Virus record (IMG/VR): IMGVR_UViG_3300045988_159685
Direction: 5' to 3' (one strand)
DNA length: 64,000 bases
Origin: a virus
Shown here: piece by piece, positions 1 through 64,000 of the stretch
How positions within the stretch are numbered: position 1 is the stretch's first letter
Layout: each line of letters starts with the position of its first letter
Translations under genes and position numbers: made by a program
Notes under the pieces: model-generated
Seen by the model: only the letters and a program-made list of their open reading frames with translations
The model's database searches: none
What the model was told of the DNA's origin: nothing

Positions 1-751
1 GCAGCTTGGCTACCTTTATACGCTGCTTGTTTCTATTACTTGAGCCTTTTTGCATATGAGATAGCTTACGTTGTTCTTTAGCAAGTTTCTTTTCTGCACT
101 GCGATAATATCTTGGATAAGCAGGCTCATTACCGTTACTATCTTTGTACAGCTCGTGCATAGAATAATCAAGACCAAGAAAACTAAGCAATTCTTTGCTT
201 TGTACTTGTTTTTCGTACTCGAAAAGAATGCTTACATAATACTTTCCTGCAGGTGTTTGTTTTACTGTTACATATTTAAGTATATAGCTGTCAGGTACCT
301 TTCTATGCTGCTTTATCTTTACTTTACCCATCTTAGGAAGCTTTATATATCTATTAGATAGTTCTATATTTCCATTTACACAGTTTGTTGTGTAGCTGCG
401 GTCGTTTTCTTTCTTAGACTTATACCTTGGATAACCGTTGCCCTGCAAAGTAAAGAAACTCTGAAAAGCCTCATCAAGGTGACGAAGAGCCTGCTGAAGA
501 GCAATACTGTCCACTTCTTTCAGAAAAGAATATTCCTCGGCCTTTTTAATATCTGTAAGCTGTTGACTGCACTTATTATATGATACGCTTTCTTTGTTAT
601 CAGTATATGCTGTTCTTCTTATATACAGCCAATGATTATATACCCACCTTACACAGCCAAATGTCTTTGTAAGAAGGGCTTTCTGCTCTGAAGATGGATA
701 GATCCTAAATACATAGGCTTTATGACCAAGATCATCGTTCTTTTTAGGCAT
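1..751 (-). CDS. tnpB: TnpB/OrfB RNA-guided endonuclease of an IS200/IS605-family element, N-terminal ~250 aa; the 3' part lies beyond the window start
   Basis: Own translation of the minus strand from ATG 751..749 (GGAGGTGG 7 nt upstream): MPKKNDDLGHKAYVFRIYPSSEQKALLTKTFGCVRWVYNHWLYIRR...GYPRYKSKKENDRSYTT...LGLDYSMHELY. This is a typical OrfB_IS605 N-terminus with the RuvC-I Asp. The frame checked open through 751..479 codon by codon and appeared open to nt 1. It is absent from the ORF track because it is truncated. Confidence 0.85.
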   Translation of the reverse strand, partial: MPKKNDDLGHKAYVFRIYPSSEQKALLTKTFGCVRWVYNHWLYIRRTAYTDNKESVSYNKCSQQLTDIKKAEEYSFLKEVDSIALQQALRHLDEAFQSFFTLQGNGYPRYKSKKENDRSYTTNCVNGNIELSNRYIKLPKMGKVKIKQHRKVPDSYILKYVTVKQTPAGKYYVSILFEYEKQVQSKELLSFLGLDYSMHELYKDSNGNEPAYPRYYRSAEKKLAKEQRKLSHMQKGSSNRNKQRIKVAKL

Positions 752-822
752 TCTTTGCCACCTCCTTATTATGATTATATCATTTTGAACTCTTTTTAGC
801 AAACTTTAGAGACGCAATCCAT

Positions 823-844
823 CCCTCACCTATAGAGGTGAGGG
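823..844 (-). repeat. Perfect 8-bp stem hairpin CCCTCACC-TATAGA-GGTGAGGG, candidate IS left-end subterminal hairpin
   Basis: Read directly. It lies ~75 nt upstream of the tnpB ATG and has no U-tract, so it is not a good terminator. Confidence 0.5.
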
Positions 845-872
845 TATTCTTGCTTCGGTTTGATAAAAGTTA

Positions 873-1451
873 TTATGGCTCAAAGTCAAGTGGAACACCA
901 TATTTCTTATTAGCGATTAGCTTTATTTTATATTTATCTGCAAGTCTTTTTGCTTCCATATCTTCACGCTCTTTCTGCAAACGGCGTTCTTTCTTACGCT
1001 TTATATTTTTAGCCTGTTCTTTCAGCCTTCTCGCTTTTTCTTCTGTTTTTGCTTTTTGCTTTGGAAGTTTGTTTATCCAATAATCTGCCTCATTATTTAC
1101 TTTGTTACTATTACCCATGGCGTATTTGGCTATGGCTGTATAGAAGCCCGTATACTGATTGGCTTCTTCTATAGGGCATGATACCGTTACTTTATCACCA
1201 TTAACAAAAGTAATTACAGTTTCCATCGCATCGTAACGTGTGTTATTACTCTTATTGATTGCCTGCACTTTAGTATAAGAATAATCGCTAATCTTTGGCA
1301 TACAGAATGTTGCACGGTATGGAGTATACAATTCTTCCGTCTTTTGGAGCGTATTTATCGAATTAACTATTGGATTTATCGCAGCCATCCAACTCTCATA
1401 TTTACTTGTTGGCGCATAATCAAACCATTCTTTACTTGTTAGATATTTCAT
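873..1451 (-). CDS. hypothetical protein with Lys/Glu-rich C-terminal helix
   Basis: ORF track 873..1496. Start moved to the internal ATG (MKYLTSKE) preceded by GAGGT. C-terminus KQKAKTEEKARRLKEQAKNIKRKKERRLQKE. Confidence 0.55.
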   Translation of the reverse strand: MKYLTSKEWFDYAPTSKYESWMAAINPIVNSINTLQKTEELYTPYRATFCMPKISDYSYTKVQAINKSNNTRYDAMETVITFVNGDKVTVSCPIEEANQYTGFYTAIAKYAMGNSNKVNNEADYWINKLPKQKAKTEEKARRLKEQAKNIKRKKERRLQKEREDMEAKRLADKYKIKLIANKKYGVPLDFEP

Positions 1452-1461
1452 TTTAACAACC

Positions 1462-1686
1462 TCAATCTTTCTGCCATTTTTCTTTATAGTCTTCACGACT
1501 CATATTTCCAACCAAAATACTGCATAAATCATTTAGCTTATCACAGGTGTCATAATATTTACTAACATCTATGTATAACAATCTTGCCCGAATGACCTGT
1601 AACGCAACGATAAGTTCACCCACTCCTTTCATATTAGCCGACGGAGTATTAATGATTTCATTCTCGAAATACTTTACTAACTTCAA
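1462..1686 (-). CDS. hypothetical protein
   Basis: ORF track; TTG start a few nt after GAGGTGG. Confidence 0.5.
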   Translation of the reverse strand: MKLVKYFENEIINTPSANMKGVGELIVALQVIRARLLYIDVSKYYDTCDKLNDLCSILVGNMSREDYKEKWQKD

Positions 1687-1696
1687 CTATACCACC

Positions 1697-1873
1697 TCAC
1701 TTATGATTTAATTTGTACAGCCAGTTTTTAAACCATCTTTTGAAACGATACCACAATTTTATCAGCCTCCCTGTTTCATCATATATGTCAATGATTTCAA
1801 CGTCATATAATAATCTGTTGTGATCTGGCTCACGACCTGCATTAAGAATATCATCTATGCCCTCGAACCACAT
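1697..1873 (-). CDS. small hypothetical protein (58 aa)
   Basis: Own translation MWFEGIDDILNAGREPDHNRLLYDVEIIDIYDETGRLIKLWYRFKRWFKNWLYKLNHK. AAGGAGGT lies upstream. It is below the ORF-track size cut-off. Confidence 0.5.
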   Translation of the reverse strand: MWFEGIDDILNAGREPDHNRLLYDVEIIDIYDETGRLIKLWYRFKRWFKNWLYKLNHK

Positions 1874-2151
1874 AAAGACTTACCTCCTTGTATCTTGCAC
1901 TGTTTTAAATATTCAATCGTATTGAATAGAGCTTCAGTCATATCTGCTGTAAAACTTAATGGTGCATCTTCATCGTAAGTATTTTCACAGCCCTCAAAAC
2001 TGCCATCAGAATAGATAGTTATAAATTGGTTTCCAACCCGATCAAACACTGCGTCTGTTGCTACGTTGATACAATTGTCACTAGAGCGATCGATATAAAA
2101 GAAACCTGCGTCATACCACATTTTTTTTATTTCTAAATCTGTCATATTCAA
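1855..2151 (-). CDS. hypothetical protein
   Basis: ORF track; TTG 2151 or ATG 2145 after GGAGGT. Confidence 0.5.
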   Translation of the reverse strand: MNMTDLEIKKMWYDAGFFYIDRSSDNCINVATDAVFDRVGNQFITIYSDGSFEGCENTYDEDAPLSFTADMTEALFNTIEYLKQCKIQGGKSLCGSRA

Positions 2152-2270
2152 ACAAATACCTCCATAATTTTGCCAAAATCCGGAATGTTATCCACTGTTG
2201 CTTTTTCTTCTTGAGTCCTACCAAAAGGCGTAACTTCGATATAGCCTTCACAATATGTCCATTCACTCAT
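2148..2270 (-). CDS. possible 40-aa micro-ORF
   Basis: Own translation MSEWTYCEGYIEVTPFGRTQEEKATVDNIPDFGKIMEVFV. Weak SD (AAAGG). Its stop overlaps the next start. Confidence 0.3.
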   Translation of the reverse strand: MSEWTYCEGYIEVTPFGRTQEEKATVDNIPDFGKIMEVFV

Positions 2271-2345
2271 AATAATTCGCCTTTCATATAATTGATTCAA
2301 CTTAGCATTACTTAGTTGACATCAATCAGCTGTCATTTTTTATAA

Positions 2346-3146
2346 TTATCTTGCCCTATTAATTCTCTGTCGGGCTACTGTAATAATATAATCAAAAGAC
2401 GGCATTGGTTTGAGTTTAAACTCATTTTTCTTATGAAGATTATCTATCTTCGACTTGATTTCTGCCTTGGGCAGAACCCCATATCGTATATATTTATCCA
2501 AAGTATCGTAACTAAATCCAAGGTTATCTTCATCCGTCTTCCCACACAAACCATCAGAAGGAGTTTTCTCAATAAATTTCTCAGGTAAACCAAGAAAGCG
2601 ACCTATTGATTTTACTTCTTGCACTGTAAACTTCGCAAGCGGTGCCATGTCCCCTGCTCCATCGCCATACCTTGTGGCATAACCAATATAATCCTCAGAA
2701 TAATTGCAAGTATTAATAACACGCCCACCGACTGTCTGCGATACAGCATAAAGTGTAGCCATACGCAAACGTGCTGGCAGATTTATTGTTGTTTGTTCAC
2801 TAAGGGTAGTCTCAAGGGCGTCACTGATTTTTGCTATAGCAGTATCATAAACTGATTCAATATTTATTGTTACATTATTAATACCGAGAAACTCGCAGAG
2901 TTCATTAGCATAGTTGATATCTGCCTGTTCTCCGTTTGGCATAAGCACGCCGAACACTCTTTCTTTACCAAGTGCTTTAACGCAGAGTGCTGCGACAACA
3001 GATGAGTCTTTTCCGCCAGATATTCCAATAACGGCTTTGCAACCATTTCCATTGTTCTCAAACCAATCTCTAATCCATTCAACACACATCTCTGCTGCCA
3101 CGTAAGAATTAAAATCCAGATTATAATTATCGTCATTATAACTCAT
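2346..3146 (-). CDS. nadE: NH3-dependent NAD+ synthetase
   Basis: 266 aa; PP-loop GISGGKDSSV; NadE-like length and layout; SD GAGGTG. Confidence 0.85.
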   Translation of the reverse strand: MSYNDDNYNLDFNSYVAAEMCVEWIRDWFENNGNGCKAVIGISGGKDSSVVAALCVKALGKERVFGVLMPNGEQADINYANELCEFLGINNVTINIESVYDTAIAKISDALETTLSEQTTINLPARLRMATLYAVSQTVGGRVINTCNYSEDYIGYATRYGDGAGDMAPLAKFTVQEVKSIGRFLGLPEKFIEKTPSDGLCGKTDEDNLGFSYDTLDKYIRYGVLPKAEIKSKIDNLHKKNEFKLKPMPSFDYIITVARQRINRAR

Positions 3147-3164
3147 AAAAACACCTCGCTTAGA

Positions 3165-4643
3165 TTAGAAATTATTATTGTGGAGTCTGTTGCGGATATT
3201 AGCAAGTGAGTCATCAATAAGCAATTCGCTATTTCTGAATATTGCCTTTAACTCTTGTTTACTATTACAGGAAACTTCTTTCCAAGTATATTCGTCCTTA
3301 TAACAGAGCTCGCCGTTATCGTCTTTATAAACAAGACAACAACCCTTTTGTGATTTCTTAAATCCACCCTCTTTTGGATTTTTGAATATAGGATATGGCT
3401 TATGATCGATTTCACAGTATGTTGCCTTAATACAAGAACTAAAGGTATCTCTTGTAAATGGTTTAAGTATTCCATCTTCTTCTACGCACTGAAATGAAAA
3501 TGAGCCAACGCCAAGTGCAACATTGCTAGCCGCAAAGCCGTTATCCTTTAAAATTTCATATATCCTTTCACAACGCTGGATAGTAATTGAGTCACCATAA
3601 ATAGCCTTTACATGAGGGTCAAGAACTTTGTATCCCTTACTATTAATTGTGCCACCAAATTCATCCCAAAGTTTAAACACTGTTTTAGTTACAACTTCTA
3701 TGCAATCACCTGAATCGCCACGCATAAGCATGCAACCATTGTGCGCCATAATCTCTGGTTTTATTTGTGGCAAAACGTTATCAATGACATTCCAATAATC
3801 ATATGAATCAAGGACAGCAGAAAAACTTGTATCAGGATAAATCTCGGTCAATAATCTTTTAAGCAACGTAACTTCGTCACCATCAACCGCATAATTTGAA
3901 CACATAACTGCATGTTCGGTAGAGGGCGAACCAAATGCTACAGGCTCTTTGGTACAATCGCAATTATAAAGCTTTTCAAGATATGGTATGACAGGGACTG
4001 TTGCTGTATTTACAAAACTCAGACACCAACCAGCCGCCGCTTTAATAGCAGAATCCGTACATTCTTCACCTCTAAAGTCAAAAGAACCTAGAGCTTTGTT
4101 TCGTGACACACTATCATCACAGGTTTCATCGTAGAACTTATTTACGATATCACGATAAGTTGCACCCACCGTTGCGGCAAGCATTGGATGCCAAGCCTCG
4201 GCTGATATAAGCGATTCAAGAGCCTGCGGTAGCCATGCAAAATCGTCATGCGTATTAGTTATGCAAAACATCGGAACGTGCATTGGAACCTTTGTTCCTT
4301 CTGGTAATGCCCATATCTCAATTGGGAGATAGCCAAGGGCATGCAGGTCTTTTATTTTCTGCAAGCCATATACGCCCTTACCAAGTGAAGCATCCATAAT
4401 ACGCTCATATTCCGAAATGACTTCGTCTATAGGGCGTTCAAAAAATCTTTCATTAAAGTAATCTATCAAATAGGTTTTTACAAAGCCCTGAAGTCCGAAC
4501 ATCACGACTTTGTTCCACATCCTTACACGACTCATTCGTGGCGTAAAATATGAAACGGATTTTGTTATCTTAGTCGGCAACATCTCAGCATGAACCGCTT
4601 TATAAAAATCAATAAGTAGCATTGGGTTTATATTATATAACAT
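3165..4643 (-). CDS. nicotinamide phosphoribosyltransferase family protein (NadV/Nampt-like; possibly NARP1 Namat)
   Basis: 492 aa, typical Nampt length. N-terminus NPMLLIDFYK..H and overall family resemblance. SD GGAGGTG. Confidence 0.8.
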   Translation of the reverse strand: MLYNINPMLLIDFYKAVHAEMLPTKITKSVSYFTPRMSRVRMWNKVVMFGLQGFVKTYLIDYFNERFFERPIDEVISEYERIMDASLGKGVYGLQKIKDLHALGYLPIEIWALPEGTKVPMHVPMFCITNTHDDFAWLPQALESLISAEAWHPMLAATVGATYRDIVNKFYDETCDDSVSRNKALGSFDFRGEECTDSAIKAAAGWCLSFVNTATVPVIPYLEKLYNCDCTKEPVAFGSPSTEHAVMCSNYAVDGDEVTLLKRLLTEIYPDTSFSAVLDSYDYWNVIDNVLPQIKPEIMAHNGCMLMRGDSGDCIEVVTKTVFKLWDEFGGTINSKGYKVLDPHVKAIYGDSITIQRCERIYEILKDNGFAASNVALGVGSFSFQCVEEDGILKPFTRDTFSSCIKATYCEIDHKPYPIFKNPKEGGFKKSQKGCCLVYKDDNGELCYKDEYTWKEVSCNSKQELKAIFRNSELLIDDSLANIRNRLHNNNF

Positions 4644-4660
4644 AACTTGTCACCTCCAAA

Positions 4661-5512
4661 TTAAAACATATCGAAAATCTCAATTTTGTCTGCGTTTACT
4701 TCAAGTCCATCGGCACCAATCTTCTTGCGGTAAATACTATTGGTAGAGAAAACCTTTTTGATAAGCCCGCTCTTAATCATGTCGCCGTCGTGTACCGAAT
4801 TTTCAAGATGTGAAACGTATAAATAAATGTCGCCAACACCATACTCTTTTAGAGCTTTTGCACTATAATAGAAAGTTCCGCCCCTAGAACAAATATCATC
4901 AACAATTAATACGTTTCTACCTTTTAATGTGTCTGTATTACCCATGATGCTTAATCCATTAATGGTTCCAGTTTTCCAATCCCTATTTTTCATACCGAAT
5001 ACATAAGGCACTTCAAGAATACTAGATATGAATGAATAACGTTTCATTGCGCCTTCGTCTGGGAAAAATAAAATAAGATCTTTCCTAGAAATCTTTTCGT
5101 CAATAATATTATCCCTCAAAATGCCAGCCGGTGAAGAATCTCTGATATTGTTTATTAGAGCCGCTCCAACGTTTGAATGAATGTCAAGTGTAAATACTTT
5201 TCTAAACTCCATATTATTGATTAGATTTGCAAATGTTTTGAGCGTAAACATTTCAAACGCTTTTTGTGTACGATCCATGCGAGCATTAGGAACATATGGC
5301 ATATTCAGATTAATGTTACAAAAGCCCTTGCTCTTTAACCAATCGACACAGCAAGCTAACTGAAATATCTCCGAATCATTGTCGTAAAGCCAAGTTATGT
5401 CTATAGGTGCTGAAACCCCATATCCAATGAGTTCCGCAATGCTATAGGTCAGTTTACACGTTCCATCAGGAAATTTAATAATATTAATTGGTTTAGAATC
5501 AATAGAAATCAT
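4661..5512 (-). CDS. ribose-phosphate pyrophosphokinase family protein (Prs-like; possibly ADP-ribose diphosphokinase Adps)
   Basis: 283 aa; PRPP/PRTase loop NVLIVDDICSRGGTFYYS; TLDIHS motif; SD AGGAGG. Confidence 0.7.
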   Translation of the reverse strand: MISIDSKPINIIKFPDGTCKLTYSIAELIGYGVSAPIDITWLYDNDSEIFQLACCVDWLKSKGFCNINLNMPYVPNARMDRTQKAFEMFTLKTFANLINNMEFRKVFTLDIHSNVGAALINNIRDSSPAGILRDNIIDEKISRKDLILFFPDEGAMKRYSFISSILEVPYVFGMKNRDWKTGTINGLSIMGNTDTLKGRNVLIVDDICSRGGTFYYSAKALKEYGVGDIYLYVSHLENSVHDGDMIKSGLIKKVFSTNSIYRKKIGADGLEVNADKIEIFDMF

Positions 5513-5524
5513 AGAATCCTCCTA

Positions 5525-6049
5525 TTATATAATGTTAATTTGACAACTTTTTGCTACCGTTAAAGCCGCCTGCTTCGCTTCGGGTGTTGTGCCTGCTGTA
5601 GCATTTTCGATTATATTAATCTTCATTTCGGGAAACCGTGTTTTTAGAATTAAGGCATTTGTAATCACGCAGATATCAGTGCAAAGTCCAACCAAATCGA
5701 CTTCGTCGTAGTTATCCTCAACTAACTTAGTGGCAATATTAAATGTACCAAATGTCGGCTTATTAATAACATCACATGGTATATTGCTTTCAATAGAAGC
5801 GACAGCTATATCATCATGTATTTTCCAACCATTGGTGCCTCTTATACAATGTTCGATAGGTAAATTTTTGCCCTCCTGTGTATCAAGATAATCTTTGCTA
5901 TGGGTGTCTCGTGTAAAAAATATCGCCGCATAGTCGGAACTTTGTATAAGCTTTGCAACATTTGGAACAATAGCTTGGGCTTCCCTAGTTCCCAAACTGC
6001 CATTAATAAAATCATTCTGCATATCAATAACTATTAATGCTTTTTTCAT
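5525..6049 (-). CDS. isochorismatase-family hydrolase, nicotinamidase (PncA)-like
   Basis: MKKALIVIDMQNDF (catalytic Asp), RDTH, LVGLCTDICV (catalytic Cys). Start moved to the ATG after AGAGG. Confidence 0.65.
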   Translation of the reverse strand: MKKALIVIDMQNDFINGSLGTREAQAIVPNVAKLIQSSDYAAIFFTRDTHSKDYLDTQEGKNLPIEHCIRGTNGWKIHDDIAVASIESNIPCDVINKPTFGTFNIATKLVEDNYDEVDLVGLCTDICVITNALILKTRFPEMKINIIENATAGTTPEAKQAALTVAKSCQINII

Positions 6050-6186
6050 ATGTAAACCTCTTTTCTCATTCACTTCATATAATATAAAATAAGTCCATCT
6101 AGGTGCTTACAAGGGTTTTCTTCTTGCCTTTAGCGGTACATTCGATCTTATATAGTTTTATCATTTTTTTATTTCTCCTAAAAAAA

Positions 6187-6747
6187 TCAAGCATTGTTAT
6201 CTGCTAAATAGCCTTCCACATCAAAATGAACACCGTCGCCATTACAAATCAAATACTCACTAAACCTAGGATCTATGTCATAATTATTCAATGTAGTTCT
6301 GTCACACTTTTTAAAATATGTTCCTTCCACATCAAACTCTGAATTGGCTCTATCTGTATAACCATATGTATCAAATCCAATACATAATACACTTATATCA
6401 TTGGTATACCAATTACCTCGATATAAAAGTAAATCGTTTACAACACATAAGCAATGCTCGTTAGTAACTCCATAAGGAGCTCCCGATTTTCCAATAATAA
6501 CGTCACCAATTTTAAATGGAAATTTATCGCCATCATCGCAGTCACAGGACTCAAATATATCGACCCATCTATCAGCCAAATAACCATAACAAGTGCCAAA
6601 TACATCATAACAAAACTGTTCTTTCAATCTTTTATATTTCAAAACATCGTCAAAATCTATTATATATTTACGATGCTCAAAATGATCAATATGCTGGTCG
6701 TAGAACTCGCAAAGCAAATCTTTATGTCTTCTAAGTTTCATCCACAT
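6187..6747 (-). CDS. hypothetical protein; N-terminus (KLRRHKDLLCEF) related to the small-protein family
   Basis: ORF track; ATG 6747 is 7 nt after AGAGGT. Confidence 0.5.
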   Translation of the reverse strand: MWMKLRRHKDLLCEFYDQHIDHFEHRKYIIDFDDVLKYKRLKEQFCYDVFGTCYGYLADRWVDIFESCDCDDGDKFPFKIGDVIIGKSGAPYGVTNEHCLCVVNDLLLYRGNWYTNDISVLCIGFDTYGYTDRANSEFDVEGTYFKKCDRTTLNNYDIDPRFSEYLICNGDGVHFDVEGYLADNNA

Positions 6748-7066
6748 TGTCAATACCTCTTAACTTACTCGGTTCTTCAAACAAATCTTTATGCCATCTT
6801 TTATCTGTAATCAAGCGTTTTGAACATTGGTTTTCTGCGGAAAGCTTCCAATAACCAGAAAACGTACTATCATGTATTTTCACAATTTTACCACATAAAA
6901 TATCCATGTCTCCACCTAAAATGCCATAGTCATTCAGATTACGTATATAATCATCTGTATTTCCGTATTCATAGTCATCGTCATATATGTCTGAGTCAAA
7001 ACTATATTCACAACATAAATCCTTAAATCTCCTAATGCGAACTTTGTCACCACTATTTAATATCAT
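6731..7066 (-). CDS. small-protein family member (GDKVRIRRFKDLCCEY)
   Basis: ORF track; shares the N-terminal motif with seven other ORFs. Confidence 0.55.
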   Translation of the reverse strand: MILNSGDKVRIRRFKDLCCEYSFDSDIYDDDYEYGNTDDYIRNLNDYGILGGDMDILCGKIVKIHDSTFSGYWKLSAENQCSKRLITDKRWHKDLFEEPSKLRGIDNVDET

Positions 7067-7074
7067 GATATCAC

Positions 7075-8661
7075 CTACTCATTCTCTGTAAGATATTCAG
7101 ATTTATTAATATTTGAACTCCAAATAACTATTTCTTGATTTTCAGCAGTGTTGCCTGTTAATGAATTTGTAGAGGTTAGCCATTCCCCATTAAATAGGCT
7201 TTTCACGCCAGCTCCAATCTTAATCAAAGACAGGTTTGATCCATACCTGTTGCAAGCATTGCGGAAGTTCATATAATCAGGAAAATTAAGATAATGCTCG
7301 CCGCTTATTACAAGACCTGACTCTTTTTTAACTGGCGTATCTGAAATATCTATACCAACTTCAGAAAGTATCGAATTGAAACTTGCATTTACCGATTCAT
7401 CTGTATAAATATTGCATGCAGGATACATTCTTGACTGAACATATTCTGTATGATCCTTATTTATCATAAATAACTGCCTAAATATTTTATCGTTCTTATA
7501 GTAATCATTGTCAGAACAATTTTTATCAAGCCCATATGTAATAACGGTTACATCATCATTTGCATATGATAAACATCCAGCGTGCCAACCACCACGATTT
7601 TTAAAACTGTGACACGATGACCAACTGTTGCCATGTGACATTGTAACAAAATCACATATATTTAGTGATACTACAAATTTAACCTGTAGAGGCCTTAAAG
7701 CCATGGCATCAAAACATTTTGCCGAGGCTTTGTTATACTCCGTCCTATCGGCTAATTTGAATTTTTTCATAATTGCATTTATATTTCTACTAGCCTTTGC
7801 ATTGACATTCATATCATCGTCATTTAAGCCGATTCTATTTAAGTATTCTTTTATATTTCTATATGAGGATTCAACAAAACGAATACAATTGTCAACCGAT
7901 TTGTAACTATACGAACTTGAAACTATAGCTGCTATGTAATCATATACTGACAAGGTTTGACGTGAAAATACAGGTGATTCCGCAGACATTGTTTGGAATA
8001 ATTCGCGAGCCGCAAACGCAACTACGTTATTATCTACATTACGATTGATTGGCAAGTCAATGGCAATACATTTTTCTTTATCATTCCACTGCGGATGTTC
8101 TCTAAACAATGCAATTAAATCCTTTTTGGCTTCATACCAAGTTTTAAATTCGTTATAAATGTATTTATCTTTTGCCTGAGGATAATAGGTCTTTATTAAT
8201 TTGTAGAAACAATCATAATTATACTTAAGATTGGAGTCCATCCAATCGGCGTTTTCTTCAATTGGTTCTTCAACAAATTTATAAGCTTTAAATGAGAGAC
8301 TGCCATCAGAATAAATATACGGACGCCTTTTAAGTACACCGTCCTGATAATATGAAAAAGTCTTTCTGCCAGATCCATATACAACAACTTTTTTATTTGT
8401 TCTACTAAGAATAACTGCGTCACCTGGAAGAAGTAACCTTGTATGCTGACCAGTAATGAAAACATATTTGTCCCCTAATATCTCATGCCCAAATACTTCT
8501 GCATCATACCATCGTCGAGCTACTATTTGTTTAGTTGCATCAATGATAAGTGGTTTTTTAAAGTTTCCAATAAGTTTTGATTCACCAACTGTTACATATT
8601 CATCATTTTCATTTTTTTCAATATCATAGCCATAAACACGTCCACAAAGTCTTATATACAT
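7075..8661 (-). CDS. large hypothetical protein, paralogue of 11249..13135
   Basis: Shared blocks: HPQWNDKEKCIAI and NICDFVTMSHGNSWSSCHSF..GGWHAGCLSY...FRQLF...QSRMYP. SD AAGGAAG. Confidence 0.6.
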   Translation of the reverse strand: MYIRLCGRVYGYDIEKNENDEYVTVGESKLIGNFKKPLIIDATKQIVARRWYDAEVFGHEILGDKYVFITGQHTRLLLPGDAVILSRTNKKVVVYGSGRKTFSYYQDGVLKRRPYIYSDGSLSFKAYKFVEEPIEENADWMDSNLKYNYDCFYKLIKTYYPQAKDKYIYNEFKTWYEAKKDLIALFREHPQWNDKEKCIAIDLPINRNVDNNVVAFAARELFQTMSAESPVFSRQTLSVYDYIAAIVSSSYSYKSVDNCIRFVESSYRNIKEYLNRIGLNDDDMNVNAKASRNINAIMKKFKLADRTEYNKASAKCFDAMALRPLQVKFVVSLNICDFVTMSHGNSWSSCHSFKNRGGWHAGCLSYANDDVTVITYGLDKNCSDNDYYKNDKIFRQLFMINKDHTEYVQSRMYPACNIYTDESVNASFNSILSEVGIDISDTPVKKESGLVISGEHYLNFPDYMNFRNACNRYGSNLSLIKIGAGVKSLFNGEWLTSTNSLTGNTAENQEIVIWSSNINKSEYLTENE

Positions 8662-8716
8662 TTTTTATACTTCCTTTCGGTATTATTTACCGCATAGCAT
8701 ATACGGCATTGGCGGA

Positions 8717-9040
8717 TTAAACCGCCCTGCTCGCCTTGATTTTATCATTGGCAATTTTAAATATTTTGAGGTAATATTCCAACCTTGCTTTTTTAATTTC
8801 ATTATCGCCACACCATCGCATCTGCTTTTCAAGCTCAATTATTAATTGAGGTATCGTGTAATTATCTTTTATAGTATTACAGTCGTGGCAGCATACAACT
8901 AAATTACTGACCTCGTCTTTACCACCTTTTGATACAGGTATGATATGGTCAAGCGTTTTATCTGATTTGATATACTTCCCACAATAAAAGCAGAAATCAG
9001 AATCTACCTCTTTGCGTACTTGTTCTGTGTAGTTTCGCAT
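8717..9040 (-). CDS. HNH endonuclease
   Basis: CFYCGK...LDHIIPVSKGGKDEVSNLVVCCHDCNTIKDN. Start set to ATG 9040, directly downstream of terminator 9046..9076. Confidence 0.8.
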   Translation of the reverse strand: MRNYTEQVRKEVDSDFCFYCGKYIKSDKTLDHIIPVSKGGKDEVSNLVVCCHDCNTIKDNYTIPQLIIELEKQMRWCGDNEIKKARLEYYLKIFKIANDKIKASRAV

Positions 9041-9045
9041 ATAAT

Positions 9046-9076
9046 AAAAAAAAAGAGGGCGACTAACGCCGCCCTC
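9046..9076 (-). terminator. rho-independent terminator
   Basis: Minus strand GAGGGCG-8 nt-CGCCCTC followed by U9. Confidence 0.75.
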
Positions 9077-9086
9077 GTACATGTTG

Positions 9087-9803
9087 TTATCTAATGCCTC
9101 TGCTGTCGATTTCATGATTGATGAATTTCTGCAAATCATCATATGTCATAGCGGCAATAGTATCATCGAGACCATACTCATCGTCACATGTTGACACTGG
9201 GTAAATCTTGTTTGCCTCGCAGATCATCTGATCAACATTGCAATAATCGTCGCCATACTTTGTAGGATTGTCAACCGCAGTTCTATAAACCTCTACAATA
9301 TCATAGTCGCTATTTGACACATGCTCCAGGGTGTCATTGTCAAACTTGGAAAGCCATGTAAAGCTGTTATTAGCTGTATGATATCTAACAATATCGCCGA
9401 ACTCTGCGCCCTTAAATACTGTAGACCTCTTGCCGTTTCTATGAACAAGCATATCACCTGTTTTAAGGGAGTCGATTGTTATATCGTCGCCGTTAGCCTC
9501 GGCTGTAGCTCTGTCGTAAACAACTGTGCCGTACTCCAGCATCTTAAGTGGATTAAAAACAAGGTCGCCAATCTTATTGCTTGCAACGCCTATAGCACGA
9601 TAAACCTTAACAATTGTCAGTCCATCTGCTCTCTTGTTTGTCATATCTGAATTGTAGTTTACGCCGAGTCTTGAGAATGAATTAAACTCAGTATGGAAGC
9701 GAAGCACATCTTCTCTAGCTGTGCCCTTCATAACTGTTGCCATCTTACCGTTTGCACATATAACGAGGTCGCCTGTCTTAAGATTAGAAATTGTAAATGT
9801 CAT
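9087..9803 (-). CDS. hypothetical protein with internal duplication
   Basis: Two repeats: LKTGDLVICANGKMATVMKGTAREDVLRFHTEFNSF and LKTGDMLVHRNGKRSTVFKGAEFGDIVRYHTANNSF. Start moved to ATG 9803 after AAAGGAGA. Confidence 0.55.
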   Translation of the reverse strand: MTFTISNLKTGDLVICANGKMATVMKGTAREDVLRFHTEFNSFSRLGVNYNSDMTNKRADGLTIVKVYRAIGVASNKIGDLVFNPLKMLEYGTVVYDRATAEANGDDITIDSLKTGDMLVHRNGKRSTVFKGAEFGDIVRYHTANNSFTWLSKFDNDTLEHVSNSDYDIVEVYRTAVDNPTKYGDDYCNVDQMICEANKIYPVSTCDDEYGLDDTIAAMTYDDLQKFINHEIDSRGIR

Positions 9804-9927
9804 AAAAATATCTCCTTTTAAATGTTTTAATATTAGTGTCATTTGAATTGATATGTAGCGCTTTTTATTCTGGTGGACTACGACCATGAATAATCATGTT
9901 TATCACCCCCTCCGTTCGTCGTTAGAC

Positions 9928-11247
9928 TTATTTACATATCGCAACAGAAATTTCACTTTCTGGTTTGAAAGTTTCACAATCTGTCTCGTCGTTTGCTTCT
10001 CCCGGATACATTGCGTCGAGGAGTATCATCATAAAATCATCACTAAGATTTGTGCAATATGTCATATCATAAATTGACAAATTCATTATATAGTCATTTA
10101 TTTTTTCTATATTTTCATAAAACGCCCAAGGCATTTCCATTGAATCCTCTTCGCGATAACTTATTAGATCGCCTTTATCATCAACCAGTTTATACTGTTC
10201 TTGTAAAGGATAATATAGAGCTGTATCTTCATCAAGGCCATATATTGTGCCGTCTTTATCAATCACATATTCATCCAGTGATTCAGTTGGCTTACTATCT
10301 GGCTCATTAAAGTTCTTTAAATAAACCTTGCTGTTTGGCACGCAAAGTTTCTTGTGAAAAATGCTACTATAAAGATCTAAGCCTAGCTGCGGTTCTTCGT
10401 CATAGAAATCGCTGACTGAATTTTTTGCTTTGCCGCCGCCATAATAATCCTCAATTTTAAACTGTCCATCTTTGTCATCGCTTTTTTGTTTTTTAATGTC
10501 ATTACTGGCACTATAAAAATCATAGCCGTAATATCGCCCATAAAGGCCTGAATAATCATACTTGATTTTAACCTTTTCAATGTATTCATATCTTGGCGTT
10601 TCAGTATTGATGAGCACCATTGCACGCTTGATATTATTCTCAACATCTTCAAGGTTAATATATTCGTGCTGGGTATGAGGTGAATAGTACCCACTCGACA
10701 GATTAACGGCTGCAACCTTTAAATGCGGCGCAACGTGGCTTATATCACTACAACTACCCCATGCACTTTTGAAACCAACATCTGGATTTGTAATAAATTT
10801 TTCAAATTCATCATTATCACAATCGTAAAACACGGCGTCGTTTCCACTTTTTCTGTCAAACTCGATAATATAATTGAGTTTTTCTGGTACATATGAGGAT
10901 TTGCAAAATTTTCTGGCTCCAACGCAACCAATTTCTTCATCCTCGGTGAAGATTACTGAGCAATGAACGTCTTTGACAATTTGTAATATCATATAGATAC
11001 CACAACGGTCATCACCTCCGATACCCTGTGGTGACATTATATACTTGCCGTCTTCGGAAACGCACACAATCGTACAGTTATCATGATGTACGGTATCCAT
11101 ATGTGCCATTAGTAATACTGGATGCGTACCCTCTGCATATATGTAGCCGTCTTCATTTACAGGCGAATAACCTAAATTTTGAAGTTCTACAAAAAGCCTT
11201 TCTTTAAGCTTATCCTGTGGTAGTTTGCAAATCTCAATAATATTCAT
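9928..11247 (-). CDS. putative dinuclear Zn metallopeptidase (M20/M28/M42-like N-domain) with unknown C-domain
   Basis: Ordered ligand motifs AHMDTVHH, GGDDRCG, FTEDEEIGCVGA. Confidence 0.6.
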   Translation of the reverse strand: MNIIEICKLPQDKLKERLFVELQNLGYSPVNEDGYIYAEGTHPVLLMAHMDTVHHDNCTIVCVSEDGKYIMSPQGIGGDDRCGIYMILQIVKDVHCSVIFTEDEEIGCVGARKFCKSSYVPEKLNYIIEFDRKSGNDAVFYDCDNDEFEKFITNPDVGFKSAWGSCSDISHVAPHLKVAAVNLSSGYYSPHTQHEYINLEDVENNIKRAMVLINTETPRYEYIEKVKIKYDYSGLYGRYYGYDFYSASNDIKKQKSDDKDGQFKIEDYYGGGKAKNSVSDFYDEEPQLGLDLYSSIFHKKLCVPNSKVYLKNFNEPDSKPTESLDEYVIDKDGTIYGLDEDTALYYPLQEQYKLVDDKGDLISYREEDSMEMPWAFYENIEKINDYIMNLSIYDMTYCTNLSDDFMMILLDAMYPGEANDETDCETFKPESEISVAICK

Positions 11248-11248
11248 A

Positions 11249-13135
11249 TTAGTCCACCTCTTTTATTCCATCAATATCAACTATACATACATACTTGTCG
11301 TCAACATTAAGTGCACATAACGTATGTTCAGCACCATCGTACATCCACTTAAAAGTTTTTATTATTGTTCCAAAAATATTAAGATCATAGTAGCATTCAC
11401 AAGCTTTTCTATCAAAAAGCTGTAATGTTGGAAACATCTCTTTTGCACTAAGAAAACGTATAAAAATTAAACCCTTTTTTGAAACAAAAACTTTTTTGCC
11501 AGCAATAAGTTTCTTTTCACGGCAATCTTTACACAATCCGTCAACTAACGAATTGTTACCATAAAACGCTTGATGACAACAATTACATTTATGAACACGA
11601 TGCGGGGCATATAAAACATCATGTTCTTCGTCGTAACCCGCATAATTATCTACTTCTCTTACATAAAAATACTCATTGGTAATATCGTCAATAAAAAATG
11701 CCTCCTGTGTGCTCCAATCTTCCCCCTCATCACAATCGTCGCATATCATATTTCCTGAATTGCAAAGTTCATCGCCGCATTTCAAACACCAAGAACTATG
11801 CCCAATTGTAATATCATCGCCATCCCATATACTATCAAAAGCGTACAGATTAGTATTGTATTGCTCATAATTATAGTCTGGATAATGCAATGAGTTTTCC
11901 GCCGCGCAGATATGACTATGATCCACTTTTCTATACTCGTTTTTTATACCAAGACAATTGGATATTGCTTGCGAAACAAAATATGTATAAGTTGCGTCGC
12001 GCTGAGGTAACTTATAATTTGGATAGTTACGAGATTGCAATAGAAGCCCGTTCTGAAAACAATAAATCTGTCTTGTCAGCTTGTTGTTTTCCCATGGCTC
12101 GCCTACATATTGGTTTGACAAAGTATAAAAAATCATGCTCGAAGAATCCATTATATAAGACTGCGTTCCTGCATGATAACAACCGTGGTGCCCTACATGG
12201 TGACATGAATCCCATCCCTCACCATATGACATTTTTAGGAAGTCGCATGGATTTACTGAGAGTATTGCCACCTGCGTGTTTTTTAATGGGTTTACGGCAT
12301 CGGCAATCACCGCAAAATCGTGATTGTAGTTTGGGTATTTATCAAGTCCCATATCTACAAAAATCTTGTTAAGTTCACGAGAATACTTGGCCCCAACGGT
12401 CATATGTACGCCAACCGCCTCATACCTTTCTTTTATCTCCTTAGTAACAAACTGCTGTGGTTGGGTACACTGCACACCATCCCACATTATGTCTAATTGT
12501 TTGTCTGTCAGATACATACCGTTTTCACGGCAATTATGGTAAAATTCTTTACAAGCTTTAAGAAAGTCGTTACCGTCCTTTACACGAGTTTCTTCTACCT
12601 CACCTTTAATGCAAAGATTTTTTTCATCCCAATTAGGATGTTTCCTCAATATAGAAAGCAGTTCTGCTTTGTTTGTAAAGAATTCATTAACGATATCGAC
12701 AATAACGTCTTTATTATACTCGTAGCTTGCATCGTCAAGAATACTGCACATATTATTTACAATATCCATGCGTTCACAAGAACCCTGTGGTTCTTTTTCA
12801 TGAGGCTTCATTGGAGCAAAAAACGTAAGCTCATCAGCTTCAGGTGAAATATAATGATATAAAGCCGATTCACCATTATTTTTTTCATATGTAAATGTTG
12901 CCGTAGAATCAATAACGTGTTTGGCTATTTTACATACCTTAACTTTTCTGCCGTTCTTACGCAGAACGATAGTGTCACCAATCTCAAAGAGGTTTTCACT
13001 AAGTTCACTGCGGTTATAGATTTCTCCCGACATCATATAAACTTCGTCGCCTGCTATCTTCCTTATTCTGCCGATATACTCTCCACAACGAACAAGCTCA
13101 AATCTTCTTAATGTTTTAAATTTTTCTTCCGTCAT
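11249..13135 (-). CDS. large hypothetical protein, paralogue of 7075..8661, Cys-rich C-terminus
   Basis: HPNWDEKNLCIKG and NPCDFLKMSYGEGWDSCHHVGHHGCYHAGTQSY...TRQIY...QSRNYP. C-terminal CxxC clusters (CLKCGDELC, CDDCDEG, CNCCHQ, CKDCREK). Confidence 0.6.
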   Translation of the reverse strand: MTEEKFKTLRRFELVRCGEYIGRIRKIAGDEVYMMSGEIYNRSELSENLFEIGDTIVLRKNGRKVKVCKIAKHVIDSTATFTYEKNNGESALYHYISPEADELTFFAPMKPHEKEPQGSCERMDIVNNMCSILDDASYEYNKDVIVDIVNEFFTNKAELLSILRKHPNWDEKNLCIKGEVEETRVKDGNDFLKACKEFYHNCRENGMYLTDKQLDIMWDGVQCTQPQQFVTKEIKERYEAVGVHMTVGAKYSRELNKIFVDMGLDKYPNYNHDFAVIADAVNPLKNTQVAILSVNPCDFLKMSYGEGWDSCHHVGHHGCYHAGTQSYIMDSSSMIFYTLSNQYVGEPWENNKLTRQIYCFQNGLLLQSRNYPNYKLPQRDATYTYFVSQAISNCLGIKNEYRKVDHSHICAAENSLHYPDYNYEQYNTNLYAFDSIWDGDDITIGHSSWCLKCGDELCNSGNMICDDCDEGEDWSTQEAFFIDDITNEYFYVREVDNYAGYDEEHDVLYAPHRVHKCNCCHQAFYGNNSLVDGLCKDCREKKLIAGKKVFVSKKGLIFIRFLSAKEMFPTLQLFDRKACECYYDLNIFGTIIKTFKWMYDGAEHTLCALNVDDKYVCIVDIDGIKEVD

Positions 13136-13153
13136 TTTAAGACACTCCTTTTT

Positions 13154-13384
13154 TTATTTACCCATTAGAGGCATTACAAATTTAATAAATGTTATAGGAT
13201 TAACATTTTGTCTTTCACATTCAGATATGATATCTTCCATGTGCGTTGTTTTTGGTCTACATTTCGCTATTCGTTTCATAATGTAACGAAAAAGCAAATA
13301 GGTATGCGGGCTATTAATTTCCTTTATTTTTTCAAGCAAATCCAGGTATCGCTTAAAAAAGAAAACACTTTTTTCCAACCTCAT
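13154..13384 (-). CDS. hypothetical protein
   Basis: ORF track; SD AGGAGGTG. Confidence 0.45.
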   Translation of the reverse strand: MRLEKSVFFFKRYLDLLEKIKEINSPHTYLLFRYIMKRIAKCRPKTTHMEDIISECERQNVNPITFIKFVMPLMGK

Positions 13385-13402
13385 ATATTCACCTCCTAAA
13401 AA

Positions 13403-13663
13403 TTAAAGCGCTCTGCCGTCAAGGGATTCAAGCATGTATAAATCAAAGACATAGTCATAATTAATGCCGAGTAAGTATCCATCATAACCATCAAAATCGT
13501 CTTCAAAAGCATCTATCGTGGTTTCTTCGCCACAAAAATTATACATGTAACCAGCAAATGTATGTCCTACCTCAATTGCCCCATTTTTATCGTGTGGTTC
13601 TACAAACTCACACAATAAATCTTTGCACCGCCTAATCCGAACCCTATCTCCAATTTTAGTCAT
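13403..13663 (-). CDS. small-protein family member (MTKIGDRVRIRRCKDLLCEF...YMLESLDG)
   Basis: ORF track, SD, family motifs. Confidence 0.6.
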   Translation of the reverse strand: MTKIGDRVRIRRCKDLLCEFVEPHDKNGAIEVGHTFAGYMYNFCGEETTIDAFEDDFDGYDGYLLGINYDYVFDLYMLESLDGRAL

Positions 13664-13678
13664 ATCATCATCTCCTAT

Positions 13679-13975
13679 TTAATTTTCAGCAATAAGGCTA
13701 CCGTCAAGGCGTTCTAACATATATGCGTTAAAATTGAAACTGCACGCTTCATCTATACGAAAAATGTCATAACTTCCATCTATCAGAAACAGATTAATTA
13801 TTTTGTGTTCCTCTCCACAGTATTTGCACATGGCGTCAACAAAAGAACTATCCTTCTCAATTAAGATACCCCAATTACCAAACATTTCAACGCCGTCATA
13901 CATTTCGATGTCTATATATTCACAGGCTAAATCTTTTAGTCGTCTAACCCTGATTTTGTCTCCAACTTGCAACAT
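13679..13975 (-). CDS. small-protein family member (MLQVGDKIRVRRLKDLACEY...YMLERLDGSLIAEN)
   Basis: ORF track, SD GGAGGCGG, family motifs. Confidence 0.6.
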   Translation of the reverse strand: MLQVGDKIRVRRLKDLACEYIDIEMYDGVEMFGNWGILIEKDSSFVDAMCKYCGEEHKIINLFLIDGSYDIFRIDEACSFNFNAYMLERLDGSLIAEN

Positions 13976-13990
13976 ATCACCGCCTCCTAT

Positions 13991-14290
13991 TTAATTTTCA
14001 GCAATAAGACTGCCATCGAGATGTTCTAACATATACGCGTTCAAATTGAAAGGACATTTATACGCAGAAAAAACGGCACAACCTCTATATGGAGAATGGC
14101 GCGAATTTATTACGAGCTCCTGCCCACAAAAGACACACATGCTATCAATAAAAAAGCTTCCTTTGTCAATCAGAGCTATACATTCGCTACCAGTTCCGGA
14201 TCCGATTAGTTTATACCTTTCAATATTCATGTGTTCACAGGCTAAATCTTTTAGTCTTCTAACTCGAACTTTGTCACCCACCTGTATCAA
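13991..14290 (-). CDS. small-protein family member (IQVGDKVRVRRLKDLACEH...YMLEHLDGSLIAEN)
   Basis: ORF track 13991..14311. Start moved to TTG 14290, 8 nt after GGAGGTGG. Confidence 0.55.
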   Translation of the reverse strand: MIQVGDKVRVRRLKDLACEHMNIERYKLIGSGTGSECIALIDKGSFFIDSMCVFCGQELVINSRHSPYRGCAVFSAYKCPFNLNAYMLEHLDGSLIAEN

Positions 14291-14322
14291 AACAGTACCA
14301 CCTCCTATCAAATAAATAATTG

Positions 14323-14796
14323 TTAAAGATTAAAGTTAAACTTAATCATTTTATCATTAAACCAATTACATAATTTTATATATTTAGTTATGTCATAAAG
14401 CATAATCTGATTATATTCACAATTATAATGGTCAATAAAATCAGGAATATATCTTAGCCTAAAATCATCTGGGGTAATTTGATATAAGCCTCTGCCATAA
14501 AAATCATTGCCCTTTATCTTATACCCACAAAGCATACTTATAAAAGAGTAAGTATCTTCATTATTAATCCATACGACCTTTTCTGTTGAAAGCCTATCTT
14601 TTATAGTGTGAAGTGCAAGTGTTTTATGCCAAGTCAAAACGGCTCCTACATTAACTGTATTATCTGTTATTGTAGGAGTGAATATAAGGAATTCTCTACA
14701 AGCGGGGTTTGTTTTATATTCTTCTTGTATAGCTCTTTCACGATTGGTATATGTAGTTCCGTTTGTAATTGTATAGGCATGGGTTTCTTTTAGCAT
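14323..14796 (-). CDS. hypothetical protein
   Basis: ORF track; ATG after GGGAGG. Confidence 0.5.
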   Translation of the reverse strand: MLKETHAYTITNGTTYTNRERAIQEEYKTNPACREFLIFTPTITDNTVNVGAVLTWHKTLALHTIKDRLSTEKVVWINNEDTYSFISMLCGYKIKGNDFYGRGLYQITPDDFRLRYIPDFIDHYNCEYNQIMLYDITKYIKLCNWFNDKMIKFNFNL

Positions 14797-14826
14797 ATAA
14801 TACAACCTCCCTTATAGTTTTATCAT

Positions 14827-15150
14827 CTACACCCATAATTGATTATCCAACTCTTCCAAATCTTCTTCAGTATATTCTCTAACGTTTTTTCCACATCTTT
14901 CAAACATATATTCTGCAAAGGCAAAAGGCAATTCTCGACCACAATTAGTTTCAAGCCTATAAATATTATGATTGCAGAAGTAAAAATCCTTTATAAAGAA
15001 TTCTTTTCCGCAATATGGAATCATGCTTTTGATGAAATGAATATATCCGAAAATCAATGCGTTACCACAATACTGTGGAGACGGAGTTTCAAACTCGCAC
15101 CGCATATCCTTAAGAGATCTTATTCGCACTTTGTCGCCTATCTGATACAT
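14827..15150 (-). CDS. small-protein family member (MYQIGDKVRIRSLKDMRCEF...EYMFERCG)
   Basis: ORF track; the 5' end lies in a 45-bp direct repeat. Confidence 0.6.
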   Translation of the reverse strand: MYQIGDKVRIRSLKDMRCEFETPSPQYCGNALIFGYIHFIKSMIPYCGKEFFIKDFYFCNHNIYRLETNCGRELPFAFAEYMFERCGKNVREYTEEDLEELDNQLWV

Positions 15151-15156
15151 TAAAAA

Positions 15157-15420
15157 TCACCTCTTTTCAAACATATATTCCTCAAAAGTAGATAAAAGAG
15201 GGGCTCTATTTATGGTTTCAAGTAGATAACATTTACGCCCATCCACATATCTTAGTTGACGAATATGATATTGCTGCCCACAAAAAATAACCATGTACTT
15301 TAAAAAACCTGTCCCTTTTCTTATTAATAAATTCCCAACATAGTACGGCGGCATCGTTTCATATTCACACAGCATATCTTTTAAACGCCTCATTTGCACT
15401 TTGTCGCCTATCTGATACAT
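15157..15420 (-). CDS. small-protein family member (MYQIGDKVQMRRLKDMLCEY...EYMFEKR)
   Basis: ORF track; the 5' end lies in a 45-bp direct repeat. Confidence 0.6.
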   Translation of the reverse strand: MYQIGDKVQMRRLKDMLCEYETMPPYYVGNLLIRKGTGFLKYMVIFCGQQYHIRQLRYVDGRKCYLLETINRAPLLSTFEEYMFEKR

Positions 15421-16010
15421 TAAAAATCACCTCTTTTCAATAGGTCATTTACGATGTCCTTAAAGAGTTTGCGTAATTTCGGGTTATTTTCTATAACCTC
15501 ATGTTTTGAGGTTACATTTGCCCTCTTCATACGATTACTCCATACGATGCCATATCTTGCAGACATTTCACCATAAATACGCCGCAATGTGGCATTATAC
15601 CCCAGAGAGTTATCGTCACGCCTTTGCGCAAGAGGAGCCGCCACCATTGAACAAGTGACATCGATTAGTTCTACCGGTGTAAGATCTAATTTTCTTACAT
15701 TCATATTATCCATAATGTGGTATGTAAATGTTGTTCTTTCAACAATTCTGAATTTTAAAAAGTCAAGAAAATCTTTGCCATCACAATGTCTTGTTTCGTA
15801 TTTGCGACTAAAGCCCCATACACGGCAAAACTCATTAATAGTTTCATTGATAAGTTGTTCTGTTTTTCTACGTGCTGTCGTTTCTTTCCCAAATGTTTTT
15901 ATTAAAAAATGGTTATATACATTAGTAAGCAAAACGCTTTTCCATTCATCCGCGCCGAGCACTCTCCCAAGAATTTGTTCGTCGCGTGTAGCCCTTTCAA
16001 TCTTTTTCAT
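15420..16010 (-). CDS. hypothetical protein
   Basis: ORF track; SD AAGGGA. Confidence 0.5.
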   Translation of the reverse strand: MKKIERATRDEQILGRVLGADEWKSVLLTNVYNHFLIKTFGKETTARRKTEQLINETINEFCRVWGFSRKYETRHCDGKDFLDFLKFRIVERTTFTYHIMDNMNVRKLDLTPVELIDVTCSMVAAPLAQRRDDNSLGYNATLRRIYGEMSARYGIVWSNRMKRANVTSKHEVIENNPKLRKLFKDIVNDLLKRGDF

Positions 16011-16085
16011 GTAAATCTATCCCTTCTTTTTTTATTATGTAGTTATATGAAACTACATATCAGTAATACTATTGGTTGCATTATT

Positions 16086-16160
16086 TGGTGACTCGTGCAG
16101 GAATTGCACCTACGATTCCATCCTGAGAAGATAGCGTCTTAACTACTTGACCAACGAGCC
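16086..16160 (-). tRNA. tRNA-Glu(CUC), copy A, CCA encoded
   Basis: Minus strand GGCTCGT-TG-GTCAAGTAGTTAAGAC-G-CTATC-TTCTCAG-GATGG-AATC-GTAGG-TGCAATT-CCTGC-ACGAGTC-A-CCA. The GGTCAAG..GGTTAAGAC D-arm is typical of bacterial tRNA-Glu. Confidence 0.85.
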
Positions 16161-16243
16161 ATAAGCCCATAAGGGCTTTTTAATACTATGGGATTATTGG
16201 AGGTGAAGAACCATAGTATGTATCAGGAATTACCCTCGCGCTG

Positions 16244-16319
16244 TGGCTGGAGTGGCTGGACTCGAACCAGCGGAATGACGGAGTCAAAGTCCGTTGCCTT
16301 ACCTCTTGGCTACACTCCA
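16244..16319 (-). tRNA. tRNA-Gln(UUG), CCA encoded
   Basis: TGGAGTG-TA-GCCAAGAGGTAAGGC-A-ACGGA-CTTTGAC-TCCGT-CATTCC-GCTGG-TTCGAGT-CCAGC-CACTCCA-G-CCA. Has the U1-A72 pair typical of tRNA-Gln. Confidence 0.9.
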
Positions 16320-16345
16320 ATATAGCCCGTAAAAGCGGGCATTTT

Positions 16346-16618
16346 TTACAACTTTTTACCATCAAGGGTTTCGAACATATATTCCGTCCAAGCCCAACAC
16401 GTGATTTCATTCAACGTATATTCGCCTGTATCTCCATATCCTCTATCCTGAATCTCCGTTATACTGTGAATTTCTCCACAATATATATACATTGATGGGT
16501 TAAAACTTAAATATGAATTTTTGGGGCGTAATGGTTCATCTTCTTGATTGTTGTAACTATATTCGCAAAGCAGGTCTTTTTTACGCCTTATTCTGACTTC
16601 ATTGCCGATTTTTAGCAT
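16346..16618 (-). CDS. small-protein family member (MLKIGNEVRIRRKKDLLCEY...EYMFETLDGKKL)
   Basis: ORF track 16346..16633. Start moved to the ATG of MLKIG. Overlaps the upstream gene end by 20 nt. Confidence 0.6.
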   Translation of the reverse strand: MLKIGNEVRIRRKKDLLCEYSYNNQEDEPLRPKNSYLSFNPSMYIYCGEIHSITEIQDRGYGDTGEYTLNEITCWAWTEYMFETLDGKKL

Positions 16619-17150
16619 TATGCACACCTCCAATTTTGTATGGAATCTGAGTTACTCCAAGTTTTTTTGCGGCAATGTATCTGGCATAGCCGTCTTTCAA
16701 AATTTTGTTGCCCTTAGCATCAAGCTTTATAGTTATGGGGTTATCGAAAATTCCATAATATTTATAGAAACAGATAGCCCTGTCCACCTTTTCTTTCTTT
16801 GGCGGATGATTCATAAAGTCTCTGGGTATGTACACTTTATCTACATCTATGAGCTTTTTGAAGTTGCTCATAAAAGCGGGGCGACTAATGTTTACAACTA
16901 TCGCATTTATAGTTGCTACGCCATCACGCTTGGAGATTTCGTAATCTCTTCGACCTGTAATCAAAGAATATGTATCACGGGAATTTCGCCGCACAATTAC
17001 AACGAGGTTGTCTTTTGTGCCGAGTTTTTCAGTGTCGATACTCTTCTTGTGTACACTATCTGTCAGCATGATGTTCCTAACTGGTATAGGAATCGCCTGC
17101 GCCGCCATTCTTGACCTGAAATTTTTTATATTGTTAAAACAGTACGCCAT
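16599..17150 (-). CDS. protein with two ParB/Srx-like N-terminal domains
   Basis: YSLITGRRDYEISKRDGVATINAIV and ILKDGYARYIAAKKLGVTQIPY resemble the ParB-nuclease DGxHR...LG...IP box. Confidence 0.5.
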   Translation of the reverse strand: MAYCFNNIKNFRSRMAAQAIPIPVRNIMLTDSVHKKSIDTEKLGTKDNLVVIVRRNSRDTYSLITGRRDYEISKRDGVATINAIVVNISRPAFMSNFKKLIDVDKVYIPRDFMNHPPKKEKVDRAICFYKYYGIFDNPITIKLDAKGNKILKDGYARYIAAKKLGVTQIPYKIGGVHNAKNRQ

Positions 17151-17179
17151 AATTTCTACCTCCTATTTTTTATAATGGC

Positions 17180-17255
17180 TGGTGTGCCATTCGGGATTTG
17201 AACCCGAGACCTTTCGATTAAAAGTCGAATGCTCTACCAATTGAGCTAATGGCAC
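17180..17255 (-). tRNA. tRNA-Lys(UUU), copy 1, CCA encoded
   Basis: GTGCCAT-TA-GCTC-AATTGGTA-GAGC-A-TTCGA-CTTTTAA-TCGAA-AGGTC-TCGGG-TTCAAAT-CCCGA-ATGGCAC-A-CCA. Confidence 0.9.
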
Positions 17256-17387
17256 ATAGACCGCCGTGGCGGTCAGCATTGTAACCCATGGTTACACAGA
17301 TTACAATTTAATTACAAAGTGGTGACATAATTCAATCGACCGTGTTACTTAAATGTAACTCGCAAGCTTTTTAGCTTGCATTTGAAT

Positions 17388-17428
17388 AAAAAAAATAACG
17401 ACGGATTAACCAAAGTTGACCCGTCGTT
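17388..17428 (-). terminator. rho-independent terminator
   Basis: Minus strand AACGACGG-16 nt-CCGTCGTT-A-U8. Ends a ~390-nt untranslated stretch downstream of CDS 17820..18461. Confidence 0.65.
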
Positions 17429-17614
17429 AAATATATAAAATGGACACTTTTCAGCCTTGTGGATAACCTACGGTCAAGTTATGACGCACCTTAACCAAAC
17501 TCAAGGGTTTTGTAAAATCTTAATTGTTGTGCTTTAAGATTTAAGCTTTAGACGATTATAAGCTTTGAACTTTCGTAATTAAATTTTCAGCTTTATGCCT
17601 TAAGCTTTATCTTA

Positions 17615-17657
17615 TTACTCGTACAGGAATTGAACCTGTAATGCAACCAGTCGAGCA
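17615..17657 (-). ncRNA. tRNA-Glu-derived minihelix (acceptor + T arm only), no CCA
   Basis: Minus strand TGCTCGA-CTGGTTGCATT-ACAGG-TTCAATT-CCTGT-ACGAGTA-A. The D and anticodon arms are deleted relative to the tRNA-Glu copies. Confidence 0.45.
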
Positions 17658-17819
17658 ACAAAACATTCCCACAAAAAAGGAATATCATATATCTTCGTAT
17701 AGACTACGATAGCTATTACTTATATTTGAGGCCAGATTTTTATTATTTTACTTTGTGAATATAGCCTAAAACACAAAGGTCATAAAATTAAAGGTTTTCA
17801 AAAAGCACCCATTTTTTGC

Positions 17820-18461
17820 TTAGTACGAAATTTCGATTTCGGTTATAGCGTTCGATACGCTGATAGCCGAGTCAAAATCAATCTTAAACTTGTCTATACG
17901 ATCGACAAGGTCAGAAATGATTTCGGCAGTGTCAAAACCCTCGATAATTTCAAAAGTGTTCGCCTTTATGAAATTGGTTTTCGCCTCCTCTATTTCCTTT
18001 GTAACAGCTTTACCGTCTTTTGAACCAAACATTCCAAGTACATACTCATCGGCACGCCCCTGTAATGTTTCGCCGTTCTCATAATTACATCTGTCCTGTG
18101 CAGCTTTAAGCTGTTTAGACATATGCTTCAAAAGATCTTCCTCAAATTCAATGCCGTGATTCTTATACTCTATAGCCTCGGCAATAGTCAGTTTCATACC
18201 CTGTATTGTGACTTCGGTCTCGGCATTTGAAAGCGTAACGGCACGCTTAATTGCCTTACGCCTTTTTATAAGGTCGGCTATTTTGTCATAGCTCGCCTTG
18301 AAGCCATTCTTAGCTTCTTCAATAGAGACGCCATTTATCTTTGTGTTGCTATGTTTGTTCTCAACCACAAATTTTGCATCTTTGATAAGGGCGGGTATCC
18401 TCTTATCGAGAATCTTAAGCTCACAAAGTGCCTGATGAATCGTCATTTTTTCGTTAGTCAT
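17820..18461 (-). CDS. hypothetical protein (213 aa, acidic, helical)
   Basis: ORF track; SD AAAGGAG; isolated between tRNA units. Confidence 0.6.
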   Translation of the reverse strand: MTNEKMTIHQALCELKILDKRIPALIKDAKFVVENKHSNTKINGVSIEEAKNGFKASYDKIADLIKRRKAIKRAVTLSNAETEVTIQGMKLTIAEAIEYKNHGIEFEEDLLKHMSKQLKAAQDRCNYENGETLQGRADEYVLGMFGSKDGKAVTKEIEEAKTNFIKANTFEIIEGFDTAEIISDLVDRIDKFKIDFDSAISVSNAITEIEISY

Positions 18462-18515
18462 TTCAAAAACTCCTTTGAATTTTAAAATTTACAGACCTGA
18501 TTATGCCTGTATTGA

Positions 18516-18575
18516 TGGTGGCTCACACAGGATTTACACCTGTACTCTCACTGGGGATAAGAGTCTATTTGAGCC
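18516..18575 (-). ncRNA. 60-nt tRNA-like element (acceptor + T arm + one irregular hairpin), CCA encoded
   Basis: GGCTCAA-ATAG-ACTCT-TATCCCCAGTG-AGAGT-ACAGG-TGTAAAT-CCTGT-GTGAGCC-A-CCA. There is no D arm and the middle loop is 11 nt. Confidence 0.45.
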
Positions 18576-18628
18576 ATAGCGATGCAAAGCATCGCACTCA
18601 GAAAAAGAAGGGAATGCCCAAAACGGGC

Positions 18629-18704
18629 TGGTGACTCACGCAGGATTTGAACCATGCAATTCCGCCCTGAGAAGGCGGCGTCTTAACCGTTTGACCAGTG
18701 AGCC
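18629..18704 (-). tRNA. tRNA-Glu(CUC), copy B (bulged U in T stem; may be a pseudogene)
   Basis: GGCTCAC-TG-GTCAAACGGTTAAGAC-G-CCGCC-TTCTCAG-GGCGG-AATT-GCA(T)GG-TTCAAAT-CCTGC-GTGAGTC-A-CCA. Confidence 0.65.
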
Positions 18705-18728
18705 ATAAGGCGGAGAACTCCGCCTATA

Positions 18729-19673
18729 TTACTTTTCTTTAAAGGTTGGCGAACAGCTCTCAAAGAATTCTTTTACGTTGACATTGTATTTCTCAAGAAT
18801 CGCAACGATAACTTTTTGTACCTTGTCCCATTCGTCATCTTTGATATACTGAATATACGGTGTCTTGCGATTGCCACGCTTTTTGAGGTCAATCCCGTAG
18901 CGATAACTAAGCTGCTTATATAGCATACTGAAAGCCACGCCGAAACTGATATGCAAAGTCGAAGCAAACTTACGCATAACTCTGTTGAACATTTTGCGGT
19001 CTGAAATATGTAAGACCTCGGCTGTTAAAAGCTTGTTTGACGTTTCAATTCTGTCGATATGACGCCGCTGAAACGCCGTGTAAGCCTGGGCGGCTGTCGC
19101 AAATTCCATGATATCACCCGTGGCAAAAGCCTTGCCGATTGCCGCTTGGAGCTTTTCTTCGTCGTCGATATCTTGCGTGAGAAGTTCGGGCTTTTCCTCG
19201 GCGGTGTGTTCGACAATGTTTAGGAGCTGTGTCCTGACCTCTTGGGCTATCTTGCTATCACGAAGAAGCATGCCTATTCTGAGGATGGCACGCTTTGAGA
19301 AACACTTGATGCCTCGGTTTGGGATTTCAAGGTGGGTATTATCGTCGATTTGGATAACAAGTTTGCCGTTTTGTTGCTCAAAATTCTTAAAGGTACAACT
19401 TGTACCTTTAAGAATTTCTTTAAAGATTGTAGGCGTTTTAGTTGCAACGCCATCACCCTCAATCTCAGTGCGGTTTCGCTGACAACAACGCTTTATAGTA
19501 TCAATATCAACCTCATAATAATCCGCCACCTGCCTAATAGTCATACAGTTCATCTCAGGTATCAAAAGCAGCTTCTTAACCTTATCAAGAACCTCAGTTC
19601 TGGCAATAAGCTCGTTTCTGAGGTCATGGTTGTCTACCATGCTTTCGCTCGTGATGATTTTACTTTCTGGCAT
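18729..19673 (-). CDS. putative DNA-binding regulator / antirepressor (KilA-N / ORF6N-like)
   Basis: MTIRQVADYYEVDIDTIKRCCQRNRTEIEGDG...RGIKCFSKRAILRIGMLLRDSKIAQEVRTQLL resembles ORF6N-type domains. SD GAGGAGGTG. Operator-like palindromes lie upstream and inside the gene. Confidence 0.5.
   Translation of the reverse strand: MPESKIITSESMVDNHDLRNELIARTEVLDKVKKLLLIPEMNCMTIRQVADYYEVDIDTIKRCCQRNRTEIEGDGVATKTPTIFKEILKGTSCTFKNFEQQNGKLVIQIDDNTHLEIPNRGIKCFSKRAILRIGMLLRDSKIAQEVRTQLLNIVEHTAEEKPELLTQDIDDEEKLQAAIGKAFATGDIMEFATAAQAYTAFQRRHIDRIETSNKLLTAEVLHISDRKMFNRVMRKFASTLHISFGVAFSMLYKQLSYRYGIDLKKRGNRKTPYIQYIKDDEWDKVQKVIVAILEKYNVNVKEFFESCSPTFKEK
19381..19417. promoter_or_regulatory. 37-bp perfect palindrome inside CDS 18729..19673
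   Basis: AAATTCTTAAAGGTACAA-C-TTGTACCTTTAAGAATTT. Its arm differs by one base from upstream operator O1. Confidence 0.6.
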
Positions 19674-19729
19674 AATTTCACCTCCTCTTGTAAAACAAAT
19701 TGAACATCTTGCTTAGTTAGTAACCTAAA

Positions 19730-19862
19730 TTCTTAACGGAACAAGTTGTTCCTTTAAGAAATATCCATCTTTAATGGGATAAGTTGTTCCTTTAAAAGCA
19801 CTTGAATAGAGTTTAGACTTTTTTGCTATAATGCCATTTGAACTAACGGAACATCTTGTTCC
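19730..19862. promoter_or_regulatory. three operator-like sites upstream of the regulator gene
   Basis: O1 19730..19760 TTCTTAACGGAACAAGTTGTTCCTTTAAGAA. O2 19776..19790 GGGATAAGTTGTTCC(TTTAAAAG). O3 19848..19862 GGAACATCTTGTTCC(TTTAG). Also a half-site GAACATCTTGC at 19702. Confidence 0.6.
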
Positions 19863-19898
19863 TTTAGTAATTTTTAAAGATATTAAACTTACCTCTGC

Positions 19899-20072
19899 CT
19901 AACATTTAAGACTTATAATAACCGCAATCACCGTTATAATCAGATTAAGCAGTGCGCCGATCCACAGTGGTGATACCACCCAAAGCCAACTCCAGCATAT
20001 AACTTTAGTCAGTTTCAGTATGATAAATACGATAGTAAGCAGTCCGCAAAAACCAATTCCGCCGCTCTTCAT
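19899..20072 (-). CDS. small hydrophobic protein (57 aa, 2 predicted TM)
   Basis: Own translation MKSGGIGFCGLLTIVFIILKLTKVICWSWLWVVSPLWIGALLNLIITVIAVIISLKC. GGAGGGAG SD lies in the end of the upstream gene. Confidence 0.55.
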   Translation of the reverse strand: MKSGGIGFCGLLTIVFIILKLTKVICWSWLWVVSPLWIGALLNLIITVIAVIISLKC

Positions 20073-20074
20073 AA

Positions 20075-20308
20075 TTATTCTCCCTCCCTTACAATATGAA
20101 ATTTATCCACGCCGTAAATAACGCCAAGTGAGCGCCCATTGTCAAAATTGCAATGAATCGTACCAGCGTCATCGACATGATCAACCGTTCCAAGCGTATT
20201 CGGCTCAACTGGGTATGGATCATCAACCATTTTCTCAAGGCATATTCTTGTACCCTCGGGGAAAACTCTTTTGAGCCAAGATATCCTCTTGTCATTGTAT
20301 AAACTCAT
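20075..20308 (-). CDS. hypothetical protein, DUF4314-like
   Basis: VDDPYPVEPNTLGTVDHVDDAGTIHCNFDNGRSLGVIYGVDKF. ATGA overlap with the upstream gene. Confidence 0.5.
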   Translation of the reverse strand: MSLYNDKRISWLKRVFPEGTRICLEKMVDDPYPVEPNTLGTVDHVDDAGTIHCNFDNGRSLGVIYGVDKFHIVREGE

Positions 20309-20646
20309 ACCTTGCCTCTTTCAAACTCAATAACACCGCCATCGGCATCAACGACAACTGGGCGAATTGATAGGATATTTCTTGTGAATAAAAACGCACA
20401 GGCTAATGGCACGGCAATAACCGCACTCTCGGGCATAGCTATAGCCATAACGCCCATAGCAAAGCCGAGAACTTTCTGCATAATCCACAACACTTTGGCT
20501 GCTTTTCTTTCAAGTCTGCGGCTTTTATAGCTTTCTATGCGCTTTTTAAGCTCTCTTTCTTCTTTGTCACGTTCTTCTGCGTGTTTCATAGATCTGATTA
20601 ACTTTGTCAGGTCGTATGTATTATGTACGTTTTCAAAAGCGTCCAT
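20305..20646 (-). CDS. membrane protein (charged N-terminus, 2 TM)
   Basis: ORF track; VLWIMQKVLGFAMGVMAIAMPESAVIAVPLACAFLF; SD GGAGGTG. Confidence 0.55.
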   Translation of the reverse strand: MDAFENVHNTYDLTKLIRSMKHAEERDKEERELKKRIESYKSRRLERKAAKVLWIMQKVLGFAMGVMAIAMPESAVIAVPLACAFLFTRNILSIRPVVVDADGGVIEFERGKV

Positions 20647-20719
20647 AAAAACACCTCCATTTTAAAATAATAATAATGATTTTCTGATTACGCCTGAAAA
20701 TCACCATAAAATCTGGCGT

Positions 20720-20795
20720 TGGTGCGACTTATGGGGCTTGAACCCATGACCTCCGCATTAAAAGTGCGTTGCTCTACTAACTGAGCTAAAGCCGC
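20720..20795 (-). tRNA. tRNA-Lys(UUU), copy 2, CCA encoded
   Basis: GCGGCTT-TA-GCTC-AGTTAGTA-GAGC-A-ACGCA-CTTTTAA-TGCGG-AGGTC-ATGGG-TTCAAGC-CCCAT-AAGTCGC-A-CCA. Confidence 0.85.
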
Positions 20796-20888
20796 AAGCG
20801 CAGGCATCACACTACATTCCCATATGGTGGGATAAGCACTGTACCTGCTATGCCAATTTTCTTTTTGTGTAGCATTGGCAAACTACAC

Positions 20889-20975
20889 TGGTGCCGCTGA
20901 CGAGACTTGAACTCGTAAGGATTTTACTCCGAGGGTTTTTAAGACCCTTGTGTATGCCTATTCCACCACAGCGGC
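20889..20975 (-). tRNA. tRNA-Leu(UAA), long variable arm, CCA encoded
   Basis: GCCGCTG...AGGGT-CTTAAAA-ACCCT-CGGAGTAAAATCCTT-ACGAG-TTCAAGT-CTCGT-CAGCGGC-A-CCA. Confidence 0.85.
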
Positions 20976-21085
20976 TTGTCTTGCCCACAACCCACAGAAG
21001 GCAAGTAATGTACGGCTCATCCGTACTTCCCTACGTATTCAGCGACTGATGCCACCGATGCGCGTCTAAGGACTGCGACGTCCTT

Positions 21086-21160
21086 TGGTGACTCGTGCAG
21101 GATTCAAACCTACGACTCCGCTCTGAGAAAGCGGTATCTTAATCACTTGACCAACGAGCC
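21086..21160 (-). tRNA. tRNA-Glu(CUC), copy C, CCA encoded
   Basis: GGCTCGT-TG-GTCAAGTGATTAAGAT-A-CCGCT-TTCTCAG-AGCGG-AGTC-GTAGG-TTTGAAT-CCTGC-ACGAGTC-A-CCA. Confidence 0.85.
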
Positions 21161-21458
21161 ATAAGGCGGCTTTTGACCGCCTACTGAATAAAAAGAAAGG
21201 AATTTTAAATCAATGCTAATATCTAACTTATGTAACCCTCTACACGAGGGCTGGCACAATAAGCATAATTCACCACCTCCGTTCCTACTCATACCAGCCG
21301 AGCCCAATATTTCAATATCACCTAAGCCTTGCAATAAACCGCAGTAATAGACTTTTAGCGGGTTATGCCGTACTTAGACGCCGCAAATTATTTAACGTGG
21401 CTTGCGGTTACCACTTACTCAAATGAGCATATCAACTACCTCTTTTCAAAAAAACTTG

Positions 21459-21935
21459 TTAGGTCTCTTTATTAATTTGTGATTCTACAACGAAATACTC
21501 TCTTGCGTCTTCGTAGTTCTTGGCCATTTTTATAATTTCATCGTCTCGCTTCTGAAGTAACGCTCTTCTTTTTTCAGCAAGTTCTTTGTCATTGTAGTAA
21601 CCAAGAAGGGAATATTCCCCATACTTGCCAAGAGAGAACAGCACATAGGCTGTCGTGGCGCTATCATCTACTTCGATTTCGTCAAAGTGGATGGCTGTGT
21701 TTTCATAGTCATCACTGTCAAACAGGTCATTTTCGATAATCCAATTATTGGTTTTTTCGATACTTTCGACCTGCTCTCTTGCCACCTTGATAGCTACTTC
21801 TTTTGAAGTATATATGCCAATCAAGGCATATTCGGGGTATAAATGCCATGAAGAATCAACCTTCATAACAACATATAACTTTTGACTTTCTTGGTTGCTT
21901 TCGCAAGAAGTTTCGATTGTAAATTTTGTCAACAT
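21459..21935 (-). CDS. hypothetical protein with two similar halves
   Basis: YALIGIYTSKEVAIKVAREQ and YSLLGYYNDKELAEKRRALL; SD GAGGAGGT. Confidence 0.55.
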   Translation of the reverse strand: MLTKFTIETSCESNQESQKLYVVMKVDSSWHLYPEYALIGIYTSKEVAIKVAREQVESIEKTNNWIIENDLFDSDDYENTAIHFDEIEVDDSATTAYVLFSLGKYGEYSLLGYYNDKELAEKRRALLQKRDDEIIKMAKNYEDAREYFVVESQINKET

Positions 21936-21962
21936 AAAATTACCTCCTCATTTTTCATAAAA

Positions 21963-22064
21963 TTAAAGTATAATACCATACTTACGGCAATATTCGACGG
22001 CTTCGCCTTTTGTGACAACTCCGTCATGCAATGCCTTCAATATGGCAATAGCAAGCTTATTCAT
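21963..22064 (-). CDS. possible 33-aa micro-ORF
   Basis: MNKLAIAILKALHDGVVTKGEAVEYCRKYGIIL; AAGGAGGT lies 5 nt upstream. Confidence 0.4.
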   Translation of the reverse strand: MNKLAIAILKALHDGVVTKGEAVEYCRKYGIIL

Positions 22065-22076
22065 AAAACTACCTCC

Positions 22077-22472
22077 TTACCTGTACCTAGAAAAGTGCAT
22101 TGATATACACTGGACAGCAAACTTTTCCGCCGCTGATTTACCGCCATGGCGTGGAACCTCGGCAAGTATTGACCGAGGACCCTGCTTGCCTACTTTTGGC
22201 GGATATTCTGCGGAAATATGCCTTTTTGCACACTCTTGTGCTATTTCAGAAGAATCTGGCTCAAATTTATCTTTGAACCATATTTTTGTATCGTCGTAAT
22301 ATGTATAAAAAATTACGACTCTATCTTTGTGTTTTTGCCCATGATAGACAAAATAAACGGGGCGTTTTACCCCGTCAATAATGAGTTGCCCTTGCCCATA
22401 AGCACCGCCCTTTAGGACGTGAAAACCATGAAATTTTAGCGGTTTTTGTGCTATATTTAGTGAAAATCTCAC
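22077..22472 (-). CDS. hypothetical protein
   Basis: ORF track 22077..22517. Start moved to GTG 22472, 6 nt after GGGAGG. Confidence 0.45.
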   Translation of the reverse strand: MRFSLNIAQKPLKFHGFHVLKGGAYGQGQLIIDGVKRPVYFVYHGQKHKDRVVIFYTYYDDTKIWFKDKFEPDSSEIAQECAKRHISAEYPPKVGKQGPRSILAEVPRHGGKSAAEKFAVQCISMHFSRYR

Positions 22473-22604
22473 CGTAAAACCTCCCTTTTCTGATTTTAAA
22501 GACAGATTGACCCTCAAGGGCTTTTACTAAGTGACGCCTTTTAGGTCGTTTTGAGTAAAAAGAAATTCCGCAAGGGTCAAAAAAATCCGCCTTAAAATTT
22601 GCAC

Positions 22605-22635
22605 AAAAAAAAGAGCGACAGAATAACTGTCACTC
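22605..22635 (-). terminator. rho-independent terminator
   Basis: Minus strand GAGTGACAG-TTATT-CTGTCGCTC followed by U8. Confidence 0.75.
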
Positions 22636-22685
22636 AATGTGCGTTGGTGAGGGGCTTTTACAGATACCCCTCAGAACTGTTTAAA

Positions 22686-23435
22686 CTAAGCCTTTACTGG
22701 CTCAGCTTTTGTTGCTTCTGGCTCGGCTTTTGCCGTCTTTTTAGCTGTCTTTTTGGCCGGCTTTTTGGCTGGCTCGGCTGGCTTATCAGCCTGTGAGTCT
22801 GCAAGTTTCTTATATGTTTCAGTGGCGTCATCAAGAACCGCCTGTTTGATGGAGTTTTTGGCATAACCGAGAGCACACTCTGTCTTGCTCTCACCAAAAT
22901 TCAACTCCTTAAAGCAGAAGTTAATAAACTGATATACGCTTACAGGCTTGACAGTCCAGCCCTCAGCAATAGCCTCTCTGTTGGATCTGGCGTATTTAAA
23001 GCAGTGTGCCTCTAATGTATCTATATCTGTAGACTTGCAGTTGACTTTTACACCGAGCCATGTTTTGAGGGCTTTAAGCTCATCAAAACACTCAGACTTT
23101 GAGTCTGTCATAGCCTTAATATCGTCAGCATCTCCAGACTCCGCAGCACGGCGCTTGCAAAGTCCATAGATGGCAAGTCGTGTCTGTAGAGCTTTGAACG
23201 GTTTAAGCCAGCCCTTAAAAGTATCACTGTCGATGTCAGGTGAAAAAAGCGACTTTGAAAATGATATAGCAAAACCAAAGCCCTCAAGTACAGAGTACAT
23301 TGTGCGTATAGACTTAATATTAAGCCTCTTAATGTAGCTCTTGATGTTGTCGATCTGCTCACTTGTTGTTGCTATGACCTCTACACCGTCGCCTGTTTTT
23401 GACTCCACGAGTCTGTAATTTTCCAAAATGTTCAT
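22686..23435 (-). CDS. first gene of the leftward arm; protein with histone-H1-like AKP-rich tail
   Basis: C-terminus DKPAEPAKKPAKKTAKKTAKAEPEATKAEPVKA. Start moved to the ATG of MNILEN after GGAGGG. Confidence 0.55.
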   Translation of the reverse strand: MNILENYRLVESKTGDGVEVIATTSEQIDNIKSYIKRLNIKSIRTMYSVLEGFGFAISFSKSLFSPDIDSDTFKGWLKPFKALQTRLAIYGLCKRRAAESGDADDIKAMTDSKSECFDELKALKTWLGVKVNCKSTDIDTLEAHCFKYARSNREAIAEGWTVKPVSVYQFINFCFKELNFGESKTECALGYAKNSIKQAVLDDATETYKKLADSQADKPAEPAKKPAKKTAKKTAKAEPEATKAEPVKA

Positions 23436-23634
23436 AATAGAACCCTCCAATAAAATTTAATTTTTGAGCTTTAAAGCCCTATTCAAGCCCACGAGCGACT
23501 ACTCATGAGCTTTATATAAAGCTTTAAACCGCCTTGCTTAATTCAAGACAGCTCAAAGAATTAGCCTACTTTTTTTGTGATTGAATTGTACGGCAAGCTT
23601 GCGTACTGCAAAGGCATACAGTTACCTTTACTCC

Positions 23635-23658
23635 ACGGGGCATCACGCCCGTTTTTTT
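23635..23658 (+). terminator. orphan terminator-like hairpin in the non-coding region
   Basis: ACGGG-8 nt-CCCGT followed by T7. There is no plus-strand CDS upstream. Confidence 0.35.
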
Positions 23659-24603
23659 GCTCAGTCGGCTCTTGCTATTCCAACACCCTAGGGGATGCGA
23701 CTTTACTGCGCTGTCGTCAGGGTATAGCTCGCCCGTAAAAATACAGGGTCATCGCCGATACTCGCTGAAATTTCAAGCAAGGTCTGAGCTAATTCAATCT
23801 ATGCTACACTTTTAACCATGAACGGCTCAGCGGTCTGTTCTCACAGCTCACGGCTCTATCATCTCTGATAGGCATATGTGAGTGCTTTACTGCTCGAATG
23901 ATATAGTTATAGTTTTTTCAAGATACTGGAGTTTAAAGAGTTCACGCTCTATGCTACTACATATCACAGGGCTTGATATTTGCTGTGGGTCACTGTATTG
24001 TGTAACCCCTTGCCCTGTTGACAATGATAGTATAAGCTATATTGAATTAAAAGTCAATAGCTTTTTTGAAAATATTTAAAATGCAAAAATGACTTTTTAT
24101 TATAAAAAGGAAGCAAGGACTAAATGCAAGCTATTTCGATAAGCTTGCATGAGGGGGTTAATAAAAAATATTTTTGTGCCCAGAACGCCGAAGAATCAAA
24201 GAGTAACACCATCTTTCACATCCGCCCTATTTTCGCAATCTTTTCTTCCGCTCCCCTCCCCTTTTTCATCCACGCATCGTCACTTTTGCAAAAAATGCGA
24301 TTCTTTGTAATGCAAGCTTTTAGGCTTATGAACGCAAGGTTTTTTGGTGACGCCCCCGAAAGAAAGCTTGTATTTCGCACATTTGTAAACTTTTTGTGAA
24401 CGCATTTCTCAAAGGCATAAGCATTTAACGCCGACTTAATCCGCCGCCAGAAAGCGACACGCAACCGTGGCGCCGTTTCAGCCCCAACGATCAATCTGAG
24501 TCCCATCCTGCAATCGTGCGCTCAGCACGCTTCGTACTTGCGCTTAATAGATTTATGCCTTAAATATAATTGTCAAAAAACGCATAGATATTTTCTAAAA
24601 AGC

Positions 24604-24632
24604 TTGACATTTAGCCAAAAATGGTGTATAAT
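24604..24632 (+). promoter_or_regulatory. consensus sigma-A/sigma-70 promoter
   Basis: TTGACA-17 nt-TATAAT, ~50 nt upstream of the integrase ATG. Confidence 0.75.
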
Positions 24633-24684
24633 ATGTATATAAGGATAAGGGTGATAAACCCCGTAGATAAAAGGAGATAGACAT

Positions 24685-25473
24685 ATGAGACATTACAAAA
24701 TCAAGCACGCCCAGCAGGTATTCAGTGGTTCGACCGCCCCAAAACTTAAGTGCAACGTTATCGACATTGGCGACGCTGTAAAACCAAAGCGACCCGAAAT
24801 TGAGAAGCGTCCACGCAACAATTCACCGTACACCTCACATGGCAAACCCAAGGCAACCCCTGGCGATCCAATTCGAGACATGGCGGATATTCAAAAGGCA
24901 AAAGAGTTCTTGCTCAACAACGGTAAGACTAGACGCATCAGACTTCGTAACTACATGTTCTTCACCCTTGGCATTTCAACGGGACTCCGTGGTGGCGACT
25001 TAGTTAAAATCAAGATTGGCGATGTGATTACTGAGGGCGGTAGATTTAAAAGCTATATCAGCTTGTTCGAGGAAAAGACCTCTAAACACAACAATCCAAA
25101 GCTTAATTCATCATGCCGTGAAGCAATCAAGACATATCTCGACTACATCGGCGACTACTCCCTTGAAGACTATCTGTTCAAATCCGAGAAAGGCGGTTGT
25201 CTTGACCAATCACAAATCTATAGAATCATTCATTCGCTTCAAACCGACCTTGGGCTACCATACCACTTGAGCGCACATAGCCTCAGAAAGACCTTTGGCT
25301 ACTGGACAATAAAGATGCACCCCGACGATTCAAGAGCTCTTGTGACACTCCAGAGAATGTTAAATCACGATTCACCCGAGACTACACTGATTTACTGCGG
25401 AATAACTCAAGACGACAAAGACGCATTCTACGATGACATGGATACACTGTTCGATGAGGCTACAACCATATAA
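24685..25473 (+). CDS. tyrosine recombinase / integrase 1
   Basis: TGLRGGDL (Arg), SAHSLRKTF (HxxR), LNHDSPETTLIY (His..Tyr); SD AAGGAG. Confidence 0.85.
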   Translation: MRHYKIKHAQQVFSGSTAPKLKCNVIDIGDAVKPKRPEIEKRPRNNSPYTSHGKPKATPGDPIRDMADIQKAKEFLLNNGKTRRIRLRNYMFFTLGISTGLRGGDLVKIKIGDVITEGGRFKSYISLFEEKTSKHNNPKLNSSCREAIKTYLDYIGDYSLEDYLFKSEKGGCLDQSQIYRIIHSLQTDLGLPYHLSAHSLRKTFGYWTIKMHPDDSRALVTLQRMLNHDSPETTLIYCGITQDDKDAFYDDMDTLFDEATTI

Positions 25474-25834
25474 CTTCTCGCTACAGGTCTAAGACGTTTA
25501 TACGAAAGCCGACATAAGCCGGCATAAGCAACTTGACAAATCACAGTACGCTGTGCATAAAATGGGCACAAATCTCAAGCCTTGCCAAATCAAGGTTCAA
25601 TGCAGTTCTAGCCGACAGTAATTAAGCAAAGAAAATCCTGCCGCATTGAATTGGCAACAAACTTGAGTGCGTTTGTCCGAAGTGACAGGTCACTGGAGAT
25701 TAAACTCTGTCACTGGTCTTGTGAATGCAGGTACATCCATAGGTGAAAATTTGCAAGCCCCGATTTATTTGGCATAAGAAAAAAAGAAAAGAAAGAAGCA
25801 AAGAAAAGAAATAAAAGAATTATTATATATTATA

Positions 25835-25854
25835 ATATATATATATATATATAT
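25835..25854. repeat. (AT)10 microsatellite
   Basis: Read directly. Confidence 0.8.
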
Positions 25855-25857
25855 TAA

Positions 25858-25893
25858 TTCTTAAATCACTAGATTTATCTAGTGATTTAAGAA
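25858..25893. repeat. 36-bp perfect palindrome
   Basis: TTCTTAAATCACTAGAT-TT-ATCTAGTGATTTAAGAA. Confidence 0.85.
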
Positions 25894-25952
25894 GAGACAA
25901 TAATCTAGTATTATAACTATTCTTGAATAATAAATATAAGATTATTGTCTCT
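25893..25952. repeat. inverted repeat, 14-bp arms, 32-nt AT-rich loop
   Basis: AGAGACAATAATCT...AGATTATTGTCTCT. Flanked on both sides by A/G-only tracts (about 25787..25820 and 25953..25985). Confidence 0.8.
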
Positions 25953-26044
25953 AAAAGAAAGAATAAATAAGAAAGAAAAGAATTGAATCAATGCCAATAT
26001 CTTTCAAACCCATTTGACGGTTAAGACCAATAAAGGAGAAAGAT

Positions 26045-28768
26045 ATGGCATTAAACAAATTATACTATGTGTACGGACTTGATACTGCGTGCCTTTATAC
26101 ACCAGAGGAAAGTGCTATTGAACAAAAAATTATCAAGGCACGTTGCCTTCGAGCTACGCTCAAAGACAGAATTGCCAAACAAAAGATAACCCCTTGTCTT
26201 TGTAAAGGTAAAAAAACTATAGCAAACAAAGACAACAAAGCCCCATACGTTGGAAAACATCAGAAGCGTCTGCGTTTTCTCAACGATTACATAGCCAGTC
26301 ATAAAGCATTACTTAAGCAGGAGCTTGCCAAAAATGTATCACTCACACGAACCGTGATACCTGACAAGCTCAATATACGTCGCCAGATTTCAATATTTGG
26401 CTCTTCCCTTACAAGATATTTCAACCTAAAGGAAAGAGAGCTTAATGAAGAAATCGTGATTGTAAAAGTTTACTTCTTCGATGTCGCCAAGAGCATTGTG
26501 AAGAACGGCTTTTACATGAATGGTCACAAATACGTTTTCTTCTCAAGTAGTGCGGGGCAAATCAGAACCAAAAAGCTCGTGGCCGTTCGTGAAGATTTAC
26601 TCAACAAGTATTGGAACGCATTGACGGCAGGCTTGACAATTGAAAAGATTAATGAGCAAGGCGGCATGAATGTAAATAAATTTCTTGCCTACCTTGCTCT
26701 TTGTAATTCAGCTACTGATTTATGGTGTGACTTCAACATTGACGAGTGTATTGTAGTTGACGACTTTGAAACGCTTGTGCATGGTACGGTTGACTTTATA
26801 GACGATAAGACCTATAGGATTGAAAGACAAGAAATGAATATACCGATCACGCACACCGATGGCTGTGGAATGATACTTCCAGAACTGAGTACAAAAAATT
26901 TCATGACAAGATTGCCATGGGTCAAAGGTCTGCTAGCAAGTTTTGACTTTGTGAAGTTTATCAAGGATAATAATTGCGACCCCGTGATTACTGACGTCTA
27001 CGGCGATAAGCATAATATCCTTGAGGAAAATATCAAAATCATATTTACCAAGAGTCAGTTCAAAATGTGGAAATATTATTCAAACTGGGGTGAATATAAA
27101 AACAACTTCAAGAAATATGGAAGCACCGCAGGCAAGTGTAACATAGAAGAAGGATATATCCCATATGCAACGATCAACTACCAAATGATACAGACACTAA
27201 TTGATACCACTGACAATGAGATAGCCGCACTTGCTCGTAAGAGCATGAACGATATTCGCAATCTCGCAACCGATAAAGCAACAATGCTCAAGGTTTTCGG
27301 AGCTACAAGCTACAACAAAAATATGAACGGCTTTCAAAAATGTCTTAAGTTATATCCCGAGCTTTTATCAGACCCATATTCTCGTGCCGCCCTTAAAGAC
27401 ATCAAACATAGCCTTGAGACAGATCAGTGGGCGGCCAAATTCAAAACAAGCGGTAAATACACGTTTGTTGTTCCAGACCTTTATGCGTTCTGTGAATATT
27501 TATTCTTACATATATCAAATCCTAAAGGACTTTTAAGCAACGGTGAAGTAAGTTGCAAACTGTTCAAAGATAATATTGAGCTTGATTGTTTACGTTCGCC
27601 GCACCTCTACATCGAACATGCCATAAGAACAAATCGTCATGTTGACAGTTGGTTTAATACAGATGCAATCTATACAAGTTGTGCCGACTGTATATCGAAA
27701 GTTTTGCAGTTCGACAACGACGGTGATAAACTATTGGTGATTCCAGATGAAACACTAATAAACCTTGCTAAACGAAACTTGCAAAAGTATGACATAGTAC
27801 CGCTCTTCTATAACATGGCTAAGGCGGGGGCAAAAGAACTTACTCCCGATAGCCTGTATGATGGATTAATATGTGCCTACACTGGTGGCAATATTGGCGA
27901 AATAAGCAACGCCATTACCAAGGTTTGGAATAGCGGAGTAATCGACCAAGAAAAAATCAATGTTGTTAAATGGCTTTGTATGGAAAATAACTTCGTCATA
28001 GACTACGCCAAGACCTTGTATAAACCCGTTCGTCCTGATTGGGTAAACGAAATTATTTCTAAGCACGTCAAGAGCAGAGTTCCACATTTCTTTCAATATG
28101 CTAAAGGCAAAGAAACCAATCAAGTAGAAGAAAGAGGTTTAAACACGGTTGACAGAATTAAGTCGTTGACCCCTATACAAAAGCTTAACTTTAATTTTAA
28201 GAACGACAATGTTGGAAAGTTTGATTATAGATTTCTGCTAAAAAACAAAGAAATTGAAGTCGATGAGAATGTGCTTCAACGCTTTAGGGATATATCAAGC
28301 AATCTAAGGTTTTGTGACTCAGATGGAACGGCACTTAACTACCAAGCCGTATACGATCAAGCGAAAGAAGAAATGCTTATGCTCGGTCATAACATTGACG
28401 ATGTTGTAGATATGCTTGTAGAGGATTTATTTCACAGTAGACGTGTTGAAAAGAAAAAAGCATTTTGGGAAATGTTTGGCGAAGTTGTGTACGAACATTT
28501 GTCGAACAATTTATCACAAAATTATATCCAGTGTGCTCACTGTCAGAAAAGATTTTATCGTGAAAACTCGAAACAAATTTACTGCAACAAATGTCAAAAC
28601 AAGAAGTCCATCAAAGCAAATACCAAGATTCTTCAATGTGCAGGTTGCGGCAAAACCATAACAGTAAGTACAAGATGTCATCGTGAAGCCTACTGCCCTG
28701 AGTGTAAAATTCATGCAAGAAATGCGGCAAGACTGAGGGCGTATTATAAAAATAAGCATCTTGTGTAG
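26045..28768 (+). CDS. candidate single-subunit two-barrel (YonO-like) RNA polymerase with C-terminal zinc ribbons
   Basis: LRSPHLYIEHA (R517), then QFDNDGDKLLV 40 aa later (nt 27713..27727). This mirrors beta-prime NRAPTLHRLGIQAF...NADFDGD. N-terminal FFSSSAGQIRTKK. C-terminal CAHCQK..CNKCQ and CAGCGK..CPECK. Confidence 0.6.
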   Translation: MALNKLYYVYGLDTACLYTPEESAIEQKIIKARCLRATLKDRIAKQKITPCLCKGKKTIANKDNKAPYVGKHQKRLRFLNDYIASHKALLKQELAKNVSLTRTVIPDKLNIRRQISIFGSSLTRYFNLKERELNEEIVIVKVYFFDVAKSIVKNGFYMNGHKYVFFSSSAGQIRTKKLVAVREDLLNKYWNALTAGLTIEKINEQGGMNVNKFLAYLALCNSATDLWCDFNIDECIVVDDFETLVHGTVDFIDDKTYRIERQEMNIPITHTDGCGMILPELSTKNFMTRLPWVKGLLASFDFVKFIKDNNCDPVITDVYGDKHNILEENIKIIFTKSQFKMWKYYSNWGEYKNNFKKYGSTAGKCNIEEGYIPYATINYQMIQTLIDTTDNEIAALARKSMNDIRNLATDKATMLKVFGATSYNKNMNGFQKCLKLYPELLSDPYSRAALKDIKHSLETDQWAAKFKTSGKYTFVVPDLYAFCEYLFLHISNPKGLLSNGEVSCKLFKDNIELDCLRSPHLYIEHAIRTNRHVDSWFNTDAIYTSCADCISKVLQFDNDGDKLLVIPDETLINLAKRNLQKYDIVPLFYNMAKAGAKELTPDSLYDGLICAYTGGNIGEISNAITKVWNSGVIDQEKINVVKWLCMENNFVIDYAKTLYKPVRPDWVNEIISKHVKSRVPHFFQYAKGKETNQVEERGLNTVDRIKSLTPIQKLNFNFKNDNVGKFDYRFLLKNKEIEVDENVLQRFRDISSNLRFCDSDGTALNYQAVYDQAKEEMLMLGHNIDDVVDMLVEDLFHSRRVEKKKAFWEMFGEVVYEHLSNNLSQNYIQCAHCQKRFYRENSKQIYCNKCQNKKSIKANTKILQCAGCGKTITVSTRCHREAYCPECKIHARNAARLRAYYKNKHLV

Positions 28769-28786
28769 TACAACAAAACTAAAACG

Positions 28787-28831
28787 AAATCCCCGTAAAC
28801 GACGTATCTACGTTGTTTGCGGGATTTTTTT
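28787..28831 (+). terminator. rho-independent terminator
   Basis: ~19-bp stem AAATCCCCGTAAACGACGTA / TACGTTGTTTGCGGGATTT followed by T-run. Confidence 0.8.
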
Positions 28832-28983
28832 GTATATAAATTTCAAAAAATTACACCCCTTATGGAGAGGAAAAGTCAATATACAAAGAACGGGCTGTCC
28901 TACGCTAGCGTTATAATCTTATCAAGTGCGCAGTTATAAGTTAGGATATATCTCCAAAAATATAGAACAAAAGGATTAGATAA

Positions 28984-29157
28984 ATGATTGAAATTAACAA
29001 GTGGGAAGAAAAACAATTAAGAAAGACCATACCGAACCTGTGCGTTGCAAGAACTGGTAAAAGTAAAAAAGCAAAGCGTGGTAAAATATATGCTGAGCCT
29101 ACACGCAAGGTGTTATCTACGCTAAAACGGATTCGTGAAGTTGACTACATCAACTAA
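28984..29157 (+). CDS. possible small basic protein (57 aa)
   Basis: MIEINKWEEKQLRKTIPNLCVARTGKSKKAKRGKIYAEPTRKVLSTLKRIREVDYIN; AAGGA upstream. Confidence 0.4.
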   Translation: MIEINKWEEKQLRKTIPNLCVARTGKSKKAKRGKIYAEPTRKVLSTLKRIREVDYIN

Positions 29158-29174
29158 GGGCAAATGGTGGATAT

Positions 29175-30362
29175 ATGAGTTATAAATATCAACGTTATGA
29201 AAATGAAAGCCCCGAAGAATTGATATTCAGGATCTGTAGTCACAAAAATGAAATTGGTACATGGAGCGACGTAGGTAGGGTGTTGAACGAATTACTTGGT
29301 GAAAACTATACCGAGTCTGCTTACCGCAAAAAATATCAGAGCTTTGAAAAAATGTTCTCAGGCAATCAGAAACTGTTTTCTGATAATGAAGAAGTCTTAT
29401 CGGAAATATCAGAGCAAAGACGTGAGCTTGAAAAAGAAAAGATTAAATTCCGTGATGAAAGAAACGCTTGGAACAAACAGAACCGCATTGCGGCAAGAAC
29501 TGAACAAAAATTAGATTATCTTGAAGAACAGCTTGTCTCCATGGGTAAAGTGAATTTTAGCAATCATACCACACCTGTAACAGTTAGAGGTAATTCAGAT
29601 TTGCTTATTACAATTAGTGATATTCACTATGGACTTAATTACAACAATTACTTTGGGACGTATAATTCTGACATATGCAAAAACTATCTTGCTAAATATC
29701 TCGAAAAGATTATAAGCATTGGATCACGTCATAAGGCAAGAAATATTCACGTCGTAATGTTAGGCGATATAATTTCTGGCTCAATACATAAGTCGATTCA
29801 AATTGCTAACCGCGAAAATGTCATAGAGCAGATTAAAGGCGTGTCTGAGTTATTGAGTTCATTCGTATATGAACTGTCGAATCATTTTGCAAAAGTCACA
29901 GTCACAAGCGTATCAGGAAATCATTCGCGTCTTGACAAAAAAGATGAAGCACTTCATGACGAAAGACTCGACGACATCGTTTCGTTCATAATGGAAAAGT
30001 CATTAAGCAATGTTGACAATATCAGTTTTCAAACTTACTACAATTTTGATACAAGCATAGCAAGTATTAAGATATGCGGCAAATTGTATTTCCTTGTACA
30101 CGGTGACTATGATACACCAAATGAGACAGGCGTAATGCGCCTATGTAGTATGGTTGGAAACATCCCGTATGCAATAATCATGGGTCATAGACATTCGGCG
30201 GCGTACAATGAAATCAACGGGATTGTTATTGTGCAAAGCGGTTGTTTGTGCGGAAGTGGCGATGACTATACGATACAAAAGCGTCTTAGTGGTTTGCCGA
30301 GTCAGACAATTTGTGTATGCTCCGAACATGGCATAGATTGTATGTACCCAGTGAAATTTTAG
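29175..30362 (+). CDS. calcineurin-like metallophosphoesterase with N-terminal coiled coil
   Basis: Ordered motifs ISDIHYG, VMLGDIISG, SGNHSR, LVHGDY, MGHRHS. Confidence 0.75.
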   Translation: MSYKYQRYENESPEELIFRICSHKNEIGTWSDVGRVLNELLGENYTESAYRKKYQSFEKMFSGNQKLFSDNEEVLSEISEQRRELEKEKIKFRDERNAWNKQNRIAARTEQKLDYLEEQLVSMGKVNFSNHTTPVTVRGNSDLLITISDIHYGLNYNNYFGTYNSDICKNYLAKYLEKIISIGSRHKARNIHVVMLGDIISGSIHKSIQIANRENVIEQIKGVSELLSSFVYELSNHFAKVTVTSVSGNHSRLDKKDEALHDERLDDIVSFIMEKSLSNVDNISFQTYYNFDTSIASIKICGKLYFLVHGDYDTPNETGVMRLCSMVGNIPYAIIMGHRHSAAYNEINGIVIVQSGCLCGSGDDYTIQKRLSGLPSQTICVCSEHGIDCMYPVKF

Positions 30363-30512
30363 CACACTCAATAATCTGTATGGGCAATCAAAAAAATAAA
30401 TATTCATTGAAGACTTATAATCTTCATGATTACACCAGGAACCCAACACGCCTCCTAGCAGTGCGTACCACGTTGGGTCTTTAAATTAATTTAGAATGTG
30501 AGGAAAAATAAA

Positions 30513-30791
30513 ATGGTAAAGAAAGATATTATAACAGCCGTATCAAAGAGAACTGGCTTTACAAGAGAAAATTCTGAGGCTGCTATTAATGCAGCAATTG
30601 CGGCAATCGTTGACGCTATCAAATCAAATGAGGAAGTAAGAATTATGGAGCTTGGAAAACTTGAGCCAGTTGTTAGAGCGGCACGCAATAGACATAATCC
30701 AAAGACTGGTGAGAAGATATTTGCTCCAGCCTACAAGAGTTACAGATTCAAGATGAATTCTGTGCTCAAGGATTTTGTCAGAAACAACTAA
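30513..30791 (+). CDS. HU/IHF-family DNA-binding protein
   Basis: MVKKDIITAVSKRTGFT...AARNRHNPKTGEKIFAPAYKSYRFKMNSVLKD; SD GAGGAAAA. Confidence 0.85.
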   Translation: MVKKDIITAVSKRTGFTRENSEAAINAAIAAIVDAIKSNEEVRIMELGKLEPVVRAARNRHNPKTGEKIFAPAYKSYRFKMNSVLKDFVRNN

Positions 30792-30866
30792 TTATAGCAT
30801 ATTCAAATCTCCTTTTCAGTGTCTTAATATTGACAGATAGAGGACGGCAATAGTCGTCCTTTACAT

Positions 30867-30942
30867 TGCGGAGTAGAGAAAAGGTATCTCGCTTGTTTCA
30901 TAGGCAAGAGATTATTGGTTCGAGTCCAATCTCACGCAACCA
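30867..30942 (+). tRNA. tRNA-Met(CAU)-like; acceptor stem has a bulged A (possible pseudogene or attP core)
   Basis: TGCGGAG-TA-GAGA-AAAGGTA-TCTC-G-CTTGT-TTCATAG-GCAAG-AGATT-ATTGG-TTCGAGT-CCAAT-CTC(A)CGCA-A-CCA. Confidence 0.5.
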
Positions 30943-31012
30943 ATTGGGGTACGGTTTATGAGGTTTTGTAGACCCATAAAAACAAAACCTAAAATGAAAG
31001 AAAGGAGACGCT

Positions 31013-32029
31013 ATGTCAAAGGTATCAAAACTTCCGCCTGTTACGCAGGAAGAGTGGAACAAAGTAAACGACTTTAACAAATTTATATTTGAAGATTTTA
31101 TAACGAACAGCACAGAGCTATCGCCTAAAACAAAAATTGCTTATGAGTCAAATTTAAAAATTTGGTTTATTTGGGTCAAAGATAATCTTAATAACAAATC
31201 TCAGATCGACATTAAACCTTTAGACTTTAAGCGTTTTCAAAACTGGATGGTCAACCGTGGTTGTTCAAGTGCAGATTGTGCAAACAAAAGAGCGGCAATT
31301 AGCTCGCTTAATAATTACATAGATGTTTACTATAGGGACGATTATCCACAATTTCGCAATTTTATTAATAAGAGTATAGCACGACCGCCAAAGGCTTTTG
31401 TAAATGAGAAGCAACCACTGACGAAAGAGGAATTTGCAAATCTTATTTCTGTTCTCGAAAAACGTGGTGATTGGCAAAAGGTTGCCTATCTTAAATTTAC
31501 ATTAGATACAGGATGTCGCCGTGCTGAGAGCATACAAGTGAAAAAGGATTTTGTAAACATCAAGCCGACCATAAAACACAAAACCCATATTGACGAAAAT
31601 GGTAACGAAGTAACAAAAGAGATTAAGTATTATGTTACCCCTACTATTCGTTGTAAAGGAAAGGGTACGGTTGGTAAAGAAAGAAAGTTTAAATTCTCAC
31701 AGGATACAATGGATGCATTTAAGAAGTGGATTGAAGTTAGAGGTGAAGACGATTGCCCAGACATGTTTATTTCTAAATATGCCGGAAAAGTAAAAGGCAT
31801 AGCAGAGAACACGTTAAACAATTGGGCTACTCATGTATTTACACCTATCGTCGGCAGACGCTTTCATCCGCATCTTCTAAGAGAGTCTAAGGCAACTCAG
31901 CTTGCAGTCGAAGAAGGAAAAGACATTTCTGTAATCCAAAGTCTATTAGGCCACGAGTCATCAGAAACTACACAAATTTATATAATCCGTGACGAAACCG
32001 ATGACCTCGACGAGTTGTTTGAAGAGTAG
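31013..32029 (+). CDS. tyrosine recombinase / integrase 2 (XerC/D-like, with N-terminal SAM-like domain)
   Basis: GCRRAES (Arg), HPHLLRESKAT (HxxR), LLGHESSETTQIY (His..Tyr); SD AGGAGA. Confidence 0.85.
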   Translation: MSKVSKLPPVTQEEWNKVNDFNKFIFEDFITNSTELSPKTKIAYESNLKIWFIWVKDNLNNKSQIDIKPLDFKRFQNWMVNRGCSSADCANKRAAISSLNNYIDVYYRDDYPQFRNFINKSIARPPKAFVNEKQPLTKEEFANLISVLEKRGDWQKVAYLKFTLDTGCRRAESIQVKKDFVNIKPTIKHKTHIDENGNEVTKEIKYYVTPTIRCKGKGTVGKERKFKFSQDTMDAFKKWIEVRGEDDCPDMFISKYAGKVKGIAENTLNNWATHVFTPIVGRRFHPHLLRESKATQLAVEEGKDISVIQSLLGHESSETTQIYIIRDETDDLDELFEE

Positions 32030-32037
32030 GTGACGGT

Positions 32038-33093
32038 ATGGGAAGACAAAAACAATCGTTATCTAAGAGACCGTCAGTTGCTACAAAAGAAAGCAAAAAA
32101 GAGCCTAAGACTAAAAGTATAGTCGAAGAACGTGAAAAAGTAATGACTCCTGAAAAGAAAGAGTACCGATATACATGTCTTTCTTGTCATTGCAGTGCAA
32201 ACAATCCTGTAAACTTTCCTATTTCATACAGTGTTATATATGCTGGCAACGATCACCGCCTGCCATATTGTCGTGATTGTTTAAACGCTATGTGGGCCAT
32301 TGTCGCAAAAGATTATTCAGATTATCAGGACATTTACCGCAGGATTTGTATGTACTTCGATATCTATTATAATGCAGAAGTAGCCGAGATAGCTTATAAA
32401 GAATCTGAGAGTGAAAAACGTGTTTCAAGATATATCACAAAAATAAATCGTTATCCATATAGCAACAAAACTTACCAAGATACAATTAAAGAAGATATGT
32501 CTAAAAGGCATACAGAAAATTTCGATGGATTGTATGAACCAATAGAGAAAACTGTTCCTCATGAAATCATTGACTTTTGGGGAGCTGGATTGGAAAGTGC
32601 TTCTGATTATCAAGAACTACAGGCTTCTTATGAAAAGTGGAATTCAGAGGTCGAGTGTTCAAAGCCTTCGCAAAGAATTTTAATTAAACGAATTTGTTTC
32701 AATGAGCTTAAAACTCATAAAGCAATGATTGCGGGAGACGACACTACTAAGCTTACCGACGAACTCAACAAATTACTTGATAGTGCAAAGCTACAGCCAA
32801 AACAGGTTAAAGATGTTTCAATAGCCGACGAGAATACATTTGGAACACTTATAAAGAAATGGGAAGATGAAGAACCAGTTCCAGAACCGCTCCCTGAGTT
32901 TAAGGATGTTGACGGTATTATAAAATATATTAGCGTTTGGTTCTACGGGCATCTTGCAAAAATGTTTGGCAAAAGAAACAAATGGGGAAAACTTTACAAC
33001 GACGAAGTTTCAAAATATACAGTTACTCCACCTGAGTATAATTCCGAAGATGATGACATAGACTTTGAGTCAATCTTTGGTGCAGATGAGTAG
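32038..33093 (+). CDS. putative terminase small subunit / DNA-packaging accessory protein
   Basis: Sits immediately upstream of terL. Basic N-terminus, Cys cluster CLSCHC...CRDC, acidic C-terminus. Confidence 0.4.
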   Translation: MGRQKQSLSKRPSVATKESKKEPKTKSIVEEREKVMTPEKKEYRYTCLSCHCSANNPVNFPISYSVIYAGNDHRLPYCRDCLNAMWAIVAKDYSDYQDIYRRICMYFDIYYNAEVAEIAYKESESEKRVSRYITKINRYPYSNKTYQDTIKEDMSKRHTENFDGLYEPIEKTVPHEIIDFWGAGLESASDYQELQASYEKWNSEVECSKPSQRILIKRICFNELKTHKAMIAGDDTTKLTDELNKLLDSAKLQPKQVKDVSIADENTFGTLIKKWEDEEPVPEPLPEFKDVDGIIKYISVWFYGHLAKMFGKRNKWGKLYNDEVSKYTVTPPEYNSEDDDIDFESIFGADE

Positions 33094-33103
33094 GTGATAC
33101 TTT

Positions 33104-34873
33104 ATGATGGTTGATAAAGTATACACTCAGGATAAAACTATGCAGACGGTAATTGAACGTGCCGCTTATTATAGGGCAAACCCACATAGGTTTGTCAAAG
33201 ATTATTTGGGCATTGATTTACGATTGTTCCAAATGATTTTAATAGTCATGATGAACTTTAATACAAATTTTATGTATCTTGCCAGTAGAGGTCAAGGCAA
33301 AACCTTTCTATGCGCTATATTTTGTTGCGTTAGATGTATCTTGTACCCTGGCACCAGAATTTGTATTGCTTCTTCTAAACGTGCACAAGCGTGTGAAGTA
33401 TTGGAAAAAATTATGACGATATTCTATCCTAATTCCGCTAATTTGCGAAACGAGATAGAAGTTTATAAAAATAACAACACTGAGAATTATATAAAATTCC
33501 ATAACACCTCAATGATAAAGGTTGTTACCGCAAGTGACAGTGCTCGTTCCAATCGAGCTAACATCCTTATAATTGACGAGTTTAGAATGGTAGACCAAAC
33601 TATCATTGCAACTGTACTGAAGAAATTCTTGACCGCTGAACGTGAGCCCGGATTTCTTAATAAGGATAAATATAAAAAGCTCAGAAGCACCGATATCGCT
33701 CAATATAATAAGTACAAAGAGCGTAATAAAGAAATGTATTTATCCTCGGCGTATTATAAAAAACATTGGTCATGGGAAAAGACTAAGACATATTGTGCGG
33801 CAATGTTGGACGATAAGCGCAGCTATTTCTTATGTGGACTCCCCTACCAACTATCAATTAAAGAGGGTATATTAAATGCGGAACAAGTAGCCGACGAAAT
33901 GTCTGAGGCAGATTTCTCACAGATAATTTGGGACATGGAAAGTGGATGTTTGTGGCATGGTGAAAGTGACGACGCATTATTTAGCTATTCAAGTTTGATA
34001 GATGCCAGGGCTATAAAGACTGCTTTTTATCCACATTCGGTAACAGACTATTACCCAGCTTTGAAGAACCCAACAAAGAAAAATGGTGAGATTAGAGTTC
34101 TTGCTGTGGACATCGCCGTTATGGCGTCGAAGAAAAATAAGAACGATGCAACAGCTATTCATATATTGCAATTACTTCCAACTAGCAATAGCCAGTATAT
34201 TAGAAATTTAGTATATTCCGAAAACTTTGAAGGCGGTCACTCTGAAACACAAGCAATTACAATAAGGCGCCTATTTGAAGATTTGGAATGTGACTACATT
34301 GTTATAGATACGAACGGCGTTGGTAATGGCGTATATGATGAGTTGGTCAAAGATTTGGTCGATCCTGTTACGGGTGAACTATATCCTGCCTTTACTTGTA
34401 TGAATGACGAAGCAATGGCGGAAAAATATAAGGGTTCTTCACGCAACCCAAGAAAAGTTATCTATAGTATTAAGGCAAGCGCAAAGTTCAACAGTGATTG
34501 TGCATACCTGCTTAAAGATAATTTAATGCGTGGAAAGACAAGACTGTTAATTAACGAAAAGGATGCCGACGATATTTTAAAGCAATCCAAAACATTTAGG
34601 GGTTTGGACGAAGAAATAAAAGCGAACATCCTTATGCCATATATACAAACTGCCCTGCTGGTTAATGAACTGGTCAATCTGAAATATGAAACAAACGGCA
34701 GTTTGATTAAGATTATGGAACGTGGAAACGAAAGAAAAGACCGATATTCTGCGCTAGCTTATGGTAATTATTTTGCCACCGAGTTAGAGAGGACTATCGT
34801 AAAACACAAAAAAGCAAAGCTAAACGACAATTTCATTTTTGAATTTAGAGCGCCGTCTTTGCGTACAAGTTAG
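33104..34873 (+). CDS. terL: terminase large subunit
   Basis: Walker A ASRGQGKTF, Walker B NILIIDEF, nuclease-half VLAVDIAV; 589 aa. Confidence 0.85.
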   Translation: MMVDKVYTQDKTMQTVIERAAYYRANPHRFVKDYLGIDLRLFQMILIVMMNFNTNFMYLASRGQGKTFLCAIFCCVRCILYPGTRICIASSKRAQACEVLEKIMTIFYPNSANLRNEIEVYKNNNTENYIKFHNTSMIKVVTASDSARSNRANILIIDEFRMVDQTIIATVLKKFLTAEREPGFLNKDKYKKLRSTDIAQYNKYKERNKEMYLSSAYYKKHWSWEKTKTYCAAMLDDKRSYFLCGLPYQLSIKEGILNAEQVADEMSEADFSQIIWDMESGCLWHGESDDALFSYSSLIDARAIKTAFYPHSVTDYYPALKNPTKKNGEIRVLAVDIAVMASKKNKNDATAIHILQLLPTSNSQYIRNLVYSENFEGGHSETQAITIRRLFEDLECDYIVIDTNGVGNGVYDELVKDLVDPVTGELYPAFTCMNDEAMAEKYKGSSRNPRKVIYSIKASAKFNSDCAYLLKDNLMRGKTRLLINEKDADDILKQSKTFRGLDEEIKANILMPYIQTALLVNELVNLKYETNGSLIKIMERGNERKDRYSALAYGNYFATELERTIVKHKKAKLNDNFIFEFRAPSLRTS

Positions 34874-34883
34874 GGGTGAATAA

Positions 34884-36359
34884 ATGTCAAATACAGAAAA
34901 GAAAGAAATTATGGTCTGGGATAAAAGTATGGGTAACTTTGCACGTCTTGGTGAAGTACCAATTAGAAACTTGAATCAAGATTACTATATTAATCGATCT
35001 TCTATTCATTATACCAAATACAAAAAAGAAGATGTGGTCAAATGGTTTACCGATCCTGAAGCAAACGAAAAGAATTTGAGAAATGCTTCTATCTACCTTT
35101 ACGAAGTAAGCCCACATTATCGGAGACTAATTAACTATTTTGCCAAGCTTCATACAATGGCATATATTATTGAACCTTATAAACTTGACCAAAGTAAAAA
35201 AATAGATACGGCTAAATTAAAAGAAACATATATAAAGATTTGCAACTACATTGATAAAATGAATTTAAAACACGAGGCCGTTAAAATATTAACAACGTGT
35301 TTTAGAGAAGACGTATTCTATGGCTATGTTTACGAAACGACCGACTCATACTATATAAGAAAAATGCCGCCTGACTATTGTAAAATTAATCGAATAGAGG
35401 ACGGATGTTTTTTATATCAATTTGACTTCTCTTATTTTACAAGTCATAAAGAGGACTTGGAATCGTTTGGCGAAGAGTTTATTGAAAAGTACGAGCTGTA
35501 TAAAACACATCGCTCAATGCGTTGGCAAAGTTTGAGTAGCAAACGCACTTTTTGTTTAAAGGTGAATGAGGATATTAATTTCCCAATGCCACCTTTTATT
35601 GGTGTATTTGCGGGTATATTTGATATTGATGATTATAAAGGATTGCAAAAGGCTAGAACTGAAATAGGAAACTACAAAATCTTATCATTAAAAATTCCAA
35701 TGGAAGACGGCGATTATAAGATGGAGCAGGAAGACGCCCTTATGTACTATAACAATTTGTTAAAGGTATTACCTGAAAACATCGGCGCATTTCTAACCCC
35801 TATGGACGTTGAAGACCATGACTTTCAGAAATCAGGCAATGTTGATATAGACAATGTTGGCGACGCAACTAAAACCTTTTGGAATGATGCTGGCGTATGT
35901 TCATTGATTTTCGGTGGTGACAAACAAACCTCCGCAACACTTTCGGTTTCTATTAAGTCAGACGAACAAATGGTTTTTGCTCTAATGAACCAGTTTGGAC
36001 GTAATATAAATCGACTACTTAAACAGATAGACGGCAGATACAAATTTAAGATTCAATTTCTGGATGTAACTTATTATAATCAGCAGGAAACATATAAGTC
36101 ATATCTCAATGCCGCCCAAGCAAGTTTACCAACAACAACTATGGCGTGTGCGGCGTTAGGAGTTGCGCCAATTGATATGATGAATATGAATTTTCTTGAG
36201 GATGATATACTACATATCAAGGAAAAATTTGAACCTCTTAAAACTTCATATACACAATCTAGTGGAGAGGCTGGTGCGCCAACTCAGGAAGAAAAAGGCG
36301 AGCAGTTATCTGACGCTGGTGAAAATACGCGAGACCATAATTCCAATCAAGAATACTAG
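34884..36359 (+). CDS. portal protein
   Basis: 491 aa directly after terL, with an acidic C-terminus; assigned from position and size. Confidence 0.7.
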   Translation: MSNTEKKEIMVWDKSMGNFARLGEVPIRNLNQDYYINRSSIHYTKYKKEDVVKWFTDPEANEKNLRNASIYLYEVSPHYRRLINYFAKLHTMAYIIEPYKLDQSKKIDTAKLKETYIKICNYIDKMNLKHEAVKILTTCFREDVFYGYVYETTDSYYIRKMPPDYCKINRIEDGCFLYQFDFSYFTSHKEDLESFGEEFIEKYELYKTHRSMRWQSLSSKRTFCLKVNEDINFPMPPFIGVFAGIFDIDDYKGLQKARTEIGNYKILSLKIPMEDGDYKMEQEDALMYYNNLLKVLPENIGAFLTPMDVEDHDFQKSGNVDIDNVGDATKTFWNDAGVCSLIFGGDKQTSATLSVSIKSDEQMVFALMNQFGRNINRLLKQIDGRYKFKIQFLDVTYYNQQETYKSYLNAAQASLPTTTMACAALGVAPIDMMNMNFLEDDILHIKEKFEPLKTSYTQSSGEAGAPTQEEKGEQLSDAGENTRDHNSNQEY

Positions 36360-36548
36360 GTGAAGCTTATGAAGTTTATATATACAAAAGATATTGATAT
36401 AAAAAACAAACTTGTTGCTAAAGGTTTTAGGCTATTGCAGACCTTTGACAACAAGATTTTTGTTTTTGAAAACAATTGTAGTTCTACCTTTACAAAAGAC
36501 GAGCTTACAAAGATTGTTTATAGTAACACTTTTTGTATGAGGGGGTGA
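36360..36548 (+). CDS. small hypothetical protein
   Basis: ORF track only. Confidence 0.35.
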   Translation: MKLMKFIYTKDIDIKNKLVAKGFRLLQTFDNKIFVFENNCSSTFTKDELTKIVYSNTFCMRG

Positions 36549-36553
36549 ACAAA

Positions 36554-38074
36554 ATGAAGAAACAAAATTTGCCTATAAATTACTCCATAGATAAGGATTT
36601 TAAATCGGACAAGTTTATCAAACTGCGTATGCGGATTTGTCACGATGGAATAAATTATAACAATTCTAAATTTACCATTGAAAATCTTGAGGAGAAAAAA
36701 GATAGTTTAGCTAATTCACCAATACTTGCGTATATGTACTTTGATGAAAATGGTGATCCGCAATTTGGAGAACACAATTTTGAAATTGAAAAAGACAAAG
36801 TACACGACGGTGAAGCTAAAATTATATATACCGAAACGCCAGTTGGTGTTATTCCAGAGACAAATAATTTTGAAGTTGTCAATGAGGATGGCATCAACTA
36901 TATTTATGCTGACGGATATATATGGAAGAAATATTCCAATTATTGCGAAGATATTCTCAATCGTTATGATGAAATAAGAATCTCGATGGAAGTGAATATT
37001 TTAGCTTATTCCTATAACACCACAGATAATGTATACGATATTACAGATTTCAACTATGCGGCAGTAACGCTGTTGAATGAAGGTATTGATACAGGTATGA
37101 AAAATGCGAGAGCGACAATTGAAACTTTCTCACAATCTGTGGAATCCGAAAAAGATTTGTCCTTTATGATGCAAGAATTAAATAAAGACCTTGCGGATAA
37201 TAAAGAAGATTTTACGAAAGGAGATGTGAAACAGATGGATAAGGAACTTATAGAAAACATTCTCAAAGAATATAAAATGAAAATCGACGATATTTCTTTT
37301 GACATCACAGATGACATGACTGAGGAAACATTTAGATCTCAGCTTGAAACAATGCAGGCTAATTCTAAAGGAGCCGAAGACGAGGCTAAGCCTGATGATG
37401 AGTTTAAGGCTTCTAAAATCGAAGCTCCCGTTACAATGTTTGCAACCGTAAATCAGAAGCGAGAGATGATAAAAAATGCAATTCCAAAAGACAGCAGTGA
37501 ATATGACGAAGATAAAAATCTCGTTAAGTCGGTAGATTATTGGCTTGAAGACTTTGATGACAATTATGTTTATATTTCAATTTATTCATATGAACGCGGT
37601 AATGGCTCTTCTTCAAAGATGGGACGCTTTGCGTATTCCATTGACGAGACTGGGGTTGTAACAATTGACAGTAATTATGTAGAGGTGTTCAGAAGTTGGG
37701 TCACAGCAGAAGAAATGGCTGCGCTTGACGCACTTAAAGAAGAAAATAGTAAGCTCAAGTCAGAGGTAGACGAGCTGAATGAATACAAAGAAACTGTCGA
37801 AAAAGAAAAGGTTGAAACAGCGGCTTCAGAAATATTTAATGATTTTGAGAATGAGTTATCTGGCGTTGACGAGTTTTCTCTTCTTAAATCCGAGCATGAC
37901 GGCATGACTGCTGAGCAAATATCTGCACAGTGTTACATGCTTCTGGGCAAGAAAAACAAGAAGTCAACCAAAGCAACTAAGGAAAGCAAGACTGTTACAT
38001 TTAGTTTAAATGGTAAAACAGAGTCTGTGGACGAGCCTTGGTACAAAGAATTATACGATAAGTATGGAAAATAA
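36554..38074 (+). CDS. putative prohead protease and/or scaffolding protein
   Basis: Lies between portal and capsid genes. Coiled-coil C-half (EEMAALDALKEENSKLKSEVDELNEYKETVEKEK). Start after GAGGGGG. Confidence 0.4.
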   Translation: MKKQNLPINYSIDKDFKSDKFIKLRMRICHDGINYNNSKFTIENLEEKKDSLANSPILAYMYFDENGDPQFGEHNFEIEKDKVHDGEAKIIYTETPVGVIPETNNFEVVNEDGINYIYADGYIWKKYSNYCEDILNRYDEIRISMEVNILAYSYNTTDNVYDITDFNYAAVTLLNEGIDTGMKNARATIETFSQSVESEKDLSFMMQELNKDLADNKEDFTKGDVKQMDKELIENILKEYKMKIDDISFDITDDMTEETFRSQLETMQANSKGAEDEAKPDDEFKASKIEAPVTMFATVNQKREMIKNAIPKDSSEYDEDKNLVKSVDYWLEDFDDNYVYISIYSYERGNGSSSKMGRFAYSIDETGVVTIDSNYVEVFRSWVTAEEMAALDALKEENSKLKSEVDELNEYKETVEKEKVETAASEIFNDFENELSGVDEFSLLKSEHDGMTAEQISAQCYMLLGKKNKKSTKATKESKTVTFSLNGKTESVDEPWYKELYDKYGK

Positions 38075-38096
38075 TTAAGGAAAGAGGTAATAAAAC

Positions 38097-38591
38097 ATGG
38101 CAACAAGACATGCTATTGTTAGAACTGATAATCTGTCAGGCACTACAGATGGTTCTAAGCTGATTTCAGCTAAGTTTTACAGCGGCTCCGATCCGGCTGC
38201 TATTGACAACGGAAATGTTGTATCTATTTCAGACGAGCTTATAAACAGAGAAACATATAAGGTAACTGCACCTACAGCGGCAGACACAAGAGCAACAATT
38301 GGTCTGGTGGCTTCTGTAGAGATTATGTATGACGAGCAGAGATATCACAACCTTGAGGATTTTACAAATGAGGCCGACTCACTGATTAGAGTGTATGCTC
38401 TTGAAACAGGAGACGAGTTCTCTGTAACTAAGGAGGCACTTGACGGCACAGTTGCTAAAGATAAGTACGTCAAGCTGACAGCGGACTCAACAAAGCTTAC
38501 TGCAACTGACACTGCTACAGGCGCCATTGGTAAGATAGTTGCCGTCGAGATTGTAAACCCTGATACATACTACGTTATCAAGGTTAAGTAA
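38097..38591 (+). CDS. capsid-associated protein (decoration or scaffold candidate)
   Basis: Position only; strong SD. Confidence 0.35.
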   Translation: MATRHAIVRTDNLSGTTDGSKLISAKFYSGSDPAAIDNGNVVSISDELINRETYKVTAPTAADTRATIGLVASVEIMYDEQRYHNLEDFTNEADSLIRVYALETGDEFSVTKEALDGTVAKDKYVKLTADSTKLTATDTATGAIGKIVAVEIVNPDTYYVIKVK

Positions 38592-38614
38592 TTATAGGGA
38601 AAGGAGATACTATA

Positions 38615-39610
38615 ATGGATACAAATGAGAAAATTGTTTCCCTTGCTGTAAATCTGTACAAGGGTAATCCTGTTGGCGAGTTTTCACAGAGCGATTCAAT
38701 GGAGACACTGAGAAAAGCACTGGTTGCCGCTAACAATGGTTCTACAAAGATTTCATATAAAGATATAAGAGATGGCAAATGCAACGGTGTATTCGCTATT
38801 GTTGAGGAGGTTATTCAGAGAACCGTAGTTGACGGTATTCAGGGTGACGAATTCTTCATGAATATGGTTGACTATAGAAACGTAAAGCTCGGTGACGAGA
38901 ATGACTTCTACGTTCCATCAAAGGCGCTCTTTGTTGTTTCTGAAGTTGCAAACGGTGTTCAGTCACTCAGACGTCAGAGACTTAATGGTGGTGAACATGT
39001 AACAGTTAAGACTTCTCTTAAAGCTGTTAAGATTTATGAGGAGCTCAATAGAGTTCTTCCAGGTCGTGTAGACTTTAATACTTTTATCGACAGAGTGAGC
39101 GAATCTTACAAACAGCAGATGAGAGCCGATATCTATAATGCTTGGTGTACATATGTTGGCAATGGTTCAACCTATTTCCCTGTAGCTGGCACATATAGCG
39201 AAGATGGTCTGCTTGAGATGGTAAACCATGTAGAGGCGGCAACTGGCAAGTCTGCAACAATCATTGGTACAAAGGCAGCACTCAGAAAGATAAAGATAGA
39301 CACAGTATCTGACGAGGCTAAGTCTGATATGTACAACATTGGTTACTACGGTAAGTTTAATGGTACAAACTGCGTTAAGGTAAATCAGATACATAAGCCA
39401 GGTACAACTGATTTCCTGCTTGACGATAAGAAGCTTTATGTTATTGCAACAGATGACAAGCCTATTAAGGTCGTTACTGAGGGCGAGCCAACAATTATTC
39501 TTGGCAATCCTGCCGATAATGCCGATCTTACACAGGAGTTCTTCTATGGCGAGAGCTACGGCGTTGGTATTGTAATGGCGGATCAGTTCGGCGTTTACTC
39601 AATGTCATAA
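38615..39610 (+). CDS. major capsid protein
   Basis: 331 aa; strong SD AAAGGAGA; followed by the strongest terminator of the module; position. Confidence 0.7.
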   Translation: MDTNEKIVSLAVNLYKGNPVGEFSQSDSMETLRKALVAANNGSTKISYKDIRDGKCNGVFAIVEEVIQRTVVDGIQGDEFFMNMVDYRNVKLGDENDFYVPSKALFVVSEVANGVQSLRRQRLNGGEHVTVKTSLKAVKIYEELNRVLPGRVDFNTFIDRVSESYKQQMRADIYNAWCTYVGNGSTYFPVAGTYSEDGLLEMVNHVEAATGKSATIIGTKAALRKIKIDTVSDEAKSDMYNIGYYGKFNGTNCVKVNQIHKPGTTDFLLDDKKLYVIATDDKPIKVVTEGEPTIILGNPADNADLTQEFFYGESYGVGIVMADQFGVYSMS

Positions 39611-39623
39611 TAAAAATATTAAT

Positions 39624-39656
39624 ATGCAGAGAGTTCAATGCTCTCTGCATTTTTTT
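39624..39656 (+). terminator. rho-independent terminator
   Basis: ATGCAGAGAG-7 nt-CTCTCTGCAT followed by T7. Confidence 0.85.
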
Positions 39657-39673
39657 GAATGAAAGGAATAAAT

Positions 39674-40225
39674 ATGAGTACAACAAAAAGCACAATATCT
39701 AAAGGGGTAGCCACATCAAATACAACCAAGGGTGCAACCACTAAAAAAGCTTCTACTTCTGAAAATAAGAAGATAGAGCACAAGCAATTACCGCTTGATA
39801 CAATGGTAGCATGCACAAATATGACCAGTGGCAAGCTAATTTATATAAGCTCAAGACAAATGGGTTTCACTATTGAGTGGGAGCATGAAGGAGATGTGGA
39901 ATACATTGAACTTGGTGAACTTGTAACTATGCGCAATTCTCAGCGAGCATTTTTTGAAAAGAATTGGATTGCAATTGAAGACCCTGAAGTTAAAAAGTTC
40001 TTACGAGTAAATGCCTACTATGATGGTATTCCGTCAATGGACGATTATGAAGACCTATTCAATAAGCCCGATTCTGAGATATTGAAAATCTTAAAAGGTG
40101 TTCCAGATGGATTTAAAGAAATCTTAGCAAATAAGGCTAGCAAAATGATAAGTGATGGCACAATAGATTCTCGTAAAACAATTGCATTACTAAAAAGCGA
40201 ACTTAACTTGGATATTGAAGAGTAA
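39674..40225 (+). CDS. hypothetical structural-module protein
   Basis: ORF track; start at the ATG after AAAGGA. Confidence 0.5.
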   Translation: MSTTKSTISKGVATSNTTKGATTKKASTSENKKIEHKQLPLDTMVACTNMTSGKLIYISSRQMGFTIEWEHEGDVEYIELGELVTMRNSQRAFFEKNWIAIEDPEVKKFLRVNAYYDGIPSMDDYEDLFNKPDSEILKILKGVPDGFKEILANKASKMISDGTIDSRKTIALLKSELNLDIEE

Positions 40226-40234
40226 TGGAGGTGT

Positions 40235-40681
40235 ATGATATTGGCTACACCTTATAGTGAAATAACCGACAGCTTTGTTGGTATTGTAACAGAGTACAAG
40301 TTTTTTAATATCTTAAAGGAAGACCGTGACGAATGGCTTACTGATATAATGGATAGAGCTTGTGCAAGATTTAGAAAATCATGTCGCAAAAATCTTGACG
40401 ACCGAAACGAAGAATTGCGTCAATTTAATGCCACGCTTGATGCAGATGAGATTGACATTATTCATCAGTTAATGATTGCCGAATGGTTAAGACCTCAATT
40501 ATTCTCCTGCGAAAATCTCGAGAACAAATTGAACACTAAAGATTACTCGGAGTATTCACCAGCAAATTTGTTAAAAGAAATTCGTTCTACCCATGAGTAT
40601 GCGGTTGATGAAGCAAAAAACATGATAAAAAATTATACTTTTTCATTCCGTGATTTGGGGGATAAAATAGATGGCAAATAA
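40235..40681 (+). CDS. head-tail joining module protein (unassigned)
   Basis: ORF track; SD GGAGGTG; position. Confidence 0.5.
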   Translation: MILATPYSEITDSFVGIVTEYKFFNILKEDRDEWLTDIMDRACARFRKSCRKNLDDRNEELRQFNATLDADEIDIIHQLMIAEWLRPQLFSCENLENKLNTKDYSEYSPANLLKEIRSTHEYAVDEAKNMIKNYTFSFRDLGDKIDGK

Positions 40682-40961
40682 TAATTTATATATTAACTAT
40701 TTGAATTCTTTAATCTCCAAGGTATATAAAATTCTTCCGATGAAAGAAGAACAAAATACTACAACGGAAGTGTACATATCAAGTTTGATTTTCGAGCTAC
40801 ATGGCTTTGAAAATTTACTGAACGAATACCACAACGATGCGAGAATACTTACAATTATATGTGTACTTGAGTCTCTTAAAGAACCTAACATTTCGCATGA
40901 GGTTTACAAAAGTGAAGTCTTTAAATGTATTAGCCTGATTGAACAAATTCTACGGGGGTGA
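40671..40961 (+). CDS. head-tail joining module protein (unassigned)
   Basis: ORF track; overlapping starts and stops. Confidence 0.45.
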   Translation: MANNNLYINYLNSLISKVYKILPMKEEQNTTTEVYISSLIFELHGFENLLNEYHNDARILTIICVLESLKEPNISHEVYKSEVFKCISLIEQILRG

Positions 40962-41962
40962 GAGCAATCAATAAATTTGACTTGTATAACAGGGTAACTT
41001 TATCTGATGGTGCAACCCCAAAAGAGAGAATGATTAATCATTGCAAAAATAATATCATTTATAAATCACGGCGTAGTCCTTCACGCAAAAGTGTTCTTAT
41101 TGACAGTGAGCAAAAAGATGTTGTAATAGTATCAGGAAGCAATAACCATGTAAAAACGATTTGTGCTTTGCCAAACGACATTATCTATGATGGGCAAATT
41201 GTTGAATGGGAAAAATCACATTGGTTAATCTCCAATGTTGATATTGAATCTTCGGTTTATTATAAAGGAGTCATACACCAATGCAATATTAATTTACGTT
41301 GGCAAAACAAGGATGGCGAAATTATAAGTCGATGGTGCTATGCTGAAACGAATACCGCAGACGGTATCAAAGAGGGTAATACGTTAAATTTAACCGACGG
41401 CAATTTAACCTTGCATTTACCCCTAGACAATGAAACACGTCAACTTCGTTTAGATAGGCGCTTTTTATTAGATATAGAAAAAGACAATCCGACGGCATAC
41501 AAACTTATTAATCGTAATGTTGTAAGCGGAATATATGATGAAAATCATGAACATGGTGTGTATATCATAACACTACAAAAGTCCGAACGATCGCACGATC
41601 GTGATAACTACGAATTGATGATTGCGGATTACTTTAAGCCTACCAAAGATAAGTCGGTTGGAATAAACTGCGCAATTAAATTTGATGGCTCCCCTACCAT
41701 TAAGGCAGGCGGGTACTATAAAAGTTTTAATGCTGTATTCTATGATAAGGATGGTTCTGAAATATCGCAAGAAGCGATATGGAATGTAGCCGTTATTGAC
41801 GAACATAAGAAATATTTTTCTATCGTTAATGAGGGTTCTACAATAAAAATCAAAGCCGACAACAATGAGGGTATCATTGGCTCAAAGATTAAAATTGAAC
41901 TATGTAACTCGGCTCAAAATTGTTCTGCCGAACTTTATGTAAAGGTGGTGGCAATTTTATGA
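40958..41962 (+). CDS. structural-module protein (unassigned)
   Basis: ORF track; GTGA overlap. Confidence 0.5.
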   Translation: MRAINKFDLYNRVTLSDGATPKERMINHCKNNIIYKSRRSPSRKSVLIDSEQKDVVIVSGSNNHVKTICALPNDIIYDGQIVEWEKSHWLISNVDIESSVYYKGVIHQCNINLRWQNKDGEIISRWCYAETNTADGIKEGNTLNLTDGNLTLHLPLDNETRQLRLDRRFLLDIEKDNPTAYKLINRNVVSGIYDENHEHGVYIITLQKSERSHDRDNYELMIADYFKPTKDKSVGINCAIKFDGSPTIKAGGYYKSFNAVFYDKDGSEISQEAIWNVAVIDEHKKYFSIVNEGSTIKIKADNNEGIIGSKIKIELCNSAQNCSAELYVKVVAIL

Positions 41963-42432
41963 CACCGTCTGGACAAATAAAAAAATACAAACAGCAATTA
42001 ATATCATTGTTTGTGAATAATGAAAAAATCGTAAAGCTTATCAATGAAAAAGATATATCTAATCCTGAAGATTTGATATACCACAATTTCTTTAATTTTA
42101 TCCGAGTGCCAGAAACTATTGATGAGGAACGTAATTATATTTGCGTTAAAATAGATGTGCCCGAAGTCTATACTTCAAGTCTGTTTTTTAAGCAAATCAT
42201 AATAACAATCTATGTTGTTTCACATCAAAAGCAAATGGTTACGGAATTTGGTGGGGCACGTCCTGACTTAATTGCGGAACAAATTGAAGAAATTCTAATT
42301 GATTATAAGGGTATCGGCAAGAAGAAGCTTGTAGAAATTTCAAATGTAGAAAAAGATTTGGGCGATAGACACAGATGTCGTATCTTAAAATTCAAAGCCG
42401 AAGATATGTCAAAAAGTAGGTGTGCTATGTAA
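41959..42432 (+). CDS. structural-module protein (unassigned)
   Basis: ATGA overlap with the previous gene; SD GGTGGTGG. Confidence 0.5.
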   Translation: MTPSGQIKKYKQQLISLFVNNEKIVKLINEKDISNPEDLIYHNFFNFIRVPETIDEERNYICVKIDVPEVYTSSLFFKQIIITIYVVSHQKQMVTEFGGARPDLIAEQIEEILIDYKGIGKKKLVEISNVEKDLGDRHRCRILKFKAEDMSKSRCAM

Positions 42433-43232
42433 TGGCAAATCAAAGTCTGCTTGATCTTAAAACTTTTAAAATACGAGATTGGATTTCTATAAAAATTCCA
42501 ACTCTCGGCGAGTATCGAAAATTGAAAAACATTTCTGAACTCGTCAATATGTTTACGACAACTCCATCGGCACACATGATTGAACTTGATGATATTGGTA
42601 TCGACTTCACTCAAATCAGTGATTACGAATTTTTCTTGAAATTGTTCGATACCGCATTTGTGAAGCCTCAAGTATTAATGACCTGCGATATGTCAGATGA
42701 TGATAAAATTAACCTTTTATCAACACTGCAAATTATCGACTCAAATGAACTTTTTGACTGTGTAGATTTTAATTCTTGTTACATAGACAATGAAAATGGC
42801 TTAAAAACTATCAAGGATATCGAGGGTAATCAAATTATTGACGAATTTATTTATATGCAGATATCCAATGCTTTATGCGAAATATTCAACGTAAAAAAAT
42901 ATAAGCGTAAGCCGGGTAACAATACTGCAAAAGAATATATTCTTGAACGTGAACGTGAAAAAGCAGAAATAGCAAAACGCCGTAACAAACAGCTCCAAAT
43001 GTCCGACGACATCTTAGACGGCGAAATTGTTGCATTGGTATGTCACCCAGGTTTCCCTTACGACTTTGATAGTATTAACAATATTTCTATTTACAACTTT
43101 TATGCCTGTGTTAAACAGGTTATAAAGAAAGACCAATACGATAAGTTGGTCACTGGGGCTTATTCAGGTTTTGGTACAGTTAAACTTGATAAACTTCCAG
43201 AAGATAAATTAAATTGGTTATCGTGGAGATAG
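42432..43232 (+). CDS. structural-module protein (unassigned)
   Basis: TAATG overlap with the previous gene. Confidence 0.5.
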   Translation: MANQSLLDLKTFKIRDWISIKIPTLGEYRKLKNISELVNMFTTTPSAHMIELDDIGIDFTQISDYEFFLKLFDTAFVKPQVLMTCDMSDDDKINLLSTLQIIDSNELFDCVDFNSCYIDNENGLKTIKDIEGNQIIDEFIYMQISNALCEIFNVKKYKRKPGNNTAKEYILEREREKAEIAKRRNKQLQMSDDILDGEIVALVCHPGFPYDFDSINNISIYNFYACVKQVIKKDQYDKLVTGAYSGFGTVKLDKLPEDKLNWLSWR

Positions 43233-43266
43233 GCTCAACCGCAAGGTTTGAGTCTTTTTTATTTTT
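43232..43266 (+). terminator. rho-independent terminator
   Basis: GGCTCAA-9 nt-TTGAGTC followed by T-run. Confidence 0.65.
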
Positions 43267-43280
43267 AAGGAGGAAAAACT

Positions 43281-44093
43281 ATGGCTATTCAGATTAATGG
43301 TTTTACCATTACTTCCCTTGAGAAGATACATGGCTATGACAGAGTATCTGGCGTTTGTGAGTTTCTGCTTGACGAGCTTAAGTCTGCTAAGATCGCAAAT
43401 ACTGAGGATACAACAGATATCACAGGTAAGGGTGATAGAGTTCTTAAGCAGATTAAGAAGAATAAGTCCACAACTGTAAGTGGTGAGTCTGCACTGATTT
43501 CAGGCGGTCTGCTTGCGGCTCAGACAGGTTCTTATGAAGAGGTTGGCGATGTTAATATTAGATTCCCTGATGTTATCAAGGTTGAAGACACAACTTCCTG
43601 TAAGACAAAGTTTACGGCTCTTGGCGCAGTCGGTGCGGAGATTATTGACCTCAGAGTTATGGCTCCAAACGGTGCGCTTCTGCCTATCCATTATACACAG
43701 TCAACTGGTGAGGCTGACGCTACACACTTTAAGTATGAAGCAGCTACAAAGACGCTCACACTTCCTACTGATACAACAAACATTTCAGTTGGAACTTCAA
43801 TCGTAGTTTTCTATGATTTCAAGACAACAGGTTCTAGGGTTATCAATAAGTCCGACGTATTTGGTAAGACACTTTATGTTGCAGTAGATTGTCTTGCTAC
43901 CGACGTTTGTGACAACGAGTACAAGTGTCAGTTCATCATTCCAAGAGCACAGTTCTCTGGTACGTTTGATATTGACATGGGCGGTGACCAGACAATTCAG
44001 GCTTTTGAGGCCACAACACTTGTTGATACTTGCCAGGGTACTGCAAACGGCGAACTCTTTGAGTTCATTGTATATCAGGATCCAGAGGATTAA
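43281..44093 (+). CDS. major tail protein (candidate)
   Basis: 270 aa; SD AAGGAGGA; own transcription-unit boundary; upstream of the tape measure gene. Confidence 0.55.
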   Translation: MAIQINGFTITSLEKIHGYDRVSGVCEFLLDELKSAKIANTEDTTDITGKGDRVLKQIKKNKSTTVSGESALISGGLLAAQTGSYEEVGDVNIRFPDVIKVEDTTSCKTKFTALGAVGAEIIDLRVMAPNGALLPIHYTQSTGEADATHFKYEAATKTLTLPTDTTNISVGTSIVVFYDFKTTGSRVINKSDVFGKTLYVAVDCLATDVCDNEYKCQFIIPRAQFSGTFDIDMGGDQTIQAFEATTLVDTCQGTANGELFEFIVYQDPED

Positions 44094-44110
44094 GGTAAGG
44101 TGTAGAGCAA

Positions 44111-44437
44111 TTGCCTAAGACCAAATACCTTAATGAATGTAGGTTGTGTGGAACGCACTACCCTGCCTGTAGCTATTGCGATAGCACCAAAGAATCAAAT
44201 AGTTGGCGCAAGGTCGCTTGTTGCTGGGGACATTATCTTGCGCTTCAACCGATGATTAAATACGACCAAAAGTCGTTATCAAAAGAAGAGGCGAAAGAGG
44301 AAATAAACAGTGTTATTAACCTTTATGGTAAATTTGAAGTATCAAGCACCATGAAGAAATTGTATGACGACATCATGTGTGATGAAGCAAAGCCTGCAAT
44401 AAAGAAAAAGCAGAAAATAATAAATGCAAATAAATAA
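44111..44437 (+). CDS. Cys-rich (zinc-ribbon-like) small protein, paralogue of 44488..44862
   Basis: CRLCGTHYPACSYCDSTKESNSWRKVACCWGHY; TTG start after AAGGTAAGGTG. Confidence 0.5.
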   Translation: MPKTKYLNECRLCGTHYPACSYCDSTKESNSWRKVACCWGHYLALQPMIKYDQKSLSKEEAKEEINSVINLYGKFEVSSTMKKLYDDIMCDEAKPAIKKKQKIINANK

Positions 44438-44443
44438 CGTATC

Positions 44444-44475
44444 GGGCTTGTAACAAGCAAGCCCTTTACTTTATT
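44444..44475 (+). terminator. terminator-like hairpin
   Basis: GGGCTTG-7 nt-CAAGCCC followed by TTTACTTTATT. Confidence 0.55.
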
Positions 44476-44487
44476 GAGGATAAAAGG

Positions 44488-44862
44488 ATGAAAGCTAATC
44501 ATATTTGCAAATATAGCAAATGTAATTTGGGCAACAATGGACAACCAAAACAATATTATGCCTGTGACTATTGCGATCGAATTAATTCTTGGAAATCCAT
44601 AGCGTGTTGTAAAGAACACTTTGATTTATATATAGAGGAAGAACTCGAGCGTAAATCTATGCTGAATAAAATCAATATGTTGCCAAAGCGTATCGACATG
44701 AGTGATGACGAAATAAAGGAGCTTTATAATATTCCAGCCGACGTTGTACTTGAAAAGACCAACCAAGAACTTCAATATTATAAAGACAAATATGGCATTG
44801 ACAATATTAACGAGGTTGTTGACAAAATAAACGACGAATTAAATAAGGAGGGTAGGTTATAA
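44488..44862 (+). CDS. Cys-rich (zinc-ribbon-like) small protein, paralogue of 44111..44437
   Basis: CKYSKCN...YACDYCDRINSWKSIACCKEHF. Confidence 0.5.
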   Translation: MKANHICKYSKCNLGNNGQPKQYYACDYCDRINSWKSIACCKEHFDLYIEEELERKSMLNKINMLPKRIDMSDDEIKELYNIPADVVLEKTNQELQYYKDKYGIDNINEVVDKINDELNKEGRL

Positions 44863-44884
44863 AAAATAGCCTACCTATTTTTTT
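44851..44884 (+). terminator. rho-independent terminator
   Basis: GGTAGG-13 nt-CCTACC followed by TATTTTTTT. Confidence 0.65.
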
Positions 44885-44929
44885 CAATACGAAATTATAT
44901 TTTCTATGTTTGTAATGTGAGGTGAAATT

Positions 44930-45565
44930 ATGCCAAGATTAAAAAGCTTATCAAAAGAACAAGCAAAACAAATTGCTAATATCAACAAAGCAATAGCCGA
45001 AAAGGTTGGGGCCGCTTTGTCGAAAACAATGCAGGGCGAATTTCAAGAAAAGGCTAAAAAAATCATGCACGATAAAGTCGTTGAAGATGTGTACTCGTAC
45101 ACCCCAGTAGTATATAAACGCCGTGGTACAAATGGTGGTATGGCCGACGAAGATAATATTCAGGTGCTTTCCAACGAAGTTACAGTAGCACCACGCAAGA
45201 GTAGTAACAGAATATGGGCTGAAGATGCAAAAGGAACTGAGACCAGAGTTTATGGTAAAAATGGCTACTTTGTCAAACAACGAGGCAACTATATAAATAT
45301 GGATTACAGAATTTCGGGTAACTTTTCTTTTGCAAATATCACTCCGCCAAATGATAGTGTATTCGGAACTCCCATTGATTATAGTTCTGATCCAACAATT
45401 TTATCGGCTTGGATTGACCAAAATGCTGTTCCAGATCTAAATGATATGTCTCGAAAATTTAATGGACATCCAAAGCATTTTATAAAAGATACTTACGATG
45501 AATTTTATGTTAGCGGGCTTGCCAAAGATATTATAATAAAAGGCTTAAAAAAAGAGTTTAAATAA
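44930..45565 (+). CDS. hypothetical tail-module protein
   Basis: ORF track; SD GAGGTGA. Confidence 0.5.
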   Translation: MPRLKSLSKEQAKQIANINKAIAEKVGAALSKTMQGEFQEKAKKIMHDKVVEDVYSYTPVVYKRRGTNGGMADEDNIQVLSNEVTVAPRKSSNRIWAEDAKGTETRVYGKNGYFVKQRGNYINMDYRISGNFSFANITPPNDSVFGTPIDYSSDPTILSAWIDQNAVPDLNDMSRKFNGHPKHFIKDTYDEFYVSGLAKDIIIKGLKKEFK

Positions 45566-45581
45566 GGACGGTGAATGAATA

Positions 45582-48500
45582 ATGGCAGGATATATAGGCG
45601 ACGTAAATATTAGGGTCAATGCCGACCTTAATACTAAGGATATGGAAAGGGTCTTGAAAGATTTCACCCCTACCATTGAAATAGAGCCCAAGGCAGATAA
45701 GTTAAAGAAATCACTTGAAAATGAATTAACCAAAGCTTTTGCAAAAGTTAAAGACCTAAAAGACGAATTTGATAATTCTACTTTTAAAGCAGACAAAACC
45801 AATTACAACTTTTCGCAGTTCTTTGATACCTTTAATAGCAGTCAAATTTATGGTAAGGGTAACAAAGATAAAATACAGAACAGGCTTAACTACTATATAA
45901 AGAAAGCAAATGAAATGCACGATGTTGCTCAAAGGCTTTCTAATAGCAAACTCGAGTTTGACACCTCTTTATCGTCACTTGGTTTAAGTTATAGTGACAT
46001 TGGGCTATCTGAAGATCAACAGCAGTGGTTAAAATCCGTTGAAAAATCTTACGAGACTGCGGCACAAAAAGCGCATAAAGTAATAAATGGAGTTATATCT
46101 CGATATAACAAAGAACATCCTGATGATAGCTTGCAGATAAATCCATTAAATGCGAACTTCGGCGATGTATCAAAACTATATACAACAAGTTTACAAACGT
46201 CTATAAAAACAGCATTTAAAAGAATTAATGCTACGGGATTAGATCCAAGTAAACTTAGTACAAAAGATATAGACTTACAAACCAAGAGACTATCTGATGT
46301 TATTCCGCTAATGCAGACACTTAACAAATTCTCCAAAAAAGATATGGTTAAGTATAGATTTGATGGGGATACAGATAAAAGTGTTGTTACCATTGCCCGT
46401 GTAAAAGAACTATTAAAAGACTTTGAGTATTATTGGAAAGAAGCAACGGTTTCTCAAAAAGAGCAAGTCAAAGATAAACAGTTAAGCAAATCTGAAGAAA
46501 AAGAAGTTTCTAATGAGGTTTATGTTGAACAGCTTGAAAAGCGTGTATCTGAATTAAAGCAGGAAAACTTAAAGCTTGAAAATGACAAAAAGAGGTTTGC
46601 GGCAAAAAAAGAAGATACTGGTGGCAAATCATCTGATGATAATAAAAGCCTCAAATTAGAAAATGAAAAATTAAAAAAAGAAAATTCTGAATTGTCTGAG
46701 TTTATGGCTAACATACAAGATAAACAACAAGACCCAGGTGATGATTCTGGCAACGGCAGTCCCTCAGAGGGTGGCGAAGTTAGCGAGGGAGGCGTATCAC
46801 TTTCAAGGTTTGAGGCAATCAAAGGGCTGCTCAAATCCCGTGACATTTCTTTAAACAACAAAAAGAAACAAGTTGAAGTTTTAAACAAGAAAATTAAAGA
46901 GCTTGAAAAAAAAGCCAAGTCTAGCGGCAAAGCTACGCTAAAAGATAGCGACGGCAACACTGGTATATCTGGAGTTGATGGCGAAAATTCTGGCGATAAA
47001 ACAGACGAGGAAAGCACAAAACTAAAAGCCAATCTCGAGGCTCTTAAGAGACAATATGAAAAGTCAAAATCAGATTATGAGAACAACAAAAAGCTTTCCG
47101 AAGAGCTTAAAGGCTTAATTGATAAAGCCGAACAATCACAACAAGGTGGCTCGGGCAATATCTCAAAAGAAGCCTTAGAACAGTTCAAGACTGAGATTGA
47201 AAAAGTATGTTCTTCAATTAAAATAGGCGAATTCGATTACGCTGAAGCTTTAGAAAAACTTAGGCAAGCATTAAAAAATGAAGCAGTAGATATTAATGTC
47301 GGCAACTTGAAAACTGCAAGTAAACCAACAGCCGATTCTGCTTCAAGCCCGCAAAAGAGAGTTACAAGAAAACCGTCGGCTAAAAGCGATAAATCAGATA
47401 ATACCACTGAGGATGACCAATATTGGAAAGAAAAGTTTAAAGCCAATATTGAAGAACGCACAAGTGAACAATCTCCACAGGAACTGAAAGACTACTTCAA
47501 GGCCGTGTCTCAAATATCACAAGAAATTGATAAGTCGATGAAGTCAATCAATAGCACAGCTGATAGCTTGATAAAAAAATCTGGTACAAAATCACAGCAA
47601 TCACAAAGTAAGAACTTGGGTTTATCTAGTGAATATTCGGCAATACAATCTCAGGCGGCTAGCATTCAAGAGCAGATTGAAAGTATAAAGCAAGAACTGT
47701 TAAATCCTGATGCTGACACTAACTCAATAACATTCTTCAAAAATATAGACGAACAAGTTAAAGAGCTTTATGCAGACTTAGAAGTTATTCAAGATCAATA
47801 TAATGATACTACTAAGAAATTCGACGAATTAAATAATGCTTATAAAACCGATACAGCGGCACAACGAATTAAGAAGAAAGCTTCTACGTTATTGAATCAA
47901 TATGTATCGTTTAAAGATATAAATAGTAACGCCTTCAAACAGAATGATGCTTTGTCAGCACAATGGGACGAATGGTATAACAAGCTTAAAAATCCAGATT
48001 TGCTTGATGCGAAAGAAATTGATAAAGCCGATGCAAAGCTCAAGGAAATGCGTGCTACCGTAAAAGATCTAGGAATTGGTGGTAAAACAGCTGGCGAATT
48101 GATTTCTAATATGTTCAAAAAGTACGGCGGCTGGGCAATCGTTACTAGGTCAATGGTATATGTAAAATCTGTACTGAGAGATATATACCAAGCAACCAAA
48201 GATGTAGATACCTCAATGGTCAATCTTAAAAAGGTTAGTAACGAAACGGCGGCATCATATGATGCGTTTCTAACAAATGCGGCAAAAAAGTCAAAAGAAC
48301 TTGGTGTTTCAATAAGTGACTTGGTGGATTCGACTTCTGAGTTCTCAAGACTCGGCTATAACCTCAAAGACGCAACCAAGCTCGGCGAACTTGCAACAAT
48401 GTATTCCAATGTTGCCGAAGATTTAAGTGTAACCGACGCCGCCTCTTCAATCATTTCGACAATGAAGGCGTATGATATTGCCGCAGACGATGCACAAGAA

Positions 48501-49322
48501 ATCGTAGATAAGTTTAACTATGTAGGCAACAACTTTGCCATTTCTTCCACTGGACTTGGTGACAGCTTACAACGTTCTGCTTCTGCTTTGGTTGCCGCAG
48601 GAAACAGCCTTGACGAAACCATCGCACTTACAACGGCGGGCAATGCTATTGTTCAAGACCCTGAAAAAATGGGCACTGTTCTTAAGACGGCTTCGGCTAG
48701 ATTAAGAGGAGCAACAGCCGAACTTGAGGAAATGGGCGAAGAAACAGACGATGTAGCAAACGGCACAGCAAAGCTACGTCAGGAGATACTTGCTCTTTCT
48801 GGCGTTGACATCATGAAGAATGATAATACCTTTAAAGGCACATATCAAATTCTTGACGAGATATCGAAAGTATATGGCAGCCTTTCAGACGTAAATCAGG
48901 CGGCACTGCTTGAACAAATTGGTGGCAAAAACGGCATTAACGTAATCGCCGCAGTATTATCCAATTTTGACGAAGCAAGAGAAGTCATGAGTACCATTGG
49001 TGGTTCCAAGGGTTCGGCTTCTGAAGAAATGGAAAAATCACTTGACTCTATAACAGGTAAGCTTGGAAAACTTAGTGCTATATTCCAAGATATATCCACA
49101 AAGGCGTTAGAGTCAGACACAGTTAAATCGTTCTTAGATATTCTTATCGGTATAGGTAATGCAATATCTAAGCTTATACCTAGCCTTAATACTGTGCTTA
49201 AAATTGGCGGAGCAATTGGTGCGGGAGCATTAGGTGCAAAAGGTATTAATATAGGTGCGGGTGAACCCATAAAACACAGGGTTCCACTGAGTATGCCCGC
49301 AAGCATAATGGTAATACCATAA
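45582..49322 (+). CDS. tape measure protein, proximal part (contains a TP901-type core region)
   Basis: 1246 aa, coiled-coil rich. Core FNYVGNNFAISSTGLGDSLQRSASALVAAGNSLDETIALTTAGNAIVQDPEKMGTVLKTASARLRG. Ends in a Gly/Ala hydrophobic segment. Confidence 0.8.
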   Translation: MAGYIGDVNIRVNADLNTKDMERVLKDFTPTIEIEPKADKLKKSLENELTKAFAKVKDLKDEFDNSTFKADKTNYNFSQFFDTFNSSQIYGKGNKDKIQNRLNYYIKKANEMHDVAQRLSNSKLEFDTSLSSLGLSYSDIGLSEDQQQWLKSVEKSYETAAQKAHKVINGVISRYNKEHPDDSLQINPLNANFGDVSKLYTTSLQTSIKTAFKRINATGLDPSKLSTKDIDLQTKRLSDVIPLMQTLNKFSKKDMVKYRFDGDTDKSVVTIARVKELLKDFEYYWKEATVSQKEQVKDKQLSKSEEKEVSNEVYVEQLEKRVSELKQENLKLENDKKRFAAKKEDTGGKSSDDNKSLKLENEKLKKENSELSEFMANIQDKQQDPGDDSGNGSPSEGGEVSEGGVSLSRFEAIKGLLKSRDISLNNKKKQVEVLNKKIKELEKKAKSSGKATLKDSDGNTGISGVDGENSGDKTDEESTKLKANLEALKRQYEKSKSDYENNKKLSEELKGLIDKAEQSQQGGSGNISKEALEQFKTEIEKVCSSIKIGEFDYAEALEKLRQALKNEAVDINVGNLKTASKPTADSASSPQKRVTRKPSAKSDKSDNTTEDDQYWKEKFKANIEERTSEQSPQELKDYFKAVSQISQEIDKSMKSINSTADSLIKKSGTKSQQSQSKNLGLSSEYSAIQSQAASIQEQIESIKQELLNPDADTNSITFFKNIDEQVKELYADLEVIQDQYNDTTKKFDELNNAYKTDTAAQRIKKKASTLLNQYVSFKDINSNAFKQNDALSAQWDEWYNKLKNPDLLDAKEIDKADAKLKEMRATVKDLGIGGKTAGELISNMFKKYGGWAIVTRSMVYVKSVLRDIYQATKDVDTSMVNLKKVSNETAASYDAFLTNAAKKSKELGVSISDLVDSTSEFSRLGYNLKDATKLGELATMYSNVAEDLSVTDAASSIISTMKAYDIAADDAQEIVDKFNYVGNNFAISSTGLGDSLQRSASALVAAGNSLDETIALTTAGNAIVQDPEKMGTVLKTASARLRGATAELEEMGEETDDVANGTAKLRQEILALSGVDIMKNDNTFKGTYQILDEISKVYGSLSDVNQAALLEQIGGKNGINVIAAVLSNFDEAREVMSTIGGSKGSASEEMEKSLDSITGKLGKLSAIFQDISTKALESDTVKSFLDILIGIGNAISKLIPSLNTVLKIGGAIGAGALGAKGINIGAGEPIKHRVPLSMPASIMVIP

Positions 49323-49618
49323 TCGAGGTATTATTATTATGACAGGCAAAAAAGTATAAATTGACTACTTAGTAGTAACGGGTTTGATAATTCCCGTTCG
49401 GGGATGGTAATATTCAATTCTATCACACTTTTTTGAATATGAGAGTATCCGCATCCAAACCGATCGGCGTAAGTTTGTCGCATAATACATAATCGGCTTA
49501 ACGATCGGCAGGTTCAGAGACTATAATTGCTTATTGGTGTTCTGCGATAGTGAACACTGGTTATTGGATAGTCCACGGTGTAGTTGTCGGATAGACGGCA
49601 ATAAAAATTATAAAACTG

Positions 49619-49647
49619 TTGACTTCTGTAATATTATGTGATATAAT
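49619..49647 (+). promoter_or_regulatory. near-consensus sigma-A promoter with extended -10
   Basis: TTGACT-17 nt-(TGa)TATAAT. Confidence 0.75.
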
Positions 49648-49677
49648 GGAATAAAAATATTATAGGAGTTGTTAATT

Positions 49678-49863
49678 ATGTCTAAAGAAAATAACAAAGA
49701 AAATCAAAATAAGAATATCAACGAGAGCGTTTCACATGAACCAATAGTGGAAATCAATGTTAGAAGGAATTATTCGTATGTTCCAATCGACAGCGATATT
49801 AGCGAAAGACCACCTATTCCTACTGTTGATATTGATAAGAATAAAAAGGAGAATGACGGTTGA
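49678..49863 (+). CDS. small hydrophilic protein (61 aa)
   Basis: ATG after GGAG; MSKENNKENQNKNINESV... Confidence 0.45.
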   Translation: MSKENNKENQNKNINESVSHEPIVEINVRRNYSYVPIDSDISERPPIPTVDIDKNKKENDG

Positions 49864-50525
49864 CCGAAATTATTTCATACTTACCAAATATAATTATTTA
49901 TCTAGTCTTGGGCTTTGTTTTTATTAAAGTCTTTAGATTTGTTTATATAGAAGAAAGCCCAAATGATAGTCAACATATACTTACCGAATCTCTCATATAT
50001 GGTTTTATTCTCCAAAATATCTACTCGGCTTTTCCAATTAGTATTAACACTTATATTGACATAATAGGAATGGTTTTGTCTACAGTAATAATAGCATATT
50101 TTCTTGCTAAATTTATATATAGTAAACTATTTAGCAAAATACTTGCTAAATTAAAAATACAACAAACGCCGATTAAAGATTTTTGGATTGATATAACACA
50201 TTCAAAAGAGCGAACATATATAACCGTTTATGATAAAGAGTTCGATCGAGTTATAAATGGAAGATTTGCTAGAGCTGAAACATTTAATAAAAGACCACTC
50301 ATACAGCTATCGGAATATATTATAAAAAATACACGGGGCGATATAATATTCGATATGTCTCTTAACACTGCCGACACTATTGTTATTGATACGTCTAAAT
50401 ACCCCGAAATCATGTTATCACATCCACAACCAAAAGATAAAAAGAAATCTGAAGAATCACAGTCTAAACACAACCCAATAAAGTCAATATTAAACAAAAT
50501 AAAAACTAAATTTCATCATGACTGA
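49860..50525 (+). CDS. integral membrane protein (about 3 TM) with Lys-rich C-terminus
   Basis: TTG start 8 nt after AAGGAG. IISYLPNIIIYLVLGFVFIKVF, LIYGFILQNIYSAFPI, IIGMVLSTVIIAYFLAKFIY. Confidence 0.55.
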   Translation: MTEIISYLPNIIIYLVLGFVFIKVFRFVYIEESPNDSQHILTESLIYGFILQNIYSAFPISINTYIDIIGMVLSTVIIAYFLAKFIYSKLFSKILAKLKIQQTPIKDFWIDITHSKERTYITVYDKEFDRVINGRFARAETFNKRPLIQLSEYIIKNTRGDIIFDMSLNTADTIVIDTSKYPEIMLSHPQPKDKKKSEESQSKHNPIKSILNKIKTKFHHD

Positions 50526-50553
50526 AAAAGCTCCGAGTTTCCTCGGAGCTTTT
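50526..50553. terminator. bidirectional terminator between convergent genes
   Basis: AAAAGCTCCGAG-TTTC-CTCGGAGCTTTT. Confidence 0.8.
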
Positions 50554-50554
50554 G

Positions 50555-51160
50555 TTATAGAAAGAGTTTTATTTTCCAAATGGATATATCGTTTAATCGT
50601 TTATATCCGTCGTCTTTTAATTGCTTGTTAAGGGCAAGCTTTACATATGGCATATCTTCGGATTCGCATATATGTGATGCAATCGTATAATCAATATCTT
50701 TATCTACGGCTTCGTCATTGTATGAGCAATCAAATTCTGCTATATTAATTTGATGCTTTAACAAATCACAATGAGACAGTTTGTCCAAAGTGCCGTAATA
50801 ACTACATCTTATATTGGGGTCGATCTCCTCTTCGTCAATGTCCTTACTATTAAGCGTTCGGGCATTTACCGTAAGATACTTTCCAACTCGCAGGTTGATA
50901 TCAACATTGATACGCTTTTCTCCATCGTCGAATGTAATATCTTTTCTAAATGCACTAACATTTGAAATGTCCACTTCTTTGTCGAGGTCTTTTTCAATCT
51001 TCTGAATAAGAAGTAATACAAATCGTTCATCATCACTTAGAATTACCTTCTTAAGTTGAGGCTTAAAAAATACTAACGAAGTAATCGAAGCTATGATAAG
51101 ACAAAATATTATAATGAGCACAATAAACAATTTTTTATGTTTTAAAAACAATCTTTTCAT
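50555..51160 (-). CDS. N-terminally membrane-anchored protein, paralogue of 51181..51750
   Basis: MKRLFLKHKKLFIVLIIIFCLIIASITSLVFF...; C-terminus DISIWKIKLFL; ATG after GGTGAGG. Confidence 0.6.
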   Translation of the reverse strand: MKRLFLKHKKLFIVLIIIFCLIIASITSLVFFKPQLKKVILSDDERFVLLLIQKIEKDLDKEVDISNVSAFRKDITFDDGEKRINVDINLRVGKYLTVNARTLNSKDIDEEEIDPNIRCSYYGTLDKLSHCDLLKHQINIAEFDCSYNDEAVDKDIDYTIASHICESEDMPYVKLALNKQLKDDGYKRLNDISIWKIKLFL

Positions 51161-51180
51161 TTTTACCTCACCTATCAGCA

Positions 51181-51750
51181 TCAGGAAAATAACTTAATTT
51201 TCCAAAGGGAGAAATCTGTTATTTCCTCGCAATCATCATCAAGACGACGTTTGACACCACTTTTTACATGTTCATCAATATTGTCAACTTGGGCATAGCC
51301 GACTTCATCACCATTTATATCTTTCTTATTTGGTAAATCGTACTGCTCTATGATATCTTGAGAACCCCAATAAAAATGACCAACATAAAGAGAAAAACTA
51401 CCATTATAAATATCTTCTATGGCCTGTGATTCAGAAATACTTACATGTCGTATGAAAGAAATTTCTAATCCGTCATCTGTAATGATATACAAATATGTTC
51501 GAGAGTTCAACCAGTCATCATTTGATTTTTCTGATTTTGTTTCAAGACATTTAATATCTTGAATAGATATATCTTTATCAGTTTCTTCCTTAACTGTGGC
51601 TACACAGTTGATTATAAACTTTTCATTATCATTCAAGATATAACTTGCTATTTGTTTTTTAAACACCATAAAAGTAATAATCAGTAAAATTATTAGACCT
51701 ACTATTAATAACAAAACAACTTTTATCTTTCGTAACTTTGCGTTCTTCAT
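51181..51750 (-). CDS. N-terminally membrane-anchored protein, paralogue of 50555..51160
   Basis: MKNAKLRKIKVVLLLIVGLIILLIITFMVF...; C-terminus DFSLWKIKLFS. Confidence 0.6.
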   Translation of the reverse strand: MKNAKLRKIKVVLLLIVGLIILLIITFMVFKKQIASYILNDNEKFIINCVATVKEETDKDISIQDIKCLETKSEKSNDDWLNSRTYLYIITDDGLEISFIRHVSISESQAIEDIYNGSFSLYVGHFYWGSQDIIEQYDLPNKKDINGDEVGYAQVDNIDEHVKSGVKRRLDDDCEEITDFSLWKIKLFS

Positions 51751-51783
51751 AAGTATTGCCCCTATCTGTTTTTTTATATTAAG

Positions 51784-51812
51784 ATTATATCACAGATTTT
51801 ACCACTTGTCAA
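51784..51812 (-). promoter_or_regulatory. consensus sigma-A promoter with extended -10
   Basis: Minus strand TTGACA-17 nt-(TGa)TATAAT, 34 nt upstream of ATG 51750. Confidence 0.8.
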
Positions 51813-51891
51813 TAGATTTACACCGATACTCAAAAAAATAAAGTCTATTCCAAGTGATATTAAGGATAATCTTTCTGGGTTAAAATCACAA

Positions 51892-54800
51892 TTGTCGCTG
51901 TTTACCACAGAAGAAGCTGAACAGCAATTGAACGATTTTATTGATAAAGTCAAAGTTGGCGGCATGAGTGTCAAAGATTATTTCAATAATCCCGTCAATA
52001 GTGGAAAAACAATTTTAAAGGGTTATGTGCGTGAAGTAGATGAAGCCTCTATGAGTGTAGAAGGTTTCACTCGTTACGGAAAAGAACTGACGAGTCAATT
52101 TGATAAAATGAATACCAAGGGTGGCATTGCCTCACTCATTTTTAAAGACATAGGTTCTATGGCTCTCAAAGCCTTACCAACATTAATCGTTACTGGTATT
52201 GGGGTTGCCATTGATTATTTTGTCAATAAAGCCGAACGAGCAAAAGAAAAAGCCGATGAACTTAGTGAAGAATTAAATAATTCATTAAGTAGCTACAATG
52301 ACAGTTTGTCACAGGTATCTGGGTATGAAAAGGAATTTAACAAGCTTGCTAAAGGTGTTGATAACTTTGGAAATAATCTTTCATTGACCAATGACGAATA
52401 TGACCGTTACAAAGACCTGTCAAACGACATCGCAAAAATCAATCCTAGTTTAATAAAAGGATACGACGACGAAGGCAATGCTATCATAAACAAAAATAAC
52501 GCCATAAGAGATACTATCAGCTTATTAAAAGAACAGCGAAAATTAGATATACTAAAAATGTTATCAGAAGATAACATAGAGGCTGTATCTGACGGATTAG
52601 ATGCTAAGATTTCTGATACAAGAAAAGAAATGAACAGTCTGGCAACAAGATTTATTAAATATCCAGATAACATAAAAAGTGCAATTGAGAATTTCGACAC
52701 AATAGCTGATGGTTTAGGTGACAATTTTTCTAACGAATATAGTGAGATATTAGGAGCCTTTGACAATTACAACAAAGTCGGCGACAAATATAAATTTAAA
52801 ACCTACTATGAAAATCAAGATGAAGTTCATAACCTTGTACAAAAACTACTTAGCTACAAAACTGATAATGAAAGCTTGTCAAAATCACTTGAACAGTATC
52901 AAAAAGAGTTGTCAGATTCTTACGACCAATTGCAAAAAGCATTAAACAACACAGATAATGTCAACCTCTACAAGCAAATTGACAGTGAAATGCAAAGTTA
53001 TACAAAAACGTATGATACATATTTGCAGGCATATCTTACTACTTTGGACGGATATGATGAACTTACAAGTGGCGAGCAGAACATTCTTTCCTCGTTAGTG
53101 TCAAACTTTGAATTAGATGTAGAAAGTAATACCAAAGACTTTGACGAGCAATATGCCGACGAAGTGCAAAAGATCAATTCATTCTATGCTAATTTGAAAA
53201 ATGGAGTAGATAATCATGGCGTACCGCTTTCTGTTTCTTTGGATATACTAACAAATTTGGATACAACACAAACCGTTTCAGAATATGAAAAGCAAATGGA
53301 AACTGCACTAAAAAATATTGCTAATTCCGACTTTGCAAAAAACCAAGGTCTTTCAATCGACGATATCAAAGTCATGCTTGGTTTCTCATTTGAGACAAAC
53401 GATAACGAGATAGAGGATGGGCTTACAAACAAGATTGAGAATATTGCCACTCGTGTTGTGAATCGGATACCGTCGTTGGCTGGCAACCAAAATGGTCAAG
53501 CAATTATTGAAGGCTTGCTTAAAAATCTTACCCCAGATAACATTGACACTTTAATGGATACCAGCCTTGACAAAATAAATTCATGGCAAGATGTTCTCGA
53601 TCTCTTAAATGCAAAAACCACATTTAGCCTTGCTGACTACTCCGAGGATGTTGACAACGTTCAAAGCAAAATTGCCGCACTTGCTTCTGCGTATAAGGAA
53701 ATTCAAGACGGCACTTTTGAAGTTGGTAGTAGTGGATGGGAACTCGTTAAAAGTTATGGGGAATTTCTTCCATACCTTGACGACACAAATGGCGGCTTTG
53801 AAGAACTCGGTAAGAAAATCAAAGAAGCAATGGGTATTGCTCCAAACGACCTGATTAAGCAACTTTCTCAACTTAAAGGTTTGAGTGACGCCGATCAAAA
53901 ATCTGTAAATAATCTTATCAAAGTCCTCTATAAAATGAAAGATGTTAGCCTTTCAAATCTTACTTCAGACGGATTACTGACCGCCGAGAAGAATCAAGTA
54001 CAAGCAATAATTGATAAGATAAATGATAAGAAAGACAAAGAACAGGAATACCTCGATACGCTTCAAGAAGAGGAAGATACTTTAAATGATATCATTGACA
54101 AATATCAGACCGCTGGTGATACTGCTATTGATTATATTGAAAAAGAAATCAGTAGTCTTGAGGATTCTCGTGACGATGTAGAGTCATATTACGACGACCT
54201 TATTGATAAACTCAAAGAGGAAAATGACGAACGTGATAGAGCCATTGAGTTGCAGGAAAAGCAAGACGCTGTAGCTAATGCAAAAAAGAAAAAGGTTGCT
54301 ATCTATAGCGAAGCAAGTAGCTGGCATTTAGAAACCAACTCCGACGAGGTTGAAAAGGCACAACAGGAACTTGATTCACTACAAAACGAAATAGCTATTG
54401 ACAATCTTGAAAAAGAGAAAGAGGCTGCTATGCAACCTTATACCGATCAAATTGAGGCATTTGAAAAGTATAAGCAAGCATGGAGCGATGCTATGAGTGC
54501 CTATACAAACAACCAGAATGAAATGATTGCGCAACAAATTTTAGGTATAGATTGGCAGGGTAAACTTCACAATCAGGATATCGGTATTCTTAACAAATAT
54601 CAAACTGATTATAGCGGTTATCAAACTAAACTCAAAGATAATGTTCAAAAAGAGAAAGAGATTATTCAAAACCGCATTGACCAATATGCAAAAGAAGCAG
54701 ATGAGTGGGAGAAGTATCTCAAACAATTTGATACATTCGTTTCCGATTTATCTGACCAAGACGTTAAATACTTTGAAGAACTTAAACTCAAAACACTTAA

Positions 54801-55470
54801 TGAAAAGAGTACATACCAAGAGCGACTTGATGCTTTGCGTGAATTTAAAGCCGATTATATTCAGCTATCAGATGACCTGGCACAATATGAGGGCACCTCT
54901 ATAAAGAAAGCTTTGTCTGGTAGCGGCGTATATGCTGTCGAAAAAGATAACGCAATTCTTGGTGCATACACCACCAAAAAGGAAGCCGACAAAGCCATGT
55001 ATAAGTTTGCGGGGCAAATGATAAGTGAAAAGGTTTCAATGCTCGGTGGCTTGAGTAATATCAGTGTAACCAAGCTTGCGGAACTACAAAAGGAGATACG
55101 CTCAAAATTCAAGGTAAAGCAGTATGCGACGGGTGGAGTTAATAGCTACACGGGAACGGCTATGCTACACGGAACACCATATAAGTCTGAGGTAATCTTT
55201 AATTCTTCAGACGCCAAGAAACTCTATGACATTGTACACAATACTCGCAATGTTGCAAGCGTTGTTGGTAAGACTATAGGTGACAATCTTGTAAGTGGTA
55301 CGCAGGCGGCTGGATCAATGTTCACAACAAATGATACCACTAATGGTGATACCACAATTACATTTAGAATTGGCGAAATTCATACTACCGACGGCACAAC
55401 ATTCTTACAGCAAATGAATGACTATTTGAAGCAAGCAGACCGTGACCGCATGATAGGTAGAAACAGATAA
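51892..55470 (+). CDS. tape-measure-like protein, distal part; start codon uncertain
   Basis: 1192 aa. Hydrophobic GGIASLIFKDIGSMALKALPTLIVTGIGVAIDYFV, then a long coiled coil. Frame open from 51736. No SD before TTG 51892 or ATG 51964. Confidence 0.6.
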   Translation: MSLFTTEEAEQQLNDFIDKVKVGGMSVKDYFNNPVNSGKTILKGYVREVDEASMSVEGFTRYGKELTSQFDKMNTKGGIASLIFKDIGSMALKALPTLIVTGIGVAIDYFVNKAERAKEKADELSEELNNSLSSYNDSLSQVSGYEKEFNKLAKGVDNFGNNLSLTNDEYDRYKDLSNDIAKINPSLIKGYDDEGNAIINKNNAIRDTISLLKEQRKLDILKMLSEDNIEAVSDGLDAKISDTRKEMNSLATRFIKYPDNIKSAIENFDTIADGLGDNFSNEYSEILGAFDNYNKVGDKYKFKTYYENQDEVHNLVQKLLSYKTDNESLSKSLEQYQKELSDSYDQLQKALNNTDNVNLYKQIDSEMQSYTKTYDTYLQAYLTTLDGYDELTSGEQNILSSLVSNFELDVESNTKDFDEQYADEVQKINSFYANLKNGVDNHGVPLSVSLDILTNLDTTQTVSEYEKQMETALKNIANSDFAKNQGLSIDDIKVMLGFSFETNDNEIEDGLTNKIENIATRVVNRIPSLAGNQNGQAIIEGLLKNLTPDNIDTLMDTSLDKINSWQDVLDLLNAKTTFSLADYSEDVDNVQSKIAALASAYKEIQDGTFEVGSSGWELVKSYGEFLPYLDDTNGGFEELGKKIKEAMGIAPNDLIKQLSQLKGLSDADQKSVNNLIKVLYKMKDVSLSNLTSDGLLTAEKNQVQAIIDKINDKKDKEQEYLDTLQEEEDTLNDIIDKYQTAGDTAIDYIEKEISSLEDSRDDVESYYDDLIDKLKEENDERDRAIELQEKQDAVANAKKKKVAIYSEASSWHLETNSDEVEKAQQELDSLQNEIAIDNLEKEKEAAMQPYTDQIEAFEKYKQAWSDAMSAYTNNQNEMIAQQILGIDWQGKLHNQDIGILNKYQTDYSGYQTKLKDNVQKEKEIIQNRIDQYAKEADEWEKYLKQFDTFVSDLSDQDVKYFEELKLKTLNEKSTYQERLDALREFKADYIQLSDDLAQYEGTSIKKALSGSGVYAVEKDNAILGAYTTKKEADKAMYKFAGQMISEKVSMLGGLSNISVTKLAELQKEIRSKFKVKQYATGGVNSYTGTAMLHGTPYKSEVIFNSSDAKKLYDIVHNTRNVASVVGKTIGDNLVSGTQAAGSMFTTNDTTNGDTTITFRIGEIHTTDGTTFLQQMNDYLKQADRDRMIGRNR

Positions 55471-55478
55471 TACAAAAC

Positions 55479-55510
55479 GAGCCGTCAGACCTTGGCGGCT
55501 CTTATTTATT
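55479..55510 (+). terminator. terminator-like hairpin
   Basis: GAGCCG-11 nt-CGGCTC followed by TTATTTATT. Confidence 0.55.
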
Positions 55511-55529
55511 ATAAAGGGTGGTGAAATGA

Positions 55530-57470
55530 ATGATAATGACACCTACACTGGTTTTTCCAGATGACGAGGTCGTAAAAATAGATAAACACAAGGGCGAGGG
55601 CGGTGAATATGACCGTGCGCCACGTTTTAGCTACCAGTTTAATTGCACGGCGGGTTCTGCAATGCGTTGGGCGTTGTGTACCTATACAAACATAAGAACT
55701 GGGGAACAGAACTATTCTTATTTTCCTAAAGGCGGCGATATCAATACATTTTACAATGGTGATAAAGTTGATGTAAATGAGTTGGTTTTTAATGACATAG
55801 CAAAGAATGGTCACGATTATATGTATCAGTATACGCTGTTTCAAACAGACCCAACGACTATTGCCGACGACACACAGTATGGTGACGGTGTTGGATTGTA
55901 TGATATGTACTTCTGCCGTGGTAAAATCCAATCTTCGGGTACTACATCAAGTTTTATGATTAACAAGGAAATTGCAAATCTCAAGAGCGCGTACTATTAT
56001 GAGCGTTCCGACGGCTCAGTGTATTTAGTCGGCGGCGCCTATATCGAGATTGGAGAAGAAAGACGACTGATAGAAACCTACGATTATAAAACTGGTAACG
56101 TAAGATTAAAGTCTGGTTTTACAACAGCCCCCGCAAGAGGAACTGTGTTTAGGATTTTTACAAATTACTTTATGGATAAGCCGCATTATGTTAAATGCCG
56201 TGAAGATCCACAGTGCGATTTTACTGTATCAATCTCTTCTAAAACAGCAAATCCAATTGAGTGTAAGACAAGTTATATACATCCAAACCATGTCGGGCTA
56301 AAGTATTACAAGTATTACCTTTATCAACTTATGGGAACGACTGGCGCTATTCATGACGGCAAAATTCTTGAAACGTCGACATACAACTATGTAACTATCG
56401 AGCCAGGTATTGCTGATAAAATAGAGGGTAAATATATAATGATTGAAAGCTCGCCCTCGGAAAACATGGGGCATGTTTACAATGGAACAAGCGCATTAAT
56501 CGTATCATACGATATTGATACAGGTGTGGCTAGTCTTAATTATTCGGCTCGTGATTTGATAAAAGGTTCACGATATACTATTTACAATGGCAATGAACGA
56601 CTTATCGACGAGAGCGACGAGATATATGATTTTGAACTCAAATACTCATTTTATGCAAATTGCTTTGGAAGTTCTTTTAGGGCTGTAAGTGAAATCATGA
56701 CTCTCGATGATAAAATGTACAGATATACTCAACAGAAAGACTTCCCTGCTGAAAGTATAGACGGGATCGTTTCAGAATTTGATTTTAAAATCTTTGATAA
56801 TCACACAGCTATGCTGACGTGGAAAACTTCAAAATCACTCGGAGTGGCAAAAATCTTTAGACAAAATGTCAACGATGACGAATATGTTTTCATTGGAACT
56901 GCTACTGGCAATTCATTTTTTGATGTAACAGTGGGCAATCAGCAATCATATATTTATTATATTTGTTATGCAAACTATGAGGCATATATTACGCCAGAGG
57001 TGTCTACTGATTGGATTGGATGGTCGATTTACTCGCTAAAGACCGCTGGTGATTGTTATAATAAAAAGCTCTATTCAATTAATGAAACTTGGCATTTTAT
57101 TGCGGGCATTAACAACAATGATATAATATCAAATATTGGACTTACTGTTCATACGGGCACGGGCGTAAAACCTAAGACTACACGAACTGTAACAAACTAT
57201 GAAAGCGGCGAATTTACGGCAAATCACTTAACATTGGCATGCCCCGAGGACGAAATAGTTGATACAATTGATAGCGTTAAATCTTGGACAAAATTCATTA
57301 CAGGTAAAAATGATTTCATGCTAAAGTCCGATAAGGGTGATGTATGGATTGTGAATATTTCAGACAATCCGTCGAGATCGTATGATGAAAGCTCGGTGTA
57401 TGACTTAACTACAATTAAATATAATTGGGTTGAAGTTGAAGATATAAATGACGTTATAATAACAAGATAA
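55530..57470 (+). CDS. distal tail protein (Dit-like) candidate
   Basis: 646 aa directly after the tape measure; position. Confidence 0.5.
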   Translation: MIMTPTLVFPDDEVVKIDKHKGEGGEYDRAPRFSYQFNCTAGSAMRWALCTYTNIRTGEQNYSYFPKGGDINTFYNGDKVDVNELVFNDIAKNGHDYMYQYTLFQTDPTTIADDTQYGDGVGLYDMYFCRGKIQSSGTTSSFMINKEIANLKSAYYYERSDGSVYLVGGAYIEIGEERRLIETYDYKTGNVRLKSGFTTAPARGTVFRIFTNYFMDKPHYVKCREDPQCDFTVSISSKTANPIECKTSYIHPNHVGLKYYKYYLYQLMGTTGAIHDGKILETSTYNYVTIEPGIADKIEGKYIMIESSPSENMGHVYNGTSALIVSYDIDTGVASLNYSARDLIKGSRYTIYNGNERLIDESDEIYDFELKYSFYANCFGSSFRAVSEIMTLDDKMYRYTQQKDFPAESIDGIVSEFDFKIFDNHTAMLTWKTSKSLGVAKIFRQNVNDDEYVFIGTATGNSFFDVTVGNQQSYIYYICYANYEAYITPEVSTDWIGWSIYSLKTAGDCYNKKLYSINETWHFIAGINNNDIISNIGLTVHTGTGVKPKTTRTVTNYESGEFTANHLTLACPEDEIVDTIDSVKSWTKFITGKNDFMLKSDKGDVWIVNISDNPSRSYDESSVYDLTTIKYNWVEVEDINDVIITR

Positions 57471-57483
57471 GGAGGTTGATACG

Positions 57484-60400
57484 ATGGATTACTATAATAA
57501 AATAGATGAAGCGTATTTGACCGAATTACAGAATCCAATGCGTAAATTAAAATTCAAGGTAGAAATTCTATCACACTATGAGGGTGCGATTGGACAAATT
57601 ACAAACGACCTTTCCTCTGCCGAGGTTGGTTCAATATCAATTAATAAGGAGCAAGGCTGTCGCAGGTCTTGCTCTTTTACTATCATAGACCGCGATGAGA
57701 AGTATTTACCCCAGGTAGACAGTTGGTTTTGGTACAATAGAAAGTTTAAACTTTTTATAGGCGTAGTTGTTTCAAATGATATATATTGGTTTCCACAAGG
57801 CGTATTCATTACAAAATCGGCAACAGCGCATGGCAAAGCATTAGCAATCGAAGGTATTGATAAATATGGTTTTCTAAATGGCGAATTAAATGCAAGAATG
57901 TGTTTAGTAGAATATCAAGCTAGTGTTACAAATTCTAAAAAAGGAACAAAAATTGCCGACCTTATTCGAGATACTTTGATGTTAGATTTAGGCAATAACA
58001 TTCCGCTTGACCCCGTTGAACCTTTAATTGATCCAATCTTTTATGATGCAGAATTATATGACGATATCGTGGTTGACGAGGGCGGGTACCTTGGTGAAAT
58101 ATTCGATAAGTTAGCCGAAATGTATGGTGCTAATATCTATTACGATGTCAACGGCAGGCTTAGAATGGAAAGGGTATTTAACTATAATCTTCCCTCTTGG
58201 TATAGGCATCTATCGCCACAAAGTAATCTGGGTGAAGTCGATATAGCTGAAACCGACATTGATGTTCAATATAATTATGACGGTGTAAACATTGTGACAG
58301 TTACTACGGATAACACTAACGGCGAGATATATTCCTATACAGCAAAAAATGAAAACCCACAGTCCCCAGTTTGTATAACCTCGGTAGGATATAAGGGATT
58401 GGACGGCGGTACTTATTATATAAGTCTTGGCGATACAACGCTGGATAGTGGTGAAGAAAAATGTAGAATGCAAGCGGAGTATATACTGTTACAGAATACC
58501 TGTATGGGAACTTCGGTAAGTTTTAATTATCCAAGTCTCCCCCACCTTGACGTTGACAACACAATTGAACTTACAAACGAATATTACAAATTTAAAAAGC
58601 AACTTTTTCTTATTCAATCATTAACCATTCCTCTTAGCAATGGAGAGATGACTATTGAAGCCACTAATCTGCAATGGTTACCATTTGATACGGACTGTAT
58701 TTCGATTTACTGTGAAACTTTAAGCGATACAGTGGCAATATCTTATAACACGAATGGTGGCAAGGACAAAGATGGCAATACTATCACTTATAAAAGTATT
58801 AACCAAGCTCCTAATAAACAAATCGTTTTACAAGGTGGGGATATGTATAACGAGAATAAATTGTTCGCATGGACGGATAGTCAAGGCAATAAATACAATT
58901 ATGGCGACGTGTATACTATACCAAATAACAACACAACATTGACAGCTCAATGGATAGCAGGAAATGAAGTTACAGTTACCAATACATTGCCGACAGATAG
59001 TACGGTAGAATTTCAATCTATGTCACCGTCACGTTGTTTAATACGTTATGACGACAATGAAGTAGTTAGGCGTAATACAAACGCAATTTCAACATTTAAA
59101 AAGAATTATTCTTTGGGTACGCACGATACAACCATCGTGTCTGAGAGTGATGATTTAACCAACTTTGATAATGCTTTTGATAAAGGAACAACTACAAAGA
59201 TAGATTGTTCCAAAGTAAAAGCTACCTACCTCACTTCACCTATGGGAAACGGATTTGAGAATATAACAGACTTTGTTTTCCCTGCTAATCTTGCGAACAT
59301 TTCGACCAGTGAGGGTGTGTTGTCAGGCTGTAAAAAACTTGCCAATATTGCATTTCCTACAGTATATTGTGATATTTCAAGCCCCGAATCGTTTCTTGCT
59401 AATAGTACATTCGTCAATGGTTTGGAACTACCTTACACCTTGAATTTCGTACCAATGGTTTCAGTTGATGGGCAAACAGGTATCGAAGAAATAAAGCGAA
59501 ATGAGATACTAAAAGGAAGTCATGTTATTGGAAACTTAACTATCAAAGCGGCAACTACGAATAAATGTGTAGTGTATGTAAATAAAGAAACAACAAGTTT
59601 AGTCATTTATCCTGCGACAGTGCAGGGAAGATTTTATCTTATGGGCAAAGGTATTGACGGAGATTTATCTGGACTTCAAAGTATACAAATTGGGCGATCT
59701 ACTAACATTAACGATACCGATGGTTTCGCAAGTAATACATCGGCAAACATAAATCTGAGTTTGGACTTTCAATCGGGTAATTGTACTACCAAAATACCTA
59801 AAAACGCTTTTAATGGCTATAGTGGTAATACGATTAATGTTGTAATTTATGGTAATGTGACCGACAGCAATGGTATTACGCTTGAAAGCGGATCGTTCTG
59901 CAATATGCCTAATATGACAAAATTACCAATGACAAATAGTGCGAGCTTAAAAGTTGTACCTGAGAACTGCATGAATAACTTATCTTCTTTAATATCGGCG
60001 GCTACAGGTTATGTAGTTGACGTTGAGGGTTGTAATAATATGTCCAACCTGACAACTTTAAGAATTGAAAGTTCTTGTGAGAAGGTAAATGGGTTTAATA
60101 ATTGCCCAAAGCTTAAAAGTTTGTCATTTATGAGTGACGGAAAGGTAACTGAGATAGGTGGACTTAATGGTAATGCGATAACAACGTTTTATATTCCTAA
60201 TACTGCCATCTCTGTGTCCGGTGTAAATAATTGTCCGTCACTGACAACCGTTTCTATAGGTAAGTCATTGGAGAGTTTTACAGGCTTTAATAATTGTCCT
60301 CTGTTAAACACCTTTAATGTTAATAGTGCCAATACTCATTTTCGGGTAGTCAATAATTGTTTATATCAAGATAATAAGTTTTGCCGTGCTCCTGCATCCT

Positions 60401-60816
60401 CGTGGTACGGCAGTAATGTTGTTGTGGCAAATGGAACTACAGAAATAATGAGCAACGCATTTCAACAGAGTTCTATGACAAGTATTTCGTTTCCCGAAAG
60501 TTTGTTTACGATTAATCAAAATGCCATTAAGAGCACAAGTATAGATCAAGTTATTTTTCATAGCGAATATGATGAAAGTTTAGGAAAATATACCGATACG
60601 TCTATAAATGATTTAAGTGCATTTGACAATGTAACTGTTGGTATAATGTTTGGTTATGGCAACGGAATAACAGATGTAACAGATAGTAGGTGTTTACCTA
60701 TTGTTAAATATTGCATAGAGCATAATATCAAATTTGTTGATATGAACGAAACAAATACTAACGCTCGTGGAGCTATTGGAATAAGCGGTAATGCAGAATT
60801 GGACGGTGATAATTAA
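57484..60816 (+). CDS. tail-associated (Tal-like) protein fused to BspA-type leucine-rich repeats; receptor-binding candidate
   Basis: N-terminus resembles the prophage-tail / minor-structural N-region. C-half has repeats NNCPKLKSLSF, NNCPSLTTVSIGKSLESFTGFNNCPLLNTFNV, IMSNAFQQSSMTSISFPESLFTINQNAI. Confidence 0.6.
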   Translation: MDYYNKIDEAYLTELQNPMRKLKFKVEILSHYEGAIGQITNDLSSAEVGSISINKEQGCRRSCSFTIIDRDEKYLPQVDSWFWYNRKFKLFIGVVVSNDIYWFPQGVFITKSATAHGKALAIEGIDKYGFLNGELNARMCLVEYQASVTNSKKGTKIADLIRDTLMLDLGNNIPLDPVEPLIDPIFYDAELYDDIVVDEGGYLGEIFDKLAEMYGANIYYDVNGRLRMERVFNYNLPSWYRHLSPQSNLGEVDIAETDIDVQYNYDGVNIVTVTTDNTNGEIYSYTAKNENPQSPVCITSVGYKGLDGGTYYISLGDTTLDSGEEKCRMQAEYILLQNTCMGTSVSFNYPSLPHLDVDNTIELTNEYYKFKKQLFLIQSLTIPLSNGEMTIEATNLQWLPFDTDCISIYCETLSDTVAISYNTNGGKDKDGNTITYKSINQAPNKQIVLQGGDMYNENKLFAWTDSQGNKYNYGDVYTIPNNNTTLTAQWIAGNEVTVTNTLPTDSTVEFQSMSPSRCLIRYDDNEVVRRNTNAISTFKKNYSLGTHDTTIVSESDDLTNFDNAFDKGTTTKIDCSKVKATYLTSPMGNGFENITDFVFPANLANISTSEGVLSGCKKLANIAFPTVYCDISSPESFLANSTFVNGLELPYTLNFVPMVSVDGQTGIEEIKRNEILKGSHVIGNLTIKAATTNKCVVYVNKETTSLVIYPATVQGRFYLMGKGIDGDLSGLQSIQIGRSTNINDTDGFASNTSANINLSLDFQSGNCTTKIPKNAFNGYSGNTINVVIYGNVTDSNGITLESGSFCNMPNMTKLPMTNSASLKVVPENCMNNLSSLISAATGYVVDVEGCNNMSNLTTLRIESSCEKVNGFNNCPKLKSLSFMSDGKVTEIGGLNGNAITTFYIPNTAISVSGVNNCPSLTTVSIGKSLESFTGFNNCPLLNTFNVNSANTHFRVVNNCLYQDNKFCRAPASSWYGSNVVVANGTTEIMSNAFQQSSMTSISFPESLFTINQNAIKSTSIDQVIFHSEYDESLGKYTDTSINDLSAFDNVTVGIMFGYGNGITDVTDSRCLPIVKYCIEHNIKFVDMNETNTNARGAIGISGNAELDGDN

Positions 60817-61526
60817 TGATAAATACTTATACTTGTGCGCCAAATCAAACTTCATCAGAAACCGTGTTTTCAGACCTTAAAACATTTTTTGAAGACAAAT
60901 GGACATGGAGTAAAATTGAAACAAATTATCCTGATAGTGAGTCCACCGATTATAACACTTTGACATTTTGGATTGATGATACAACGTACTTTAGAATAAT
61001 GTTTGACCCTGCAAAGTCGCGCTACTGGGTTGGATGTGGTGAATATGACTCTACTAAAACGTCGCCATATGCTGATTATGTCAGCTTCGCCTATAACAAG
61101 TTTGATAGTGTCATGTTGTATACTACAAGTCGGGGAATGTTGATTTTGTTTAAAAGTGGAGATAATGACTATGTATTAGGTGGGGCTATTGCAAAAATGA
61201 GAAAACTATCTGACAATACAGAAATTACAGGTTTCTTTACCCCTACTTCAAATTCAGGACATCAAGGAAGTAAAATGGCAAGCTTATATAATATGTTTAG
61301 TCAAAGTTTGCACAATGGCGGTACGAACCTTGTACCACAAGTTGATTTTAATATACCATTGAATAGCACAGTTGAGGGGCAATACGCTGCTAAAACTGAC
61401 GGAATATTCTATGTTTATATGGGACAAGACAGTGTGTTTCCTGCTGACGGAACTGTTGTAAAATTCACAATGAATGGCGTTAATTATGTGGGTAACTGCA
61501 AAATGGTTTTAGCTGATTATTCGTAA
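60816..61526 (+). CDS. hypothetical tail/baseplate protein
   Basis: ORF track; TAATG overlap. Confidence 0.5.
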   Translation: MINTYTCAPNQTSSETVFSDLKTFFEDKWTWSKIETNYPDSESTDYNTLTFWIDDTTYFRIMFDPAKSRYWVGCGEYDSTKTSPYADYVSFAYNKFDSVMLYTTSRGMLILFKSGDNDYVLGGAIAKMRKLSDNTEITGFFTPTSNSGHQGSKMASLYNMFSQSLHNGGTNLVPQVDFNIPLNSTVEGQYAAKTDGIFYVYMGQDSVFPADGTVVKFTMNGVNYVGNCKMVLADYS

Positions 61527-61540
61527 AGGCGGTGTACAGA

Positions 61541-63061
61541 ATGTCTAAAATGAATAAGCTGATTAAGGAAAGTCAAGATAATAAAAAAACACTTGGTTAT
61601 ACCTATGGAACAGTTAAAAGCTACGACTCTACAAATTGTACAGCCATTGTTTCGCTATTAGAGTATAATGGTGCTGAAAAATCTTTTCTGAATAAATCAG
61701 GTGAGATTTTAAGCATGGGAGACAGTGTGTGGATCTATTTCCGTGGTGGTGGTATAAACGCTGGCTACATTGCTATTAGGAATGGCAAACCTATACCTCT
61801 AGGAAGTCAAAATTCTAGCGTAGGACGATTTGTTGAATACGTTGATAGTGGTGGTAGTAGACACATCTCAGAAAAGTTTAATTATTATGGCAGTTCTTAT
61901 TTTTATACTATAGCCCCTGATGGAACAGAACAGATTACTATTTATCTTGAAAATATTGCCCATGGCGATTACAACCATCTTGAAGGTCAAGCAAACCATT
62001 GTTACGAATATAGTTATGACAGCAATAATTATATTGATTTTTCAGAAATGAAAACTAACAGTATGTTACATATGTTACCCTATGCTCGTGGAAATAGCAG
62101 TTTAAATTCCTTAACAGGCTTTAATAATACTAGCGTTGGTGGATTTTCTAATCACGTCAGTGGTATGTGGAATACGTCTGAATATAGTGTGGCGGTTGAG
62201 TGTAGCGGTGCAAAAAATACTGTTTTCAATTCTCGTGATACATATGTTAATGGTATGAATAATATGCTAGAGGGTGTAGCTGATAGTATTGTAGTTGGTA
62301 CATTGAATACTGTTAAGGGTGATAAAACTAAAGACCAAATGGCAAAATGTAATGCCGTGTTTGGATATGATAACGAAATTATAAATTATGATGATTGTTT
62401 CGTTGCAGGTTCACATAATCGTGCCACAGCGGATAACCAAACTGTTATAGGTGTCAATGCAAGACAAACTTATAAAAGCTCGGAAAACGCTGATATACTA
62501 TTTAATATAGGAAATGGTTCTGCACTTGAAAATTCTGCAATGCAAGTAGATTTTTCTGGCAATGTTTATGCTGGCGGTGCGTACAAAACTATTGGTGCTG
62601 ACTATGCCGAATATTTTGAATGGCTTGACGGAAATGTTGATAATCAAGATAGGATCGGATTATTCGTTACGCTTGACGGTGATAAAATCAAGCTTGCAAA
62701 TAAAGACGATTATATCCTTGGTGTTATATCAGCCAACCCATCTATTGTTGGTAACTCTGCTGAATTAGATTGGCATGATAAATATAAAACAGATGTTTAT
62801 GGACGGTTGATTTATGATGAGTCACACAATCCTATAGTCAGTGAAAACTATAACGATACGCTTGAATATGTTCCTCGTGGGGCTCGAAAAGAGTATAGCA
62901 AAGTTGGCTTGTTAGGACAGTTAGTAGTTCAAGATGATGGAACGTGCGAGGTCAACGGATATTGTACGGCTAGTGTGAATGGCGTGGCAACCAAGTCAGA
63001 TAGTGGTTATAGGGTTATCAAACGTATTGATGAAACACATATAAAAATAATACTTAAATAG
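61541..63061 (+). CDS. tail fibre/spike protein with possible C-terminal autoproteolytic chaperone domain
   Basis: Beta-helix-like N/G-rich repeats. The GADYAEYFEW motif resembles intramolecular-chaperone (peptidase G2-type) junctions. Confidence 0.45.
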   Translation: MSKMNKLIKESQDNKKTLGYTYGTVKSYDSTNCTAIVSLLEYNGAEKSFLNKSGEILSMGDSVWIYFRGGGINAGYIAIRNGKPIPLGSQNSSVGRFVEYVDSGGSRHISEKFNYYGSSYFYTIAPDGTEQITIYLENIAHGDYNHLEGQANHCYEYSYDSNNYIDFSEMKTNSMLHMLPYARGNSSLNSLTGFNNTSVGGFSNHVSGMWNTSEYSVAVECSGAKNTVFNSRDTYVNGMNNMLEGVADSIVVGTLNTVKGDKTKDQMAKCNAVFGYDNEIINYDDCFVAGSHNRATADNQTVIGVNARQTYKSSENADILFNIGNGSALENSAMQVDFSGNVYAGGAYKTIGADYAEYFEWLDGNVDNQDRIGLFVTLDGDKIKLANKDDYILGVISANPSIVGNSAELDWHDKYKTDVYGRLIYDESHNPIVSENYNDTLEYVPRGARKEYSKVGLLGQLVVQDDGTCEVNGYCTASVNGVATKSDSGYRVIKRIDETHIKIILK

Positions 63062-63063
63062 AA

Positions 63064-63090
63064 AGAGGGCTAACAACCCTCTTTTATTAT
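63064..63090 (+). terminator. rho-independent terminator
   Basis: AGAGGG-7 nt-CCCTCT followed by TTTATTATT. Confidence 0.65.
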
Positions 63091-63103
63091 TGGAGGAAAA
63101 GTT

Positions 63104-63454
63104 ATGAAAGAGATCATTACTCAGATGATTACAGAGTATTTGCCTGTAATTTTAACAGCGGTTATGACGGCTATTGTCGGTTTTGTAAAATCGAAGTATA
63201 CAAAAATCGCAAATGACAGCATTAAGAAAGATGTGGCGGCTACAACGGTTAAGTACATAGAACAGATTTATAAAGACGTTCACGGCACAGAAAAGCTTGA
63301 AAAAGCTAAAGAAACCATGCTTGCCCTGCTTGAAGAAAAGGGCATTAAGATTTCCGATGTAGAGCTTGTTATCTTGCTTGAAAGTGCTGTTAAGGATATG
63401 AATTATAAATCACTCACAGATTTTATTGACGAGGTTAAGAATGGCGGTGAGTAA
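63104..63454 (+). CDS. holin candidate (single N-terminal TM, LL-H-like layout)
   Basis: MKEIITQMITEYLPVILTAVMTAIVGFV; position before the endolysin. Confidence 0.45.
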   Translation: MKEIITQMITEYLPVILTAVMTAIVGFVKSKYTKIANDSIKKDVAATTVKYIEQIYKDVHGTEKLEKAKETMLALLEEKGIKISDVELVILLESAVKDMNYKSLTDFIDEVKNGGE

Positions 63455-63868
63455 ATGAACACAGTTAAGGAAATTGCTACCTACTGTGGAAGTGTTACAA
63501 CCATTTTGGCACTGATAACAATTATTGTTAAACCAATCAGGAATAGATTTGTAGGGTGGATTTCAAAAACAAGTGATAAAGATAATCTAAATAAAAAAAT
63601 AGATAAGCTAACAGTATTAGTGGAAAGACAGGTAGAACAGAATCAAAGCATGGAAGCTGAGTTGCAAAAACAAAGTTTGGCTTTGCAAGCCACGCTGAGA
63701 AATTCTATTTTAGCGATTTATAATTCAAGAATGAAAGAAAATAGTATTTCACTGTACGAAAAAGAAAATCTCGCAAGACTATACGAAAGCTATTCGTCTA
63801 TTGGTGGCAATAGTTTTGTACATAACTGTGTGGACGAATTGAACAAACTGCCCGTAAAAGAAGATTAA
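63455..63868 (+). CDS. membrane protein of the lysis cassette (holin/antiholin candidate)
   Basis: N-terminal TM TYCGSVTTILALITIIV; coiled-coil C-terminus. Confidence 0.4.
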   Translation: MNTVKEIATYCGSVTTILALITIIVKPIRNRFVGWISKTSDKDNLNKKIDKLTVLVERQVEQNQSMEAELQKQSLALQATLRNSILAIYNSRMKENSISLYEKENLARLYESYSSIGGNSFVHNCVDELNKLPVKED

Positions 63869-63887
63869 TTGGAAAGGAAGTATACAT

Positions 63888-64000
63888 ATGGCAACAACAA
63901 TAAAAGGTATAGATGTTTCTCATTGGCAGGGTGCTAATGTAGATTTTAACAAAGTAAAAAAGGCAGGATATGACTTTGTTATGATAAACGCGGGCTACGG
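63888..64000 (+). CDS. GH25 muramidase endolysin, N-terminal fragment (continues beyond the window)
   Basis: Own translation MATTIKGIDVSHWQGANVDFNKVKKAGYDFVMINAGY; SD GGAAAGGAAG. Confidence 0.8.
   Translation, partial: MATTIKGIDVSHWQGANVDFNKVKKAGYDFVMINAGY

Follow-up and report, generated by a model that had tools for sequence, protein, structure and literature searches.

A four-gene phage module predicted to rebuild NAD+ through nicotinic acid, a candidate variant of NARP1

Four co-directional genes on the minus strand (2346-6073) of a 64,000-nucleotide stretch of viral DNA (IMG/VR virus record IMGVR_UViG_3300045988_159685; hereafter the window, of which positions 2,346 to 6,186 are displayed) encode a PncA-type nicotinamidase, an Adps-family enzyme, a Namat-family enzyme and NadE. 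Adps and Namat together constitute NARP1 (Osterman et al., bioRxiv 10.1101/2024.02.11.579819; structures in PMC12774641 and PMC13586617). The module is read here, with moderate confidence, as a deamidated (nicotinate-routed) variant of NARP1 that would reach NAD+ via NaAD. The residue that recognises nicotinamide has been lost from its Namat-family enzyme, and NAD+ is therefore probably rebuilt through nicotinic acid. No published description of such a variant was found. Its carrier is a phage or prophage of gut Ruminococcus with a temperate appearance, and the module is common in phages and prophages of gut Clostridia.

Organization of the gene cluster

2346..3146, minus strand: NadE, NH3-dependent NAD+ synthetase, single domain, 266 aa (PF02540, TIGR00552)
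3165..4643, minus strand: Namat-family Nampt-like transferase with altered pyridine pocket, predicted nicotinate ADP-ribose transferase, 492 aa (Namat structures, residues)
4661..5512, minus strand: Adps-family PRPS-like enzyme, predicted ADP-ribose pyrophosphate synthetase, 283 aa (Adps HMM, phrog_619, residues)
5525..6049, minus strand: nicotinamidase, PncA-like, isochorismatase fold, 174 aa (PF00857, solved relatives, active-site residues)
6050..6186, minus strand: non-coding region upstream of the operon, between ORF 6187-6753 and the PncA start, where the promoter is expected

A preliminary description of this DNA had placed four contiguous minus-strand genes at 2346-6073, with spacers of 12-20 nt and an individual Shine-Dalgarno (SD) site for each gene. 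The ORFs lie on that strand as described (266 aa at 2346-3146, 492 aa at 3165-4643, 283 aa at 4661-5512 and 182 aa at 5525-6073), the spacers measure 12, 17 and 18 nt, and an SD site is seen upstream of all four genes (AGGAGG-5-ATG for the Prs-like gene, GGAGG-8-ATG for the Nampt-like gene, GAGG-7-ATG for NadE, and AAGAGG 7 nt 5′ of an ATG at 6049 for the nicotinamidase). The motifs quoted in that description (VIDMQNDF, LVGLCTDICV, VLIVDDICSRGGT and SGGKDSS) are likewise all present. Its nicotinamidase gene stands, but the start is most likely the ATG at 6049 rather than the GTG at 6073, in agreement with the SD site and with the 174-aa product that gene callers give for the near-identical contigs L176-L178. 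A sigma-70 consensus scan of 6050..6186 returned no more sites than shuffled sequence. Well over 100 independent contigs, of viral, metagenomic and genomic origin, carry these four genes side by side, and this recurrence argues against a chance arrangement.

The nicotinamidase and the NAD+ synthetase

The first gene product belongs to the isochorismatase family (PF00857, 3.4e-25), and the solved structures nearest to it are those of nicotinamidases/pyrazinamidases from P. horikoshii (1im5/1ilw), S. pneumoniae (3o90) and M. tuberculosis (PncA, 3pl1). By alignment, catalytic D9, K97 and C127 and the metal ligands D48, H50 and H67 match the residues of 1ilw. The last gene product matches PF02540 (1.5e-55) and TIGR00552 (191 bits; cutoff 63.65), carries the PP-loop SGGKDSS from residue 43, and has no glutaminase domain in its 266 aa. 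In the PDB its closest match is 2e18 (P. horikoshii NadE, 1.2e-40), followed by 3fiu, the Francisella NadE. The Francisella NadE homologue has been called an NMN synthetase (PMC3376133). With regard to a preference of the window's NadE for NaAD or NaMN, the presence of 3fiu among its relatives is counted against the main reading. The preliminary description set both enzymes outside NARP1, and no paper tying either to that pathway was found among those consulted.

The Adps-family enzyme

The Prs-like protein matches PF00156, PF14572 and PF13793 as well as phrog_619 (5.6e-69). It scores 265 bits with an Adps HMM built solely from the Adps partners of canonical Asp-type Namats, the biochemically validated ICP1 Adps among them, and 112.3 bits with the PRPS model TIGR01251, just under the cutoff of 113; a fragment of B. 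subtilis PRPS scores 110.7 bits with the same Adps HMM. Residues of ICP1 Adps (PMC13586617) that are kept include F14, R78, H112, D152, K175, D205, D206, I207, C208, G211, T213 and F214, and both the DDIC...GGTF donor loop and the aromatic lid are present, the PP loop reading DDICSRGGTFYY where the PRPS counterpart reads DDIIDTAGTI. With 283 aa the protein is close in length to the ICP1 Adps gene product (280 aa), whereas B. subtilis PRPS has 317 aa; the shorter length is consistent with absence of the C-terminal helices of PRPS.

The Namat-family enzyme and its pyridine pocket

The Nampt-like protein (PF04095, PF18127; phrog_448 at 7e-156) has SpbetaL1 Namat (9w5x/9w5w) as its closest PDB match at 7.8e-112, compared with about 1e-41 for human Nampt, and scores 377 bits with Namat versus 292 bits with 9ke8, a phage Nampt-like structure with a non-aromatic clamp. 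Together with the Adps scores, this bears out the earlier recognition of the gene pair as the signature of NARP1. Catalytic H244 is kept, as are R308, D310, G380, S381, F382, T397, R398, D399, R39, D12 and Y14, and the contacts to ribose, phosphate and AMP are all retained. The pyridine pocket is altered: Ala214 stands where SpbetaL1 Namat has the amide-binding D215 (D219 in human Nampt), and Ser241 occupies the neighbouring position A242. D215 of SpbetaL1 Namat forms a hydrogen bond with nicotinamide, and its replacement by Ala (D215A) lowers NAD+ formation from nicotinamide 8.1-fold without abolishing the reaction (PMC12774641). Human Asp219 is reported, in the part of PMC7096376 that cites Khan et al., to define Nampt substrate specificity. 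The preliminary description had Namat joining ADPR-PP to nicotinamide; the assignment to the Namat family holds, but nicotinamide is probably the wrong base for an enzyme with Ala214, and nicotinate is likelier. The clamp helix region also differs by a 9-residue insertion, with C386-F396 (11 residues) in place of Y396-N397 of SpbetaL1 Namat. Since the clamp of the window's clade is thus non-canonical, use of ADPR-PP is less certain here than in lineages with a canonical clamp.

Association of pocket residues with gene content

The residue pair at these two positions follows gene content over several hundred loci. In a set of 150 proteins, each representing a 50%-identity cluster, 93 have (D,A) at these positions, 32 have (A,S) and 17 have (S,S). 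Neither PncA nor NadE was found within 8 kb of any Asp/Glu-type locus in three scans of 56 + 73 + 71 loci (about 200, some contigs being shared between scans). Ala/Ser-type enzymes, by contrast, almost always have PncA/NadE companions: both genes are present at 60 of the 62 fully flanked loci on viral contigs, and PncA and/or NadE on 8 of 9 metagenomic contigs. All 80 species-representative loci recovered from genomes are Ala-type, 67 of them with the full four-gene order, and NadE is absent within 8 kb at 4 of 55 fully flanked genome loci. The association extends to other gene orders (Prs-PncA-Nampt-NadE, Nampt-NadE-PncA and Phass-1), and it holds in Ala/Ser lineages that have the exact canonical 11-residue adenine clamp (e.g. 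GSYTYQYNTRD). A single large clade holds most of the Ala/Ser-type sequences (71 of 72 in a neighbour-joining tree), and few independent events lie behind the association. This covariation with loss of the amide-binding Asp agrees with the earlier suggestion that the extra genes point to a deamidated route.

Ala/Ser-type and Asp/Glu-type proteins are told apart by just 13 of about 480 aligned positions, among which are D215 and A242, contacts of the nicotinamide pocket, and the Adps partners of the two types have identical active-site residues. On other phage contigs, PncB with or without an NMNAT-like gene lies between homologous PncA and NadE genes, which suggests that Adps and the Namat variant fill the nicotinate-to-NaAD slot. 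A Poa1p-like Macro-domain protein, of the kind that serves as Adpp in NARP1-AP, is encoded inside 23 of 73 Ala/Ser-type viral loci. Such a protein is also found at one PncB-type locus (L063).

Proposed pathway and alternatives

In the favoured scheme, a host NADase effector would split NAD+ into ADP-ribose and nicotinamide, and the nicotinamidase would convert the latter to nicotinate and NH3. The Adps-family enzyme would pyrophosphorylate ADP-ribose with ATP to give ADPR-PP, to which the Namat variant (Ala214, Ser241) would join nicotinate rather than nicotinamide, forming NaAD directly. The NH3-dependent NadE could then make NAD+ from NaAD, using the NH3 of the first step and one extra ATP. 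The cost of this ATP is counted against the scheme; possible gains are that it draws on the nicotinate pool where hosts deamidate nicotinamide fast, keeps the charged base trapped inside the cell, or ends in an irreversible step driven by ATP.

The main alternative, considered unlikely, is a PRPP-based Preiss-Handler route, in which PRPP from the Prs-like enzyme or the host is used by the Nampt-like enzyme to form NaMN, host NadD makes NaAD and phage NadE completes NAD+, with PncA feeding nicotinamide in. The Asp-to-Ala change points to nicotinate alone and is silent on the ribosyl donor, PRPP is usable by canonical Namat in vitro, and the insertion replaces Y396 in the window's clamp. Phage PncA-PncB-NadE modules without an adenylyltransferase (L062, L063, L080) indicate that phages can make do with the NadD of the host and so weaken the argument for a self-contained module, and pncB-nadD-nadE clusters have been reported in gut jumbo phages (PMC11662467). 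Against this route, the Prs-like protein falls in the Adps family and below the PRPS cutoff, with the Adps-type donor loop and lid, and SpbetaL1 Adps gave no measurable product in a ribose-5-phosphate control (preprint Fig. 2D legend; the preprint text has 'PRPP and ATP'). Ala/Ser-type enzymes moreover conserve the ribose, phosphate and all AMP-moiety contacts, R40 and F392 of the clamp among them (mutating both together abolishes Namat function), and several of their lineages keep the exact canonical adenine clamp. PncB is also on hand for phages that want it, and is used.

The same chemistry could instead provide metabolic support, as an auxiliary metabolic gene cluster supplying NAD+ for replication or for the lysogen, a purpose that seems distinctly improbable. 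The carrier looks temperate; it is found in many genomes of gut Clostridia, and genes for a repressor-like HTH protein, a recombinase-like protein and a PemK toxin are present in its close relatives. NAD genes of gut phages have also been read as metabolic (PMC11662467). However, ADPR, the substrate of Adps, builds up mainly after NAD+ cleavage, canonical NARP1 brings no surplus of NAD+ where a defence system is lacking and is effective against Thoeris, DSR and SIR2-HerA, and the Adpp-like Macro-domain gene in many modules suggests that their input is the products of NADases. A counter-defence role for the nicotinate-routed module is therefore preferred, though still as a prediction.

Very improbable is ordinary NARP1 acting on ADPR and nicotinamide, with PncA and NadE as parallel boosters of host deamidated salvage and Ala/Ser tolerated or conferring dual specificity: the residual activity of D215A and the accessory genes known in NARP1 operons (e.g. 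Macro/Adpp, RyDEP) would allow it, but PncA would destroy the enzyme's own substrate, the otherwise essentially invariant Asp changes jointly with A242 (to Ala or Ser plus Ser) solely alongside PncA and NadE, and their absence from about 200 Asp/Glu-type loci is unexpected for freely combinable helpers.

Comparison with known systems

The module shares with NARP1 the adjoining Adps- and Namat-family genes, the conserved Adps active site, the Namat catalytic core and AMP-binding residues, the phage setting, and a predicted input of ADPR from NADase defences. It differs in the D215-to-Ala and A242-to-Ser substitutions and the clamp insertion, and in having a nicotinamidase and an NAD synthetase as apparently obligatory partners, giving four enzymes. 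Nicotinate would serve as the base and NaAD, rather than NAD+, would leave the Namat step, and the pathway would spend two more high-energy phosphate bonds. NARP1-AP, in which NARP1 is extended by the Macro-domain phosphatase Adpp (bioRxiv 10.64898/2026.01.28.702374), provides a precedent for NARP1 operons acquiring accessory enzymes by which more inputs become usable, and Macro-domain genes recur within Ala/Ser-type loci. The enzymes added in the window would act on the pyridine half rather than the ADPR half, and a Macro-domain gene is absent from the window.

NARP2 (Nampt + NMNAT, Vibrio phage KVP40) and NARP3 (PnuC + NadR; PMC13464706) are likewise phage-encoded and restore NAD+, the former also with a Nampt-family enzyme; unlike these systems, the window lacks NMNAT, NadR and PnuC, and its Nampt-like protein is nearer to Namat than to 9ke8. 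The Preiss-Handler pathway (PncA, PncB, NadD, NadE; phage-borne in PMC11662467, L072, L076 and L078) is similar in placing PncA first and NadE last, with deamidated intermediates between them, and in its phage modules homologous PncA and NadE genes border the central steps. As the preliminary description observed, PncB and NadD are absent from the window, where Adps and the Namat variant are found instead, and the predicted donor is ADPR-PP as opposed to PRPP plus ATP.

The four-gene operon

Depletion of NAD+ is a major bacterial strategy against phages. Of the answers known from phages the commonest is NAD+ reconstitution pathway 1 (NARP1), in which Adps makes ADPR-pyrophosphate (ADPR-PP) and Namat joins nicotinamide to it. 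The preliminary description recognised the NARP1 signature, a Prs homologue beside a Nampt homologue, in an operon that also encodes a nicotinamidase and NadE, and took these two extra genes as a hint of a route through deamidated intermediates. The four co-directional genes are confirmed by ORF, Pfam, PHROG and TIGR matches:

5525-6073, minus strand: nicotinamidase (PncA), isochorismatase fold; PF00857 at 3.4e-25
4661-5512, minus strand: Prs-like protein; PF00156, PF14572 and PF13793; phrog_619 at 5.6e-69
3165-4643, minus strand: Nampt-like protein; PF04095 and PF18127; phrog_448 at 7e-156
2346-3146, minus strand: NadE; PF02540 at 1.5e-55; TIGR00552, 191 bits (cutoff 63.65)

The spacers are 12, 17 and 18 nt, the 17-nt gap being that between the adjoining Adps-like and Namat-like genes, and a Shine-Dalgarno sequence precedes every gene. 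The identity given earlier to the nicotinamidase gene stands, but its GTG start at 6073 does not: an ATG at 6049 has AAGAGG 7 nt upstream, gene callers on near-identical contigs report a protein of 174 aa, and this ATG is almost certainly the true start as judged from these signals. Promoter and terminator scans of the operon region were uninformative.

The best solved relatives of the nicotinamidase are the nicotinamidases/pyrazinamidases of P. horikoshii (1im5/1ilw), S. pneumoniae (3o90) and M. tuberculosis (PncA, 3pl1). Residues D9, K97 and C127 align with D10, K94 and C133 of P. horikoshii PncA (1ilw), which we take to be the catalytic triad, and D48, H50 and H67 align with D52, H54 and H71, presumably the metal ligands. 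A D-x-H...H metal site sets nicotinamidases apart from other isochorismatase-fold proteins, and in this alignment the window protein has both the triad and the metal site; its match to the NCBIfam PncA model is weak, at 27.7 bits (cutoff 174). NadE is a single-domain protein of 266 aa with a PP-loop, SGGKDSS, from residue 43 and without a glutaminase domain, an architecture that marks it as an NH3-type enzyme. Its best PDB matches are NH3-dependent NadE proteins, the first being 2e18 (P. horikoshii NadE) and the second 3fiu, presumably Francisella NadE (an NMN-synthetase homologue). The Francisella NadE homologue has been described as an NMN synthetase, and the single-domain NadE of M. jannaschii, another archaeal enzyme, uses NaAD only (PMC3376133); the predicted window NadE could in principle amidate NaMN besides NaAD.

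An Adps-family Prs-like protein

An HMM was built solely from Prs-like partners of canonical Namats; it comprises 48 Adps sequences that accompany Asp-type Namats, among them ICP1 Adps, whose biochemistry and structure have been characterised. Against this model the product of 4661-5512 scored 265 bits and a B. subtilis PRPS fragment 110.7 bits. With the PRPS model TIGR01251 the window protein reached 112.3 bits, just under the cutoff of 113, and its scores lie far under the cutoffs of all PRPS equivalog models. Residues F18, R87, H121, D161, K185, D212, D213, I214 and C215 of ICP1 Adps are kept (PMC13586617), as is the aromatic lid F221 (PP loop C215...F221), the window numbering being F14, R78, H112, D152, K175, D205, D206, I207, C208, G211, T213 and F214. 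Position 92, which is F in ICP1 Adps, is Q in the window and varies in canonical Adps too. The PP loop reads DDICSRGGTFYY, against DDIIDTAGTI in PRPS, and the site of the ribose-5-phosphate loop reads DDICSRGGT, against DDIIDTAGT in B. subtilis PRPS. A housekeeping PRPP synthetase is rejected on the score below the TIGR01251 cutoff and the missing ribose-5-phosphate loop DxxD-T-[AC]-G-T; by these comparisons the protein is a member of the phage PRPS-like (Adps) subfamily.

Core, pocket and clamp of the Nampt-like protein

The best solved relative of the Nampt-like protein is SpbetaL1 Namat (9w5x; 7.8e-112, 377 bits), followed by a second phage-like structure with a non-aromatic clamp (9ke8; 7.8e-86, 292 bits), and human Nampt matches at about 1e-41 (about 145 bits); on these matches the protein is nearer Namat than PRPP-using Nampt. 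Taken with the Adps-HMM score of its neighbour, this upholds the NARP1 signature. The Namat core (the catalytic His, F189, R192, R306, D308, G360, D361, G390, S391 and R399) is conserved throughout, with H244, F188, R191, R308, D310, G380, S381 and R398 in window numbering, and the residues aligned to G360/D361 are invariant across 58/58 module sequences.

The nicotinamide pocket of SpbetaL1 Namat comprises F189, R192, D215, A242, R306, D13′ and Y15′; D215 hydrogen-bonds nicotinamide, and D215A cuts NAD+ output 8.1-fold (PMC12774641). The motif SF-x-G-T-D-T-I-P becomes SFVNTATVP in the window protein, with Ala214 in place of the Asp and N212 aligned to G213 of SpbetaL1 Namat, and A242 is replaced by Ser241, leaving the protein without the Asp215 and Ala242 of amide recognition. 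A D219S mutant of human Nampt is said to accept nicotinic acid. Asp219 of human Nampt corresponds to D215 and, according to a passage in PMC7096376 that cites Khan et al., reportedly sets substrate specificity.

Homologues with Ala or Ser at Namat position 215 (Ala/Ser-type, 73 proteins) were compared with those having Asp or Glu there (Asp/Glu-type, 56 proteins) over ~480 aligned columns. Only 13 columns are group-specific, the pocket contacts D215 and A242 being two of them, and position 242 is Ser in 73/73 distinct viral Ala/Ser-type proteins. The ribose, phosphate and AMP contacts R306, D308, G360, D361, G390, S391, F392 and T398 are common to both groups, as are R399, D400, D13, Y15, F189, R192 and R/K40. 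Because D215 and A242 differ while these contacts are kept, the change is centred on the amide-recognition corner.

The residues that hold adenine in Namat form a clamp, which in the window protein reads GSFSFQC-VEEDGILKPF-TRD and departs from the strict motif, with Phe at position 3, Cys at position 7 and a 9-residue insertion that replaces Y396 of SpbetaL1 Namat; window residues C386-F396 stand where SpbetaL1 Namat has Y396-N397. The clamp residues R40 and F392, whose double mutation has been described as abolishing Namat function, are present as R39 and F382, and Ala/Ser-type proteins have R at position 40 in 62/73 and F at 392 in 72/73. Since the insertion replaces Y396, the use of ADPR-PP is better supported in lineages with the canonical clamp than in the window protein. 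In the comparison with Namat suggested in the preliminary description, the closest solved relative is a Namat, but two features that define Namat, the Asp that binds the amide and the exact motif of the clamp, are missing from the aligned window protein.

Residue type and gene content

The viral set held 129 distinct Nampt-like proteins, 56 with Asp/Glu at 215 and Ala at 242 and 73 with Ala/Ser at 215 and Ser at 242, and neighbouring genes were taken within 8 kb. In locus counts that are not independent trials, PncA or NadE was found at 0/56 Asp/Glu-type loci, 47 of which have a Prs/Adps-like gene, and both were found at 60/62 fully flanked Ala/Ser-type viral loci. Two further scans, between which some contigs recur, found PncA/NadE at none of 73 and 71 Asp/Glu-type loci, and PncA and/or NadE at 13/14 Ala/Ser-type loci, the lone exception being a 3.1-kb contig with little besides the Nampt-like gene. 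Together with the Ala214/Ser241 pocket, this association both supports and sharpens the earlier hint of a deamidated route.

Viral contigs found via the window Nampt-like protein or nicotinamidase have the order PncA-Prs-Nampt-NadE with almost no exceptions, and so do the GenBank gut phages MT835544 and Phass-1 (OQ749652), the latter with an additional HAD-like ORF ahead of NadE. Megablast of the operon against GenBank phages gave no match, and relatives were reached at the protein level only. A scan of one genome per species returned at least 505 relatives, and the best 80 of these (74-80% identity) are Ala-type in 80/80 and have the full four-gene order in 67/80; their sources are gut Lachnospiraceae, Ruminococcus, Oscillospiraceae, Acutalibacteraceae and Mogibacterium, together with one isolate, Pseudoruminococcus massiliensis Marseille-P3876.

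Neighbour-joining groups 71 of the 72 viral sequences of Ala/Ser type into a single clade and leaves Phass-1 on a separate long branch, which implies few independent switches from Asp to Ala or Ser. Because the viral association rests on few independent events, other lineages were sought among cluster representatives and in a metagenome scan. By the pair at 215/242, the 150 best representatives of clusters drawn at 50% identity divide into 93 with (D,A), 32 with (A,S), 17 with (S,S), six with pairs that occur once each and two with a gap at 215; the canonical 11-residue clamp occurs in ten Ala/Ser-type cluster representatives and an insertion in about 40. Metagenomic Ala/Ser-type proteins keep the exact canonical adenine clamp (GSYTYQYNTRD, GSYSFQYNTRD), and their gene orders also include Prs-PncA-Nampt-NadE, Nampt-NadE-PncA and PncA-Prs-Nampt. 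Given these canonical-clamp lineages and differing gene orders, the association is not limited to one syntenic block.

Predicted pathway and rival explanations

From the sequence comparisons we propose, with moderate confidence, a four-step mechanism routed through nicotinate. PncA would convert nicotinamide to nicotinate and NH3, Adps would make ADPR-PP from ADPR and ATP, the Namat variant would join nicotinate and ADPR-PP into NaAD (with release of PPi), and NadE would turn NaAD, NH3 and ATP into NAD+. Such a route would need neither NadD nor PncB, and the NH3 of the PncA step would be re-used by NadE. Candidate reasons for the extra ATP are fast deamidation of nicotinamide in gut anaerobes, retention of a charged base in the cell and an irreversible last step; the route may have evolved because nicotinamide released by NADases is rapidly deamidated or lost in these hosts. 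A change of base from nicotinamide to nicotinate, the narrower prediction, is safer than the full mechanism. Judged by its proteins, the module clearly descends from NARP1 and probably resembles it in function on the ADPR side. For Ala/Ser-type Namat homologues at large, the balance tips just in favour of a reaction of nicotinate and ADPR-PP to NaAD and PPi, which would be a fourth phage NAD+ reconstitution route with the four enzymes PncA, Adps, 'nicotinate ADPR-transferase' and NadE, widespread in gut Clostridia phages and extending, with canonical clamps, to other metagenomic lineages.

The module is accordingly best described as a predicted nicotinate-routed NARP1 in which PncA and NadE would be obligatory, and of this no published description was found. 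As the preliminary description had supposed in placing nicotinamidase and NadE outside the two-gene pathway, a literature search found no published link of either to NARP1. A paper on gut jumbo phages lists pncA, NAMPT and pncB-nadD-nadE as annotations only (PMC11662467).

Its chief competitor is a route that would run on PRPP to NaMN and for which host NadD would then be needed. This PRPP route gains from the existence of phage PncA-PncB-NadE modules without NMNAT, which weakens the argument that the window module is self-contained and needs no NadD, yet it is disfavoured mainly because the Prs-like protein belongs to the Adps family and the AMP contacts are conserved in the Namat variant. 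The modules in question are viral contigs that carry PncB (PF04095 + PF17767) between homologous PncA and NadE genes and by this gene content are phage Preiss-Handler modules; three of them (L072, L076 and L078; 8.0-11.0 kb) hold PncA, an NMNAT-like cytidylyltransferase, PncB and NadE in a compact module, and the NMNAT-like gene is missing from some PncB-type modules (a set that includes L062, L063 and L080). The slot occupied there by PncB, with or without NMNAT, is filled in the window module by Adps and the Namat variant. By analogy, the shared slot would correspond to the steps that turn nicotinate into NaAD, with the four-step route as the simplest reading. In agreement with the earlier statement that the window has no NadD or PncB, tblastn with phage PncB and NMNAT-like proteins gave no match in its 64 kb; a complete Preiss-Handler pathway in the window is rejected on this ground, and NARP3 (PnuC + NadR) is unrelated to the module.

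If the nicotinate-routed module works as we infer, the transfer of nicotinate onto ADPR-PP to give NaAD would be a new reaction, and a counter-defence would have been rewired to the deamidated NAD branch across a very large set of phages and prophages from the gut (species-representative genomes hold at least 505 relatives; at least 49 clusters at 50% identity are of Ala/Ser type). D215/A242 versus A/S215/S242 would then provide a two-residue annotation rule for separating the two kinds, which the present labels of 'nicotinamide' or 'nicotinate' phosphoribosyltransferase do not tell apart. The predicted module is also relevant to the flux of nicotinamide and nicotinate in the gut microbiome.

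Accessory genes and variant homologues

A Macro-domain protein weakly similar to ADP-ribose 1''-phosphate phosphatase (6lfu/6lfq, 1e-4) lies inside 23/73 Ala/Ser-type viral loci; no Macro-domain gene was found in the window. It echoes the Macro-domain accessory Adpp of NARP1-AP, an analogy which suggests that Macro-bearing modules also process NADase products. Since the PncB-type locus L063 carries Macro too, the association does not cleanly split the ADPR route from the PRPP route. A DxDxT (HAD-like) protein without a Pfam match lies inside or beside NARP1-type modules (L015, 9482-10240; L001, 11115-11534; and 36 other loci), at 21/73 Ala/Ser-type and 10/56 Asp/Glu-type viral loci, and by analogy with Adpp it is possibly a further phosphatase accessory of NARP1. 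In the Ser-type subclade, a NADAR-domain protein and Tpt1/KptA, an RNA 2'-phosphotransferase that consumes NAD+, are encoded between the Nampt-like gene and NadE (L168, 12176-12694; L172, 9936-10487).

Among Namat homologues, one group with Glu in place of Asp at 215 (L272-L276, L284-L288 and L330-L331) has the inverted order Nampt-(HAD or Macro)-Prs, without PncA or NadE. Many Nampt/Namat homologues reach 800-1100 aa and align with the query in 2-4 separate stretches (P0122, P0141, P0153, P0159, P0193 and others), and others have long insertions near SpbetaL1 residue 318 or within the clamp (this long or inserted group also includes L031, L052 and L160); the additional sequence may represent inteins, homing-endonuclease insertions or extra domains.

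Phage context and neighbouring genes

The window is phage DNA, and the features that surround the operon are as follows:

33104-34873: terminase
34884-36359: portal protein
45582-49322: tape-measure protein
2148-2300, minus strand: 50-aa ORF
7075-8661 and 11249-13135, minus strand: two large ORFs (528 and 628 aa) without Pfam or PHROG match
8717-9142, minus strand: gene for an HNH endonuclease, upstream of the NAD operon by a few kb
16086-21160, minus strand: seven tRNA genes (Glu-CTC x3, Lys-TTT x2, Gln-TTG, Leu-TAA)

IMG/VR contigs match the window at 99-100% identity, and a protein homologue search with the Nampt-like protein returned near-identical matches only (98-100% identity); NCBI labels identical or near-identical proteins as Ruminococcus sp. 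or R. bicirculans, and the contigs that encode them reach 697 kb. Near the module, close relatives have genes for a repressor-like HTH protein, a PemK toxin, a recombinase-like protein and an SSAP, and this gene content suggests a temperate phage.

Small ORFs are scattered between the tRNA genes in the early, minus-strand arm. The 528- and 628-aa ORFs look like paralogues from their common Cys/His-rich stretch (...N-x-CDF-x-x-MS-x-G-x-x-W-x-SCH...). In L176-L178, three near-identical contigs, NadE is followed by a 172-aa ORF, to whose N-terminus the 50-aa ORF corresponds, and then by a gene for RNA ligase (PF09414) and three small ORFs; by this alignment the block from the 172-aa ORF to the small ORFs appears to be deleted in the window. 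Related contigs, L176-L178 among them, have more HNH/RRXRR and LAGLIDADG genes around the module, and the HNH and LAGLIDADG genes fit a mosaic gene content among close relatives.

Follow-up and report, generated by a model that had tools for sequence, protein, structure and literature searches.

The question raised by this locus was whether an ORF on the plus strand of the window (the whole stretch of viral DNA analysed, 64,000 nucleotides) encodes a single-chain RNA polymerase of the YonO type and, if so, which genes are its template. The ORF, with an ATG start and 907 codons for amino acids, was recovered by a mechanical ORF finder exactly where the original prediction had placed it (Table 1). 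BLASTP aligned its product with SPβ YonO over 858 positions (44% identity, E=0), PHROG 8308 covered aa 3-857 (E=1e-236), and the Pfam family RdRP (PF05183) was matched at aa 133-282 with 49.9 bits, well over its gathering threshold of 23.8 (E=2.7e-13). More than 3,700 homologues were present in public data, and yonO was found by tblastn across all SPβ-like phages.

Table 1. Coordinates of the features of the window, with strand and basis of assignment
Feature	Position (nt)	Strand	Basis or remark
Consensus sigma-A-type promoter, TTGACA-17-TATAAT	24604..24632	+	12/12; upstream of short tyrosine-recombinase ORF
Tyrosine-recombinase-family ORF, 262 aa	24685-25473	+	Downstream of 12/12 promoter
Palindrome / (TA)n cluster upstream of polymerase gene	25825..25952	.	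Inverted repeats I1, I2
YonO-family single-chain two-barrel RNA polymerase gene, 907 aa	26045..28768	+	ORF, BLASTP, Pfam, PHROG, AF2/Foldseek
FFSSSAGQIRTKK block, aa 165-177	26537..26575	+	Conserved in YonO proper, not universal
Beta-like barrel catalytic segment, aa 270-295: HTDGCG (D272, G273)...RLPWVKG (R289, K294, G295)	26852..26929	+	Invariance at 20-23% identity
Beta-prime-like barrel catalytic segment, aa 517-561: RSPHL (R517, P519)...DNDGD (D557, D559, D561; Mg-binding triad)	27593..27727	+	Invariance, 63 close and distant homologues
Two C-terminal CxxC...CxxC zinc ribbons (C830/833/847/850; C865/868/884/887)	28532..28705	+	Cys conservation
Intrinsic terminator closing polymerase gene	28792..28823	+	14-bp stem, 7 GC pairs, T-tract
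Clade-conserved element ATTTCAAAAAATTACACCCCTTATGGAGAGGAA, ~33 nt, candidate late promoter/regulatory site	28840..28872	+	Weight matrix; putative role
SPβ-type late/virion module, co-directional, probable template	28984..64000	+	PHROG, Pfam, synteny
Small ORF, 57 aa	28984-29157	+	First ORF of late module
YonJ-like exonuclease	29175-30362	+	PHROG/Pfam
HU/YonN-like	30498-30791	+	PHROG/Pfam
Tyrosine recombinase	31013-32029	+	PHROG/Pfam
YonG-like	32038-33093	+	PHROG/Pfam
Terminase	33104-34873	+	PHROG/Pfam
Portal	34884-36359	+	PHROG/Pfam
YonD-like, then YonB-like	Between portal and tape measure	+	PHROG/Pfam
Tape measure, then tail proteins	45582-49322 (tape measure)	+	PHROG/Pfam

The AF2 model of the protein (pLDDT 89.2, pTM 0.81) was matched by Foldseek to phage RdRP-annotated YonO-like proteins (E 7e-33, TM 0.64) and to plant RDR2, which was the best solved-structure match (E 1e-18 to 1e-15, TM ~0.5, ~890 columns), and weakly to LEF-9 and an Rpb1 homologue. 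This confident model and the whole-chain matches predict two double-psi beta-barrels within one polypeptide, and the proposed kinship of the fold with QDE-1-type RdRPs agrees with the Pfam and RDR2 matches. The protein had also been described as unlike T7-type RNA polymerases, and no match of that type was obtained in Pfam, the PDB sequence search, Foldseek PDB or BFVD. Likewise, no Rpb1/Rpb2-type polymerase domain was matched in Pfam. The PDB searches by sequence, done with the single protein and with a 63-sequence profile, gave non-significant zinc-ribbon matches only (RpoP/Rpb12 and E6 among them), and the mapping of residues to QDE-1/RDR2 therefore rests on motifs and spacing rather than on structural superposition.

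For this mapping, the two-barrel catalytic residues of QDE-1 (D709, R738, K743, R962, P964 and D1007/1009/1011; PMC2919709) were used as the reference. The eight universal residues were all present in the 907-aa protein (D272, R289, K294, R517, P519, D557, D559 and D561) and were retained in homologues at merely 20-23% identity. Among 63 homologues at 46-59% identity, D557/D559/G560/D561 and R517/S518/P519/L521 were invariant, which is the outcome of the alignment proposed as a check in the original prediction and shows that the motifs did not arise by chance. D272-G273, R289 and K294-G295 were invariant down to the homologues at 20-23% identity. The codon of R517 starts at nt 27593 and D557-D561 occupy nt 27713-27727, in agreement with the positions predicted. 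The spacing R-(5)-K of R289/K294 equals that of R738/K743 in QDE-1, and D272 appears by motif and spacing to correspond to QDE-1 D709 and Rpb2 D837. In the active site, the beta-like barrel would thus contribute D272, R289 and K294, and the beta-prime-like barrel R517 and P519 together with the Mg triad; in YonO, the Asp triad is needed for catalysis, as judged from a 3D>3N mutant (PMC5467207). The three points on which the prediction of a YonO-type two-barrel polymerase had been staked all went in its favour: the barrel fold is predicted by the model, the best remote homologues are not primases, helicases or structural proteins, and the DxDGD motif is conserved.

One part of that prediction had to be revised. 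The SSAGQIR block was located as expected, within the Pfam RdRP match, and S169/G171/Q172/I173/R174/K176/K177 were invariant in the 63 homologues at 46-59% identity, the block being found in YonO as well. It had been taken as the signature of the beta-like barrel, but it degenerates in the homologues of PMBT24, TR-TP1 and c-st (20-23% identity) and supplies none of the eight universal residues; the catalytic residues of that barrel are found at aa 270-295 instead. The two C-terminal zinc ribbons were both found as described, and every ribbon Cys was kept in at least 61 of the 63 clade members. YonO and most genome homologues have one ribbon only.

YonO-type enzymes are the simplest known kin of the cellular multisubunit RNA polymerases and are discussed as ancestral single-chain models. 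The 907-aa protein shares with SPβ YonO (Forrest et al. 2017, PMC5467207) the eight catalytic residues, a single chain of ~100 kDa and the first CxxC...CxxC ribbon, and differs from it by a disordered N-terminal insertion of ~24 aa (aa ~41-64, pLDDT <50) and by an extra C-terminal part (aa 865-907) consisting of the second zinc ribbon (C865/868/884/887), absent in SPβ YonO, and a helix. With QDE-1/RDR2 (PF05183) it shares the two-barrel core and the signatures D...R-x4-K and R-x-P...DxDGD, at an identity of 12-14% and with a phage late-operon context, and the RRM/head domains were undetected in it. Its RxP...DxDGD Mg loop, like the basic pair in its second barrel, also occurs in the multisubunit beta/beta-prime subunits, the phiKZ/AR9 nvRNAP and LEF-9, whereas here both barrels lie in one chain and the structural matches to that group were marginal (E >0.01). 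No trigger-loop homology was detectable in YonO (Forrest et al., PMC5467207). T7-type enzymes resemble the 907-aa protein as phage-encoded single-chain late-gene polymerases, but the folds are unrelated.

Homology, conservation of the catalytic residues, fold and synteny are established here. The ORF is very probably a full-length YonO orthologue, acting on the SPβ model as a DNA-dependent polymerase of the late operon; its DNA dependence, its late-gene specificity and its initiation site are each assigned by analogy with SPβ, and at 44% identity the enzyme could diverge from YonO in its specificity for template and promoter. The name of the best Pfam family, the match to plant RDR2 and the label 'RNA-dependent RNA polymerase' carried by the Perkons, PMBT24 and TR-TP1 phage homologues would suit an enzyme that amplifies or copies RNA. 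These annotations, however, derive from the family name and not from experiment, and YonO, 44% identical and in the same gene context, was found to be a processive DNA-dependent RNA polymerase in vitro and to drive late mRNA in vivo (PMC5467207). Since YonO uses DNA templates, an RNA-silencing type of RdRP function is unlikely for the 907-aa protein, and the RNA-copying reading as a whole is regarded as highly improbable; unlike for QDE-1/RDR2, a DNA template is to be expected.

As for the genes transcribed, the polymerase gene heads an SPβ-type late (virion) operon on the same strand. The Pfam families YonJ_N, Bac_DNA_binding, YonG_N/C, Terminase_6N, YonD_N and YonB were matched on the plus strand downstream of it, and SPβ has same-strand YonJ, HU/YonN, YonG, terminase, portal, YonD and YonB homologues as well. 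The order of the module fits yonO-yonN-yonK-yonJ...yonG-yonF-yonE of SPβ and recurs in relatives, with the local difference that the gene is followed here by small ORF-YonJ-HU and in SPβ by YonN-leader-YonK-YonJ. The 57-aa ORF was considered as a YonK homologue, and BLASTP returned no alignment. The deletion of yonO silences 37 late genes, which form one operon with its start downstream of yonO (PMC5467207; PMC8270828), and by this analogy the rightward virion genes, not the leftward arm, are most likely the template of the polymerase. The module is broken by two minus-strand ORFs at 50555-51750, and the right arm contains terminator-like hairpins at 39624-39650, 44444-44464 and 44850-44876; one continuous 35-kb transcript is therefore an assumption.

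The original prediction had suggested that the leftward arm of 23 kb may be transcribed by this enzyme, on the ground that no convincing sigma-A promoters were seen leftward; on such a reading the rightward arm would be left to the host polymerase. As a description this holds for the left arm's minus strand, whose best sigma-A-like sites match at 10/12 and fall within genes. On either arm, however, sigma-70-like sites were about as frequent as chance predicts (left, 71 against 72.1+-9.3 expected; right, 65 against 66.9+-7.1), and the absence of promoters therefore has no discriminating power. Against a leftward template stand also the regulon of YonO, defined by experiment as the late operon that follows yonO (PMC5467207), the content of the left arm, with accessory, tRNA, anti-repressor-like or ParB-like genes and no virion genes, and the one-strand order polymerase-HU-terminase, which persists even at 20-25% identity. 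The leftward assignment is thus very unlikely and was given up in favour of the rightward module.

Upstream of the gene, the consensus promoter and the integrase of the original prediction were both confirmed, the latter as a short tyrosine-recombinase gene in a place where, unlike in SPβ, there is no yonP. The promoter is a possible entry point of the host polymerase for early rightward transcription. The palindromes between them and the polymerase gene are likewise real (25858-25893, 17-nt arms, 100% complementary; 25893-25952, 20-nt arms, 90%), are overlapped by a weak sigma-A-like site (25887-25914) and are candidates for an operator, pac or ori. A search of Rfam for known ncRNAs in the ORF-poor stretches of 23.4-26.1 kb gave nothing meaningful. 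Such a palindromic and AT-rich cluster 90-220 nt upstream of the gene could point to an enzyme acting mainly in replication, for example primase-like at an origin. The idea that the cluster is conserved alongside the gene was, though, rejected (absent beside it in 7 relatives), no primase, helicase or DNA-polymerase similarity was found in Pfam, PHROGs, PDB or BFVD, and at the equivalent junction SPβ has its putative pac site, not an ori (PMC8270828), by which a replicative role becomes extremely improbable compared with that of a late-gene polymerase.

The strong terminator said to close the gene was confirmed and begins 24 nt past the stop codon. A hairpin with a T-run likewise lies 3' of the polymerase gene in relatives, and in SPβ a stem-loop is annotated at the equivalent spot right behind yonO. 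Between this terminator and the first late ORF, where a late promoter would be expected, a single-copy element was found with a consensus of about AAAATGGCAAAAATTTA-n3-CC-n-TTATGGAAAG. Across all 64 kb it was the sole strong weight-matrix match (32.2 vs 16.1 bits). It ranked first in 4/5 loci by leave-one-out and, out of sample, in 2/4 loci, where it lies at +54 and +70 relative to the stop codon. Of 63 distant loci, a single one had its top match downstream of the gene, where chance would give 1.4; as a family-wide motif the element was therefore rejected, and it is confined to the clade. As a structured RNA it was rejected (RNAalifold gave no consensus pairs). The 8-mers found de novo to be enriched 3' of the gene across 70 loci were mostly ribosome-binding sites and the starts of HU genes, and were uninformative. 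SPβ has no detectable counterpart: a by-eye likeness to its P_YonO region (L001:11254-11285) was rejected because the weight-matrix scores at the SPβ locus were those of background. In SPβ, P_YonO has been mapped between yonN and a leader of ~1.2 kb; the window has neither this layout nor the leader.

On the SPβ model, the host sigma-A polymerase would express the polymerase gene early and would be stopped at the terminator, and the new polymerase would then initiate past it and transcribe processively from ~28.9 kb to >64 kb as a late operon. The element may tentatively be proposed, at less than even chance, as its cognate late promoter, read without a sigma factor and recognized via the second zinc ribbon and/or the neighbouring HU-like protein, an ever-present neighbour of the polymerase gene. 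The sequence recognized by YonO-type polymerases and their need for a cofactor were left open by Forrest et al. 2017 (PMC5467207), and in the literature searched none of the YonO-type enzymes has a defined promoter sequence. The element makes this question testable; if the proposal is true, single-chain two-barrel RNA polymerases would gain their first comparative promoter model.

By its full-length homology to YonO, the 907-aa polymerase joins an already known family, and with >3,700 homologues known the identification itself is routine; it corrects labels in the style of 'hypothetical protein' or 'RdRP'. The comparative gains are the residue map of both barrels, the double-zinc-ribbon subclade and the conserved non-coding element. 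The gene is carried by a temperate phage or prophage of the SPβ-like kind, whose low-GC host belongs to the Bacillota and is probably a gut or anaerobic member rather than Bacillus. The closest reference-genome match was only ~48% identical. The exact 907-aa protein was found on contigs of 0.2-1 Mb, which indicates a prophage.

The 907-aa ORF product adds a member to the known YonO family and is encoded in an SPβ-like prophage. By BLASTP against YonO, the RNA polymerase of Bacillus subtilis prophage SPβ, 378 of 858 residues were identical (44%, E=0), with a collinear alignment from residue 2 to residue 850. PF05183 'RdRP' was the sole significant Pfam family (aa 133-282, E 2.7e-13, 49.9 bits; curated cutoff, 23.8 bits), and no T7-type or Rpb1/Rpb2-domain match was returned by the same search. 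Unnamed PHROGs family 8308 was matched over the full length (E 1e-236). By tblastn against 50,697 phage records, yonO of SPBc2 was recovered together with its counterparts in all other SPβ-like Bacillus phages. Psychrobacillus phage Perkons and Clostridium phage D-1873 also have the gene, at ~44% identity with ~94% query coverage, and remoter copies (~25% identity) came from Clostridium phage c-st and from Enterocloster and Thomasclavelia phages. At E<=1e-5, the protein database contained over 3,700 homologues, most with a precomputed PF05183 assignment. In reference genomes, homologues with 33-48% identity were found in Paenibacillus, Bacillus, Oscillospiraceae, Lachnospiraceae and others, and the identical protein was also found on contigs of 0.2-1 Mb. 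What goes beyond routine annotation is restricted to the double zinc ribbon and a conserved post-terminator element. On recheck, the ORF, motifs, zinc ribbons, terminator, consensus promoter, integrase and palindrome cluster named in the original prediction were all present at the positions collected in the table.

Features of the polymerase gene and its surroundings
Feature	Position	Strand	Details
Polymerase gene	26045-28768	+	907 aa, ATG start, mechanical ORF list
FFSSSAGQIRTKK block	aa 165-177	+	within polymerase ORF; contains SSAGQIR
R517 codon	starts nt 27593	+	polymerase ORF
D557-D561	27713-27727	+	polymerase ORF
Zinc ribbons	C830/833/847/850; C865/868/884/887		two CxxC...CxxC pairs, C-terminus of polymerase
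Terminator	28792-28823		14-bp stem, T-tract; 24 nt past stop codon
ATTTCAAAAAATTACACCCCTTATGGAGAGGAA block	28840-28872		conserved, non-coding; post-stop alignment of window and four relatives
YonJ_N exonuclease	29175-30362	+	
HU/Bac_DNA_binding	30498-30791	+	as in YonN
tRNA	30868-30938	+	Rfam 48.8 bits (cutoff 29)
Second tyrosine recombinase	31013-32029	+	
YonG_N/C, terminase, portal, YonD_N, YonB, then tape-measure and tail proteins	late module	+	
TTGACA-17-TATAAT	24604-24632		perfect site, upstream of polymerase gene
Tyrosine-recombinase-family ORF	24685-25473		262 aa; PHROG 216, Pfam Phage_integrase
Palindromes	25858-25952		17-nt and 20-nt arms; beside (TA)n run and purine-rich repeats
ORF-poor stretch	23451-24684		~1.2 kb
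Anti-repressor-like gene	18729-19673	-	
TTAACGGAACAAGTTGTTCCTTTAA palindrome	19387-19867		25 nt, four copies
Seven tRNA genes	16086-21160	-	scattered
~45-nt repeat	7007-15408	-	six copies; also longer 90-140-nt versions

Catalytic residues were assessed in an alignment of 63 close homologues (46-59% identity), in which D557, D559, G560, D561, R517, S518, P519 and L521 were invariant, as was the S169-G171-Q172-I173-R174-K176-K177 block. With YonO and four remote homologues from phages (20-23% identity) included, 22 invariant positions were left, including D272, G273, R289, K294, G295, R517, P519, D557 and D559; D561 was lost only in the copy of phage c-st, where the gene interruption falls. Eight residues common to all two-barrel polymerases were defined by Ruprich-Robert and Thuriaux (PMC2919709), namely D709, R738 and K743 in one barrel of QDE-1 and R962, P964, D1007, D1009 and D1011 in the other (PMC2919709). 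Their equivalents here, mapped by motif and spacing rather than by superposition, are D272, R289 and K294, and R517, P519, D557, D559 and D561, respectively; QDE-1 has the same R-(5)-K and R-x-P spacings, with a P-to-D distance of 43 against 38 here. The SSAGQIR block, originally proposed as the beta-like barrel, degenerates to GTTGGLKNE, RSGSMSRTG and GTNGGVKND in distant homologues, and it is a hallmark of YonO proper, not a universal one; the beta-like-barrel signature is HTDGCG...RLPWVKG (aa 270-295). Many yonO homologues, in SPβ-like phages and in loci L003 (c-st), L050, L053, L055 and L060, are split by the insertion of GIY-YIG or other homing-endonuclease-like ORFs; the break in c-st falls just past the second catalytic Asp (D559 equivalent), and the window's copy is uninterrupted.

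The AlphaFold2 model, built with the 63-sequence alignment as input, had a mean pLDDT of 89.2 and a pTM of 0.81, with pLDDT <50 at aa 1-3, 48-64 and 757-764 only. In Foldseek searches of the PDB, maize and Arabidopsis RDR2 were the only significant matches (E 1e-18 to 3e-11, TM ~0.5 over 825-920 columns), and phiKZ/AR9 non-virion polymerases and beta-prime/Rpb1 fell below significance; since no significant match of higher identity was obtained, there is seemingly no deposited YonO structure. In BFVD, phage proteins with an RdRP annotation matched best (E 7e-33 with TM 0.64, and E 1e-28), followed at lower ranks by weak matches to LEF-9 and the ASFV RPB1 homologue. No primase, helicase or structural protein was among the matches in either database, and none of the three refuting outcomes named in the original prediction (a predicted structure without double-psi beta-barrels, such proteins as best remote homologues, an unconserved DxDGD) applied. 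The whole-chain RDR2-like fold, YonO homology, PF05183 and the conserved catalytic residues all support the YonO/two-barrel reading over a T7-type one.

Compared with YonO, the window polymerase contains ~24 additional, predictedly disordered residues inserted near the N-terminus, and an extra second zinc ribbon with a terminal helix (aa 865-907), which is absent from YonO. Each Cys of the second ribbon is kept in at least 61 of the 63 clade members, and the ribbon is missing in most of 63 reference-genome homologues, at least four CxxC motifs (more than one ribbon) being found in L028, L033, L053 and L070 only.

In the work of Forrest et al. (PMC5467207), YonO proved to be a DNA-dependent RNA polymerase that acts processively and requires its Asp triad. 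When yonO was deleted, 37 late genes (structural and lysis) fell silent; they form one operon with its start site downstream of yonO and upstream of yonK (PMC5467207). The primer-extension primers of Forrest et al. were located in the SPβ locus (forward, L001:11285; reverse, ~L001:11503-11529), and from their positions the start site would lie ~260-480 nt past yonN, before the ~1.2-kb leader. Past the terminator, the window's genes lie on the + strand and carry SPβ-specific families; their order is repeated in eight relatives (50-60% identity), and that of polymerase, HU and terminase is kept even at 20-25% identity. The order downstream of the gene differs from SPβ, being small ORF-YonJ-HU without the long leader. 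A 57-aa ORF was considered as YonK, to which it has no detectable homology. The leftward arm, proposed earlier as the template for its lack of sigma-A promoters, contains accessory genes, seven tRNA genes, and ParB-like and anti-repressor-like genes. Sigma-70-like sites were at chance frequency on both arms, so the scarcity of good sigma-A promoters does not single out the left one. With the YonO regulon downstream of its gene and SPβ-type late genes to the right, the late module on that side is by far the likelier template.

A shared block, ATTTCAAAAAATTACACCCCTTATGGAGAGGAA in the window, lies downstream of each terminator in the window and four relatives. The weight matrix derived from it gave one strong match in the 64-kb window (32.2 bits; runner-up, 16.1), and in leave-one-out analysis the held-out site came first among 25,000-128,000 positions in all but one of the five loci, where it came eighth. 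For four further relatives left out of matrix building, two had the best match of the entire locus after the stop codon, at +54 and +70 nt, in a third the match at +40 ranked third, and the fourth retains only a second block, GCTAATTTACAAATCTAAAGGG. No sigma-A geometry was seen by inspection of hexamer spacing, no consensus RNA structure was obtained for the element, and it was undetected in SPβ and in 63 distant loci. Because it heads the late module and is shielded from upstream transcription by the terminator, the element is a reasonable candidate for the late promoter of the clade.

An HU/histone-like gene lies a few kb downstream of the polymerase in the window and 10 of 12 relatives (L001, L002, L004, L005, L079, L080, L083-L086), even at 20-25% polymerase identity, which suggests that the two are functionally linked, the HU-like protein acting either in packaging or in late transcription, there as an architectural cofactor. 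A second tyrosine recombinase of the late/packaging module is flanked by the HU-like and YonG-like genes, a position kept in relatives L079, L080, L082 and L085, whereas SPβ has a serine recombinase sited elsewhere. The Rfam tRNA that lies past the HU-like gene and ahead of this recombinase was not called by ARAGORN.

The palindromes ahead of the polymerase gene were not found conserved in relatives; they overlap a weak sigma-A-like site (25887-25914). The equivalent divergent junction of SPβ (yonR-yonP) was proposed as the location of the pac site (PMC8270828); the cluster may be an operator, pac or origin, and no functional tie to the polymerase was found. In the ORF-poor stretch, which ends at the perfect sigma-A promoter, the arms diverge and GC skew switches, and no Rfam match was found. 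Relative L083 has an IS605 OrfB/TnpB-type gene (Cas12f-like TNB domain; 782-1900) ~3 kb ahead of its polymerase gene.

The tRNA genes of the leftward arm comprise three Glu-CTC, with flanking repeats in common, two Lys-TTT, one Gln-TTG and one Leu-TAA. Small paralogous genes on the minus strand, whose putative products have no assigned role, form a family marked by the ~45-nt repeat. The TTAACGGAACAAGTTGTTCCTTTAA palindromes, over the 5' end of and upstream of the anti-repressor-like gene, resemble operators arrayed at a lysis-lysogeny switch.

Follow-up and report, generated by a model that had tools for sequence, protein, structure and literature searches.

A membrane-protein gene cassette as putative cargo of a predicted group I intron in the tape-measure gene of a gut prophage

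The analysed window is a stretch of 64,000 nucleotides (IMG/VR virus record IMGVR_UViG_3300045988_159685), in which four small genes with their own promoters and terminator lie between two large tail reading frames. We consider it likely, with a probability of roughly 0.6, that a group I intron of 2563 nt interrupts the tape-measure protein (TMP) gene and has this cassette as its cargo, and that the cargo is expressed in the lysogen while the intron is spliced out of the late transcript. The predicted parts of the gene are:

45582..49262, plus strand, TMP exon 1, 1227 codons, ending in ...GGT GCG GGT (..GAG)
49263..51825, plus strand, predicted group I intron, 2563 nt, phase 0, ribozyme core first and cargo in the 3' part
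51826..55470, plus strand, TMP exon 2, 1214 codons and the stop codon

Gene content and transcription signals of the cassette

Both promoters, the terminator, and the four genes are all located between the ribozyme core and the 3' splice site:

49619..49647, plus strand, promoter P1, TTGACT-17-TGaTATAAT, 11/12, driving the plus-strand cargo unit
49678..49863, plus strand, hydrophilic 61-aa ORF, Shine-Dalgarno (SD) sequence AGGAG, stop codon overlapping the start of the 221-aa gene
49860..50525, plus strand, gene of a 221-aa protein, three predicted transmembrane (TM) helices, DUF6338-like
50526..50553, both strands, bidirectional intrinsic terminator common to the two convergent cargo units
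50555..51160, minus strand, WKIKLF-family paralog 1, 201 aa, single N-terminal TM anchor, C-terminal domain predicted outside
51181..51750, minus strand, WKIKLF-family paralog 2, 189 aa, N-terminally anchored
51784..51812, minus strand, promoter P2, TTGACA-17-TGaTATAAT, 12/12, driving the minus-strand cargo unit

The original prediction had described two near-perfect sigma-A promoters facing each other, a bidirectional terminator, and four products (a 61-aa peptide, a 3-TM protein, and two N-terminally anchored paralogs sharing the C-terminal motif (S/D)(L/I)WKIKLF), and all of these were found as described. A consensus scan returned promoters P1 and P2 as the best TG-extended sites within 44-58 kb. 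The sole other 12/12 site in the whole window, at 24604-24632, is just 5' of a gene of the Phage_integrase family (24685-25473), as expected from the claim that the only other promoter of such quality belongs to the integrase. Promoter P1 starts 18 nt past P9 of the ribozyme core, promoter P2 ends 13 nt short of the 3' splice site, and together they constitute a 37-nt inverted repeat (I1) with 73% complementarity. Pairing of this repeat in the pre-mRNA as a loop-closing helix (11 bp and 8 bp, 10 nt past P9 and 5-10 nt before the terminal G) was considered and rejected, because 25 of 200 shuffles were as good and such complementarity is inherent to any facing consensus promoters. The terminator is a 12-bp hairpin of -21.2 kcal/mol (z = -5.45; 0 of 200 shuffles equally stable) with T-runs after the hairpin on each strand. 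It is absent from the list of a simple consensus scan because the A/T flanks lengthen its stem.

SD sites are present in all four cassette genes, and the cassette proteins were found on contigs of up to >1 Mb. None of the four proteins reached the threshold for any family in Pfam, PHROG, NCBIfam, or PADLOC, in agreement with the remark that they resemble nothing nameable. The prediction of topologies and structures, which had been proposed as a check, resulted in three TM helices for the 221-aa protein and an N-terminal anchor for each of the paralogs. The AF2 model of the 221-aa protein (pLDDT 65.7 overall, about 80 in the beta domain) has an Sm-like beta domain after TM3 that is predicted to be cytoplasmic and that Foldseek aligns to Sm/LSm proteins (E about 2e-3, TM 0.6-0.75). 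The HMMER family of this protein comprises 561 clusters. PF19865 (DUF6338) was matched by 8 of 45 sampled members (best E 4.4e-8), while the protein of the window itself does not match this model at E <= 0.1. Through its sampled relatives rather than through a Pfam match of its own, the 221-aa protein thus looks like a member of a distant DUF6338-like family, and a literature search on the function of DUF6338 returned nothing. Its alignment to the counterpart in the lineage L016 (see below) reaches a probability of 83.5% in hhalign (E 8e-6). The two paralogs are only 23% identical (BLASTP E = 8e-8) and end in SIWKIKLF and SLWKIKLF, respectively. For paralog 2 a confident model was obtained (pLDDT 86, pTM 0.77), whose fold found no match in the PDB and BFVD with Foldseek (best E 0.1 and 0.017, TM <0.3). 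Its family consists of only 32 clusters, all within this phage lineage.

Across about 70 related introns the cargo slot is hypervariable. Besides the conserved pair of small ORF and DUF6338-like 3-TM gene, it accommodates genes for paralogs that face outward or for zinc-ribbon proteins, and in some cases also Panacea antitoxin, DUF3800, or other accessory genes; a homing endonuclease was found in none of these introns. The cargo content differs even between prophages that are otherwise 95-99% identical, and the hypervariable zone among relatives starts at 50621, inside paralog 1. In the L016 lineage the 3-TM gene is preceded by a small ORF (C9) of similar size and composition, with no sequence similarity shown, and in L024 by a 61-aa ORF.

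The plus-strand pair points in the direction of the late transcript and so could have a late function as well. It might then be translated late in the lytic cycle from the pre-mRNA or the excised intron, for example for lysis timing, for tail or TMP handling, or for the exclusion of competitors during replication, and the promoters would be secondary. Such a lytic role would fit the co-orientation of the 61-aa and 221-aa genes with the late operon, the location of the L024 pair together with a zinc-ribbon gene within the tail gene row on the same strand, and the conservation of the pair across intron lineages, which the remaining cargo does not share. However, in each of the three contexts the pair comes with a terminator of its own and a sigma-A promoter close to consensus, including L024 where it is outside any intron. 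In addition, the remaining half of the cargo runs antisense to the late transcript and could be expressed only from its own promoter, and toxin-antitoxin-type genes are also found in the slot. We regard a role in the lytic cycle instead of the lysogen as unlikely.

Somewhat more improbable, in our view, is an abortive-infection or toxin-antitoxin-like module, with the 3-TM protein as an effector at the membrane that the small ORF would restrain, while the paralogs would either serve as sensors or be unrelated proteins of the cell surface. Translation of the small ORF is coupled to that of the membrane protein, and related introns hold Panacea antitoxin pairs and DUF3800 genes in the slot. There is also a weak match to an MscS TM helix, and an Sm-like domain following TM helices is known from MscS-type channels. 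However, this only MscS-related Pfam signal (MS_channel_1st_1, 20.1 bits) stays below the cut-off of 22 and is on TM1 and not on the helix adjoining the beta domain. Furthermore, no defence family of PADLOC or Pfam was matched, and there is no sign of toxicity.

A predicted group I intron in the tape-measure gene

The two large reading frames around the cassette are listed as ORF 1 (45582-49322), which has its own stop codon, and ORF 2 (51892-55470), which is exon 2 from its first TTG onward. Exon 1 matches Pfam PhageMin_Tail (E 7.5e-24). The profile phrog_4211 is matched at positions 574-948 by ORF 1 and at positions 961-1449 by ORF 2. Because consecutive parts of one TMP profile are matched by the two ORFs, they represent halves of one TMP. 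Joining the exons in silico (...AATATAGGTGCGGGT to ATACTCAAAAAAATAAAG..., plus strand) maintains phase 0 and gives one TMP of 2441 aa without internal stop, which matches phrog_4211 in a single stretch (574-1450) with E 1e-103, compared to 2e-75 and 3.5e-23 for the separate halves. Unsplit TMP homologues are found in the C. difficile phage LIBA2945 and in L036-38, L040, and L104, and a megablast search of 45.5-55.6 kb against GenBank phages gave no match. The exon 2 frame has neither an SD upstream of candidate starts nor a conserved start codon, unlike most neighbouring genes checked, in which an SD is present. In L018, L019, and L020 this frame stays open for 71-130 codons before any start codon occurs, and some of this extension can be recognised by eye as homologous to L016. 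Both exons are open over 3.6 kb each across dozens of divergent copies. Over its first 480 aa, exon 2 occurs in two allelic forms with an identity of only 42-46%.

The interruption has the following elements of a group I intron, the core being a manual model checked pair by pair:

49263..49601, plus strand, ribozyme core
49263-68/49279-84, plus strand, L1 hairpin
49288..49301, plus strand, internal guide sequence, P10 strand (49288-49294) and P1 strand (49295-49301) contiguous
49304-18/49327-41, plus strand, P2
49397-402/49448-53, plus strand, P4, 5/6 pairs with one mismatch
49410-17/49433-40, plus strand, P5
49455-66/49502-12, plus strand, P6/P6a
49519-23/49569-73, plus strand, P7, 5/5 paired
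49534-42/49552-60, plus strand, P8, 9/9 paired
49584-89/49596-601, plus strand, P9, 6/6 paired
51825, plus strand, terminal G (omega G), marking the 3' splice site

Helix P1 pairs the end of exon 1 (49256-49262, UGCGGGU) with GCCCGCA (49295-49301) over 7 bp, with the wobble U49262.G49295 at the 5' splice site. Helix P10 pairs UGAGUAU (49288-49294) with the start of exon 2 (51826-51832, AUACUCA), also over 7 bp. This combination was the top solution among all candidates of a systematic scan. An alternative 5' splice site between agU and AUGCCC (49292) was discarded when the scan showed AUGCCC to be the guide sequence itself. The terminal G followed by AUA(C/U)U is conserved in 26 of 34 distinct 3' junction sequences, which are those at the true junction and come from both lineages; the remaining eight are mis-picks of the heuristic. 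Sites upstream of 51825 are excluded because of an in-frame stop in L020 and a 1-nt indel between the window and L002. The R element (GUUCAGAGACUA, 49512-23) and the S element (GAUAGUC, 49567-73) form a pattern with one match in the window and none in 100 shuffles. The folding z-score of the core is -3.07, and six substitutions among 12 variants of the window lineage all keep the pairing. For P3 there are two candidate pairings, the better one being 49345-49/49527-31. Between P3 and P4, where group I introns normally have J3/4 only, the model contains two extra hairpins (49364-76 and 49377-98), the second of which overlaps P4 by 2 nt. Rfam did not match any intron family in the window, including RF00028, at gathering threshold or at E <= 10. 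Based on these sequence features, the cassette is predicted to sit in a group I intron that interrupts the TMP gene and is removed by splicing.

Other explanations for the interruption were discarded. A group II intron would agree with GUGCG at the exon end but there is neither a domain V nor an Rfam match. A split intein is not indicated by any intein motif (judged by eye). For excision at the DNA level no recombinase was recognised in the cassette, and packaged genomes would lose the cargo.

The L016 lineage, whose TMP is 37-43% identical, shows the same intron architecture with a different sequence. Its P1 is GGGU x GCCC, and its P10 comprises 10 bp (AAGUUAAUAU x AUAUUAACUU) with two compensated differences. 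The Rfam model RF00028 (Intron_gpI) matches the L016 intron over its full length with 33.8 bits (E 3e-6), the gathering score being 50. The P1 suggested there by cmscan was rejected, because ligation would be in phase 2 and result in a stop codon. The cargo layout of L016 is alike, with an 11/12 promoter directly past the core. The guide sequence and the Q, R, and S elements have the same order in all relatives, and R and S are conserved where the rest of the non-coding sequence is diverged. With a covariance model of 25 P6-P9 regions of the L016 type, the window site is the only foreign match, which at E 0.91 is not significant. The L067-type relatives represent a second, unrelated intron lineage at the TMP region with a distal 3' splice site, a covarying P10, and a covarying loop-closing helix. 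The inserts of L067, L039, L041, and L042 are not matched by Rfam, although in L067 P, R, and S elements can be made out by eye.

The phage is a very common SPbeta-like prophage of human-gut Clostridia. One source gives Ruminococcus sp. as host. The element was found in 1893 collection blocks, and no close relative was found among species-representative genomes. Intron-less alleles were searched for in IMG/VR and metagenomes with a 16-mer junction pattern, which gave chance matches and no TMP among the matches listed, and with exact junction patterns of 20-26 nt, which were not found.

Could the intron be a relic in a decaying prophage, with a dead ribozyme and a broken TMP, that is kept as carrier of genes beneficial to the lysogen? 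The ambiguous P3, the extra hairpins, the P4 mismatch, and the missing Rfam match might be taken as signs of decay, as might the failure to find either a homing endonuclease or intron-less alleles. However, a dead intron is hard to reconcile with exons that stay open in dozens of divergent copies, with perfect 7-bp helices P1 and P10 in the window, with pairing retained at 6/6 substitutions in the core helices, and with the many copies of an element whose structural module is otherwise complete, so that we think decay quite improbable. Least probable of all is a plain moron between two separate tail genes without any splicing, for which the two intact large ORFs (ORF 1 with its own stop codon), the missing Rfam detection, and known split phage genes such as T4-like nrdA and gene 43, whose halves function as subunits, could be cited, but against which stand the lack of an SD and conserved start in ORF 2 and its frame extending beyond any start in L018-L020, the presence and covariation of P1, P10, and terminal G across lineages, the conservation of R and S amid diverged non-coding sequence, and the better score of the spliced product compared to its separate parts.

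The predicted intron also changes the picture of a moron adjoining the tape-measure gene as in HK97, which the original prediction had drawn. The reading as moron or lysogenic-conversion unit stands with respect to the cassette's own promoters and terminator, its variable presence among close relatives, its membrane proteins, and the prophage context. Its place beside the tape-measure gene does not, because the cassette is inside this gene as the 3' part of the predicted group I intron, and splicing would keep the gene intact. The original prediction had missed that the cassette splits a single tape-measure gene.

Proposed mechanism and role of the cargo

The window encodes a candidate for the late polymerase:

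26045..28768, plus strand, YonO-like single-chain RNA polymerase (phrog_8308 E 1e-236; Pfam RdRP E 2.7e-13)

YonO transcribes the late genes of SPbeta as one operon and with little pausing (PMC5467207). Given this similarity, the YonO-like protein is presumed to be the late polymerase that must read through the intron. In the lysogen, the host sigma-A RNA polymerase would start at both facing promoters and stop at the shared terminator, so that only the cargo proteins would be made. Upon induction, the processive YonO-type polymerase would transcribe the late operon through the terminator, and the ribozyme would then excise the whole 2.5 kb including the cargo, splicing across a gap of 2.2 kb. 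The accessory genes would thus cost the tail gene nothing, and the intron apparently offers genes expressed in the lysogen a safe place.

The cargo might protect the lysogen from incoming phages at the membrane, and we would give such a role in superinfection exclusion somewhat less than even odds. Specificity would reside in the WKIKLF paralogs, which face outward and diversify rapidly, and the conserved small ORF and the DUF6338-like 3-TM protein would form a separate membrane module. No cargo protein matched a known exclusion or defence family in Pfam, PHROG, NCBIfam, or PADLOC, or in the Foldseek search with the paralog. More tentatively, and rather doubtfully at present, the TMP introns of SPbeta-like gut phages in general could be dedicated cargo carriers whose ribozyme loop harbours defence or exclusion genes. 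The switch of the polymerase would separate the two uses of the locus, the host polymerase producing only cargo and the YonO-type polymerase leading to read-through and splicing. In addition, the cargo and the neighbouring 480 aa at the start of exon 2 would diversify together, and this dimorphic TMP segment could be the part of the incoming phage that is recognised by the exclusion proteins.

To our knowledge, phage introns are usually viewed as selfish, with no gene beyond that of a homing endonuclease of their own. If our interpretation is true, an intron would allow a prophage to accommodate lysogen-expressed genes of either orientation, together with their promoters and terminator, within an essential late gene, with neither polarity nor loss of function because splicing removes them. 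This would be a new route for the acquisition of morons and defence genes, and it would account for the "two tape-measure genes" separated by orphan genes that annotation pipelines list for this very abundant group of prophages of the human gut. The locus also offers material for experiments, namely a natural cargo-bearing ribozyme of 2.5 kb, a switch from cargo expression to splicing that may depend on the polymerase, two families of orphan membrane proteins, for one of which the fold is confidently modelled but has no match, and a sharply dimorphic adjacent TMP segment for studying exclusion and escape.

Comparison with known systems

The P2/P4-type hotspots of prophages and satellites are slots for defence genes. 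They share with the TMP intron the fixed slot, the conserved flanks, and the rapid exchange of accessory or defence-type genes, which here includes toxin-antitoxin-like pairs. In contrast to them, the slot is the peripheral loop of a ribozyme within a structural gene and is not intergenic, and no established defence system was recognised in it.

In the T4 nrdD (sunY) intron and other phage introns, an ORF is located in the 3' peripheral region. The order of core, downstream ORF in a peripheral loop, and distant 3' splice site is the same here. However, the ORF of the nrdD intron is a homing endonuclease on the sense strand and part of intron mobility, whereas the present intron has no endonuclease but four unrelated membrane-protein genes, two of them antisense.

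Self-splicing group I introns in TMP genes of prophages are already known from the Bacillus cereus group (TMP-IVS1-3; Tourasse and Kolsto 2008, PMC2504315). They are patchy among related phages, and the homing endonuclease gene is incomplete or missing in some copies. In these respects the intron predicted here is similar. As described in section 8 of that paper, TMP-IVS1-3 are compact, and any gene in them is that of a homing endonuclease, whole or as a remnant. The present intron, in contrast, holds 2.2 kb of non-endonuclease genes in both orientations, equipped with promoters and a terminator and varying between near-identical phages.

HK97 gp15 is a moron beside the tail genes of a temperate phage. 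The TP-J34 lipoprotein Ltp targets the incoming TMP (PMC3952083). Similar to the gp15 and Ltp morons, the cassette is a variably present promoter-terminator unit within the late genes that encodes membrane or surface proteins, and a block of superinfection at DNA entry, a step involving the TMP, is plausible for it as well. No sequence or fold similarity of the cargo to gp15, Ltp, or Sie2009-type proteins was found, and a literature search for intron-borne morons returned nothing. The known morons are located between genes, whereas the cassette is inside an essential gene and would be harmless only through RNA splicing.

A tape-measure gene split by a predicted group I intron

The membrane-protein cassette divides one tape-measure protein (TMP) gene. 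The two flanking reading frames match successive stretches (574-948 and 961-1449) of phrog_4211, a TMP profile of 2625 positions:

45582-49322: TMP ORF 1, 1246 aa
51892-55470: TMP ORF 2, 1192 aa

Uninterrupted homologues exist in the C. difficile phage LIBA2945 and in the IMG/VR relatives L036-38, L040, and L104 (2451-2700 aa in the latter). The same split recurs in L016-L021 and in some 55 additional IMG/VR loci (the L016 lineage), whose TMPs are 37-43% identical to that of the window. As judged from the sequence, ORF 2 does not have a credible start of its own. Its frame stays open 5' of the first ATG, GTG, or TTG, and no Shine-Dalgarno sequence was found at either of the two candidate starts in the window, while most neighbouring genes checked have one. 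In L018, L019, and L020 the frame is open for 71, 130, and 76 codons, respectively, before the first possible start codon, and some of this stretch resembles L016 (homology judged by eye). The inserted DNA is predicted to be a group I intron:

49263-51825, plus strand: predicted intron, 2563 nt

Splice sites and ribozyme core

At the 3' end, G|AUA(C/U)U is the sole candidate splice site compatible with all copies, because L020 has an in-frame TAG just before it and because a 1-nt indel a short distance 5' of it separates the window from L002, which has the same exon 1. For the 5' site, each phase-0 U towards the 3' end of ORF 1 was paired against each G within the next 160 nt, and the best solution was the same in both lineages, one contiguous guide sequence consisting of P10 strand, G, and P1 strand (the RNA helices P1-P10 are not to be confused with the promoters P1 and P2 below). 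In the window, helix P1 would be formed by UGCGGGU (49256-62) and GCCCGCA (49295-301) with a U.G wobble at the splice site, and helix P10 by UGAGUAU (49288-94) and AUACUCA (51826-32). The L016 lineage has GGGU and GCCC in helix P1 and a helix P10 of 10 bp, AAGUUAAUAU with AUAUUAACUU, showing two compensated differences to the window. The AUGCCC motif is kept between lineages without any other non-coding similarity and should therefore be the guide sequence itself. The final 20 codons of ORF 1 are read-through into the predicted intron. Ligating the exons in silico results in a 2441-aa ORF with the junction ...GINIGAG|ILKKIKS... (predicted spliced-junction 33-mer AATATAGGTGCGGGTATACTCAAAAAAATAAAG), and the ligated product matches phrog_4211 in a single alignment spanning the junction (E 1e-103).

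An Rfam search of the window gave no match. In the L016 lineage, Intron_gpI matches directly past ORF 1 over the full model with 33.8 bits (E 3e-6), short of the gathering score. The combination of the R element (GUUCAGAGACUA, at 49512) and the S element (GAUAGUC, at 49567) occurs once in the window and in none of 100 shuffles, and their order relative to the Q-like element is as in all relatives. Helices P2, P4, P5, P6/P6a, P7, P8, and P9 can be drawn, and pairing is kept in all six core-helix substitutions among 12 window-lineage variants. Helix P3 is ambiguous, the best candidate being GGCAA (49345-49) with UUGCU (49527-31), two extra hairpins are located between this candidate and P4, P4 has one mismatch, and a covariance model of the P6-P9 region of L016-type introns reaches the window site only at E 0.91. 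Therefore, the evidence for the putative splice sites (helix P1, helix P10, terminal G, and frame) is strong in our view, and the core fold of the window is plausible but incomplete.

Some L016-type introns (L018 at ~11465-11860, L019, L055, L085, and L087) contain about 370 extra nt in the P6 loop, and their Q-to-R distance is 416 nt versus 47 nt in the others. This insertion represents a second cargo site within the L016-type ribozyme.

The cassette as intron cargo

Everything described in the original prediction is cargo of this predicted intron. It had claimed two facing, near-perfect sigma-A promoters, a bidirectional terminator, and four genes for a small hydrophilic peptide, a 3-TM protein, and two paralogous anchored proteins, all of which were found again:

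49619-49647, plus strand: promoter P1, TTGACT-17-TATAAT with TG extension, beginning 18 nt past helix P9
49678-49863, plus strand: 61-aa hydrophilic ORF
49860-50525, plus strand: 221-aa 3-TM protein
50526-50553: bidirectional terminator
50555-51160 and 51181-51750, minus strand: two N-terminally anchored proteins (WKIKLF paralogs)
51812-51784, minus strand: promoter P2, TTGACA-17-TATAAT with TG extension, 13 nt short of the intron's terminal G

All four genes and the terminator are thus enclosed by the promoters. The terminator hairpin has -21.2 kcal/mol (z = -5.45) and is followed by T-runs on both strands, and the anchored proteins are paralogous (E 8e-8) with the shared C-terminal end S(I/L)WKIKLF. 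Within 44-58 kb the cassette promoters are the top TG-extended sites. That an integrase promoter is of like quality also holds, the sole other 12/12 site in the window (24604-24632, plus strand) being directly 5' of a Phage_integrase-family gene (24685-25473, plus strand), a short tyrosine-recombinase-family gene of 262 aa. The G+C content of the cassette interior is down to 0.26-0.33.

As inverted copies, the promoters (49611-49647 and 51784-51820) could pair in the pre-mRNA with 11 bp + 8 bp, which would bring the terminal G within ~15 nt of helix P9. Compared with shuffles, this pairing is no better than chance (25/200).

Topology and structure prediction, as proposed with the original prediction, gave the 221-aa protein three TM helices plus an Sm/LSm-type beta domain. 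The Lys-rich segment past TM3 suggests, by the positive-inside rule, that this domain is cytoplasmic. With 561 clusters, its family is large, and it overlaps in part with DUF6338; no function of DUF6338 was found in the literature. For the WKIKLF paralogs, a basic N-terminus, a single TM helix, and, with confidence (pLDDT 86), an alpha/beta domain are predicted; the fold of this domain did not match any entry in the PDB or BFVD. Conservation is found at both ends of these proteins, the middle part being hypervariable. The family is limited to this phage lineage, for which one source gives Ruminococcus sp.

Related introns and a hotspot for accessory genes

The intron slot is an accessory-gene hotspot. 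In the assembly collection, 1893 blocks contain the 221-aa protein, on human-gut contigs of which one is longer than 1 Mb, and the element is therefore a prophage. Among prophages with 95-99% identity elsewhere, sequences diverge sharply rightward from 50621. Each contains one to three WKIKLF paralogs, and at least six paralog types occur. A further gene, placed past the terminator region and ahead of the paralogs, is optional; its product has an N-terminal hydrophobic segment, and it is present in most window relatives (L001-L014) and absent from the window, L005, and L008:

~1410-1810 nt past the TMP-N stop (e.g. L001 10874-11275), plus strand: 132-133-aa gene

The L016 layout is alike: past the core, an 11/12 promoter precedes a small ORF and a 3-TM protein of 203 aa, next comes a terminator, and the gene by the 3' splice site is on the minus strand. 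According to a cargo census of about 70 introns, the pair of small ORF and 3-TM protein is present in both lineages (hhalign probability 83.5%, E 8e-6), the WKIKLF paralogs are limited to the window lineage, and zinc-ribbon proteins are found in the other lineage. Not a single homing endonuclease was found in these ~70 introns. Other cargo is sporadic:

L091 3137-4160; L080 7915-8631; L079 8433-9269; L069 8228-8725: L016-type introns with SocA/Panacea antitoxin-domain proteins and adjacent partner ORFs, DUF3800, and a retropepsin-like gene

An unrelated intron lineage, whose 3' splice site is also distal, interrupts the same TMP region:

L067 6946-7951; L103 6946-7941; also L105 and L109: L067-type introns, ~1 kb

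P10 covaries between L067 and L103, as does the long-range helix closing the cargo loop in this type (CAUGGUA/UACCAUG versus UGUGGUA/UACCACA), and the cargo is one zinc-ribbon ORF on the minus strand. These introns gave no Rfam match; by eye, P, R, and S elements can be made out. In L024, a different phage with an intact TMP of 1552 aa, the pair is located outside any TMP intron, still with its own promoter and terminator:

L024 9746-10687, same strand as the surrounding tail genes: 61-aa and 202-aa pair with 11/12 promoter and terminator-like hairpin, then a zinc-ribbon gene

Other TMP interruptions with R/S-like motifs and different cargo are present in L039 (6994-9350), L041 (from 6949), and L042 (from 1660). 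The L039 cargo includes a coiled-coil ORF and a DUF262-looking ORF.

The start of exon 2 (51826-53265, ~480 codons) exists as two protein alleles that are 42-46% identical, one in the window, L001, L004, L008, and L028, the other in L002, L003, L011, and L012, the rest of the TMP being 95-99% identical. This block is contiguous with the variable cargo, and in some comparisons the divergence extends from the cargo into exon 2.

Other features of the window

Seven of the eight tRNA genes are clustered on the minus strand (16089-21160), and one precedes the packaging genes on the plus strand (30868-30938). A nicotinamide phosphoribosyltransferase homologue (3165-4643, minus strand; phrog_448, E 1e-155) represents an auxiliary NAD-salvage gene. 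Two small Cys-rich ORFs (44111-44437 and 44488-44862, plus strand) between the tube gene and the YomN-like gene are followed by terminator-like hairpins (44444-64 and 44850-76), and in this interval the called genes vary among the near-identical prophages L001-L010 (61, 65, 67, or 124 aa). The tail protein at 61532-63061 (plus strand) contains a Peptidase_G2 intramolecular-chaperone autoproteolysis domain (E 6e-34).

Possible function and comparison with known systems

In the lysogen, the host polymerase would transcribe the cargo alone and be stopped at the terminator. Upon induction, the phage polymerase may pass the terminator, and splicing by the ribozyme would make the TMP message whole again. 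The candidate polymerase is encoded in the window:

26045-28768, plus strand: YonO-like single-chain RNA polymerase, 907 aa (phrog_8308, E 1e-236; Pfam RdRP, E 2.7e-13)

The original prediction had named superinfection exclusion or lysogenic conversion as candidate roles. As the role of the cargo we prefer protection from incoming phages at the membrane level, because the paralogs occur in tandem with diversifying domains predicted to face outward, because related introns carry defence-type genes in the same slot, because the adjoining TMP segment is itself dimorphic, and because at least one exclusion protein, Ltp, is known to target the TMP. Ltp is described as a superinfection-exclusion lipoprotein (PMC3952083).

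The arrangement, with splicing and cargo function as predicted here, is widespread and unexpected and can be tested directly. As in SPbeta, the gene for the YonO-like polymerase lies shortly before the packaging and structural genes. Prophage TMP genes with group I introns are already known, among them those of the B. cereus-group prophages (PMC2504315). ORFs located past the core are likewise known from phage introns; our literature search found no account of a phage intron whose accessory genes encode no endonuclease, lie on both strands, and are driven by promoters.
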